Assembly: GCF_018977255.1 (NCBI RefSeq)
Contig: NW_024704755.1
Coordinates: 5,022,001 to 5,086,000 of the forward strand
Reading direction: 5' to 3'
Source of the DNA: Callorhinchus milii
Lineage: Eukaryota
DNA: 64,000 nucleotides
Positions 1-64,000 of this stretch are shown here, piece by piece (position 1 is the first letter of the stretch; each line of letters starts with the position of its first letter). Under the pieces are notes generated by a model. That model was given only the letters and a program-made list of their open reading frames with translations, had not been told where the DNA came from and searched no databases. Made by a program: the position numbers and the translations under genes.

Positions 1-3000
1 CATCCTCTAATCAAAGTATGCTCTGATTAAAGTCAAACTCTTATTACATCATTCTTCCAGCAGAAATGCTTGCAAAATGTTCAAAGGATGCAAGAAAATG
101 CCTTGTTGCCCAAAAGTATCAACCTGACCCATGGTTTAAATAATCCAAATGCTACAGCTCCAATCAATAAACAAATAAATAAATAAATACATTTTACAGT
201 CTTTAATTTTGTTTCTGCACTCCTTTACAAAATTTAATCTGCTCCTGGATTACAAGTTCAAGGGACCTATAAAGTTTCAGTATCAATGGCCATGTACGTG
301 TTTAGCCAAATGTGTTTTCTCCCTATGTGATCCTTAGATAACAACAACAAAATTACATATGTATAGAGTCTTTCACATCAGGAGGACGTCCCAGGCGCTG
401 AGAATGACCGTCTGCCTGCAGGTTATTTCACTGAAGGAAAAGGGGATGTCAAACATTGAGTGGACACCAATATTTTCATCGTCTTATGCCCAAAGGTACT
501 TTTAAGGTCATTTTTCACTCCGACGAATTGAGCCAATTGCAAGATCTTACAACTGCCAAGGCTGAGATCAGTACTGATTGAAAATCAAATCTGGAAAACA
601 ATGTCTTAATGACCCTCCATATCAGGGATTGTACTTTTTTTTTAAAAAAAGGGTATTTTATTCTCTATACCTAATTTACCATCTTAAATTTCATCCTAGA
701 ATATTATTGCATTAAATGTGTTTTCTCAATGATTTTGTATTAAACACTCTATTAAACACTCATCAACTCTCCCAATTCCACCCAAACTTTCAAACAATGT
801 TGCTCTGTTCCTGACCTGGCAGGACACCGCATTAAGTAAGATACTTTACAAATGCGGGTAAGTGATGAAATGCAAAAGCTATAAATTGTGACAAAATGAC
901 AAGAACTGCATTAAGTAATTCCATCAAGCCTTTCACAAGTCCCAGGATTTACAGCTAATTTTAAATCCAGTATATAATGCAAAGAGATTTACTAAAGTCA
1001 CAGTAATAGCTCTATGCTTTTACTTTGAAGCAATCAAGAATCATAAATTGCAGTTTTGTAAATGGGGTAAAGTTTATTTCTGCTCAACAGCACCCCCCCA
1101 CCCATAGACATCTAATGAGCAATTAAATTCAGAATTTAGTTAAGTCCCCATCTCATTATAACATATCATTTCTGAATTGTGGATATAATCATCACAAAGC
1201 AGTGTAAATTGCCAATTGTGGATTGCCCTGAGGATGAAAAGTACCATGGGATACCTGAAGTAAGGAAAAATACTGAAACAAAATAAATAGCAAATGTGAT
1301 GAACTTTTTAAAGATATTGGTGTAATGATGTTATTAGATTTATAAATCAATTCTCTGTATATCCATTTTCTACAGAAATCCAGCAGAGTAGAGCTCACAA
1401 GTCACACTTGTGACTTGGATCAGTACAGCTCAACATTGTGAATTTTGTCAGAAAGTCAGATTTTTTTTTAAACACAGTTGTTCATTGAGAGACAGCGCCA
1501 TGGAATACAATCTTGCAGGGATTGAAATCTATATTCACAAATCAATTCCCAGACAGAATACACCTAGGACAGTTGTTAATTTCTAAAAGGCAGCTGAAAT
1601 AAAGTGATTCAGTTCGTCTAACAAACAAGGAGGTTTTATCACAGCTTTATTATTGAGGGAGTGAATAGCAGTACAATTGTGAACTGTAATATCGACTGAG
1701 GCCAGCTGGAAGCCATTTCTGAACATTTTCAAATACCATAAATAGCAATTAATGGTTAGGGGATTTGTGTTTGCACATAAAGTGTGGCCTTCCCTCTGAA
1801 TGCTACAGGCTCTGTAATTTGTTTGAGCAACAGATGTGAGCAATTATATACAAGGATAAGATCATTTTTTAAAAAATGACACCTTTGCATCCCAAGCTTT
1901 CAATCATAGGATAGTGCTAGTGTACTATGAAGAAAACTGCTCCAGGTTTCACCTTCTTCCCAACACTTCAACCTCCAGGACCACAGCCCCTACTCATGAA
2001 TAACCATGATGCCTCAGCCAATGTAAATTAATGTAGTATCCTTTAAGCGCTTACAACACTCAGTATTTGGCACAGAATACAATTGTATGCATCTGCCACC
2101 ATTATAAATATGGGTTAAACATGATTCAATTGCCACAATGCACTTTCAAAAGACTATTATAATCACTGCATGATTTTTCTTGTTGTGCGGTGAGTGTAAC
2201 TAACAATAAAATAATTTAGTGAGACAACTATTAGCCGTGGTGTACTGTGACATGTCATGATGTCATGATGAAAGCACATTAGGTGTCAATTAAACTGAGT
2301 TTGTAGGAAGGTGGCACATGTAAGTATTCCCAAAGCCAAATGCAACAGACTGACAAGGGTACAGATACAACCCAATTTCTCCTTCTGTGGCCATGCATAT
2401 GAGTCAGAAGCTAAGGACAAGTCAGACACTTCATGGCAATAGGAGGATATTGAGAAGGTGAGAGGAAATCAGTTGCGTCTCCATCACATCACTTAGCAAA
2501 AATGTTTTGGCAGAGGACTGGAGAACAAATTTACAGCCTATTTGCCTCATTTGCTAGAAAGTGGTACAAGGTTTGGTGGCACATGAAGGAACGGGGAAAA
2601 TAAGAAAAAAGTGAAAGGAAAAGTAATCATCAGTTGTTTTGACCCATCCACATTTTTTGTGTTGCCAGATAAACAAATCAAGCAGTTGTACTGAAAATAG
2701 ATATCATAAATCTTCACTTTTTAACATAATTAATACTTCCATGAAACATGTTTTTTTTGCAATTTGTACTAAAATAAACCATTCCCGCAACACTCTGGCA
2801 CTGGTTAAAAATAATACCACAAACCTAAATCTGTCTGGCCTGCCACACAAAAAGCACAATTTAATCCCGCTTTCACGTTTCTCAAAATAAGGCTTCAAAC
2901 CTATCAGCTGTTGTTACAAAATCAGATTGGCCAACTGAATGATTATTTAATTGATCATAAAATCCACAGAAACATGAAACTTTCGCAACATGACAGAGAA

Positions 3001-3494
3001 ATACACACATGTCTGCAGTTACTTTCGTCTGGATGCATTGCCAATTTCCCTCCCAGTAGCTCAGTCTTAATATAAAACAGTCAAGAACTTATCTGTTCTC
3101 AATTGTGGAACTTTTCAATCTGTATTTGACATCTTTCATTCAGAATTATATTAGGAGCGATCAGTCACTCCCATTTCAGCTGCTAACCTTCTAAACCTCG
3201 AGGCTACGTTTGGTTTTGATTTAAGAAAGATTTCAATCCCAGTGCTCAGTTTCCTCCTGTCAACTGAATGTCGGCAAGCCTTTGCAACACAAACCAAATC
3301 TCAGCTTAGTTCATTCACTTTTTGAGAAGGTAAGAGTTCCTGCCACATAGGAGCCAGAACTTGCCACATTTCTGGATAATCAGTAACCTTTTTGTTTAGT
3401 AATTGTAGCAGTAATTCAATTATATAAAAATCATCATGTAGGGATTACCACAGTCTTCTGTGACTAATAAACCTTTGTGAAAACGAGAACTCAC

Positions 3495-6400
3495 ACTTTC
3501 CATTGTTCTTCTTTAATATGTCACAGACGTCAATGGATACGTTTCCAAATAGTTCATTTTTCAAGGTATGGCTGTTCCAGACTTTCAGCTCCAATCGGCT
3601 CTGTGGTGTTACATTCCTAGGGTGAAAAATATGCGATTACTGTAGACAGAAGAATTCAGCACAGACATGGAAACATCCAAACACCTCTGAATTTCCATTG
3701 GAGTTTTTTACAGTCTATTTACATCACCCGAGATTGAATTTTATACCCTGTTTACATAGCCAAGCTGGTCCCAGAGTAAATCCATCATAGAGAGAAAGTC
3801 AACACAATCGTGGCAGTAAAAGCAATGCTAAAAAAACACTCTCTGCTTTCATACTGCCACAGAAACACAACACGAGTTGGGTAAGTAAAGGGGATAAAAA
3901 AAAGCGTTTCCCCTGAGAAGAGACGTGTAAGCAATTTTTTTACCCCAGGAGTCATTCATGTTAGGTCTTTTGAACTTCTTGGTAGTTAGCTACAAGTGGA
4001 AGTCTGGGAGCAAGTCATCGAACACAATTAGGGCGGTGGCGTATGCTGGGCCGTGGCGTACACTGGGGGGTGGCGTACACTGGGGGGGTGGTGTGCAGAA
4101 GAAATTGGGAATCAAATAGAGTGGAAAAAAGTTCATACAACTTCTAAAGCATTGAAAAGTCGACTTATTGGTTTGATTGAAATGCAATGCTACATGTGGC
4201 CCAGAATACACGACAACAAGGGACATGCTTTTAACAAGATACAAAGAGGCTGGTCTGGCAGCTATGCCACTTTGGTTAATCAAAAGATCCAGGAGAAACA
4301 GGGTACATTATAGTTAAATAACTGAAGTAAAAGCTGGATTGACTGTGTAAATGGGATGAAGAAACCATGAGGGACATGCAGAAACATGAATTTCAAGAAA
4401 TTAAGAGTGTCAGAAGCTCTTACAAGGTTAGTGTCTCATTCCACTGTGGATGAAGGTTTCCGTTTCGTTTTCCAGTTTTCTTAGTTTCACTTTGCAGTCC
4501 GTCCACTGTCACTTCAATGTAACAACTGATCCTCGTTCCTTTCTGGACTATAAGTTTGGCTTTTAAGACTAAGTGAATGAAAATACATAAAATGAACAAC
4601 AGAATTGTAAAATATTACAATTTTCTAACATAATGTATATTACAAATTAGAACAAGCAAGTATTTGGCAATAAATATATAGTCATTACACCCTATAGCAA
4701 TATCCTGTGAAATGCTTTGAAACGTTTCCTACCCCCAACTCGGGTGCAAACCCTTAAGTGTTCCGTGCCTTGGGACATCCGCCCAGCTCCACTGGCTCCC
4801 CATCCCTCAGAGGATCAAATTCAAGATCCTCATCCTCACTTTAATTTAATTTTGTTGTTGTTGTTGAAAGGCGCTATAGAAATGCAATTTGTTGTTGTGG
4901 TTTCAATGAAGCAATAAGGTGCTACAGAACTACAAAATACATCTACAAATTCTTTCTAAGGGACTGTGTAAGATGTTATTCACATGACATGTTCCTGCAT
5001 TAACACACTGTGCACTATGAAGAGGCAGGACATGAGAGCTCCCATAGTGAGCTCCATTTTACTTGGCCCATAAAATGGAGGGCAAACACTTCCTTATAAG
5101 AAACAGGATGGGGTGAGAAATTGACAGATGATTCATCTTGTGGCACTCTTCTACATCTTGTAGATTGCCCGGAAAATAGGATATGAAATCATATGAAGGA
5201 TTATATTTTTCAGTAAAATTAGGTGTTCCTATTTCTTCTCCTTTGAGCCAGTTCACCATTACGTTGCTGCTCAGCTGAGATCATAGAGTAGTCTGGCCCA
5301 TTCCCTCCCTCTGTGAACTTCAATTTTACTCCAATCCACTGGCAGGAGATGCAGAGAATCAAGAGAATCTCAGGCTTTCCCTCTCAAAATGAAACACCCT
5401 GGTTCTGAAAGTCACTCCATCAAGGAGCCAAAGTATTAATGCAACTGAGGAAAATTAATTTTGGTGCAAGCTTAAACACAACATCTGTTTGTTAAGAATT
5501 AATTATTCATTCACTTGATGGAACACCGAAGCTGCATCACGGGGTTTGCTTCTTAACTGCTTTTCTACATTAGTCATTATAATCATGGAGTCCTGTAGCT
5601 CAGTGGTTAGAGCACTCGCTTTGCAAGCGAGAGACCTGAGTTCAATTCCAGGCAGAGGGCGAAACCTTGGGCAAGTTTCCTTACTCCACACACAGCCCTA
5701 ATAATAATCCCTCCAAAACCAAAAACAATAATAAATTGGTCTTTTTCAATCTACGACTGTTTGTGGGACATTGCTGTGCGCAATTGGCTGCCGCGTTCAC
5801 CCACAAATATATAGTCAATTCAGTTTACAGTGTGTTCAGCGCCTTGGGACGTCCTCCCGATGTGAAAAGCGCTATATCAAATGCAAGGATTATTATTATT
5901 ATAATCTAAATTCTCACTTATATTTTTTTACAAATATAACACACTTTTAATCATTCATTCGTATATACTGCACTTCCAGGCAATCTTGAAGACATATATA
6001 TTGTGGCTCACGCAGAAATAGAAACTACTTCCCTAAAGGGACGGAAAGTCAATCTTCAGTAAATAAATGTGACTTCTAGAGGCCAGTTTCCGAGTCCTAT
6101 CGGAAGACATGAGCAAGTCATCCACTTATCCTATCAAGTCACAAAGGCCAAATTTGAACAAAAAACATATGAAAAGGTACATTACATTTTTGTGCCAACA
6201 TTAGACAAACATGTTTAATAGGCTCAACATATGAGATCACTGTTCAAAAATATACTCTTGAGTAAAGGCCATTTAGGAACACCCCCACTGTCTGGAGTTT
6301 CAGAACTGCCAGCTGAATTAAGTGCCAAATCAAATAAACTACTATATAAGCAAAAAAAAACTAAGCGGAATGTGTCACTTTTTAAGATGGTTCTAATTAT

Positions 6401-9400
6401 TTCCTCAAATAAATTTTCAAGCTCTTCAAAAGACCTTTGATTTTAAAAAAAAATTACCTCAAACAAAGAAAAGTCTTTTTTTAAATACATTTGCACTAAA
6501 ATCTAATGGGCTAAAATGTTTTTTCCATGTTTGGGGGGAGGAGACCAACAATCATTTCTATTTGGTAGCAACAGTGACACCTAGTGTTAACATCTCCACC
6601 AGTCTGTCTATGCTACAGTACTCCATAGTAGCACCAATCTCTGCTGAGTAGCTCTTTCTGTATTTCACTTTCAAAGCTCTTCCTCTATCGCTCCACCTTG
6701 CCCCTTCCTTCTCCATCTTCAGGTCGCGCCTGAAGACCTTCCTATTCGACCGTGCCTACAGCCACCTCCCACTGGCTCAGTGTCGTGCTCCGCCACTGTC
6801 AAGCACTCTGGGACACTACCCTGCGTGAGGGGCGCTATATAAATGCAAGTTGTTTTTGTTGATCATGCTAACCCAACCTGCCTTCTCCTCTCTTTTGTCT
6901 CTTCTAGATTTATAGTAAGTACTTTTCTAAGTAACTCTAGGTGCTGTAAATGATTACATTACCTGTCAAAAGCTTGCAATTACATTCAATTTCAAATCCT
7001 GCATGAGATTCACATAAGAGTGTTTACAGTGGTATGGATCAAAACTTGCTCTTTATAGGGCAATATTGCTCTTTTTTGGACAATACAATAATTACGAGCA
7101 AAATTGCTGAGATACAGTGGAGTTGCTTAACTTTATCTTAGAAATTCAAATATAAACAACTCTCAATACTTACATTTCCTTAGTTGATACGATCATGTTG
7201 AATTGCAAATAAAATGTGCAACAAGTGTGAATTTGCAACAGAAGCATAAGTAACCCACGAGGTTCTAACTGGAAAAATATTTTGCATATTTTTGTTTGAA
7301 GTGATAAATGCTGTTGACAAACGGGTGAGTTATTGGTGAAGACGTGAGCTGAACGTTTACAGACTAAGCATGTGCTTAATGAGTTTCTACATCAACCCAG
7401 CCGCCTCAAATCACCAGTCTCGAGAAATGGCTTCGAGGAATTAACAGAATTGTCAGTCCGACGAGTTTAACTAAAGTCAGGAAAAGCAATAGAAAACAAA
7501 AAGAAAAGTGATATAAATGGCGTCACCTAAAGCTGTATGAAAGGTAATTTCTAGAGCTCTTGTGAAACCCTGGAATAGTGAATCTCCGCATTGTCAAAGT
7601 GTGAATTTATTTTATTCCATGATTGGAATATAGTCCTGCACTAATATTCTGGCATTCATATCGGCCATCATACATGTAATTTCCATGCAAAAGGTCAGAT
7701 AATCAGTGTTTATACAAATGAGTAGACAATGGGATTATAAATGGAACACAAAAATACAGAGCGGTTTCCTGTCTTATGTTTGTCTGGAAAAGAGCCTCCT
7801 GTAAACATCCACAAAAAAAATCCCCGAAATTGCAATTAAGTGCGTGGCTTTCATTCCTCGACTAAATTGTATTGTATTATATTGTATTGTATAATAAAAA
7901 CGTCCCCTGCCCTATTTAAATTTATGAACATATTTTATCATTTTCATTCTCAAGTGAGGTCCAAAGGAACTCAGACAAAAACATTTCTGTCTTTTCATCA
8001 GAGATTTGGAATTATGATTATGGTGAGATATTAATGAGGAAAGTGTTCAAACATCAAAAGTAGTTATCTGGTCAGGGAGATACACTATGATATCAAAGAA
8101 ACAATACTACAGAGCTCCCCGTATAAGCCACTGTTGGGATGGGTTGTGCGGATTTAGTTTAGTCAGTGTTACATCAGTATATCATTCTCAACCACTCATA
8201 CAGAGCACCGCATGTATAGAGCACCCAGCATTTGGTTGTAACCTGTTAAGAGTACTTTAAAAAAGTAATATTAATGTTACAAAATTGGAAAGATAGATAA
8301 TAAAGAAATAGGAAGGGAAATGGAGTGGACAAAATGAGCAGAATAGAATATTGGATAATTATTAATACTACTATTGGATAACATAACAGCTCTGCGCATT
8401 CAAATAGCTTTATTAATGCAACTACAATACAATACGTCACAAAAATTCCCAGCTGAAAATTAGCCAAACCAGTTAATCTAGAGATCAGAATTTCCCTTGA
8501 CCTGCTGCCAACCTAAGGATTCATTATTTCACTAATATATTGTTCTATTGAAACCTGAAGTGAATCTGTTCATTGAATGAGGTTATGTTTCTGTTCAGTT
8601 GTAATTTTAATCCTGTTTTGAGCACTCCATTATTGCAGAGGATCACTTGGACGATTGAGTTTAAATTCTACTTGTGTATGTAGTGCTTTGTGTTAACCTC
8701 CATGTTCTATCCTCACCTTAAACGCATCTACATACATAAAACACTTATATACATCTGTAATTACTCCTAAAGTTTCTAACTATTAACATTTTTCAAACAA
8801 GATCTGCTTCTACCACTCAAACACCAATTAATTTTCTGCTGAGTTTTGACACCATAAAACACTGAAATTAATGCAAAATTGAACCATACTAAGGTTATCA
8901 ACAGTATAGTTCTAAAAACAGAGACATTAAATATGAACAATAGATTTCAGGAAATAGTTCCTGAATGAAATATATTAAAGGGTTTGTGCTACTAGAACAC
9001 TGATGTGTTTTTCCGCAGTAGGCTGCATTATGACTCACAGCAAAATTTTGTGCTTAATCTTTAACTGCAACAGACAAGTGCCAAGAGAAACATAGCTGTC
9101 TCATTTCTAGCAAGGATTACGTCAATAGATGACACGAGTGCAGACAATGCCAACACTTCCCTTATTGACAAATCATTTTTTATAGTTTTCAAGATGGTTT
9201 TAGTTTAATTTAATAAGTGCACGAACAACACTGATCAAGGAGAAAAGTCTCCAATTACCACAAAATATTTATGACTTTAGAAATAAACATTTAAAAGAGG
9301 ATAAGCTTTATAATGCTTGTTCAGAGTTAACCAATAATTAAAATATTTTAGTATTTGAGAAATAAGACACACAAATTGAGCCCATAGATCAGGGTTCTTC

Positions 9401-10053
9401 TGGGTCTGCAGTGCAGCTCTTCAAAGGCAGAACTGATTCCCAATCAACAAGTTTTAGTCTTACAATGGGTGGTTAGGTGCCCAATCTCTGATAGAGGCAG
9501 TGTTTCAGCTGGTTCTTGTAATTCCACATTAAAAAGGAGCAGCCACAGACTTAATGTCCGTTGTATCCAAGCCAATAATTCTCCACCAATTTTGAACCCA
9601 TATACTGTACCAACTTATTCTGATTGTCAGAGCTCGACTTTAAAATACTCTGAAACATAGATTGAGCATTCCCATCTCTGCAAACAATTCTTTGGAGAAG
9701 CATCACTGTGCATAATATAAGCCTTGTTGCTTGAGAGTTTCCTGAAACCAAAGAAAATCGAAAAACTGCAACCAAAAGCTGTAAATCTGCTTTCAGTTTC
9801 ACACATACCAGTACCCTCCACCCAGATAATGGAGATAATGCTGAAATAATTCATCTGCAGAGAATGATAAGAATTAAAACGTAGGTTCTGAGGAAATTGT
9901 TTCATATCTGTGCTGGCACCTGTAGTTACTGCGAGCGAATGAGTTAGCACTACCAAATGCCTTGATAAGATAGTAGAACTTACTTTTCAAAATCAGCAGC
10001 GATTTCTCCAAGGTCTGGTCACTCCCAGTGACACTGGAACTGGCAGCTGCCAT
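3495..10053 (-). CDS. WWP2: NEDD4-family HECT E3 ubiquitin ligase WWP2, 5' partial (C2 domain); exons 10053-9984, 4568-4424, 3616-3495; gene continues beyond the left edge
   Basis: Spliced translation MAAASSSVTGSDQTLEKSLLILK-ILKAKLIVQKGTRISCYIEVTVDGLQSETKKTGKRNGNLHPQWNETLTL-NVTPQSRLELKVWNSHTLKNELFGNVSIDVCDILKKNNGK matches the recalled WWP2 N-terminus (MASASSS...EKSQLTLK...VDGLPSETKKTGKR...NVTAQSHLDLKVWS). GT-AG sites; coding lengths 70/145/122 nt keep the frame. Confidence 0.95.
4036..4097. repeat. 17-18 bp tandem repeat GTGGCGTACACTGGGGG x about 3.5
   Basis: Units start at 4036, 4053 and 4070, with a partial unit at 4088. Confidence 0.8.
5587..5903 (+). mobile_element. tRNA-derived SINE (partial Deu-like core, L2-type tail)
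   Basis: Pol III A box TAGCTCAGTGG and B box GTTCAATTCC, core TGTGGGACATTGCTGTGCGCAATTGGCTGCCGCG, tail AAATGCAAGG(ATT)n; four more near-identical copies in the window. Confidence 0.92.
6660..6862 (+). mobile_element. L2 3' end; other short L2 tails at about 340-400, 4740-4900, 11775-11835, 26298-26355, 32035-32082, 34085-34200, 42470-42540, 48885-49120, 60370-60435
   Basis: TTCAGGTCGCGCCTGAAGACCTTCCTATTCGACCG (FRSRLKTFLFD) followed by GGCGCTATATAAATGCAAGTTGTT tail. Confidence 0.75.
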
Positions 10054-13000
10054 GACATCACAACCCTGAAACAAAACAAATATGTTTCATTAACTTTAAA
10101 TTAAAAGGGTTGCTTCCTCATTATGCATTACTTTTTAATCTCAATCTCTTAATTTTCATCTTCCACCTTTCTAAATCTACAGCACTTCTTTTATTCTTGT
10201 CAATTGATGTATAATTCTTACAGCATATATTCGTTCTGGAATCATTTAGTCTTTTCTCTCTGCTGAATGGAGCATTTCCTTCTTTCATTGTTTCATCTGC
10301 AAGATTACAAGAATTGCCACTTGGACCCAAAATGTTACGATGTGAAACAGAATTTAATGAGCTGTGAGCTTTAATTGCATTTCTTTTACAAGTTTTATTA
10401 CTTGAAGCAAAGTTTTACATAACCACATAATGAATATTATGACCCAATTGGTTCAGAGAAGAATTGGCAGTGACTCCACTTTTACCCCCAAAATACAAAT
10501 GCAGTTTATAAGTGGTCAAGGATTTTGTTGTTTGCACTGGGTACCAAACATAACACATTTTCTAGGCAAAGATCTTCCAATATGTTGCAATAGGTTGGTC
10601 CTTCGGTTGCTCATTTAGATCAACTAGGTTTTGTTAGAGCAGAACTACTCCAGAAGACCCAGTGCTTACAAATAGATTTGCAAGCTTGCAGAAAGACTAC
10701 TCCGATGGCTACAGAGAAGATACCCCTATGGCTATCAAAAGTATCAGTAGATAGATACTGATCGAATTAAAGTGGTCATACCTGCAGGAGTACAATACTG
10801 ATTTGGATTTGTCATCTATACTACTATGCTGATAAAGTGTGCGCCACAAAGAGGTGGCTTTTGTAGAGCCACCGTAAGGCCAATTGAAACTGAAATATTC
10901 TTGCCAACAAGAGGCAAACACAGCTATGACTGCCAGAAGACTAAACAGTTAAGCTCACCCATACAGTCCAGCCAGATACATGTTCACAAAACACAACTTA
11001 AAAATCCAAAGGCACAGTATTTTTTAATGTTGATGCAGTTTCTGCAGGATCTGTCTCGCAACATAACCTGGGATGTTAGCCAACACTGCAGCACCACTTC
11101 TAACTGTTATAGAAGTGTGATTAAATTAGGTGAATGGCCTCAGGAGGGATATATCTCACAGCCCTTATGTATTAGAGGTACTAAACATTTAAAAAAAAGT
11201 TGAGTGCCAAGCCACACAGAATTTTACATGTAGATGACGTTTTGCTTTGTCTGTTTAGATCCAACTTCCTCATCAAGGGGTTTGCTCAGACCTGGAGCTA
11301 TTTGCTTGGCTATTAAATGAAATGGAACAAGTCAGAAGCCAAATACTTATGGCTGCTGCGCCCTCCACCTCCTATTTTTCATTAACTATTCAACCCTCCA
11401 TTTCTAGGTGAAGAACCGAATTAAACATCTGGAAATTACATTTATGCCAGAGGTAAAGACCTTTATAGTACTCAATCTTGCATCTCCATGGAAATGAACA
11501 CCAGCTAATTTCTCTGTAGGGCTGCATTGAAATAATTAAAATGAATACTGTATAATTTTAGAACTAAACTACATTTGGCCTATCAAAAGAAACCCTCTAT
11601 TTAAAAACATTATTTAAATGCTCTCACTGAGAATAAGAGGGAAGGAACACAAACCAGCTCTCAATAATATGTTTACAACCTCCACAGTTTTTACAATAAG
11701 TGGTCCAAGATCCTAGTTTTATATAAACAAAAATAAAAAAGCAGTAGAAACATATAATTCCATGTTCCATGATACAACAACAAAACTACATTTGTATAGC
11801 GTTTTTCAGGTCAGGATGACATCCCAAGGCACTGGACAATCTGTGTTTTGGATGCACTGAACATCAAAGTCTTGGAATTGAGCTCCTTCCCACTCATGAA
11901 TAGGAGTTTAGCTTTCAGATATTTTTCCTACTTTTTTTCTACTTTGTCCCTAATGCAACTAAAAGGTGGAGGGGGTTAGTGAAGGCTCAACTACAGGAAC
12001 TGTATCTCACTTTGCAGTATGTTCTGTGAAGCGCTTTGAGACGTCTAGAAGACATGAAAAGCGCTATACCAAATGCAAGAATTAGTATTATATTATTTTA
12101 GATATGGTGGGATAAAAATCCAATCTCAAAAAATTCACGTTTTAAACGTTTGCAATTAAAGTCAAAGTTGGCCAAATCTTTTTTTTCTTCCAAATTGGAA
12201 ATCTTACTGGAGAAACAAAAAATAGAAATACATTACTGCAAAACCTTCCTGCAGAGCACAGTGAGCTTGATATCTAGAAAGTTTCAGAATTCTTAGGGTT
12301 CTGACAGTACGACCAAAATAGGCCCAACTCAAACTCTAAGCCTCAGACATACCGGATACATTACCAGACTTCTACATCATAAAAACGTTAACACTCAAGT
12401 GTCTGAAGAAAATAGAGAGTAATTGAAAAACTTATATGTGAACTTTGAATTATTTGGGGAGATTCACTTGAATGAGCCCCGAGTATTTAGCTCTCTTTAT
12501 ACACAGGATTTGGACTTCATGTCAATAGCCATTGCCCGTCTTAAAAAAGTAAGAAATAAAAGTTGCTAATTATTCCACGACAATGTTCAATGGGGAAAAT
12601 CAACTTGACAATGAAGGCAAAAATGTATTCCGAAATATAATTGTACAGCTATCACTGCCAAAGTCATGTTCAAAAATCAGTTTTTAATTATACCAGTGCT
12701 TTGCAAATCCATTATTACCATTATTTCATATATGGTGTTGACAATGAGGGCACTTTCTAAAAAAAAGTCTCACTCATCAGTAAAAATGAAAAACAATAAC
12801 TTTCCATTTACTTCAAAGCTAAATGTGAAAGCACTTCAATAGTTATGATTATATTTTCCTTTGTGTCCAGATGATTAATGATGCTGACACCAAGAATGGT
12901 GAGCAGGACATCTGGGACCTAAACATATAGCCTTTATAATTTTACCATTTATTGGAATGTGAGAAGATTATTAAATTGATCTTACACGTGGCAGATCATT

Positions 13001-15802
13001 TTAATACTCTGGCACCCAAAAAGAGTCATGTATCTTTGGTTTGAGTTTTACTGCTGCTACTCACTGGTCCAAAATATTCCATAAACACTGAAGATAGGTT
13101 CTCTTGCTGTGAGTAGATCAACGACAGACTTAACAAATCACTGGCAAAGGAGAGGTATTCATCTCACAAAAGAGGAATGAAGAAAAATTATTGCTAAACA
13201 CACCATTACACAAGCCCCCATAATAGTTACTGTAAGCTTAATAATCTACAATTGAGAAATTTCTAGCAAGAGGTCATATGTAGTCAGGGGACAACAGTAA
13301 CGTTTCTAGGTACTTATTTACTTTGCAGGTGATCAAAGTGGTTTGCTAAGTTAAACAGAAAAAAATTCTCATAATCTTTCAAATATCCATAATTAGAGCC
13401 CCACAAAATTCTTTTTATAATTTGGTTTAAATTTTCCAGGGAATTTCATGTCATTTTGTTTTATCCATTAGAAGTGCTGTTTTATTTCTTTGTATTTGAA
13501 TTGTATTAATAAATACCTCAAATGACTGTATATAAATAAAAACTCTAAGCCTTCCTGAAGCTGAACGCTCATTTGGGCACAAAACCAACAAATCACAAAA
13601 ACAAAGTGTACTGGCATCAATGGGGGGGATGCAACCCGGATTTTAAGATGTTACTGCCCTCCAAATTCCCCACATCCTTTCCTAAGGTGCAGAATTCTCC
13701 TGAATTACTAGTTTTAATTAAATGACTGTTTAACACACAGATAATGAAATGTCTGCTGTTTCATTGTCAGGCCACAAGTATACCTCTGGTATTTAACACA
13801 GCCCATAAGCTTTCTGCTGAAAAAGGCACAGGATGTCACAATAGCTCCATTTAAACACTCAATATTTCACTCCATTTGCAGATGGATTGTAAAATGTATC
13901 TTCAAGCAAATCAGCTGGCATAAAGAGCAACACCAATGAGAACGGAGGGTGAGAGAGGAACTCAAATTTATCATCAAAACTGAAGAAACACAGACAATAC
14001 TAAAAGCAAACACACTGGTAATCAATATATGAAAGCTGTGTGGATAATAACCAACCACACGTTATAGTATTATAATTATTCTTCATTATTGTTGCTGTAC
14101 AGAAAAACGCTTTGTCACAAAAGGAAATTTTTATGCTATTCCAATAAGAATTGACAAGTGGCAACTAGTCTTCCAACTGCAACTCTGCGAATTTGGTTTG
14201 TTATTGAAATGCTAGGAATGTCGTTTCAGTGTTATTCATACCCGAATTACACGAGCATTTGTGTCCAGACCAAAATTTACAAATCAATATATTTCTTACG
14301 TCTACAATGCTCAATTATGTTATTTATCCCCACCCTTGAGAATAATTGTTTTTGGGTCATAATGTTACAAGTGTCGCTCCCTGCACTAAAATGTTAGCTC
14401 TCTCTCAGCCCATGTTCAGCGTGCAAGAAGTGTCATCCATCGGGACCCAGAAGTTGGTGATTTTTGTGGTACAAAACGTTTCACAATGAGAATTAACTTT
14501 CTCTGATTGGAGAATGTTGGCAAAATAAGAATACCGATTTGTACCGGTTGAAATCAGAAATCAACATGTATGAACCACTCTGAAGGGATCAATTAGCAAA
14601 TTTTATATTCTCACATTGTAAGTCAGAACATGGTCTGCACTATACTCCAGTATTTGAAGAATAGCCAATTTCAATAATTTATTCCCAATTATCATCTTCC
14701 AACTGTCATGGATCAGCTCTGTAGTGCCATGGCAACATTTTTATTCTTTATGAGCCAAAGGAAGGTTATAATGATCCACCATTGACTGTAATGCTTCATA
14801 TCTTACCTGACAGTGGATAAGATAAATCTATGCTATATCTTGGTGGGTGGAAAAAGTGTAACATTGCAACACTTGACAAAGGCTTTTGCTCGGAAGTTAT
14901 TGGAGCATAATTACTTTTTTTTAATCTATATAAAATGACAACAAAAGAAAACACAAGTATGCATATATTAATTCAAAGTTATTATCTTGCTGAAATGTCC
15001 TAACGTTATCAGTTCGCAATGCTCTTGAGTTTTAGACCAGAAGTCATGGGGTTGATTCCAACGCTCTGATCTCCCATCTCCTCAAGACCGGTATGCTCAA
15101 AATCGCATCAAAGCCCATCAACATTATGGACACCTTCTTCGTAAAAAGGCTTGGTAAACAAATGGGGAGAGGGGAGTTTGAAATTGTTAAAGCATAACAT
15201 TAATATGAATGCATATTGTCAAACCGCTTACTCATGACATCACATCAATCTCACCTATAACCCTCTGTAACTTATCTACCCTGTTTGTTCATTTCTGCTT
15301 CACAACACTGCTGGGGTCACAGAGTGGATGGAAGCCGGTTTGTTCTGGTTACGAGCTTGTAACTAATAAAATGCCATGACCTCTCGAACAACACCAGTAA
15401 CAATATTACCCATATGGCGCTCTAGTTGCATTCTAAAGGAGTAAAAGAACCAAATATCCCTGCCGCCATCGCAAGGACCAAATATTCCTTACTACCATCA
15501 CAACGCAAGTAATACAAGGATGTTCCAGCTCATCTCACCTCCTTTTAACCAGTCCATCCTCTGAGACAACACCTGTGTGTGTGTGTGTGTATATATAGTA
15601 TGTGTAACATATAATACAGATTGCTGACAAGAAGGACGTGTGTAGGCGTGTGTAAGATTTTCTTTAAGAATGTCAAGTTTTCAGTGCACGATCCACACAA
15701 GTTTTTTTTCCCCCAAAAAAACTTCACAGAGAGCTCAGGTGAAACATCAACGCGGAAATGGAATCAAGCAACAGGCAAACATGCCACCCACCAACAGGCT
15801 CT

Positions 15803-16029
15803 GGAGCAATTGGGGGGGGGTGGGGGAGCAATTGGGGGGGAGGGTGGGGGAGCAATTGGGGGGAGGGTGGGGGGGTGGGGGTGCAATTGGGGGAGGGTGG
15901 GGGGGGTGGGGGAGCAATTGGGGGGGTGGGGGAGCAATTGGGGGAGGGTGGGGGTGCAATTGGGGGGAGGGTGGGGGGGTGGGGGAGCAATTGGGGGGTG
16001 CGGGAGCAATTGGGGGGGTGGGGGTGCAA
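15803..16029. repeat. G-rich minisatellite, about 9-10 units of GG(A/T)GCAATTG(G)n(A)GGGTGGG
   Basis: Nine CAATTG cores separated by G-runs, counted directly. This repeat produces the Gly/Trp/Pro-rich ORF artefacts here. Confidence 0.95.
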
Positions 16030-16479
16030 GCGCTTTGCTTAAGTAGCTGCAACACTAAAGGATAGTGGCAAATGGGGGGGGGTGGGGGAGAGAGAGGATT
16101 AAGACGGGCAACGATCTCGATGTGAAGCGCTCGCGGTGAGAGTGTGTGTGTGTTGGTGGGGGGCAGGTGGGGGAGGAAGGGAGAGATGACACCCCCCACC
16201 CCCCCCCAACCCCCTTCGGCACAAGCGATTGCTGCCACTTCGGCACGAACGCCGAGGAGAGAGAGTGAGAGAGAGAGGGTAAGAGCGCGGGCGGACGGTT
16301 TGTTTACAGACTCGGTGGGAACCCTTCAACCCGGCGTCAGGCTCCAAAGCTCTGCTTCTCCCCCCCCCCCCACCATCACATTACACTGGACCCGCCGCCA
16401 CACACACACACACAGACACTCTGTGGATCATAAACTAAACCCCCCCTTTCCCCCCCCCCCCGACCCCCACCCATTCGTT

Positions 16480-16780
16480 TTCAAAAAAAAACCGTTGACG
16501 GGGAACCCGGAGCGCGAGCGGCGACCCCCTCTTTTTTTTTTACCTCCCGTCCGCTGCCGCTGCCGCTTCCACTTCCGCCTGCCCCCACTCCGGCCACCGT
16601 CACGTGATCCCCCCCTCCGCCCCGCCCCGCCCGGAAGTACACGGCCATCGGCACGAGCCCCGCCCCCTCCTACCCAACCAGCAGCCAATCGGCGAGCGGC
16701 TGTAGCAGAGCCCGACCCCGCCCCCCTTTCCCCCCCTCGCCCCGCCCCCCCACTCCAGGCTCCGCCCACCCAGAGCAGCT
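16480..16780 (-). promoter_or_regulatory. CpG-island promoter of WWP2
   Basis: GC/CpG-rich; GTCACGTGAT E-box 16599-16608, ETS CCGGAAGT 16631-16638, CCAAT 16685-16689, several CCGCCC GC boxes. Confidence 0.75.
16544..16580 (-). other. WWP2: Probable non-coding first exon of WWP2 (5' boundary approximate)
   Basis: Minus strand GGCGGAAGTGGAAGCGGCAGCGGCAGCGGACGGGAG|GTAAAA donor inside a CpG island. The first coding exon has an acceptor at 10066, 12 nt before the ATG, so an upstream exon is required. Confidence 0.6.
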
Positions 16781-17964
16781 GAGCACAAGACAGGTGTGAT
16801 GCTGCTCAGCTGGTCACCCCCTCCCTCCCCCTCCCTTACCCCCATGTCTGTGGCATTTGTGCAGTTTTTGAGTGGCATTGCACAATAATGATAAATTCCA
16901 CCCCCAAGACGGCCCGAGGTTCCCCTCCGAAGACTTACGCGGTTTGTCATTGGTTTTGGTTGACTTGCCAAAACCCGACCCCCCCTCCCCTCGCCCCCAC
17001 GCCCATCACGGCCCAGTTTTTTTTGGGGTTCAATTAATAAAAAAAACAGGTTTCGCAACCAGCCTAATTAGTCGATGTGTTATATTCTCGTTTTTTTTTA
17101 ATGCAGGTTGGCAGGAAAATGTATCTCAATAGCACCGATCAGCTCCTCCCAATTTTCCGCGAAACGTGTCAAGATTGCCCCGCAATTGGGGGCAAATATC
17201 TCTGCACTTTTCTATTGGCCCAGGTCATCGGAAGGCAGAATCTGTCCTCCCATCGTATTGGAAAGACTGCTTGGCGCACAACCATCTGTTTGTTTCTCGC
17301 TCAATGCATATTCCAGCTCCATATTGCTGCACTGCAAAAGTCTGTGCGATTCTTATAGGCGTCATTGGCAAGCTACATTTTATAATATGTGCACACAAAG
17401 AAAACATTTTTAAATATGCTTTTTTTAAAAACAATTGCCACTACTTTATGTCACTCTGACAGTCATTACCTGTTTGAAAGGAAAGATCAAACAGATGATC
17501 TGTCCTCATGGTCCATCAAACACTGATTGCTAAAATAGCAATCTTTTAGTTTAGTCTACGAGCACATGTAAAATCTAATTCTTTTGTATATTTCTATTAT
17601 TTATGCATCAGTTAATTACAATCGCAATATGGACACAATGCTAAACTTGTCAAATGGTGAGAAACATCCCTTAGCAAACAACAATGTATTCTGTACGTGA
17701 ATTGACTGAAGCAGAACTAAAAAGGCAAAACTGTCCTCCAAACTGCAGGTAAAGACAAAATTGTGCTGCCACATTAACCTGATTGTGTTTTGAAGGTAGT
17801 TTCAGATGAAGTAATTTGATTAAGCGTGGATGTTTCAGGTCTCTACAAAAGAACTCTAAAAAACAGAACTCTACGAAAGAAAACTAAATAAAAAGCCAAA
17901 CTCTCATTTTTTTTTAATATTGCAATGACCTGAAAACCTTTACATTCTTGGAGTATAACTTCAT

Positions 17965-20371
<2,407 letters not shown>

Positions 20372-21360
20372 TTTTACTGCCAGAGAAATGGTTTGCAATA
20401 CATCTAGAAAAATGTGACTGAAACCTTAATAAAATGGCACAGCCCATTGGAAATAATTAACTTTTTTATCTAATCTACAATGCCCATTAATCCTGTCCAA
20501 TGTCTTTTACACCTGTAAAAAAGAATTATAAGTCTTCCGGAAAAAAAAGCTAAACTATTACACAATCTATATAGAACATGAAAAAGTCCATTCCGCTTGC
20601 TATTTCCAATTATATTCCATTGTAATCAAAATCAAGCAGCTTGTTTGCTGATGACTGGGTGTAAAACACTCCTATTGCAAAACCTCTCTTTAAGCGCTTC
20701 ATCCCATCCACCAATGTCATGAGAGAAAACAAAATATTACACTGATGTTCTCTGATCCCCAAAGGATCATCAAGTAGAACTCCTAAATGTTCATCTATCC
20801 CCTCATAAACTTTACAGATCTAATTACAACAGGTCATTCTCTGAAACCTCTCTAGCATAAAGACAGGGTGCCCAAAATCATACAGCATTCCACCAGCAAT
20901 CTACACTTCTGACTGGAGATAAGATGAATTTTAGTACTTGGTAAATTAGTGGCTGTACTAAAAATGAAAGATCTTGGATTCCTACAGAAACAAATGTGAC
21001 CTTTACTGTGATCCCTGGGACGCCAAGTCACCCGCCGGTCAAAACATTCTGCAGGTACTTAAAAGGGAGCCTGATTTTTTTTAAAAAAGTACTATCAATA
21101 CAAGTTTACTGTCGGACACTTTTTTTAAAAAAAGCGGATTTAAGAACTACTTGGATTTATGAACCACCACAATGTTTTCACTTTTTTATATATATATATA
21201 TACAGAAAGCATAAAGGCTGTGTTTAGGATTTTCTGGCTTGCTGACCCATTTTTACAATGTTTGCTCTGCCCCCAACAATCGTGCAATTCTCAAATTCAA
21301 AGGTGAGAATGGACAAACTGGTAAAGGAAGCCACAAATTACCAAAGTTTAAAAAATACAA

Positions 21361-21366
21361 TTTATT
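21361..21366 (-). terminator. Candidate TERF2 poly(A) signal (AATAAA); a second candidate at 21463-21468
   Basis: TTTATT on the plus strand at the end of an AT-rich 3'UTR-like stretch downstream of the TERF2 stop. Confidence 0.4.
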
Positions 21367-23286
21367 TGCAAAATGTTTTAGTCACAACCTATGTTTAAAG
21401 CAGAAAACACAAAATGTAACTAACATAAGACATTTAGACATATAAAAAAATACAGGAGACAAATTTATTAAACATTTGAGCATAACATGCTTAAACTTTT
21501 CAAATTGTAACAAGTGGATTAAAGGGGACATGAAATATTTTTACAAGTTAGAAGATTTTACATAAATATTCACTTCATTGGCAAACAAGGAATACTTTTT
21601 TTTACAAAAACAAAATCCAAATTTTGATAATTCTACATAACTAAGTCAGATCAGATGCATTTTCAAGATAAAGGTAATTTTTTTCATAATACAAAAAAGT
21701 ATGTAGGACGGTATCGTATAAATATCTTGGCAAGACATTACTGCATGAACTCACAGGAATTCAGTATTTTTTCTTTCACTTCAAACTTGAACCAGCTTTG
21801 GTAAAAAACATAAGACCTTCATTTAAAAATTGGAGTTAAGGCTAGAGAAAAGTCAGTCTTTTGTTTTCATACATTTTGTACAATAACATACTGCACAGCA
21901 TAACTAAGAAAGGTAAAATGTACATGAAAACTTGTTAGCATCTGATTTTATAGGCAGTCAAATGATGTTAGCATAATAAGAGTTTATAGATTTAAGTTTT
22001 TTCTGACCATCTATTTGCTTCTATTTTGGAGGATTGAAGTATTTTTTCTTAAACATTTTTGATGTTTAGACTTTCGATTTCAAGAAATTGGGTCATGATA
22101 GCAAGCTAGTGTGAGATAAGCAATCCGGTTTCAATGGTATTCAATAGCACCTCAACATCTTCCTTAAGGTCTTGTGGGGAAAAATACCACTAAGTCTAGC
22201 CAAAAATTGGCAGATTTGATTCCCCACCTCAACCAAAGTGCAACAACACCTCCCCTTGAGTTAAAGAAGAGAAAGCCAAGCAGGACTCCCACTCTAGATA
22301 CACATCTAAGGTCAGCTGGAAAATACGCATCTGTAGACCTGCAGCAACAGAACATAAGGCTCCAAATGACTCACCGTCTAGGAATCACACAAAGAATAAG
22401 AATTTGGTCAAGACCAGATAGAGTTCGTGTTCAAGACAAATTGGCAAAAAAAATGCACATAGTGAGCATTTTGAGTGGTGAATTTGATGAGAGAATTAAT
22501 TATTCAGTAGAGTGACTACTCAGGAGACAAATGAATATGACAACAATTAAAGAAAAATTAAGGCCTGACAAAGGAGCCTATCATTTAAGAGTGCAAAATT
22601 CTTTATTCTCTGTGTGGATACGTTTAAGCAATTTGTATATAGTGATGTTCTTTACAGTAAATAAGTACACTGAAGAGCGTAAAAGATTGGAAAGACTGCA
22701 TAATTCAGTATACATAAGTAATAAAGACTATGTACAGTAGTGAATTGGAGCACTTTCTAATGAGCTTCATTGCCAGTGGTGCCGCATTGTAATTGATTTA
22801 CTGGATGGGAATTCAGAATTAAGCGGTGAAGGATGAAGAGGTTATAAGAGTAAAATGTCCAAGGTTACATAAACGCAGAAGCATAAGTCGAAAGTTCCTT
22901 TCTCCTATTGGCTGCTACCAGTTCTCAGAATATTACTTGAGCACAGACAAACTAATCTCATGTGTTCAAAATAAAATATGTAAAGGTATTGATTTCCACA
23001 GAATTGGAAAAAAATTTAACAAAATGAATGCATTTAAATTTTAATTCATGTTATAGCTGATTTCCAACAAGTGCCTAGCACTGCCTGCCACTATGATATA
23101 CACGTCCAACCTCTGTAAAGAAAAGTGGAAATTTTCATTTAGGGAAAGATTCCAACGTACCTTTTGTAACATCAAAAACTTTTTAAAAAAAGTCAGGGCT
23201 CTTCAACAAGGTGGGACTGAATCACTTTATAGTATAAAGTAATTACCAAAATCAGTAGATACAGTTAAGTTTAAAAGCCTTACTAA

Positions 23287-26200
23287 CTATATCAAACCAA
23301 GCTTATGCATTGTCCTCCATCGATCTTTAATCATGACGTTAGTTCGGTCACAAAACGGATAACTTTTCAGGATCTTCCCCCAATTCCCTACTCCAAACTT
23401 TCGCACACCTCGTTTAATCCATTCGCTTTCTTCCACTGTCCACCTCTAGAAGATTAACAAAGAGTATTATTGTGGTGCCAGACCAACCAACACAAGTCAC
23501 AAAAGAAACAATGCTCTCTCATTAATCTGCTGTATGATATTCTTAAACATATGTGTTAGAATTATTTACCAGTAGAGCAAATGCACCTGATCACTTCAGA
23601 CTACCCAAAAATTGACAGCAAGGAAAATCTTAAATTTAAAACTATATATTTAATATCTGTTGAAGATTGACGCTTACTGTGTTGCTCGACATTTAGTAAG
23701 ATACAGTACAACTTTGTAGATAACCAGAATCACATTGCGATCAATAAATCAGCATGGGGGAGAGCAAGCTAAACACTGGCCGACTCCATTATGTGGGATA
23801 TTAGAACATTACATAAAAAATGCACGAATGTATAAAAATAGGTAATTTACCTGACGTCTGGATGAAATTGAAAAAGTACTCTCCGTTGGCGAGGTCCTTC
23901 CATGGCCTATTAAGCAATTAAGAGTAATTAACTCTTGCTCTAATAAATAATGCACATCAATTTACAAAAATTGTATCACCACATTTTAATAATTTCCCCA
24001 AAATTATATTTAATAGCCCCTTAGAAAACAGTTTGTTTATTTGTTGAGAATTCCTACAGTCAAATATGAAAATTGTATGTGTCGTTTTAAGACAAGCCCA
24101 GGCGCAAGATACTTAAAATCTAAATACAAAATACATTTTGTTGTTCCACCTACAGAGCACAATGGTCCAGAGTTAGCAGTTCCTACAGATCCATAGCCTG
24201 GATTAAAATCGTGATATTTTGAATCCATAGAAATTTAGACCAATTAGAAATATCCACAAAATAAAAATGCCATACAAACATCCAAATTCATTGCTAAATT
24301 ATTCTAAAAACTGAGATAAGAACTAGGGTAATAAAAGGCAAGGGATTATCTCTGCATCAACACATTTTAAAAAAATATGATCAACTCCACATTGAAGATT
24401 AGTGTTAATATTCTATATATTAGCAAAAAAGCAACAAATATGTAATTAACTTTATTATAGCAACTTAGAATTTAATAGAAATCGAGATCAATAAATTTGG
24501 TAGATAAAAATCTTTATTGAAGTGTTACTTGTGCTAATCTCAATTTAAAAGTGCTTCTATGCCAGTCAATACTCTTGAAAGCCTGGTGTTTACTCACTGG
24601 TGGCTTGAGGTATAGCAAACAGAAATTCCTCATCACTCCATTCCTCCTTGTTTTCAACCATTTGAAGCTCACGTAAATTAGATCTAAGGGTAGAATTAAA
24701 GATTATATAGCAATCATCACATCCAACATAGACAATGCATAGACAAATTAGTAAGCAGACAAATCAATAAGCTAATGAGGAGAAATTTCACCTGGGACTA
24801 AATTACTATTTATATAGCATTTTAGAGCATCCAGAATTTGGCAAATTAAATTAAATTCAGTCTTAATTTTGAAGGCACGTGACTGTAAAATTCTTTTTAA
24901 TAATGAGAGAAAACTGAATTCAATGTTAAGACTGAATTCAAATTTGCCAAATTCAGGATGCTCTTAGATGCTAATAGAACAAAGCTAGACCCAAGTGGAA
25001 TTGCAAAATCATTTGGTTAGAATTAACTTCAGATGATGTCATAAGGCGCTATACCAAATGCAAGGGCAATATTATTATTGTATTCATCAACAATTCAGTG
25101 TATTTCAATTGCTATGTAAATTATTGCATTTGTAAATGATCCAGTGATTTCTCCTAATTATAATGCAACATATGGTTCAATTTGCATTACAGTAGAACTT
25201 CAGTCAGAACATTATAATTATTTTCTCTCTGTCTGAAATACTTGCTTTTCAAAGGATTCCACTTGAATTTACTGAAACCTCACCTCTTGCCTTGAAGTGT
25301 TCCAGTTTCTTTGCTTAGCCTTTCAACAGGAGAGCTTGAATCATTTGATGACCCTGGGGAATAGACCTGGCAATGCTGGAAATGCCTCCTCCCACTCTGG
25401 ACTGGGATTTCGGGTGTTTTCAGTCCACTCCCACTCTGGACTGAGATTTCGGGTGTTTTCGGTCCACTCCCACTCTGGACTGAGATTTCGGAAGTCTCCA
25501 CCTCACTGTCGGGCTCTATAACAAACCGAGACACCCGTGTGCCATCTGTTTCTATCCTCTGCCTCTTTCGTCTTGGCACTTCTTTGTTTCCTTCAGGTAT
25601 TTTAAAATCAAGTTTATCTAGCTTTTCAAAGACTGTTGGTGTGCCCATTGATGAATTAAAAAGGATGTTGAATGCAGTGTGAAGAGCTGTACGACTGCAA
25701 ATCAGGCTTGGTTCAGCTTTCACCCTAAAAGATGGCACAAATTGTAACACAAATTACTTCAAAAATTACTACTTCATGATTTTTTTTTACTTCTGCAGAA
25801 TCAATAGGTACCATGCAAGAATAATAGCAATGCTGCTCAACAGTTAAGTCTCCATGTAATTAATGAAAAGCTAGACTTTAATATGAAATTAATGCTGCCA
25901 TTCATTTGTAACCAAAGCGGAACCAGGCTTAAAATATTTAGCATATTAGTTTCTGTAATCTATCAAACAAAATTAGATTTTTTCAACTGCTCAGTAGCAA
26001 CTTATGCTTTATTGTATTTAACAAATAAATTGTTTCCCTCATGCACTATTTGGGGAAATAACTACCTTAAAAGCTAAATTGTAACTATTTTGGAACCAAT
26101 TGATCTGTCAGTGACCAGCTTAATTTACATTTTTAATTTTTTTTAATAACATTTAGAATTAAATGCATATTTCTTCTTACTGACCCATTGTTCTTTGGGT

Positions 26201-29101
26201 AAAATGATAAACCAGTATCCTGGTATCAATCAATCTTTTTCAAATTTGGAAAAAAATACATTCAGTCTTAATAGTGTTTTTAGACTTTGCTTGAGCAGAA
26301 CAACAACTTGCACCTATATAGCATCCTCCACACAGGGTAGCGTCTCAAGAGTGTTTAAACAGCATAAGTAGTTGCCTACATAAGTCGCTACTTTTCAAAG
26401 TGGCTTGTTACTTTTGAGACACTGAAACATGCTACTATTTTCGTTTATTTTTTCTTTATATCAACAATTTTGAAACACTGCTTAAGTTGACATAACAAAA
26501 AAACCTCCAGTAACCTCTTAGAACAGATGCGACATTTATCCTCTGGATTCGATGAGCACTGATTTGATTTCTCTTCTTGCATCTTAGTCACTTCCAATGC
26601 AGAGTTTGAAATGGATTTTTTTGCAGTCTGAAGGCAAACACAGTGTACATGAATGTTTTAGCTCTCATTAAGGTAAGAGATGGCAGGATAAATTCCCTAC
26701 ACTGCACTCAATGCTGACTTGCATCACAGATTGCATGAATTTTACACTATGAAGTTTTAAAAGAAAAAATCAAAATACAATTAAGTCAGCAATAGCATAA
26801 ATGCAGTTAACATTTGGCAACTTCTCACAAAAATCATGCAATTCTAAGATGCAGCTATAAATAGCAACCAATTTTCCCCTTTGACTTCTTTCCTCAGAGG
26901 CAGCCACATTACCACAGAAAAGTTAAAATAAAAATGGTAAAATGCATGTCACAGGAAAGAGGGAACTTAAATCTATGAATGTGCACATTTAAAACAAGTT
27001 ACACTACTTTAGATGCTGAAATACATTATACCAGACCATCCAAACTGAATTTAAATACATACAAGAAGCAGAAAAGGTTCACGGTTGTCAATCAAACGGT
27101 CCACAAAAGCCATCATTTTAATTTTGAATTCACTGTACATATAGAAACGAAGATCAGGATGGGAGCAATTCCTCTCTCTAATAACAGCTGAAAGCAATTT
27201 CTAAGAAAACAAGAAAGGACAAAACATTTTAAGACTGCAGCATAATAACAAAAGTATAATTCAACTAATTATAACTGCACACTAACAGGAAAAATACATT
27301 GTATACAATACAGCGGAATCTCGGTGATCCACCATAATAAACAGACCTGGAAATTCACGTATGTTGACATTACACTGTACGTGCTGTGCTCCCATCCCTG
27401 GCTGACTCAATTCCCATATCCCTCATTCCCACATTCAAAACTTTCTAATCTGCAAAAACAGATATCTGGCCCAATTGAACACTAACACACCTGGTCATCA
27501 GCCTTTGTGATATGTGTTCGTAGGATCTTGGAAGCTTCTTCAAAGCAGCTCTTCTTAATATAACGAACCACAGCCTTCAGAAAGAGAATATGAAAATGTT
27601 ACTCAAAAGCTTGCTTTATTTGGGAACATTGAACAAGCAACCTGGATGACAATCCATCTGTTTAAAAGAATTCAGGGATTGCCAAAGAATGGTCACTCAG
27701 ATTTCTATTTGTGTGCAATGCAAGATAAAAAAATACGTATTGCTTTTCACAGATGGTTACTGAGGACAAACTACTGCTTACTCATTACGACAGTAGTTTG
27801 CATTAGCTTTACACCCAACTTCCGGTGTCAAAACCAATGACTAAACAAATTAAAAATGATTTAAAATCATTGAATTAACCTGTATTTGTATAGCTTCTCC
27901 GATCTTTTGGATCATTCCTTCATCCAATGAGAACTCATTCTTTATCCGGTCAAGAATTGTTAAAACAGATTCCAGTGATATGGTGTTTCTTTCTGTATAA
28001 AAGTAATGAAAGGTAGATTTGTAAATACACACTTACCACATAAAGGTATGTGCAAAAAGTCAATTATATGCTTATTTTGCTTACCAAATTTGGCTAGAAA
28101 CCATATTATAAGAAGCTTTTTTGCAATCTCCTCTGTGTCATTGTATGGCCCTTTCAAAACAGCTGTAAATAAAAATAGAATACGAATATAAAATAAAAAT
28201 ATCAGTAGGTCTGAATAAAAGCCTGGTCCACGATCAACTTTTTAAACAACTGTTGCCATTTACACTGAAAACTATAATAGTAATGTTACCCGTTTTATTT
28301 ACTAAACTTTTTCCCCATTTCAAGCATTCAGTATCTGCATCCAGGTCAGATACCCCAAACTATCAGTAAAGCTCCTTGTACAGTATTTGCCAACTGAACC
28401 ACCATGAGACTTATTTTACCAGACTACTACCTTCCATGTTATAATGTTAAAACAGTCCAGCTCTATTTCGCTGTGCGAGGAGTTCCTTCCACAAGTCCCG
28501 TGCACTCCGATGCCCACTGACAAAACCAATCCCAACGAGCTTCTATTTAAAATATTTGTAGGTAAAATGATATAAGGTTCTGTACTCAAAAGCGTGCGGG
28601 GGTGGGGTTAAGACCGCACCAGAGGAAGAAAATTTCGTGTGTAAACACTACCGACATTGACTCAAGATAATAATAATAATAATAATCCTTGCATTTCATA
28701 TAGCACCTCCTCGCGGTCTTCAAGGTGCCTCAAAGCGCTTCACAGAATATACTGTAAAGTGCATAAGACATCCAGTAACGTCGTGCGAGCGTCGAGGCCA
28801 ACTTCACTTCGAGTTTGAGCGCCTAAACTCCGGACTCGCCTGTTATAACGTCCAGGATGGCGCAGAACTGCTCGTCTTGGCCGCTCCTGAACGCTTCGAG
28901 GGCGCAGTGCAAGTTATACTCCAGGATCCAATGGTTCACGGTTTGCTGGGGACCCGGCGCGTCTGCTCCGTCCCCGGCTTTCCTCTTCCTCGGATTCCGC
29001 CCCGGTGGCGATGCGGGTGGCGCCAAAGACCCGTTCAGGTCCCGCCGCTCGGCGTCCGTGTCGCTATCGGAGCTGTAGGCCCCGTCCCGCGATGCTGCCA
29101 T
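23287..29101 (-). CDS. TERF2: Telomeric repeat-binding factor 2, about 509 aa; exons 29101-28840, 28162-28085, 27992-27880, 27574-27491, 27200-27063, 26627-26515, 25724-25284, 24683-24598, 23906-23851, 23445-23287
   Basis: TRFH domain ([15 protein letters not shown]; SLESVL; [18 protein letters not shown]; REPFLL), RAP1-binding-like [17 protein letters not shown]2-binding-like [10 protein letters not shown], acidic [10 protein letters not shown], and telobox Myb [45 protein letters not shown]. Ten exons sum to 1530 nt in frame; lies between TMED6 and CYB5B. Confidence 0.95.
24784..25002. mobile_element. MITE-like inverted repeat (about 85-90 bp arms, about 45 bp spacer) in TERF2 intron 7
   Basis: Left arm 24784-24873 (..AGAGCATCCAGAATTTGGCAAATT..AATTCAGTCTTAA) is the reverse complement of right arm 24919-25002 (TTAAGACTGAATT..AATTTGCCAAATTCAGGATGCTCT). 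Confidence 0.7.
25389..25491 (-). repeat. 39-bp coding tandem repeat (about 2.6 copies) in TERF2 exon 7
   Basis: Units start at 25389, 25428 and 25467; encodes the 13-aa unit [12 protein letters not shown](L/P). Confidence 0.95.
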
Positions 29102-29235
29102 TTCTGGCGCGCAAAAGGGGGGGCAGCCGGACGTACCCGGAGGTTTCCGGCCTCCCGGAAATAACGTCACGCGCCCATCACGCGTTGAGGATAAAAGTGG
29201 AACTTTTGCGCCGCCATGTTGGTGAGGTCAAATAC
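29102..29235 (-). promoter_or_regulatory. TERF2 5'UTR / CpG-island promoter
   Basis: CpG-rich; two ETS-like CCGGAA sites near 29144-29160; YY1-type CGCCATGTT at 29212-29220. Confidence 0.65.
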
Positions 29236-29239
29236 CAAT

Positions 29240-29420
29240 CGCAATCCCTGCACTTAATACAGCGCTTTGTCACATCTTCAAGGCGTCTCAAAGCGCTTCA
29301 CAGAACATACTGTGAAGTGGATTGACTATGGGGAAAACAGGGCAGCCAATTGCGCACAGCAGCGTCCAACAAAGGGTTGTGGATTGAAGCAACCAATTTA
29401 TTATTTTTGTAACGGATTAT
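29240..29420 (-). mobile_element. SINE 3' half; further tail fragments at about 12005-12095 (+), 28668-28762 (-), 35050-35200 (-), 41990-42055 (+)
   Basis: CAAAGCGCTTCACAGAAC...GGCAGCCAATTGCGCACAGCA matches the family core and tail. Confidence 0.75.
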
Positions 29421-29919
29421 TACTCCCCCACCGGCAAGCAATTTGCCTATCGACTAGCAACCGGGTTCCTACTTACTACTACGTAAACAGAGGAAAAATA
29501 TTGCAACCGAAGGGAAAAAAGTCATGATTTTGCAGCTATAATTCTGTAATATTACAAGAGCAACAGATGTTAGCCATTCAGCCCCATACACCGAGCCTGT
29601 TTACACCCGTTTGTTAGATCTTATTTTTTGAAGCGCTTTGAGATGCCTCAACTACATGAAGAGGCGCTACATTAAATGCAAGGATTATTATCACTGTAGA
29701 ATGCATACCTGCCAATCTTGCTAAAGAAACAAAAGCAGTAGAAGTTCAGCAAACAAGAGAATTCGGCACATTCATTTTAACTTTCATTTGCATCATGTTC
29801 AGCATTTATTCAGCAAAAATCAAGAATATTTATTTTGTTGGCCAATACTGCTCCAGAGGAAGTTCAAATTGGCCAAAGTGCCTCCTTTTGTACAATCTTG
29901 TGTTTACATAATAATACAT

Positions 29920-30226
29920 TAGAATATACAGCACAGAAACAGGCCATTTGGCCCAACTTGTCTATGCCAGTGTTTATGATCCAAATGACCTCCTTCTGCC
30001 CTTCCCCAACTAAGCCTTCAAGCATAACCTTCTATTCCTTTCTCCTTCATGTACCTATCTAGCTTTCCCTTACATACATATATGCTATCTGCCTCAACAA
30101 CTCCTTGTGGTAGAATGTTCCACATTCCAACTAGTCCCTGTGGGAAGAAATTTCTTCTAAACTTCCCTATTTGATCTATTTGTGACTATTTTACATTAAG
30201 GGCCCCTGGTTTTGGTCTTCCACACC
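29920..30226 (-). mobile_element. Old CR1-like LINE 3' fragment, interrupted by L2 and resuming at about 31941-31980
   Basis: ACAGCACAGAAACAGGCCATTTGGCCC...GTGGTAGAATGTTCCACATTC...GGAAGAAATTTCTTCT is the typical CR1 3' end; the continuation GAAACATCTTCCCTATGTCTACCCTATCAAA follows the L2. Confidence 0.65.
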
Positions 30227-31940
30227 ACAACAACAACAACAAGATTCCATTTATAAAGCGCCTTTCACGTCAGGAGGACGTCGCAAGGCGCTGCACAGTT
30301 GGGTCATGACCCGAGCAGGGGGGAAATGGTCAGGGTGAGGGGAGGGGAGGGAGCGAGGAGGGGGGAAATGGTCAGGGTGAGGGGAGGGATGGGAGGGAGC
30401 GAGAAGGGGGAAGAGAGTCGAGAGGGGAGCTGAAGGCTCGGTCAAAGAGAAAGGTTTTGAGACCGGCCTTGAAGGAGGAGAGGGAGGAAGCAAGGCGAAG
30501 GCACTGGGGGATAGAGTTCCAGAGCCTCGGGGCTGAAGGCCCGACCACCAATGGTAGGGCGATTGGGGCGGGGGACGTGGAGCAGACCGGAGCCGGAGGA
30601 ACGGAGGGTACGGGCAGGTAGGTAGGGGGATAGTAGGTTGGAGAGGTAGGAGGGAGCAAGGCCGTGAATGGCCTTGTAGGTGAGGATGAGGATCTTGAAA
30701 TCAATCCTCTGGGGGATGGGGAGCCAGTGGAGGCGAGCGAGGGTGGGAGTGATGTGGTCGCGGTGTCTGGTGCGGGACAGTACACGAGCTGCAGAGTTCT
30801 GAATGACCTGCAGCTTGTGGAGGGAGGTGGCGGGAAGGCCGCGAGGAGAGAGTTCCCATAGTCCAGCCTTGAGGTGACAAAGGCGTGAACCAGGGTTTCA
30901 GCCGCGTGAGGGGTGAGGTAATGGCGTAGTCTGGCGATGTTCCGGAGGTGATGGAAGGCAGTGCCAGTTGTGGTGCGGATGTGAGGGAGAAAGGACAGCT
31001 CAGGGTCGAACAAAACGCCGAGGTTCCTGACTGGCTTTGAGAGGTGGAGAGTGCAGCCTTGGATGCTGATGGTGTCGGCGCCTGAGGTGCGGAGGCGCTG
31101 ACGCGAACCAATCAGGAGGGCCTCGGTTTTTCGCACGTTGAGCTGAAGAAAGTTGTCTCTCGTCCAGGACTCGATGTCGGACAGGCAGCTGTCAGGACAT
31201 CGGTGGTCGTGGAGTTGAGAGTAGAGGAGGAAAGGTAGAGTTGGGTGTCATCCGCATACATGTGGAAGTTAACTCCATGTCTGCGGATGAAGTCACCAAG
31301 GGGGAGCATATAGAGGGTGAAGAGGAGGGGACCGAGGACAGAGCCCTGAGGGACTCCACATGAGACAGTACGGGGGGTGGAGGAGAAGCTATTTGTCGAG
31401 ACAAAGTGAAGACGGTGAGAAAGGTACGACCTAAACAACAACAACAACAAGATTCCATTTATAAAGCGCCTTTCACGTCAGGAGGACGTCCCAAGGCGCT
31501 GCACAGTTGGGTCATGACCCGAGCAGGGGGGAAATGGTCAGGGTGAGGGGAGGGGAGGGAGCGAGGAGGGGGGAAATGGTCAGGGTGAGGGGAGGGATGG
31601 GAGGGAGCGAGAAGGGGGAAGAGAGTCGAGAGGGGAGCTGAAGGCTCGGTCAAAGAGAAAGGTTTTGAGACCGGCCTTGAAGGAGGAAAGGGAGGAAGCA
31701 AGGCGAAGGCACTGGGGGATAGAGTTCCAGAGCCAAACCACTCAAGGACAGTGCCTTGAAGGTTGAGGTGGGAGGACAAGCGGTGGAGTAGGATAGCGTG
31801 GTCGACCGTATCGAATGCTGCCGATAGGTCGAGGAGGACGAGGAGGCAGAGGGAGCCCTGGTCACAGATGGTCAGGATATCATTGGTGACCTTGACCAGG
31901 GCAGTTTCTGTGCTACGGGCAGCACGGAAACCTGACTGAA
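30227..31940 (-). mobile_element. 5'-truncated young L2-clade LINE (RT and C-terminal ORF2, frameshifted) with a nested 3' fragment at 31437-31734
   Basis: RT motifs [86 protein letters not shown]; (TTG)n tail at 30227-30242. Confidence 0.95.
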
Positions 31941-32199
31941 CAGTTGAAACATCTTCCCTATGTCTACCCTATCAAAACCGCACAAAGCAGGGGGGTTTTT
32001 CATGCCCAGTACAAGAAAAATACACCGAATTGGGTGTCATCCGACGTGAAAGGCGCGATACAAATGCAATTTGTTTTTGTTGAACCCGTCCAATCTGGTA
32101 CTAATGGACACAAGCTTTCCCTCACTCGCCCCTTCACCGAAGGGAAAAAAATGTCATGTTTTTGCTGCTGTGATTCTCTAACAATACAAGAGCAACGGG

Positions 32200-32595
32200 C
32201 AACAAGAAGATTACATTTGTATCGCGCCTTTCACGTCGAGAGGATGTCCAAAGGCGCTGGACAGGGCACAGCGTTTCAGACCCGAGCTGGGGTCAGGGGG
32301 GGAGGAGGGAGGGGACGGGAAGGTGGGGGGGTGACCGACGGTGGGGGGTGACCGAAGGTGGGGGGTGACGATGGGGGGGGTGACCGACGGTGGGGGGTGA
32401 CCGACGGTGGGGGGGTGACTGACGGTGGGGGGTGACCGCCCGCATGCTCGAAGAGGAGGGTCTTGAGGCGGGACTTGAAGGAGGCTAAGGAGTGGGGGGG
32501 GGGGGGCGAGGGGGCCGAGGCGAGGCGATTGGGGAGAAGGAATTCCAGAGGTCGGGGGCAGAGCGGCTGAAGGCTCTCCCGCCAACGGTGGGGCG
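32200..32595 (-). mobile_element. L2 3' fragment carrying an internal G-rich minisatellite
   Basis: L2 tail (CATTTGTATCGCGCCTTTCACGTC) and ORF2 end (TVGGRAFSRSAP, WNS, SFKSRLKTLLF). Confidence 0.85.
32322..32440. repeat. About 17-bp minisatellite GGTGGGGGGTGACCGAC x about 7
   Basis: Tandem units read directly. Confidence 0.9.
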
Positions 32596-32759
32596 GAGGC
32601 CATCCGCCCCCCCCCACCCGCCGAGCCTGTTTACGCCCGTCCGTCAGATCCCGGCGGGTCTTCTTACTTGTTCGAGAGCGCTCTGAGACGTCCGAAACGC
32701 ACGACGGAGGCGCTGCGGCGAAGGCGAACGCGAGGACCGTCGGCGCGTAACGCAAACAC

Positions 32760-33067
32760 CCCGACCCGTCCGTCGTACGATCAGAGCTGCGTCGCATCAC
32801 GTGACGCTCCGCCCGCCCCGCCCCCCCCCAGCGTGTGACGTATCGGACCTGAGCCGCCTCGGGATCCTATTGGCGGGCGGGGGGGCCGGGCTCCGCGCGC
32901 GGTGACCGCAGGAGACGCCGGTGAGTCACGTGAGGCGCGACCGTTACTGGCTACCTGCGCGAGCTGCTTCAATCCCCCCCTCACGCGCACCCACGGCAGA
33001 CGGTGACCGCCCCCCGCTTCGTTGGCGTCGCTCGCTCGCCCGCCCGCCCGCCGGCACAGCTTCAGCA
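32760..33067 (+). promoter_or_regulatory. CpG-island promoter / 5'UTR of CYB5B
   Basis: TCACGTGA at 32797-32804 and 32926-32933, TGAGTCA at 32922-32928, inverted CCAAT (ATTGG) near 32869, GC boxes. Confidence 0.75.
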
Positions 33068-36000
33068 ATGGGCGAAGACGACAAGGTAATCTGCAACGAT
33101 GACTCGCCGGTCAAATACTTAACGCTGGAAGACGTGAAGTGTCACAATTCCTGCACGTCCACATGGCTCGTGATTCACGACAAAGTCTACGATGTCACCA
33201 AATTTCTGGACGAGGTGAGTTGACGTTTATCTCCAACCCCTCCCAACCCCACCCCCCCCACCCACCCCCAGCAACTAGGCCTCGGTCTCGGGTCCCGGTG
33301 CGGGTGGCCCTGACGATTGGCACCACCGGGGGAGAAGGAGGGGCCTCGCTCTGGCCGTTTGACTCCCGACCTGCGGTAACCTCACTCAACACGGGACAAA
33401 AAAGGGAGGTGTGCGGGTTCACGGGGGTCGGACCCAAATGGACGCGCGCGGAATCGCAACAGAAACAAAAGCCCCCCCCCTCCCCGCCCCCGCCCCGCAT
33501 CACCCCTTTCGTGTGCGGCACTGCTTCTCTCGTCAGGACCCCCCCCCACCCCACCACCGTGGGAGTCCCGTAGCTCAGTGGTTAGAGCACTCGCTTTGCC
33601 AGCGAGAGACCCGAGTTCAATCCCCGGCAGGTCAGGGCCAAACCCTGGGCAAGTTTCCTTACTCCACAACACAGAGCCCCTACTAACAATCCCTCCAAAA
33701 CCCCCCCGAAAAAACACAATCATAAATCGGTCATTTTCAATCCACGACTGTCTGCGGCGACGCCGCTGTGCGCAATCGGCCGCCGCGTTCGCCCACAAAT
33801 ATACAGTCAATTCACTTTACAGTGTGTGTTCTGTGAAGCGCTTTGGGACGTCCTCCCGCCGTGAAAAAGCGCCATATCAAATGCGAGGATTATTATTATT
33901 GTTATTATGTCGCCTTTTGCGACCTGCTCCCCTTTGTAAAGTTGGCGGTTGAAGCACGATGGCACTTGTTTTCCTTGCCTTGTTTTAGCAATGCCCTCAT
34001 TTTATTCGATCGCCAACGGCAAAATGTTGGTTTGTAATCGATCATATGAGCGAAATGCAAATGTTGTCGTAAGAGGTTAGAACAGCAGCAGCAACAGCTT
34101 GCCACTTTTATAGCGCCCGCCACTCAAGAGCGCTTAACAGTTGGCAGAGCGTGACTCGGGGGGGGTGGTCTTTCAGTGGAAGGTTTTCAGGCAGGACTTG
34201 AAAAAAATTTGGGCCCCATAGTACGCTGGTATTTTTCCAGGGACTGTTATTTTTCTGTGACTGTTCTCCCACACAAATAGAATTGACATACAATGTCAAG
34301 TTTTAAGCAGCTTCTGTGAAGCCAATGATTTCTGAGAATGTTCTATGTGAAGTATTCTGACGTGCCTTTATGATGGGAGGAAATTTAGTCCTAAATTGTT
34401 TAGTCCTAATCCTAATCTTTTGTGTGGCGTGGTATGCATTGGCAAATAAAATGAAGTGACCTGATGTAATGTAATAAACCTATATGAAGATATATTTACA
34501 CACAGTCACTGTCTTTCATGAGAACAGAGAGAAAGACATTAACTACTCACCACCTGGAGCATCCTGGAGGCTTTCACGAGCTCCACCTTAGAAAGATAAG
34601 AAAAGCTCTGTTCAACTAAATATTTAAAAATTGTACACTTTTAATTGTCTATTTTTGGTGGTTGATTTGTTAAAATGGAGGGTATGAAATTCTTAGCTTT
34701 CACGGTCTTTGAAATCACATATTTCAATTCTCTTTATCAGGAACATCAGATATAGAAAGGACATCTGCTCTCCCGTTTTTGAAAGAAATGAAAAATATGT
34801 TTTTTTTGGCCAGAACAAATGTTTTTAAGTATTGAAGTAGGAACCCAGTATAAGTTCTGTCCTTGGCTGGTTGTACATGAAACTGCTTATATCTGTGTTA
34901 ATGCTGAGTCTAACCTTCAACTAAATTTTCAGTCGAAGGTTACATCATGTCCAAGTACATCAAAAACCATGACATTGAATTGGCAATAATAAGTAAGCAG
35001 TTTTATATCATCTTGTGCTTTCATTTATTGTGATCTATCTGAAGTAATGCAATAATAATCCTTGCATTTGATATAGCTCCTTTCATGTTGGGATGACGTC
35101 TCAAAGTGTTCCACAGGATTTACAGTAAAGTATAGTTACTGTAGTTGAAAGCAGCAGTCAATTTGTGCACTGCAATGTCCCACAAACAGCTTTGAAAATG
35201 AATTTTATCCGGGGGGGTTGTTGGCTAGGAAAGTAGGAGAAAATCCCTTCCCTTTTCAAATAGTGTCATGGTATCTATGAGACCGGCCTTGAAGGAGGCA
35301 AGGGAGGAAGCGAGGCAAAGGGACCGTGGGGTGGAGTTCCAGAGTGTGGGGGTAGAGAGGCTGAAAGCCCGGCCACCAATGGTCGGGCGGGAGACATGGA
35401 GCAGACTGGAGCCTGCTGAACGGAGGGAGCGGGCAGGTTGGTAGGGAGTCAGCAGGTCAGAGATGGCCTTGAAAGTGAGGACGAGGATCTTGAATTCGAT
35501 CCTCTGGAGGATGGGGAGCCAGTGGAGTCGGGCGAGGGTGGGGGTGATGGGGTCACGGAGCCTGGTACGTGAGAGTACACGAGCTGCAGAGTTTTGGATG
35601 ATCTGCACCTTGTGAAGGGAAGAGTTGGGAAGGCCGATGAGGAGGGAGTTCCCGTAGTCGAGCCTTGGTGTGACGAATGCGTGGGTGAGGGTTTCGGCAG
35701 CCTGAGGTGTGAGGCAGTGGCAGAGTCTGACAATGTTGCGGAGGTGGTGGTAGGCAGTGCCGGTCATGGCGCGGAGGTGGGAGAGAAAGGACAGTTCAGG
35801 GTCGAACAAGATACGCAGGTTCCTGACTGGCTTAGTGAGGTTGAGTTTAACATCTCATCTGAAGGTTGGCAACTCTGACAACTGAGTACTCAACAACCTC
35901 CTGACTTGTAGACGAGAGTGAAACTTGAAGAATAAACAGTGAGAATATAAATTAGCAGTATTAGTTTGTAGGACAGGTAACGGAGAGTTGTTTGGGGTTA

Positions 36001-39000
36001 CTTGTGAATAGATTGCTATAACCATCAGCAAGTGTGAAGTGGCAATTAAGTGGAAAATCTTGGGGGTGTATAAGAAGTAATATTGAATTCATAAAAGATA
36101 CTGGTCTGTTCTTGCACCTGGATTACTACTTTCAATTCTGGTCACTATTACAACTATATTCAAAGCCTTCAGATTGCCAGAAGCAAAAACAGGAGATAAT
36201 TATTTAGTAAATGACAAAGAATTTAATTTTGAACCAACCAGGTAGATTACAGTTCTGTGTATTCCTCTGTAAATCTTTTGAGTTGTACAATCTTGTCCGA
36301 TTATTTATTTGGTTCCATTCTGTAAGGTTCTATCATGTAGCATGTGTGCATTGTGTGTTCCACTGCTGTAATAAACAAAAATTCACATTACATACACACT
36401 TCAATTTACTTTTTTCCCCTTTTTCATTTTGTAGCATCCGGGTGGCGAAGAAGTACTCTTTGAGCAAGCAGGAGGTGACGCTACTGAAAGTTTTGAGGAT
36501 GTGGGCCATTCATCTGATGCCAGAGAGATGCTGACACAGTATTGTATAGCAGAACTTGATCCGGTCAGTACAGAGCACGATCCATCTTTGCATTACGGAT
36601 TTTCTAGCTTTCCTGTTCATGTTTACCAAACCTTTTTGCATAAATAATCACATCATTAATTAGTGTTGACAGAATGACTTCTAGTTAGCGCCATTGAAGA
36701 CCATGTGCCTTTGATGTCCTTTACTGCGGTTGTAACTGATGAAATGTTAGGACAAAATGCAAGCAAAAGCAACTTCGAAGCCCACCTGAACACCTATCTT
36801 TTTGACTGTGCTTTTAGTCATCTTGCATGTTAAAACATTCCATGGCACAATTTTACAAGATAAGGGAGCTTTTTTCCAATGTCCTGGACAACAATATCAC
36901 AGATAACATTAGTCATTTTACTTCAGGGTCCTGTGCAAATTGCCTGCCGCATTTGCCTACAAATAAGCGGGGTGGGGAGCGTACAGAGGAGTCCTTGATT
37001 CTACCATCTGTGCTGCGCTTTGCCAGCCAGCAAACACCCAGTACTTTCAGAGTACACTGACAAAGTGGAGCATGTAAAAGAAAGTGTCAGAGATCAGAAA
37101 AAAAAATTAGCTGAGACATGGTTGTAAGTTATATTACAACATGGGGATCAAAAGGAGTATTTTTTTAAAAAGTCTTTCTCCAGTAAAATACTGTAACTAC
37201 AATTTACAATGGGCAGAATGCCCTTCTTCTGTGCCGTGAACATCTATGGTTCTGTACTAAAGTGCTGAAAGAATCTATCGTGCTTTGTGCATTTGGCTTG
37301 ATTATTTAAGGTCTTTATGCCTTTTTTTTTCTTTAACAGGCTGATCGAAAAAAAGAAAATTCCAAGGTAAGGTAATAAATGGCAAGCGAGAACATCTAGT
37401 GAGAATCATGTGCTTATCAGCTCTTTAATAATAATAATAATCCTTGGATTTGATATAGCACTTTTCACGTCTTCTCGACGTCTCAAAGCGCTTCACAGAA
37501 TAGAATGTAAAGTGAATCGAGCGTATATTTGTGGGCGAAACGCGGCAGCCAATTGCGCACAGCAGTGTCCCACAAACAGTCGTGGATTGAAGTGACCAAT
37601 TTATTATTTTTTGTTTTGGAGGGATTATTATTAGGCGTGTGGAGTCAATTTAAAAGTAAACTTGCCCAAAGTTTTGCCCTGCCTGGAATTGAACCCAGGT
37701 GTCTCGCTTGCAAGGCAAGTGCTCTAACCACTGAGCTACAGGACTCCATGATCAAACAAAATCCAGATCAAACAAAATTACAACAACCACAACAATTTTT
37801 TTATGCATTCATGCCAGTGGCAATGCAGTGAAAACACTTTTTATTGATGTTTCTAATTTGGCAGAAAACAACCAATAACAGTTTTTTTGTCTCAGATCCC
37901 ACTGGAAAATAAAAAAGATTCAACATTCATTCGCTTATTGCAAATAATTTAGATTGTCAATTTAAAAGAAGCATTCTATTTGAAAGTTATATAGTTCTGT
38001 CAATCTGAGACTGAGGCAGTCCCTTTGTGTACATATTCTGGCCTCAGCAATCTAGATCTGGAAGAAATTTATCTGACAAAGAACATAATTTTAGCGAGGA
38101 GAGATAACACACAAGTCCCTACACGACTCTCCCTCTCCATAAAGGCTGATTGCAACAACTACCCCAGCTAAATGAGCATAGATGTTTATGCAAATATGCT
38201 GTCTTTTGGCAACCTTTATTGTTCAGTGTGCCTCCTGCATTCTTGTACAAGTTGTTAATTTATGCACTATAAGATATAAAATGTGGTCATTAAGTTTTAA
38301 TTTAATCTTGGTTTTCTCGTGTATGCTTGAATGTCTCTATCTGGATTTATGATAGTGTTAGAACCGTTCCACTGAATGCTGTTAGTTTGACATGTTCTTG
38401 GTTCTCAATCAGTTGCGTGAAGCATTTTGAGATGTCCTCCCAAAATAAAATACATTCTTATAAAAAGGCAAGAATAAGAACAGCAATTTATATTTATAAG
38501 TTACAAGACCCAAGTATTAATATGTTTTTTGTTTCTTGTTCTCCTACAGGATGTTTTAATCACCACATCATCAAGCCATTCCAGGTATAGTACATTTCAA
38601 ACTTTATCTGTAGACTTGCATGAGTTTAAGGCGTATGACAAGTCCTGTGGAGTCCTGTAGCTTACTGGTTAGAGCACTCGCTTTGCAAGCGAGAGACCTG
38701 AGTTCAATTCCAGGCAGAGGGCGAAACCTTGGGCAAGTTTTCTTACTCCACACACAGCCTAATAATAATCCTTCCAAAAACAATAATAAATTGGTCATTT
38801 TCAATCTACGACTGTTTGTGGGACATTGCTGTGCACAATTGGCTGCTGTGTTTGCCCACAAATATACAGTCAATTCACTTTACAGTGTGTTCTGTAAAGC
38901 GCTTTGGGACGTCCTCCCGATGTGAAAAGCGCTATATCAAATGCAAGGATTATTATTATTATTAAAGGTCAATAACATACCAGAACATTTGTTTTATTTT

Positions 39001-39098
39001 CCAGTTGGTGGACAAATTGGCTGATCCCTGCCTTAGCAGCTGCTGTTGTTGGCCTCATGTATCGCTTCTACTTAGTGGAGACCAAAACCTCATCCTGA
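33068..39098 (+). CDS. CYB5B: Cytochrome b5 type B, 143 aa; exons 33068-33214, 36435-36563, 37340-37366, 38550-38584, 39005-39098
   Basis: [63 protein letters not shown] with both heme His ligands; C-terminal anchor [30 protein letters not shown]. 432 nt in frame with GT-AG sites. Position between TERF2 and NFAT5 identifies the B paralog. Confidence 0.93.
33562..33908 (+). mobile_element. tRNA-derived SINE, GC-shifted copy, CYB5B intron 1
   Basis: Same family as 5587-5903 with many A/T->G/C differences. Confidence 0.92.
35278..35835 (-). mobile_element. L2 LINE ORF2 C-terminal fragment, CYB5B intron 1
   Basis: [51 protein letters not shown]; homologous to 30460-31040. Confidence 0.92.
37426..37747 (-). 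mobile_element. tRNA-derived SINE, CYB5B intron 3
   Basis: Reverse complement of the family: ends ...CACTGAGCTACAGGACTCC; (AAT)n tail at the left. Confidence 0.92.
38649..38963 (+). mobile_element. tRNA-derived SINE, CYB5B intron 4
   Basis: GGAGTCCTGTAGC head through (ATT)n tail. Confidence 0.92.
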
Positions 39099-39546
39099 AG
39101 CATTTAGTTTGGGGGGAGGGTCTTGATGGGGTGTGCCTACTCGTTCATATTTCGTTGTTCCTCTTTGTCTTCAAATAATGTTTATATCAAATATTGGAAG
39201 CGCAATACTATACAATTATGTGCTTAAATTTGACTGAACACCTGCTGGGACTTCATTGTGATCATTGTTTTCTATTCCTTACACAAAATAGTATAGTAAT
39301 TTGTCAGTTTTACAGTATAAATCTTCAGCAATGAGAAGTATATAATGTTTAGTGCTTTTATTTGGAACAGATTCCCCCCCCTCCCCATTTCTGACTTCCA
39401 ACAAAAAGAGAAACACATCAAAGTTCACCTTTGAATAAACAGCTATTTTACAATACAGTATCAACAAACTGTTTGTAACACTGGTGCTGCATGTTTTCTG
39501 TTTTGAATCTCTGGCAAACACTTGGTTCTTGGCTACAATACAATTT

Positions 39547-39577
<31 letters not shown>

Positions 39578-41262
39578 TGTCCTATTTGAAGTTCAATCCC
39601 AAACTTCTCTCTTACCTTTCACCCTCCTCCCCCACCCCCCCCCCGCTACCCCCCACCCCCAAACAAATAAAGTAACTGACGACACTGGCAGAGATTTACT
39701 TTAAAGAAATCATAGATCTTGATGAACATGTAGTTTATGATGTTGATCTGTAGTTTGTTGAACAACTAAGACTTAACTGAATGTTAAATTTAAGCGTCAC
39801 TCTTATGCATGTTCCCAAATAGAATAGTTTTCAGAAATGATCCCAGGCTAGTGGTGAGTAGAGTAGCAATAGGCCTTCAGAATTCTACCCAACCAGAGTG
39901 CTTTCTTTAAAGATTTCTTTAAAAAGTTCTGTAAATTAACCTACATTTGGAAATAAAAGGTTAAACATTTTTAAAATCACATTGGTGATGCACAAGGTGA
40001 TGGTGATCTCGTGGAATTTACAGAAAACAAGAATAATTATTAATTGACAAAACAATTTCCATCATGAATATGTAGTTGATGGTAATTTCAAAACAGAATC
40101 CCTTTGATTTTGCCAGTTTTTTTTCCTGCTATTCCTGAAGGTAAATTTGACTTTACATTTGACTGGCGATAATCCAGTTACAGACAAATATTAATGTGAA
40201 TTGAAAGCGCTTGGCTAATTTGGGCAATGAAGTACTTGATTGTCTGAAGTTGAGAGGTGTGTGTACGTTTAAGACCCATTGACTAAATTGAGTTGGTTTA
40301 CCAGTTTTTTGATATGCTGTAGTATGGAGGTGGTTCGGTAGGAGACGAAAGGATAAATAATTCAACTTGTCCTGCTTTAAAATCACCTCCTAGTAATTGA
40401 TTGCAGGTCGTGATCACTGAGTATCTATCTGATAGTCTAATCTGTTCCACTTTTTTTACTAAAAGAATCTAAAAGTTCTAGGAGATAGCAAATATAATAA
40501 AATTACTTTATTATAGTCATTGATGATTAATGTGGAACTTTCAATCCAACTGTAACGGTTATCTTGATGGTATGTTACCTCACAAAAAAGTACAGAAAGA
40601 AAGATTTATTTAGAGGGTGCTATAGGGATTAAAGGATGAAAGTGACGTGTCTGTAAGCAATAGAGAAAAAAAAATCCTAAATTTAAAAATAAACTTGGAT
40701 TCGTTGCTTGCAGTAGTGTATAATTTTCCAATGTGTGTTCCTACCATTAGTGTTTCTGTATTAGTCCGGCACGGTTCAGTGAGACACGTTTAAAAATATG
40801 CATGTGTGCATGCACATATAAGTGTGACTAATTGTAGTATTCTTTTCAGCATTTTGGGTCAATTGTCAATCTTAAGACTTGTTGAGGTTTTAACTGAATA
40901 TTTAAATAGATTTTTTTGATCCAACCTATGTAAGCTAAAAGAGGTGTAATTGGTCTTTTTAAAAAAAAAACAAGCTCTTTGTATTGCTTATCCATCTAGG
41001 TAAGATTAATATTTTAAATGTGCTTGCTCAAGTTAAAAATACTGAGATGTTAAAGATGAAAAATGTGAACTAATGTCTAATGTGCTGTATCAAAAATTTA
41101 AATGAGGGCAAATTCAAATGAGTTCCAGTAATAATAATATCAATGATTTGTACTGTTTGAATTGACTATCTTTTGATAACTAAAGCTGAGTTGATAAAGT
41201 TTCAAAAATGCATTTTGTGAAGTTCATTTAAGTGGTGTTCTTTCTCCTTTTACAATGTTTTC

Positions 41263-41281
41263 AATAAATCCTGCTAATAAA
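41263..41281 (+). terminator. Tandem AATAAA poly(A) signals of CYB5B
   Basis: AATAAA at 41263 and 41276 followed by a GT/T-rich element (TTTTGTGTTGTG). Confidence 0.6.
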
Positions 41282-42057
41282 ATTATTCCAGTAACTTTTG
41301 TGTTGTGCCTACACAGTACCATTTAAAACCTTCTCTGCAATACTGATGAGTCTTAAAGGCAAGAAAATGAAGTGTATTGTAAATTATATTTTTTGACCAA
41401 AATTAATTGGCTTCTGTGTGTGCTGCGACTGACACAATATTGGACCTCCAATGAGCCATTTCTAACACGATGGAGACGTGATTACAAAAGCTCAGTTGAG
41501 AAAAGAGAAAAAAAACTTCTTGCAGTTAATGCAATCCACTAAATCTATATATTTTTTAAAAAAGATGTATTTTCTATCTTTTCTCCGGTCCTACAGCAAT
41601 GCTACTAATAAGCTGTCCACTAGGTGGTGCATGAGTGGATGATTGAGAAGACTCGTCCAGGAATTCTCCATCTCTGCCTGTGACAGAAAGTATCCTGCAC
41701 CGTTGCTCTACCACTGAAGGGTTTTTTTTGGCAATTCTGAGCAAGTAACATAGCGAATAGCGATTGTAAATCATCACTTCTTGAATTCAAGACTGCTGTC
41801 ACAAAGGAAACTTGTTTTGTCAATCGTAGCACGTCGAGCAAGTCAGTTAATTTTGGTTTAAAAATATAATTTACAATACCCTTAAGAATGAGTTCAAGTA
41901 GGCCAAGGCCTATATCATTTATCTTGCATCTCTCTTGTAACCTACTGTGGTACTGAGGCTATTCTGATCAGTAAAGTCTCAAATCCATCCATGATTGTTG
42001 TGCAACGTTGCTGTGCGCAATTGGCTGCCGCGTTTCGCCCACAAAGTACAGTTAATT

Positions 42058-42435
42058 CAACAACTTGGATTTATGTAGCGCCCTCCACGCCGGACGGAGT
42101 CTCAGAGCGCTTCACAGTAACGGATCCCGGGACCGAGCCAGAGGGAGGGGGGAGGAAGGTGACCAAAGGCACGGTCGAAAAGAAAAGTCTTCAGCAGAGA
42201 CCTGAAAATAGAGAGGGAGCGAGGCGAAGTGAGTGAGGAAGGGAGTTCCAGAGCCTCGGGGTATAGTGGCTGAAGGCACGGTCGCCGATGGTGGAGCGGG
42301 GGACGAGGAGGAGGCCAGACCCGGAGGAACGAAGGCAACGGGTACTGTTTTGAGGAGAGAGGAGGTCAGAGAGTTCGGGGCGGGTGCAGAGGAGCGCAGG
42401 GACTTGGAACGACAAGGAGGGTGAGGATCTTTACA
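42058..42435 (-). mobile_element. L2 3' fragment
   Basis: TIGDRAFSHYTPRLWNSLP and [14 protein letters not shown], plus tail. Confidence 0.85.
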
Positions 42436-42595
42436 GTTGTACCTTTACACTGTACAGTGTAATCCTGGGAAGCGCTCTGGGACGTCTCGGGAGATGCGGT
42501 CGGGCGCTCTTTTATCAAATGCAAGGACTGTTGTTGTTGGATTTGGCTCTGCCTTTGGTTTCCTGTTTACCTTTCATTCTTTCTCCTCCCTCCCT

Positions 42596-42682
42596 CCTTC
42601 CTTCCTTTGCATCCATCCATCCATCCTTCCTTCCTTTGCATCCATCCATCCATCCTTCCTTCCTTTGCATCCATCCATCCAT
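42596..42682. repeat. 29-bp unit x3 (CCTTCCTTCCTTTGCATCCATCCATCCAT)
   Basis: Exact period 29 (TTTGC at 42606, 42635, 42664). Confidence 0.95.
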
Positions 42683-42824
42683 CCCACTCTACCGACCTGC
42701 CCCTTCCTCTGCACCTGAATCCCCAGCCACCCACCAATCAATCTCCCTTCCTGCTTTGGGTCAGGGTGTTGACTTGAGCAGAGGAGGAAAGGGGGTGGTG
42801 GGGGGGTGGAGTGATGATGATGAT

Positions 42825-43507
42825 AGTGGGCTGGCTGCGCAGGCGCAGACCCAGACACCGCGCAGGGGGCGGGGCCGGCCGGTGGGCAATCGGGGTTGCG
42901 CGCGTCGCGTCGAGTCGGCTCGAGCCGTCCGAGCTGACGGGTAACGCGCGCGCGCGCGTGCGTGCGCGTGCGTACACGCCCACGCACGCGCACGCACGCA
43001 CGCCCTCCTTCCCCACCGCACACACACAAACACACACACACAGAGTCATGTACGCACACATTACACACAACACAACACCGGGGTTGGTTCTCTCTCTCCA
43101 GTTCACTTCGCCCAAACCACCCGACAGATAAGACGGACACACACACTCGCCCGCTCACACCCTCGCTCTGAGCCGGGGGCAGACGCTTTAAAACGCACGC
43201 GCGCGTGCGACCGTTTATTTTATTATAACACACACGTTTTTATATATAATACACACACACATATAGATAGAGAGAGAGAGAGAGTGGGGGAGAGAGAGAG
43301 GTAGATATCGAGAGGGTGGGAAAGCGGAAGGCAGGCAGTGCGAGGAGGGAGATTTTCATTGTGTTTTGACGATCCTTCAGAGAGAGAGAGAGAAAAAAAA
43401 ATCAGCGGTTGATTTGAGAACAAGAAGGAGAGGGATTTGAAGGGACTCCGCCTCTCTCTCTCTCCCTCTCTCCCCTCCTCCCTTTCTATCCCTCATTCCC
43501 CCGAGCG
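42825..43507 (+). promoter_or_regulatory. NFAT5 CpG-island promoter and microsatellite-rich 5'UTR
   Basis: NRF1-like TGCGCAGGCGCA 42836-42847, GGGGCGGGGC GC box, (CG)n/(CA)n/(GA)n tracts upstream of the ATG. Confidence 0.7.
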
Positions 43508-46500
43508 ATGCCCTCTGATTTCATATCGCTCCTCAGCGCCGACTTGGATCTCAATTCGCCCAAGAGTTTGTACTCCAAAGGTAAGGCGGCGCTTTAACCT
43601 CAAAGACATTTCTCTCGTGCCGTCGCCAGCGCCAACCGTCGTTTTTTGAACCCCTTTCCTCCCCCCCCATCCNNNNNNNNNNNNNNNNNNNNNNNNNNNN
43701 NNNNNNNNNNNNNNNNNNNNNNNNNNNNNNNNNNNNNNNNNNNNNNNNNNNNNNNNNNNNNNNNNNNNNNNNNNNNNNNNNNNNNNNNNNNNNNNNNNNN
43801 NNNNNNNNNNNNNNNNNNNNNNNNNNNNNNNNNNNNNNNNNNNNNNNNNNNNNNNNNNNNNNNNNNNNNNNNNNNNNNNNNNNNNNNNNNNNNNNNNNNN
43901 NNNNNNNNNNNNNNNNNNNNNNNNNNNNNNNNNNNNNNNNNNNNNNNNNNNNNNNNNNNNNNNNNNNNNNNNNNNNNNNNNNNNNNNNNNNNNCTAAGCT
44001 AAATTTATTTGGAGAGAGGGAGCTTTATTTTCATTATGTATATGTATACATATATATATTGTGTGTGTGTGTTTATGTGCGCGTATATATACATATGTGT
44101 GTGTGTGTCCGTATTTTTTGTTAAGGCCGTGAGGTTTGGTGGAAGGGGGTTTGATTCATCGTATGGTTTATTTCTCTCCTTTTTTTTTGCTTCTTTCCTG
44201 GTTTCCCCCCTCCCTTTTTTTTTAGTCAGTGCGCGTGAAGCAAATTAAAATTGATATCGTGATTTATTATTGTTTTTATCACTCCCCCCCCCACCCCACC
44301 CACCCCACACAAACACAGAGAGAGAGAGAGAGAGGAGAGAGAGGGAGGGAGGAAGAAGTGGGAGGATGCAAATTTCTGTTTGGGTGAATTCGACCCTTTC
44401 CCTCCCTCCCTCGGTGTTCGACCCAACTTTGGACGTGCAAAAGTGCTTTGATTGACGGCCTAATCCACCCTTCGAGGGGGGGAGTCGGCTCCGAGTGAGC
44501 CGTCATTCGGGAAGACGGGGCTTGGGGGAGCACGAGGCGCCAATGGCGGGCGTTGAGAGGCAACGCTTTCCTTTTGAAACGAAAGTTAGGTCGACAAGAC
44601 GTGTTTACGTCTCTCTCTCTCTGTGTGTGTGTGTCTGTGTGTGTGTATATATATGTTTTGTACAGAGCACTTGGAACCAGTGCTGCAAAACAAAACAACA
44701 ACAAAAAAAAACACCGGCACGGTTTGCACTGAGAGAGCACAGCCCGTTTCCTGTGCGATCTGATCCCGGCCAATAATCCTCCACATAACATTTTGTCGTC
44801 GTCGTCGTCGTCGTCCCGACTCGCAACAGCACCGGGTTACTAAGGGCGGGTGGGAACCCGGAACAGCGAGACGACAGCCGAGGAGGGGTGTAAGTACCCG
44901 CTGGGCCCACCCCTCTTTACAGACCCGCGCACTCGCAAGAGCCCTCCAACCCCCCACTCCCCCACACACCCTCACACTGACCATTAACCTGGGTACAGCC
45001 ATACAGACCCGAGCCTCCTGCTGCCTGGCCCCAGTGTGCACCCTTCTCAGCCCGACCCCAGGACCCCGGTGGGGGGGGGGGGAGGGAGGAGGGGGGTGGG
45101 AGGTGGAGACGTTGACACTTCCTTCAGGTGTCACTTGGAATTCTGGCATAAAAGTGGAATTCCGGCACCAAGACCCACGGTACACGGCCGTGTGCCACAC
45201 GTGGTGAGCGTCTCGGGTGTTGCTCGCAATGATTTTGCATGAAAAGGTGAGAGAGAATGTATACGTGCGTTGGACTGCAACTGTTGACTCCGCAAGACTT
45301 GGTGGATTCGGGAAAAACCTGACCCAACCTGTTTTTAATTCAGCCCGCACCACTTCCAGCTCCGGAATCTTTTAACATTATTTTTATGACAGTGATATCT
45401 GTCAGGCATTTTGCCAATCTGAATGATTGCCAGGAGGCTGACACAAGATCTGGAGAAGCATCAGGAAGTGTGATCAGCTTCACACACAACTCCGAGACAC
45501 AAGTTCACTTCGCCCTCTTCTCCCTCATACACAGCTCAACGCAGAGAAAATATTAGAGCTCCATCATTAAATGCAGAACCTGACGCGCTCAAACAATTCA
45601 AGTGATTATTGTCATGGTTTATAATCCTTCGAATTCCTTCGTAAAATGTTAACTTTGATAACGCACGTGATCCCTTTTTTAAAATTGTGATCTATTTTCC
45701 CTTTATGGTCCAGGTTGACACTCCAATGTAATGCTGGGAAGTACTGAATTTTAGAGGTAACCTCCTTCAGATCAGGTGTTAAACTGAGGTACTGCCTGTT
45801 CAGGTGGACGTTAAAGATAGCACTATTCAAAAATAAAGTAAGGAGTTTCCCACATTGTACTGGTCAACAATTTCCCCCCCCAGGTAAAATTGGTAATTTA
45901 CCTGATAGCTGTTTGTGGGTAATTGTCGTGCACAAATTGGTTGCCACATTTTTCCACAAATACAATCACTACACTTTACAGTAGATCCTGTGAAGTGCTT
46001 TGAAACATTTCAACGATATGATCAAGTGCTACACCAAATGCAAGTATCATCTTAGAAGCTTGTAGTAATAACATTTTATTATTTGAAGCCTATGATGGAA
46101 TCATTGCAGACACTGGTCAATGTTATTGAAATGTATCTTTTTCAGAATCAATTGGATACTGGATTGCGTATTTGATTCTGCATTGGAAGACTGGGATTTG
46201 AATTGTGACTTCTTCAATTTGAAAGCACTACATTCTAATGTTCTATGTAGTTAATCATACCCAATTATAAGAAAGTACATAAATTGTTAATTGCTAGTTG
46301 CAAGGCAACTTCACAAATTTATGCAAAATGCCTGTCTGAGCTTAATGTGGAAGCTTGATTGACTAGATTTTATTTTCTCTGCTATAGTTCTATCTTGATC
46401 TAGAGACATCCAGTCTGTAACCTTGCAGTTATTCTCCTTTAACGTAGCAATATTCCTGCTTACATGGAAGAGTATTCGGTGCAAACATTTGAGAGCAAAA

Positions 46501-49500
46501 TTTGCTGGGCACGCGATAACAAAGGGGAGGGGCAGGTTACTAAGGAACAGAACCAAGCCAGTGTGTGATAATATGTGTTTAAAAATAGTTTATGGTACAA
46601 GATTAGACTAGTTGTCACTTTGTGCGTAGTAGTAAAATGATTGCCGTATCTGATTTCCGGGACCGTCATGTAAGATGTTGTATGTAAATAGTAGTCAGCT
46701 ATCTACTCTTCATTCATTGCCTTATTTAAAACAAAATCAGTGCTGCTGCTTCCTTAGTGGCTGTCAGTTACACTGCAATTCAATACAAAGATTGAACAAA
46801 ATTTATCTTAAGTTTTCTGTTAAGAAATACTTTGAAGTATGTTGATTTTAATGAGTAAACCTAAAAGTAAAGTGATGCAAAAATATTAGTGTTACTTCAT
46901 CTGTATTGACAAACATTTGTTTGGGGCATTAAACCTGCTATTTAGGGAAACAGGAATGTTTTTGTACATAAAATATTTGTTTGGAAGAAATGTTATCAAA
47001 GAAAATTAGTTTGATAACTTTCTTTTGAAAATTAATGTTCCAGATATTGATGTTCTTTGAAATGAGAACAGAATATCCCCTGCATACATTTGAATCTTCC
47101 CAAAAGTATGCAGTGTGTTACTCTTTCACCCTGTGTAACGCTACCCACACATCTTTGATACAATATCAACCCTCTTTGGTTACAGTAATTTTATATATGG
47201 TACTTATAAAGTGCAAAACCACAACCTCACATTCAGTAACTTTATTGTGGTATTGATAAGTAGATGTAATGTTGGTAATGGTTATTGCAAAAACAGGGTT
47301 GGCAGTTAAAATATTGTGCAAATTGTACTGCTACTGTTTTTTAAAATATTTTTGTACCCAGTTGGGTAGGTGGTGCACATAAAGCCCATTTTGGTTTGTA
47401 TTTTTGTGCAGGTTTGAGTACAAGATGTTGCTCCAAAAATATAGTTTCTGAATTTGTTGATTTTGTTCAAGTTTCAATAGGTCCTTGTACCTTCTGGAGA
47501 AATCGTTTTGTAGAGTGGGTGCCAGCATGTTGTACAAAACGTGTGCATTAACATAGCTTCTTCAAGTGCTTTACAGTACACCATTGAACTCTGAATGGAA
47601 ATAGCTGAAGTACAGCCAAAGAGCTTTTTTCAGTTTTGGCAGTGTTCCAGAAATAGTATGCTGCTGCCACCACCACCACATGCTGTTGTCAATTGATTTA
47701 AATTCCAGCTTCAGAAGGATTAACATCTACAATTGAAATCATAAAAACCTGAAGGCTATTTAAAAAAACAAAAAAACTATAAGCCAGTTCTTTAGAGAGC
47801 TGTAATTTATAATCCTTGATGTTTTAATAGGTTTTAATTATGTTATTTTTCTGTTTGCTGGATGTAACCAGCCTGTCTCCTGGGAGTGTTTACTTTTTTT
47901 ATTGGTCTAGCTCCAGAGGTTTTTGAAGAACAATATTTTAACCTTTTAACATAGAAAAGACAGACAGTTGCCAGACTTGTGTACAGGGTTAAAAGGCAAG
48001 GGCAACTCGTGCATCCAGATTAGATTAACTACAGGCTTGCTAGATTGCTGTTGTTATCCATTTTAGTTTTCTAGCTACAAAAATGACCATAACCTGAGAT
48101 TCACTGATTTACAGTTTAACTTTTGCTGAGAAAAAATAAGTTGCACTTGCATAGCACCCTTCATATATGGCATTTCAGTGTACTTCATAATGAGAGAATG
48201 GGAGCCTGATCAGAGTGGGAGATGGGGAAGAAGAGAGGAGGTGACTGAAGACAATATTTACAATAAAATCACCATAAATATAAAATCAGGATTTGTAGCA
48301 GTTTTGAAGGATTGATCAAACCTCTCTTTAAACAGCTGCTGTTTCAGATATCCAGGAAGTGGCATAGTTAGTGTGCAAAAAGATTTTTTCAGGTAAAAAA
48401 GGAATATTTGGAAATTAACCATGGAAAGAAGTCATTCAATATTTAAATGAGTGCTTGCTTTGGACAAATTTCATTGAAAGTGGTAGTTAGATAAATTTGT
48501 GCTTTGGGTTGTTCTCCCAACGTGAAGTTGCTATATAAATGTGTATTGTATTTTATTTATACTAACAAACAATATAACTTTTGCGTCTGTTTCAAATGAG
48601 CACCTCTAAGCAAACAGTAGGCAAAAAGTATCAGTTCACATTCACACTGCAATAGTAATAGAACTTGTATCTTCAGTAGTTCCAAAGGAAAAGACTAGGT
48701 GTAGTATGTGTGCAATTGATGCATCATTTTTTTGGAGTGCTTTTTTAAAACCAGAACCTTTGTTCACAATGCATTGCTAGTGAAGAATTAAGCAATGCAG
48801 TTAACATATTCTCAAAATTTACCGCTTCATTAGAGTATATGATAATAAGTGGCTGGTTTCAAGTTTAAAGTTGAGTAATTCAGTTGAGCAACTTGTATAA
48901 CCTTTCACATAGGATAACCTCTCAAAGTGCTTCAGAGAGTCGGAGAGGAACCTGAGCAAGATGGGAAGTGGGGTAGGAGGGTGTTAACAGAAAGTACGGT
49001 TGAAACAATAAGTTTTTGGAAGAGTTTTGAAAATGTAAAGAGGATGTGAAGTAGGAGGGAGGGAATCCAGAGAGTACAGTCATAGTGTATGAATGCTTGG
49101 CCTCTAATGTTGGGGGTGAGGGGTGAACAGTTCTAATTTGATTTGTATGGCTTATGAATGTTGACCCAACTGTGAGACTGAGTCAGTGCTTTAAATCACT
49201 GCAAGGTGCTTGTTCAAGTTTCTTAATACAACTGAATTAACAGTAGATTAGTGACCGTAGGAGTGGGACAAGTTCAGTAAACCATTAAACAAATTTGAAT
49301 GCTACCTTACACTCCCTGTTACTTACCTGTTAAACTCCTTCTTCTGTTAGCTCTTTGCAAACCATATATAGCAGATCTCTGCATATTCTAGGTTTTTGGG
49401 TCACTAACTTGCATTAGCTGCTGTTGATGCTGTGATATAACAATATATCTGGGCCCTTGGTCATTAAGAGAAGGCACTATAATATAATTATGTATTTGTT

Positions 49501-52500
49501 TATCTCCTGTACTACTAATATTAAATATACATTTTCCTTAAGTTGTTTTTTAAAAAAAATCAAATTAGAAATTTTGTGTGTAGTTTTTGTCTTGTAGAAT
49601 TCTCAGAAACCAAAATTCAAAAACAATTCTCCAGTATGTTTTTTTGGAGGGAAAAAATCCAAAAATATGGATAAGAGCCTGGTTAAGATAATGAATCTGT
49701 CTGAAATCATGCATGCCAGATCAGTGATGATTGCCCATTACTTTATGAGTAGGCTGTTCATATTGCCAAATAACTCAAGTCTAGTTGCTTGGAAATTAAT
49801 GCCTGCATCAGCACACAGTACTGCATAATAATCAACTATTAAATACATATTCAGTCACACTAATGTGCTGTGCCAGGTATGGCCAACTTTCCTGAACCAC
49901 AAGTAGCCTTTTTGTTCCTTATTGGTTGCTCACAGAAGGCACAATGAAAACTATTTTAGTCTCTGTCACTCTTTACATGTTTCCAAGAGGTTGGTTGGGT
50001 GCATGCTATCTCTGGATCAGATCATGTCTTGCAACATTTCTGTTTTGTGAGATATCAGAGTTAAGAACAATGAATGCAGGCTCTAATTATGTTGTCAAAT
50101 TCACTTTAAAAAAAACTCTTCAGAACCTCTGAGTGGGTATTTCCTTTCCATTCACATATTTTACTATTTGAAGATAATGGCAACTGAAGAAACCTATGGC
50201 AAGTACAAACTGCACATGTTCAACTGCGGCAAAAGATTTCTGTTTGTGCTACTTTGGAATGAAAGATCGTTCCTGCAACAGCTTGCTTGCATGAATGTCA
50301 GTATCGTGGTGATCAGAGACGCTTTGGTTGAAGGGACATTATGATGTGACAGTGCTAGGATTAGCGATACATTCATATCAGCTTCATTATATAGATGTGA
50401 TTACATTGAACCAGCAACAATCACCTGCACTTTGAAACCACTAACAGATTAGAACTTAATAACCAATGACAGATAATTATTAGCACTATACAATGTACAG
50501 TATTATTATATATTGCCAGTAAAATATTGTTTTTCCTTTTCTTAAGATTTGAAATTTGGCCATATCTATCTTTTGTGCAGCTTTCACTCAAAATTGATCC
50601 CTAAAATATTCTTGAGCAGACTAACAGATTGCTTGGAATTTAGCTCTGGTGTAAACTCTCGATTGTCCAAGGCCTTGAGGCGTCCTCTCAATGTAAAAGG
50701 TAATATAGTATACCATTTGTTTTTTATTGCATGATTGGAAGCAGGAAATATAAATTGGACTTTTGGTTTCCAGTCATTCCAGTTTCAGAATCAGTGCTGC
50801 TTACCTGTTGGTAATAGTCTGGGGACTTGAAGTACTTTGTATTAATGGGTGCTAAACAATTAAGAACTGAACTTTTAAAACAATAAAGAAAAGAAGATGT
50901 AATTTGGCCTATCAAGTTCAATTGTTCCACAAACCACATATAGTTTCCCCTTTTGTGGACTCTATGCATTACCTATTTAATCTCCTGAGGGAAAGTTCTG
51001 CATAATTACTTCCTTACACTTTACGGAATATATCAAATGCAAGGATTATTTTAGGCTTTTATTTTCTTGTCTCTTTGACTTTCAAACAAAAACATGGCAT
51101 CTGTAGGCTTATATCTTTATAGATTGGAGGTTTTCATTTTCCTTCAGTTTTTGAACAGGAAATGGATTTAGGAGCTCAAAGGAATGGAAATATTGAAGAT
51201 GCAGTACTCATATTATATTTAAATGGATGAAACATGGCCAGTGAGTCTGGTCCTTAAGAAAGTTATTTTGACTAGCAGGTAAAATCAAATAAAGGACTTG
51301 GCTAGAAACTGCTGTAAATAAATAACAGCCTTATTTAGGCAGCAGAATTAAAAATAAATAAAATAAAATTACACTTAACAAAAATGTGTATTCCAGGTGA
51401 ATAGTTATTCAGATTCCTGGCTTTCAAGTTGAGTCACATCGCTCAAGGCAAGGTCTTAAATTTTATTTCCCCCTTGGTTGGGCACAGTGTTAGAGAATGA
51501 ATGTACAATTGATGCCCTGTCTCAGTGCTGAGCATAAATTTGATGGTGCTTTTTGGCAGTCAGTTATGTTTGCAGCTTTGAGAATAAATTTGTATTCACA
51601 TTTGGGCACCATGAGGAGGTAATTTCTGTTGGTCAAGCAGTTAACCTAAATACAATACAGTATTTTCAATGCTTCCAACAAGATTAAATATACATTAGTT
51701 TGGTATTTGAATAAGGCACTGGTGTTACTTTAATTTCAGTTGCAGTTCAACATTTTTTACATTGAATTTAATGCTCTGTCGCTGAGTACAAAAAAAATAA
51801 ATATTTTGTTTTCAATTACTGTACCTCATTGCATTAAGTTGTTAAACTTTTTGCAAGATATAACGGCATTTAAATATCTGGGCACAAAATATAGTAATAG
51901 CACCAGCACCTTGGGACGTCCTCCCAACATTAAAGGCACTATATTACTGCAGAAATTAAGATCAAAAGCGTTTTATTTCTTGATGCACGCAGTCCATTAT
52001 TTCATGTGGGCCGTGGTTCTTCCCTGTACTGCAAACTACAGCTTGTGCATAGTGTGTCACCTCAGTTACCATGAAGTAAAAAAGGCACTTCCCTGTGAGA
52101 ATAGGACAAAAATAGTGCATTTTCAAGAACATTGTTGTGACATTTTGAATCTCGTGACTTTGAACTAGCGTTTATCCAGCCACAGCTAGAAATAATATGC
52201 ATCTGTTTATTGGAAGGTTGTGTGCGATTCAGCTTTCAACCTGATTGGATTTGATCTCAGCAGACAACTATAGTGAGATAAAATACTGGGCAGCTATGAG
52301 GCAATACCTCTTGAGTATTGAAGATGCAGGTGATTAATCCAAGTGAGCCTTTAGGATTACACTTTTGTTTGAGAGTGAAATTACCATATTTGAGGACAAG
52401 ACAGGCTGTGTTGCACAGCGCACAACACACAATTTAAGTGATTAGTTTGAGGATTCAAGGGTAGGATAGAATTTTTGAATTCAAATTCATAGCTACAATT

Positions 52501-55500
52501 TTGGCTTACAAAGCAGTCACTACACTTGAGAGTAAAATATGTATGAAGCGTTATGAGACATTTCGATGTAATGAGAAAAATGCACATTTTTTTAATGTTA
52601 ACGACTCTTTCAACAGTACCCCTGTATAGAAAGTAAATGTGAATTTTAATCCCAGCCTTTTCCTAAAAGAAAAGTAACAACATGAGAATTATGGTAACCA
52701 TACAGCACAAATACCTGGCCCACTAGGACTATCCTAACCTGTTGGGCTAAAATAGAAACATAAATTAGAAATAAATCTTTATTTACATCGTTTCAATGAT
52801 CCTGAATCTGAGCCATAAATGGCATAGGATCTGTTCTCTTTTTTTTGCTGTCTGTGAACATTTGTAGGTAATATGTTTACAACTTTTCTTGCAGCATTTT
52901 ATGTACTTAAGTCCTTAGTTATTGTTTGTGGTAGGGGCCAGGGGTTGAGATTGTGTAAGAGACAGTTGGTTGTTTTTTAAAACAATATTTTTTCAGGTTT
53001 AGCAATCATCTAGCAAATGGATTTTGTCAGTAGTCAACATGGAGTATGAGTTCACATTGTGTCCTTTTCTACGTCTTTTCTACGTCTACTGTGTTATTTT
53101 TTCTATTGATGTTTGTAAACATGAGTATTGTTTGATAATTTATATGTTTATGTTAGTGGTACCAATGTAAGCAAACTATTTGTGCTTTTCTGTTTTAAAA
53201 CCTTGATTCCAGGATTAAATGAAAAGGGATGTTTTTGCCACATGAAGGAGAATGCATGTTTGGTTTTGATTGCTGGAGGTGAAGCAACTGATTTATACTT
53301 CCTGATTTGAATTCCTCTTGCATGGGTTGAGGAGAACCAGTCATTGTTTAATGTTATCAAAAAGGCTGTTATCAAAAAAGCTGATCTTATACATCAGTGG
53401 TATGATTCTTAATGAATCCACCAACACATGGTGGTCTTAGCAAGCAACTAACTTTCAATATAAATTACTTGAATATAATAATAATAATAATCCTTGCATT
53501 TGATATAGCGCTTTTCACGTCGGGAGGACGTCCCAAAGCGCTTCACAGAGCACACTGTAAAGTGAATTGACTGTATATTTGTGGGCGAACGCGGCAGCCA
53601 ATTGCGCACAACAATGTCCCACAAACAGTCATAGATTGAAAATGACCAATTTATTATTGTTTTTGGTTTTGGAGGGATTAGTATTAGGCTCTGTGTGGAG
53701 TCAGGAAACTTGCCCAAGTTTCGCCCTCTGCCTGGAATTGAACTCACGTCTCTCACTTGCAAAGCGAGTGCTCTAACCACTGAGCTACAGGACTCCACAC
53801 ATCATTTCCCATGATTTGTAGTGCCAAGGACCATTGTGCCTCACACCAATGGAGCAGAGAAAACAAATATGGTTAGATAATACCAAACTTTCGGATTTAG
53901 AATTGTGGAGATTGTAAGAGAAACAGATGAATGAGGCGGATAAGGAGTTAACCACCTTGAGATCCTGGGAAAGAATTAGTGAATCAGAAAGCATGCAATG
54001 AGATTGATTACAATGAGTACAATTACAGCACGAGGAAGGGAGGGAGAAATATTGTGTGGAGCTATTTGGAGTTTGAGAGAAATGAGGGGAATGTTTAGTT
54101 GTTTACTGGTACAATCTTCAAGAAACTGGATTGCATTATATATGGGTTGGATAATCCCACTCATCATTTGAGATGGATGATCTAGATGTAGAAAATCTTG
54201 TGTTGAGGAAAAGGAATGAAAACTGAAAGGGAAAAAAATCCCATTTGTGTTCTCTAAATAGCTTGGTAGAACTTGCCATATACGTGAAGCATTTTCAGTG
54301 TTGCTGCATAGTTTTGTTTGGGGCTTCATAGCCTTGTATTACTTTGCCTGGTAGTTTGATTTGTATATTTGCTGGGTGAGCGCTAGGGTAGAATCTGAAC
54401 TATGTGCAATGGATAAAAAAATGTTTGTTTTTCTTTGAAGCTAAAACCAGGCAACTTGGATTCAGCTAAACCCACCAGCTATTTAACAAATATGTTGAAA
54501 GCCATTCTCACAAATACACAATCAGTTTGGTACTGCTGCTCAAAACAGTGAAATATTCATTTAAGTTACTTTGCGTCTCTGATTAATGATTTACAATCTT
54601 TCCACAGTTTTCAATATCAATTATTCAACCAATTATACCCTATATAACTTTGTATATACATATAATACTGTATCTTGCATAAGAATAGGTTGACTTTTTA
54701 TAGAACTAATAGTTGATGTTACCTTATTGTGAATGTTTTCAAGATCTGATTATTTTGTGTGGTGGGTAGGAGAATTGCATGCTTTTCAGTGTATAATTCT
54801 TGGCACTAGAACCAATTGTAATCTATGTCAGCATCAAGCGTTGCATAGTAAATATAGACTGGATTAGAATGAGGTGACTCTCACATTGCACACTTCTAAC
54901 AACGCACCTTATCCCTAGATTCAGGGTGACTTTTCCATTCCACTCATGGATGAGTGACCATTAAGAGCTGGATTGAGAGCTTCTCTCATTTAAAACTTAA
55001 GCACATTTCAGAAAGAGTTTTCACAATCAAAGTAGCCTGCATTCAGACATTTAGATGAAAGAACAATGTGCCAATCCACTATACTACTGTTGCATCTACA
55101 GTTGGGTTAAATTGCTTTTGAATTGCCAGATGCAGAATAAACAACTGTATGTTGAATTTTATCGTTAGCTTTGTTGAGCAAATTCTTGAGACTTGAGTGT
55201 CCCATGTTTAGTGGCTAAACAGGAAGAACTATCTTTTTGTCTGATTACAGTAATGTGATAATATATTGAATTACTTAGCAGCAGGAATATTTTACTTCCC
55301 GACTCAATTAATGGCATTTTTCATTCATCACATTTTGAGGGATGTAGTGTTTCATGGAATTACAAAGACTGAAACAGGCCATTTGACTCAACCAGTTTGT
55401 GCCGGAGTTTATCCTGCATGACTTCCACCTCTGCTAATCCCCCCTCCTGTTCTCTGTCCCATACCTCTCTCTTCCCTTCTCCGTCGTGCATGCAACTTTT

Positions 55501-58500
55501 GATTTTGTAGCACCCAGAATATATTCACTTGGCATTTCTGCAAATCTTATTTTTCTTTCTATCTTTTCATTCACACTTTATTTTCTGGCTGCAGATTGAA
55601 GAGTGGAGTTTTGCTGCTGGCTGTTAATCTGATGGCTGTTGAAACATTCCTGGTTGATTATTTGCCTTCTGTTTATTATTTAACTTGAAATATTTGGGCT
55701 CTAGTTTAGTTCATGAACATAATTTATCTTGTAAGCCTTATAAGTACCATTTGTTTCACTATTAAGGATTTCCTTAATTTGCTTTTCATGACCTCCTTAT
55801 AGTTAGAGTTTTTGGCTTTTGGGTCTTAAAGTGGCACTGGTTCAAATATACGTTTGTTCAGTTGAACGGATTTATCTCCAATGGTTAAACAAATTAAAGT
55901 AAACATTCAGCAGATCAGTCTTGACCACTATTGACTGAAAAGTTAGCATTCATAGTAACAAAGTTCATTTTATTCTTTGGAGATTGAAGTTGAACCAACT
56001 TTGCTGTCCCCATTTTAGCTTGTAGCTTTTAACCTTGCATATCTGATTCTGATACCTGCTTGACGTCAGCAATCAGGTAACAGAGTTCAAATTTTTAAAG
56101 TTTATTTGAAATTGCTTGCTGTGGTTTTAACTCCTCACTCACTGCCAATTTCAGAATAGCTGTTACATAGCAGAATTCTAAGAGGGCTCGAATAAAAGTC
56201 TTGTTTTATTTTTGAAGTTTTTAACATTTAGTTTCAAAGGACCTTTTCTAGAAAATCGTGTTTTATAATGACAGGTGCATTATTTATAATGCCTGCAAGT
56301 AGCCGTTTTGGTCCATTTTGGTCCTGAAGAATGCATTGGTCATTGGATGATAATATTCACTGTTTGTTTTCAAAGTATCAGGAAATTCAGTAGAGAGACA
56401 GTTTGTGTTACCTTTGCCATACATTTTCAGAAATGTATGGCAAAGTTTATATGGATAAAATCTGGTGCTCCAGCCTTAAACCTTTGAGGATCATCTTTAG
56501 CAACAAGCAGCTGAGAAGTGAGCCAGACTATACTTGAGATTATTTATAACAATTTTCCTGCCTGTAAGTGTTAGAGTTGGAAAATTATTACTATCGCAGT
56601 GGACTTTAATAATCAATAGCTAGATTAATGAATTGTTTGCACTCAGTTGCAGAAATTTTCAGAAATGTGCAGAAGGATCAGGTATTGTACTACTCAAGAT
56701 ATTTGGTTACATGGATTTTAGCTTTCCTTATTAATCTGGTGTTGAGTACAGTGATTGTGTGCTTCCATGAGATGCCTATCATTTGTAGATCTGAAGAATC
56801 TATTTCATAATTTATTTCACATGCATTTTTGTCAGGGGTTAAAACCATCTGTTACTTTATATGTAGAATGTCGGCATTATCTTTACAGCACAACTCCAAG
56901 GTTCCTGAACTTTCAGCCACTTTGTGATTTGAGCATCTGGCCCACCAGGAGCCTTATATCAAATAGCTAACCTCTTCCACAAGGGTCAAATTAATCCTTT
57001 GCAACAGGTCATTCGCAAAATTGCTGATCCCTGAACAGAAATTTTTCAAAAAACAAAAAATCTGACGAGTCAGGACATTTTCTTCAAGCTCACCTGAGAG
57101 CCAATTATCTCAGAAATATTGTCAGACTTGTATTGAGAGCATAAAGAAAAACTTTACTGTAAATGCTCAAAAGACCAGTAAGTCATGCGAACCTTGTCTG
57201 ATTTTTCTTTCTCCGTATTGGAGGGCATTGGGGGCATTTCTAGTTCTACACCATTGTTTCCGTTAAGGTTATTAACTGCCTTACCGCAGATCTGGTATCG
57301 GCTCCAGTGAAACCGCATACTTGTAAAACGATTTGCACCATTGGGAGAGGAGGGGATGGGGGGAAAAAAATCAAATCTATTCTAAGTGAAACCTGGAGCC
57401 TTAGATACAGAGAGTTTAGATACAAAACACTGTTTTTAAGCGAGGAAAGCTTTCTTTCAATTTATAAAGGCTGTTCTTGAACAGGCCAGTTTTAATATTT
57501 GGGATATAATCAGAACTTGGTTGGTAAATACTAGTGAAATACTTCTCTGATATTGGCTTTTTTTTGCATTATATTTTGAGTCCATTTCTGATTTTATCAG
57601 TGCATTCTGCTAATGGTAGCTACTGTAAACATTTGAAGAAATACTGCTGCATTTGCCCTTGTGTGCCTTTGAATAGGCTTTCAAGTGCATTAAATACTTT
57701 CGGTGTACTTTCAGGTATTGAAAGGAGTTGGCAAACTGGTGAGTTTATATGGTATGGAAGAATATTTTGATGCAAAGAAGCCCTGATTTGTAAGAAAAGA
57801 AAGAATTGATTCTTTTCTAAATAGTGCTAGCACAGGGGCAGATAGAACTGTTTGCATAGTCTGTGGCACAGAGCCATGCACTGCATTCTTTGTACGCCTC
57901 ACCGGTCTGATTTGGAGTGATATAATTGACTTTCTGATTTATACTAATAACAAAACATATTGCAGAGACTTGTAGTTATGGGATGAAGTTCAAAGGCTAT
58001 GAAGAACTTTGTTTTTACAAATACAGATTATAATTTTTTAAAATATAAATCTGTTGGTATTGCTAAACTCCAAGCATGTTGGTTACGAGCATACATCGCC
58101 AGCCTTTCTACTGCTAAAGAAGGTGGGAACAAGGAATGTTATTTTCAGAGGATATTTCATCGAAAATGTTTTCATATGTTTTCCTTTCTTTGGTCAAAAC
58201 TGGTGGCATTGATATTGAAACAGTGGCACAGCATTATTGGATAGTTGCAATTTAAATAGCAAATGGAGGTAGTTCATTACATTTTTTTTGCTCTTTCGTG
58301 AAAGCAATGATGGGAAGATGCATTCTGATTATAACAGTTGCTAGTTCCCAAACTGAATAGTGAACATTCTATAAAGTAGCATGTTGGCCCACACTGTACA
58401 TTCATCAGGTAATTAATCAAATAATCTCTGGTAAAGTCTTCAATGTGACTTTCATCTACTATTTTATCTGCAGCTCTAGGTAGCTAATTGTGACTGCAGG

Positions 58501-61500
58501 GAAATTCTTGCCACATTTGACAAAAATATATCTTTTTCCAAATTAAACCAGTTCATCAAGTTTGCATATTTCCCTTCACGTGCAGTAACATTTTAACAAT
58601 GGCATGGTTTGACATCAAGCCTGGGACAGTGATCGTAGACGAGGTTGAAGAGAAAGTTGTTAATGTGCGATCTGAAGAGGGGTAAAGAGGGAGCAAGGTA
58701 GAGGGATTGTTGCAGGGAGTTCCAGAGGTTCAAAGAATAGTGGCTGAAAGCATGGCCGTCAATGGTTAAGCGGAGGGTTCGAGGGACATGTAAAAGACCT
58801 GAGCAGGCTGAGCCAAGAGTGCATTCCGAGGATGGGCTGTGAACAGGTTAGACCGGTAAGGGTATGGGGGGGGAGTATCAGGGAATTAAGTGATTTATAG
58901 GTGAGTGTAAGGATCTTGAAATGAATCCATTCTGCGACGAGCAGCCAGTGGAGTCTGGCAAGAACTGGGTGACCGTGGTGCAGTTTGGTGCATGTGAGGA
59001 TACGGACAGTGGAATTCTGATTCAAGGAAACAATCATACTTTGAGAGACAATTGTTTTAAATTGTATAGGTAGCAGAAAGTAGTGAATTGCATCAACTAC
59101 TTAATTTTTAAAACTGCATGCTTGCCTAAAATGTAGTTCAATTGAAGGTACACACTGTTAAATTTAAGTTGGTTTTCGTATTTTGCTGCAGTAGTTTTCA
59201 GAAAAAATAAGTGAGGCAATAAACTATAGGGCACAATAGTATTATGGTTTAGCAAATTAATCGATGGTAAATGATTACAGTATTACATTATTGACAATGG
59301 TTTAAGATTAAGATAGATGACAAGGTCCATGTTTAGGACATGAAAGAAGTGTAGTAAAGGAAAAAATAATAGCAACCAAACACTTTGTTCCTTTTAAAAT
59401 GTGCCACCTTTCCTATTCTGATTGATCGTATTGATGCCTAGCAGAAGATTAATTTGGTTGGGCAGGTTTTATTATTGTACTTAAGTATTTCATTCTTGTT
59501 GATATCTAAGCAAATGGAATATAAGCTTGAAATACGCACGAAGAGGAAGGATATCTCTTTGATTTACCTTAATTTTAAAAAAACTGGTAGCCATTCAAAG
59601 TTCACAACTGTTTTGAGTTTATATTAATCCCGTCTGTGATAGACATGTCCTGTATCAACATCTTGGACACTTGCCAAGTACTTCATTTCTTCCCCTCAGA
59701 TCTGTGGGCACCATTATCTTGAGGTGAATGACCATGACAAAATGAGTATTTCCATTCAATCAAAATACCCAAGAAGATAACTGTGTATAAGTTCCAGTCT
59801 TTGCTAACTTTTTTAATATGATGAAATTTATCTCTTCCCTCATGACTAATGCCATTCAATATTATGAAGTGATGTGACGTAATTTCCAGCAGTGGAGCAA
59901 TTCCGAATGGGAAACATATTTATATTTCCTCCACCAAATTGTCCTCACCAAGGAAAGCTCTCAGAATATGCAACTAAGCATGTCTGCAAAACTCAGCAAA
60001 CCAGTGGTGAATTCTGGTTACAAGTTTGCAATGTTATTCAAGAGGCAATCCATTAATGTTAAAAGCCTCAGGGATAATCAGTGAACTGACAGTTGGGTTG
60101 TCAGCATCCCTTAATTCCCCAAGGATGTCCTAAAATTAGTACATAGCAGACCTGAAGGGGAAGATTCAGCCATTAAAAAAAGAGAGCGAAAACACTTATG
60201 GTCAGCACACGGTAATGTTAGTTGAAAGGAAACCCAAAAGATTTGAATCACTTCACTTGTTCCAGCAGGATCATTCAGAACAGGAAGCTGTGTCCAATAA
60301 GGCAAAGTGATCTAGGCCTCGGAGATTGGCTGAATGGGGGAAAAAAGGACTGAAAATGAGTGAAGATGATTCCAGAGCCTTCGGGTGTCCTCCCGACCTG
60401 AAAGGCAGTATACAAATGTAATTTGTTGTTGTTGAAAAAGAGCTGAGAATTGGAACTATCCAACCAAGTCCGAAAGTAAGCAGCCAGGGCTGGGAATGAG
60501 GAACGATTTTGTCTTCCATCCCCCGTGATGTTCTGATTTGTTTGACTATTTGTACAATGTACTGACACTGTTCTAGAATTGTGAAGATGGAACTGTTACA
60601 TGATACTATAATGAAAGCATTTAAAGTATCAATAGAAGTATCTGTAAGGACCCTGGATAATTTTAACATTAAAATAATCTTCCAAAACACAACTATGATA
60701 TTGAAAACAGTAGACAATGCAAGAGGTTATTTGCACATCAACAAAGTCCCTGTAAATTTTGGCAAAATGCAAAAACCCTTCATTGATACAGACAACAGTG
60801 AAAAAATGTTTGTGTGTGAGAGAGAAAAATCATTCCAAATGTGTATCCTGCTTAAAATTTTGCAAACAAAAAATAACTTTCAAGCCCCACACATAGCCTA
60901 AGCTGACACTCCAATGCAGGTGGGGTGTTCCATTGTTGGAGGTGCCATCCTTTGGATGAGACATTAAACTAAGGTCCCATCTGCTTGTTCAGGTGGATGT
61001 TAAAGATCCCTTGGCACTATTCAAAAAAATAAGGGAATTTCTCCCGGAGTCCCAGTCAACAATCCTCAAAATAAATGTTGTCATTCACTCCATGGCTGTT
61101 TGTGGGATATTGCTGCGCGCAACTGGCTGTTGCTTTTCGCCCACAAAATACAGTCAGTTCCACTTTACAAGTATATCCTGTGAAGCACTTTAAGACATCT
61201 CAATGGTGTGATAAGGCGCGGATAAGCAGGAATAAAACTATGGAGCTGAAAGCCTTTACCATTGAAAGTAAACTGCAATAAAATGATTCAAAAACTTGGA
61301 TCTCTTACTGTGCTATTTGAGCAAACCTCCTGGTTGATCAATTAAGAAGCAATATTTAGAATCTTCATAGAAATATCTTGATTTGAACCACTGAGTCCTC
61401 TTAACGGACAAAAAATGCTTGAATATTGATTAGGAAAGGAGCATCAAAAAAGATTCTGCACTTTGTTTTCTTTTCTGGTACAAAAGGTTGACTTGAGCTA

Positions 61501-62734
61501 AGCCAGGAAATCCACGTGCTTTTAAGAATCTGTATATTCCATGTATGTTATCCAGAGGTTATAAATTCTAAGGATTTTTATAGCCGAGCATAGCTATTTT
61601 GATGTTCCATTTTTTCTTCAAGCAGGTGTTAAATTGTAATGTTAAACTGTCATGAGCTACAATGTGAAATGCATTATTTTAAAACTGCCCTTTCAGTAAC
61701 TGTATAAAAAGAAAATAACTACTTTTCAAGAGATGATTAAATGAAATAGGATTGTAAAAGTTGATTTGCGTATTGAATCGTTACTTGTAAAAATTGAAAT
61801 GATCTTTTAAATAAAGTAAATTAAATCCAGAAGTCTTGAGGTTTTATTTATTAGGCTGGTGATGGAAGCTGAAAATTTACTTCAGATATCCTGTCCATTT
61901 CCACTTCAATAACTCTTAGCTTTAGTCCATTTCCTTCTTCCAACAACAATATTGATTTACAGCAGACTACTGTTGCAGAACAGATCACAAATCCAAGCAA
62001 TCTTACAAACTCAAATGGAAGGAAAACTCAATTTCATAATGGAATAGAATGCTGAATTAATATGAGTTAACAATTTGGTAGCAGATTCCTAATGGAGGCA
62101 ACAATAATAGCCTTTGAATCTGATGCTAGTTTATTTCCCTCACAGTCGCATTCTTACTCTAACTCTTTTAACACAATATTGTCAGGTACAATCTGTTGGA
62201 TTCTAACCTATGTCTGCCATCCTGTGGTATAATGTACAATCCACTGCGACTTGCATAAAATAGATCATAACCAAAGCTACTGCACAGACACTTTGTAAAG
62301 TTTTTCTTTGGTCTATAAATGTTACTATAGCCCTTTACTAAAATATGTATTTACTTGTGCAACTACAATGCAAATGATAATGCCTAGAGGCTATGTTGCT
62401 GTGCTGAAGAGACTTCTGAGCACTTTCAAGCGAAATTGAGAACTGGTGCTCCAGTGGTCTATTTTTCAGACTACCTTGAAAAGGAATTAATGCACAATTT
62501 CAACATGCCACACAAGGAGGCTTTATATGGCTTAGACCCAAAAAATCACTAACATTGGGATGCAATAAGTTAATTAATGGATATTTTTTTCTTGTTTTTG
62601 CCTCCTTGTAGAATCCGTGTATGACCTACTACCAAAACAGCTTCAGCTTCCAGCAAGTGAGACAAGTGTTGTATCGATGAGTCAGAAAAGTGGTGGTGAG
62701 GCAGGCTCTCCTCCCTCAGCTACAGTCGCCGCTG
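43508..62734 (+). CDS. NFAT5: Nuclear factor of activated T-cells 5 (TonEBP), 5' partial; exons 43508-43580 and 62612-62734; gene continues beyond the right edge
   Basis: [24 protein letters not shown]|[41 protein letters not shown] is nearly identical to the recalled NFAT5 N-terminus; phase-1 GT-AG junctions. Confidence 0.96.
43673..43993. other. Assembly gap (321 N)
   Basis: N run next to a poly-C tract in NFAT5 intron 1. Confidence 1.
45712..46050 (+). mobile_element. Older Deu-domain SINE (AmnSINE1/SacSINE1-like)
   Basis: TTAAACTGAGGT..CTGTTCAGGTGGACGTTAAAGAT..GCACTATTCAAA..GGAGTTTCCC is the Deu core; L2-type tail. Homologous to 60900-61225. Confidence 0.75.
53476..53796 (-). mobile_element. 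tRNA-derived SINE, NFAT5 intron 1
   Basis: Full-length reverse-complement copy of the family. Confidence 0.92.
55355..55490 (-). mobile_element. CR1-like 3' fragment; similar remnants at about 20570-20900 (-) and 37080-37255 (+)
   Basis: GAAACAGGCCATTTGACTCAACCAGTTTGTGCCGGAGTTTAT resembles 29935-29980. Confidence 0.55.
58630..59010 (-). mobile_element. Decayed L2 fragment
   Basis: [24 protein letters not shown] motif. Confidence 0.75.
60900..61225 (+). mobile_element. Older Deu-domain SINE
   Basis: GGAGGTGCCATCCTTTGGATGAGACATTAAACTAAGGTCCC..TTCAGGTGGATGTTAAAGATCCCTTGGCACTATT Deu core followed by the family tail. Confidence 0.8.
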
Positions 62735-64000
62735 GTATGCAGGTCTATTCAACTACTTTTCTTCTTTAACTGTAGATATGATTGCTAGGCAGAGTTTCAG
62801 GAGTCGAGCAGAATTAATCAAATTCTCACAGAATGATTTAATATAATCACTGGCAATTGTAGTCACCAACATTATTTTTCTGGGAAACTGGTGTAAATAA
62901 AGATAAAGTGTGCAGGAAGTTTTAAAAAAAAGTACAGCATTAAAATTACTTGGCCCCTTCTCTGGATTATGGAATCTTTCCAGTGATTATAATTATCATA
63001 TGTCTCAAGCTGACACCATCTTTGTGAAGCACACTGCTATTTTTAAAATGCTACAGTGTTAAATTACAAATATGAGTATAATTATTCATAGACATTTGCT
63101 AAACTGATAATTGTTTCAGTATTTGAAAATATTACAAAAGTATTCTTGGTAAATGTTTTTATACTCTCTACTTTTGTCTTCTACTATATATAACTATCCT
63201 TAAAATAACAAATTAAATTTTCAGGGAACTTGTCTCTTGAAAACAAAACTTTTGTCTTATGATAACATGACTTGTTCCCTACCACGAGAAAAATAGTGGA
63301 TTGATAACTCCCAGATGAATAGAATCAATCATTTTATAGTAAAGCCTGACTTGAAAGGTCCGTTAAAAAAACAAACCATTTCCAAATCTATTGTTTACTT
63401 CATTCATTAATTGAGTTTGAGATTTGTTTTCAGGATTTGCTAATGGGTTCAGGTTTTGGGAGAAAATGTACGGATCCGCATTATCCTGTAGTGTGGTCAT
63501 TTTCCATTTACTTTGACATCACTAGATTGCTGAAATGCGCAATTAAAATTTGTAAATATTTGTGCAGCAAAATAAGGATTACTGCAGTGGGGAAGTTCTA
63601 TAACAATAATCCTGTAATCCCATCTCAGGAGAATAACTTCAGTTCCAATAGGTGGGTTTTGCACACTGCATGTTAATGAGCAAAAGCCCAAGTGTAGTAA
63701 GAAATAACCATTCCCACAAGCACCGGTTTGTATTTTTTTACTTCATTTGTTTTTGTTAATGTAATTTTATTTGAGAAATTTTTTGAACAATGTAAATTAC
63801 AAATTCAAAGAAGTTGTGAAGCAATTGCATAACCTTTTCAACATTGAATATAGCAAGTGGCAATGATTTCTGAGCAGCTTTTTGAGGGTCTTTATCTGTA
63901 TATCCATCAGAACCAGCAGCAAAGCCGTTGTGCACTGTAGAGTGCAGACGTTTCAACTTTGAAACAGTCATTAACGTACATTTAAATGCTTAGTTCGCTA

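What the first reader, a model, noticed from the sequence alone, without database searches (positions are those of the whole stretch)
33562..33908. SINE copy inside the CYB5B CpG island is rewritten almost only A/T->G/C
Seen: compared with the four sister copies (5587, 37426, 38649, 53476), this copy has roughly 20 substitutions by hand count, and essentially all go weak to strong: CCTGTAG->CCCGTAG, TGCAAG->TGCCAG, AATTCCAGG->AATCCCCGG, CTACG->CCACG, TGTTTGTG->TGTCTGCG, ACATTG->ACGCCG, AATTGGCTG->AATCGGCCG, GCTATAT->GCCATAT, TGCAAGG->TGCGAGG. Many are non-CpG or A->C, so protection from CpG decay cannot explain them. Established: GC-biased gene conversion acts at recombination hotspots, which sit at CpG-island promoters when PRDM9 does not direct them. 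Inference: a strong, long-lived promoter hotspot in this lineage, with SINE copies acting as neutral reporters.
Basis: partly seen in the sequence, partly recalled or inferred. Interest (0 to 1): 0.75.

Follow-up and report, generated by a model that had tools for sequence, protein, structure and literature searches.

The report
One-strand GC rewriting of promoter SINE
A copy of a very common short repeat lying just inside a cytochrome b5 gene's CpG island differs from its relatives only by gains of G or C, nearly all of them a C on one strand; this is likely the known footprint of recombination-linked GC-biased gene conversion at a promoter, though that process alone is not expected to favour one strand.

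Summary
Observation confirmed. Against its four sisters the copy has 23 substitutions: 22 A/T to G/C, none the other way, one G to C. Not all arose in place. Contigs from four public runs show the family's A/T letter at 80-99.5% of laid depth at 9 of the 22 sites. Four sites are mixed and nine could not be scored; some of these match an older subfamily. The whole haplotype does not look like a dispersed subfamily. Age and CpG protection fail even on the 9 sites. Other island repeats lean the same way, significant under one island rule (p=0.0006) but not the other (p=0.12). Best reading: promoter GC-biased gene conversion, known from dog and stickleback; recombination was not measured. Neither published mutation asymmetry I read explains six A-to-C with no T-to-G. 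A strand-polar form of conversion would, but its mirror image is weak here. The scan noted the GC shift before at another island in this genome (e1-7812429).

The parts
33562..33908 (+). Full-length tRNA-Ala-headed SINE with an (ATT)n tail; the rewritten copy (GC 0.525 and 24 CpG, against 0.42-0.45 and 8-13 in sisters)
33564..33635 (+). tRNA-like head, still called tRNA-Ala(TGC) by ARAGORN. T-arm sites 33612, 33622 and 33625 are mixed among family contigs and may be inherited from an older subfamily
33600..33873 (+). Span of the nine best-supported in-place changes, all to C: 33600, 33721, 33859 (A>C) and 33728, 33752, 33755, 33777, 33781, 33873 (T>C)
   Evidence: family letter at 80-99.5% of laid depth in 4 of 4 runs
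33701..33708 (+). C-run expansion inside the SINE, absent from the four sisters; further inserted C letters at about 33678-33680 and 33758
32001..34000 (.). CpG island around the cytochrome b5 promoter. GC skew flips from G-rich to C-rich at about 32600: 9 G runs of 6 or more left of it; 8 C runs and 1 G run right of it
33068..33214 (+). Cytochrome b5 coding exon 1. The label CYB5B rests on recalled synteny with TERF2; the best PDB hits are generic cytochrome b5
36435..36563 (+). Cytochrome b5 exon 2, which places the SINE in intron 1 on the sense strand
28829..29101 (-). Probable first coding exon of the divergent TERF2 gene (name from recalled likeness; no Pfam or homologue hit); it has its own CpG island
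23290..23442 (-). TERF2-type Myb exon
   Evidence: best hits TRF2, E 5e-22
5587..5900 (+). Young sister copy, off island: 1 W>S, 3 S>W
38649..38964 (+). Young sister copy, off island: 0 W>S, 9 S>W
53475..53796 (-). Young sister copy, off island: 3 W>S, 3 S>W
37426..37747 (-). Sister of a different or older subfamily: 8 W>S, 11 S>W; shares C at two focal sites
42443..42535 (+). Second rewritten SINE tail at the left edge of a third island: 15 W>S, 1 S>W, leaning to G (10 to G, 5 to C)
29240..29345 (-). Old SINE fragment in the TERF2 island: 10 W>S, 5 S>W, no strand lean
28678..28768 (-). Old SINE tail in the TERF2 island: 7 W>S, 4 S>W, no strand lean

Best explanation
After inserting into intron 1 of a cytochrome b5 gene, this SINE copy gained at least nine and up to 22 changes from A/T to G/C and shows none the other way, most likely because meiotic breaks at the CpG-island promoter are repaired with a bias for G/C alleles (GC-biased gene conversion). 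Shown: the counts, the family letters, the lack of a matching dispersed haplotype, and a normal GC-neutral change rate. Inferred: an unmethylated germline island, a recombination hotspot at this promoter, and fixation bias rather than mutation. Also inferred: the lean to C on the + strand comes from strand-unequal mutation input (transcription or single-stranded DNA beside breaks), which conversion then filters for G/C. Part of the apparent rewrite is probably inherited from an early form of the subfamily.
For: (1) 22 W>S against 0 S>W; sisters 4:15. (2) At 9 of the 22 sites the family A/T letter makes up 80-99.5% of laid depth in 4 of 4 runs, although laying on this copy favours look-alikes. 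None of the 32 listed rows shows a family-majority G/C where this copy has A/T, apart from an indel-edge row at 33712. (3) No older in-window fragment carries the focal letter at 33728, 33752, 33755, 33764, 33777, 33781, 33859, 33873 or 33885. (4) W>S rate ratio to young sisters is 6.6 (95% CI 1.8-29) on 9 sites and 16 (5.5-64) on 22; the GC-neutral ratio is 0.6 (0.01-5.3). An age-only model predicts 13 non-CpG S>W changes and 0 are seen (P=2e-6). Raised W>S with lowered S>W is the published gBGC signature (PMC2927911; PMC4350167). (5) Six other island fragments give 46:20 against 88:106 for 20 off-island ones (p=0.0006; non-CpG 39:9 against 78:57, p=0.005). (6) The T>C over A>G direction matches teleost introns on the sense strand (PMC2927911) and the right flank of human meiotic breaks (PMC7615360). 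(7) Elephant-shark PRDM9 is reported as partial and slow-evolving (PMC5519329), if the species label holds.
Against: (1) No recombination map, allele frequencies or orthologous copy were seen. (2) 13 of 22 sites are mixed (33612, 33622, 33625, 33764: 53-73% A/T) or unlisted (33569, 33645, 33683, 33687, 33715, 33743, 33762, 33763, 33885); loose ends there show another subfamily with C at some of them. (3) Under the island rule I set first (flank GC and CpG o/e), the other fragments gave 31:19 against 103:107 (p=0.12; non-CpG p=0.18; Spearman p=0.10). The significant version moves one fragment, 42443, into the island class; dropping it gives p=0.04 and 0.08. Two L2 tails and two L2 body pieces in islands show little or no bias. 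(4) Zero S>W alone is weak for non-CpG sites (2.0 expected, P=0.13). (5) Six A>C and no T>G run against the human break-flank pattern, which predicts T>G on that side. (6) gBGC and selection for G/C cannot be told apart by sequence comparison (PMC2927911).
Confidence: 0.55

Rival explanations
1. Strand-polar gBGC. Heteroduplex repair would keep a G on the resected single strand more often than a C. To the right of a stable promoter hotspot, T>C, A>C and G>C would then all win on the + strand, and to the left A>G, T>G and C>G, building a G-left, C-right skew flip.
For: It accounts for 21 of 23 changes making a C, including A>C 6 against T>G 0 and the one G>C. All 9 core changes go to C (p=0.004). 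Skew flips G to C at 32600 and, at a second island, at about 16190 (12 G runs left, 10 C runs right). The 42443 tail left of a third island leans to G (10 against 5). Right against left fragments: 25:7 against 14:22 (p=0.001). A strand-aware GC-restoring pathway is proposed in PMC6715734 (passages), and single-stranded DNA lies on the reverse strand right of a break (PMC7615360).
Against: Without the focal copy there is no contrast (right 5:5 against left 14:22, p=0.72; left alone p=0.24). The TERF2 island shows neither a strand lean nor a skew flip. Island centres were chosen after seeing the data. The left side of the CYB5B island is partly a minus-strand L2 piece that is G-rich by origin, and the left side of the 16-kb island is partly a tandem array. 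The passages read in PMC6715734 pool complementary changes, so they neither show nor exclude this.
Confidence: 0.15
2. Mutation bias alone. Transcription or a replication origin at the island raises T>C and A>C mutation on the sense strand and lowers loss of C and G, with no conversion bias.
For: A strong one-strand lean is a mark of mutation or repair, not of standard gBGC (PMC2927911). Islands are reported origins of bidirectional asymmetry (PMC2817419, abstract and introduction). C runs expanded by insertion, which allele conversion does not create.
Against: GC-neutral changes are not raised and S>W is zero, while W>S is up 6.6- to 16-fold. The published sense-strand pattern in fish also raises C>T, which is absent here. 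The human island asymmetry has the opposite sign.
Confidence: 0.13
3. Selection for G/C or CpG content, or for G-run structures, so that the inserted AT-rich repeat conforms to the promoter island.
For: CpG count rose from about 11 to 24. The copy sits 350 bp into intron 1. Fixation dynamics resemble gBGC (PMC2927911).
Against: Five of the 9 core changes make no CpG. Changes are spread over the whole element. Other old fragments at non-homologous island positions lean the same way.
Confidence: 0.07
4. The copy belongs to a GC-rich subfamily and merely kept its inherited letters in an unmethylated island.
For: Two subfamilies 5.1% apart, one closer to tRNA-Ala, are described for the elephant-shark SINE (PMC5499810). 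One search shows a subfamily with C at T-arm sites. 33743 and 33763 are shared with sister 37426.
Against: Nine sites carry the A/T letter in 80-99.5% of laid family depth. Depth that could carry the focal G at 33708 is 87-470, against family peaks of 3.4-4.7 million and single-copy flanks of 3.4-8.4 (summed contig depth is not a copy number, and a filter drops some records). The 3' half matches the young subfamily's diagnostic letters.
Confidence: 0.06
5. Assembly or base-calling artefact in GC-rich DNA.
For: No listed contig spans the SINE body. The runs hold only 0.70-0.79 of sampled words of 32600-35000.
Against: Contigs of 3 of 4 runs match 33879-33882 to 34100 without a difference, including the G at 33885 (3-6 letters from the contig end, so weak) and the tail G. 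I know no error mode that gives only W>S at 7% of sites (own knowledge).
Confidence: 0.03

Closest known systems
gBGC at CpG islands and transcription starts without PRDM9 direction: dog (PMC4350167, passages), dog and stickleback (PMC2927911, parts 1-4 of 7), many mammals (10.1101/2023.11.17.567540, abstract and Discussion)
   Same: W>S raised and S>W lowered inside a promoter island, also at non-CpG sites.
   Different: Read here from one SINE copy against its family, not from species alignments. Probably a cartilaginous fish. The change is almost all to C on one strand, whereas those studies treat gBGC as strand-symmetric.
CmiSINEs (SINE2-1_CM, SINE2B-1_CM) of Callorhinchus milii (PMC5499810, parts 1-2 of 6 and passages)
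   Same: tRNA-Ala head, 3' end shared with L2-type tails, very high copy number, two subfamilies of which one is more tRNA-like.
   Different: The consensus sequences (figure, supplement) could not be read, so identity rests on description. 'CpG' and 'GC content' occur 0 times in its main text.
Strand-asymmetric mutagenesis beside human meiotic breaks (PMC7615360, section 4 and figure legends)
   Same: Predicts T>C over A>G and G>C on the + strand right of a break, with off-centre peaks at 700-800 bp; the copy lies about 0.6-1.3 kb right of the promoter region.
   Different: Predicts T>G rather than A>C on that side; seen here A>C 6, T>G 0. It concerns new mutations at PRDM9 hotspots, not fixed differences.
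Transcription-linked asymmetry in teleost introns (PMC2927911)
   Same: T>C exceeds A>G on the sense strand, opposite to mammals and as seen here.
   Different: It also has C>T over G>A. The passages read give no size for the effect, so it is unknown whether it can reach 14:2.
Strand-aware GC-restoring repair at mouse non-crossovers (PMC6715734, passages)
   Same: Repair that protects a G or C on the recipient strand gives the bias.
   Different: The passages read do not separate G from C by side of the break, which the polar reading needs.

Membership tests
gBGC at a PRDM9-independent promoter hotspot | W>S substitutions raised over background, also outside CpG | tested here: met
   Ratio 6.6-16; non-CpG 13:0 against 4:6; 5 of the 9 core sites are non-CpG
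gBGC at a PRDM9-independent promoter hotspot | S>W substitutions lowered | tested here: inconclusive
   0 of 139 sites; 5.0 expected at the sister rate (P=0.007) but only 2.0 for non-CpG (P=0.13)
gBGC at a PRDM9-independent promoter hotspot | GC-neutral substitutions not raised to the same degree | tested here: met
   1 of 314 against 5 of 927, ratio 0.6 (CI 0.01-5.3)
gBGC at a PRDM9-independent promoter hotspot | Bias depends on lying in a CpG island | tested here: inconclusive
   p=0.12 under the first rule; p=0.0006 under the bin rule and 0.04 without fragment 42443; 26 fragments in one window
gBGC at a PRDM9-independent promoter hotspot | Strand symmetry of complementary W>S changes in the standard model | tested here: not met
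   20 to C against 2 to G, p=1.2e-4; core set 9:0, p=0.004. An extra asymmetric step is needed, so I file this as working like gBGC, not as a plain textbook case
gBGC at a PRDM9-independent promoter hotspot | W>S alleles shifted to high derived frequency; raised local recombination | not testable with these tools
   Four runs as contigs only; paralogues swamp the SINE at likeness 80; no genome held
gBGC at a PRDM9-independent promoter hotspot | PRDM9 absent or partial in the lineage | not testable with these tools
   No genome. Literature for C. milii: KRAB-SET, slow zinc fingers, not detected in RNA-seq. The species label comes from unchecked notes
CmiSINE (SINE2-1_CM / SINE2B-1_CM) | Head derived from alanine tRNA | tested here: met
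   ARAGORN calls tRNA-Ala(TGC) at 33564-33635 and in 2 of the 4 sisters
CmiSINE (SINE2-1_CM / SINE2B-1_CM) | 3' end shared with an L2-type LINE | tested here: met
   SINE tails match the ends of LINE-like fragments in the window at 77-87% over about 55 bp. The label L2 for those fragments is recalled, not from a call
CmiSINE (SINE2-1_CM / SINE2B-1_CM) | CORE domain in the body; identity to the Repbase consensus | not testable with these tools
   Consensus not readable; CORE likeness is only recalled
Dispersed GC-rich SINE subfamily | The diagnostic variants occur together in many dispersed copies | tested here: not met
   Family letter 80-99.5% at 9 sites; at most 87-470 depth with the focal G at 33708. 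Inconclusive for the other 13 sites

The most novel reading that the evidence does not exclude
GC-biased gene conversion at stable promoter hotspots is strand-polar: repair protects G on the resected strand, so DNA right of the hotspot is driven to C and DNA left of it to G. The G-left, C-right skew flips of these islands would then mark hotspot centres in raw sequence. The very many SINE copies of this genome would map past recombination in a cartilaginous fish and expose which mismatch the repair pathway favours.
Probability: 0.15. Interest if true: 0.8.

Novelty: new member of a known kind. Interest (0 to 1): 0.5.

Why it matters
The process is known, but none of the ten paper searches (open-licence library only, judged from listings and 14 fetched papers) turned up promoter gBGC in a cartilaginous fish or a strand-resolved form of it. 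If the pattern holds genome-wide, a single genome's SINE copies can report where recombination has concentrated in a lineage with few close relatives to align and a reportedly partial PRDM9. The one-strand lean makes an open question testable: which mismatch does the GC-restoring repair favour? A count of W>C against W>G on each side of island centres would answer it.

Tried and rejected
No whole genome was held, so no genome-wide per-copy count was possible. A homologue search with the probable TERF2 first exon found nothing among 147 candidates, so the lineage was not fixed by a call of mine. Nine of the 13 runs listed hold next to none of the words and were not used. Sites without a row were not counted as shared or private, because seeding favours look-alikes and a filter drops human-like contigs. 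The L2 body alignment (6 pieces) was uninformative (island pieces 4:10 and 13:8); the 58630 row was entered in the wrong orientation and is disregarded. Fragment 31451-31506 was left out of the tail sets as a 99% duplicate of 30238-30298. Six weak nhmmer hits (4661, 52514, 36893, 29261, 51029, 38403) were not used; four fragments came from BLAST instead (60365, 4863, 26298, 19170). The greater tRNA likeness of the focal T arm cannot polarise those sites by itself. No target-site duplication was evident by eye. A mirror strand lean across all island fragments was not found once the focal copy is removed. PMC5638367 and PMC5554587 (passages) had nothing bearing on the question. In PMC7403616 (passages) 'GC skew' means W>S bias, not strand skew. 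The passages shown from 10.1101/2021.06.08.447603 did not include the Callorhinchus mention. A paper on GC skew at vertebrate island promoters, recalled by DOI, is not held. Look-ups of earlier findings near this place, by words and by sequence gave nothing.

Full report
Setting. The element at 33562-33908 is a full-length SINE with a tRNA-Ala-like head and an (ATT)n tail. It lies on the sense strand in intron 1 of a cytochrome b5 gene (exon 1 at 33068-33214, exon 2 at 36435-36563). The block 32001-34000 has GC 0.53-0.71 and CpG o/e 0.80-1.13, against 0.49 for the window. A TERF2-type gene runs the other way (Myb exon). The label CYB5B rests on that recalled synteny. No genome was held. The scan's earlier notes call this genome the elephant shark; I did not verify that. 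It fits contig sets of about 0.9 billion letters and the published description of that species' main SINE (PMC5499810; PMC1845163, passages).

Observation. In the five-copy alignment the copy differs from the majority of its four sisters at 23 of 314 scored columns: T>C 14, A>C 6, A>G 2, G>C 1. That is 22 W>S and no S>W. Nine are transitions that create CpG; 13 are not. The three young sisters together show 4 W>S and 15 S>W (p=6e-8); without CpG transitions, 13:0 against 4:6 (p=0.002). The fourth sister, 37426, is more divergent (8:11) and looks like another subfamily.

How many changes arose in place? Older fragments in the window share the focal C at 33743 and 33763 and the G at 33762, so these are probably ancestral. 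None of them carries the focal letter at 33728, 33752, 33755, 33764, 33777, 33781, 33859, 33873 or 33885. I then laid contigs of 4 public DNA runs (4 samples, 1 study; 4 of the 13 listed) on 33400-34100 at 80% likeness; 37,126-42,947 contigs were laid per run. The family's A/T letter makes up 94-99.5% of laid depth at 33600, 33721, 33728, 33752, 33777, 33781 and 33859, 89-91% at 33755 and 80-82% at 33873. It is 53-73% at 33612, 33622, 33625 and 33764. Nine sites have no row, which can mean a shared letter, clipping, or the tool's silent filter, so I left them unscored. Loose ends show a further subfamily with C at T-arm sites and at 33763, in line with two published subfamilies, one closer to tRNA-Ala. 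The published consensus sequences could settle these 13 sites but sit in a figure and a supplement I could not read. Depth that can carry the focal G at 33708 is 87-470, against 3.4-4.7 million at the family peak. Summed contig depth is no copy number, but a dispersed subfamily with this haplotype should be laid best of all. So 9 changes are well supported as private and up to 22 are possible. Five of the 9 are non-CpG. The other 4 are CpG gains, not retentions, since the family and the older copies have T.

Age and protection do not explain it. Relative to the young sisters, W>S is raised 6.6-fold on the 9 sites (CI 1.8-29) or 16-fold on 22 (5.5-64). GC-neutral changes are not raised (1 of 314 against 5 of 927). 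An age-only model needs 13 non-CpG S>W and 11 GC-neutral changes; 0 and 1 are seen (P=2e-6 and 2e-4). A rough conversion strength from the rate ratio is B about 1.5-4, from very small numbers. Against this, zero non-CpG S>W is not significant alone (2.0 expected).

Do other island repeats agree? I scored 26 other SINE and LINE tails against leave-one-out majorities. With islands defined by flanking GC and CpG o/e, 5 island fragments gave 31:19 and 21 others 103:107 (p=0.12; non-CpG p=0.18). With 500-bp bins, applied afterwards, fragment 42443 (15:1) joins the island set: 46:20 against 88:106 (p=0.0006; non-CpG p=0.005). Dropping it gives p=0.04 and 0.08. L2 body pieces were uninformative. Subfamily structure blurs all of these old fragments.

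Twenty of the 22 W>S changes make a C on the + strand and 2 a G (p=1.2e-4); T>C 14 against A>G 2 (p=0.002); A>C 6 against T>G 0 (p=0.03); the 9 core sites all go to C (p=0.004). Off-island fragments are balanced (45 against 43). Insertions in the copy include several C letters. The island is G-rich left of about 32600 and C-rich right of it. A second island flips the same way at about 16190, the third only weakly, and the TERF2 island not at all. Standard gBGC has no strand preference (PMC2927911).

Mechanism. The best-supported reading is gBGC at a promoter hotspot: W>S up, S>W down and neutral changes flat is the signature described for dog islands (PMC4350167) and for dog and stickleback starts (PMC2927911). 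Such hotspots are reported even in mammals with PRDM9 (10.1101/2023.11.17.567540), so PRDM9 status shifts the odds but does not decide. For C. milii, PRDM9 is listed as KRAB-SET with slow zinc fingers and was not detected in RNA-seq (PMC5519329). Episodic gBGC at human starts is argued in PMC13712754 (passages). The strand lean needs one more step. Teleost introns have T>C over A>G on the sense strand, and mutation on single-stranded DNA right of human breaks reads as T>N and G>N on the + strand (PMC7615360). Both fit T>C; the break pattern predicts T>G, not A>C, and the fish passages I read do not cover transversions. A repair step that protects G on the resected strand would give T>C, A>C and G>C together, and the skew flip. 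This is my inference from the strand-aware GC-restoring model (PMC6715734), whose passages pool complementary changes. Its test in the window is weak: right against left fragments differ (25:7 against 14:22, p=0.001) only because of the focal copy (without it p=0.72), and centres were picked after seeing the data. Mutation alone and selection remain possible; only allele frequencies can separate them from conversion.

Verdict. The feature is real and largely as described, but smaller than it looks once subfamily history is allowed for. It is most likely a new lineage example of a known process, with an unexplained one-strand bias that is cheap to test genome-wide. Interest 0.5.

Noticed in passing
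15800-17000: A second CpG island with a clean skew flip at about 16190: 12 G runs of 6 or more on the left (partly a tandem array) and 10 C runs on the right. A probable minus-strand first exon lies near 16540-16600.
   Followed up: partly
42443-42535: An old SINE tail at the left edge of a third island is rewritten 15 W>S to 1 S>W, leaning to G; its (ATT)n tail now reads mostly (GTT)n.
   Followed up: yes
30227-31734: A 300-bp LINE 3' end occurs twice at 99.3% identity (30227-30526 and 31435-31734) between the TERF2 and cytochrome b5 promoters: a young duplication, conversion or assembly duplication.
   Followed up: no
33564-33635: The rewritten head is still called a tRNA-Ala gene. In an unmethylated island this copy could remain a Pol III template; not tested.
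   Followed up: no
32319-32506: An L2-like fragment left of the promoter carries a G-rich 17-bp tandem array and a 13-G run that other L2 pieces lack, the mirror of the C-run growth in the SINE.
   Followed up: partly
33899-33906 to 33562 (joints): Dozens of contigs per run join a SINE tail back to a SINE head, so head-to-tail SINE pairs exist elsewhere in this genome.
   Followed up: no
38649-38964: This sister, downstream of cytochrome b5 exon 2 on the sense strand, has C>T 7 against G>A 2, the direction reported for fish introns.
   Followed up: no
43673-43993: A 321-base assembly gap inside the third island, just behind a C run; a probable non-coding first exon ends near 43581.
   Followed up: no
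24784-25002: A self-complementary stretch of about 220 bp (71% identity to its own reverse complement), possibly an old DNA-transposon derivative.
   Followed up: no
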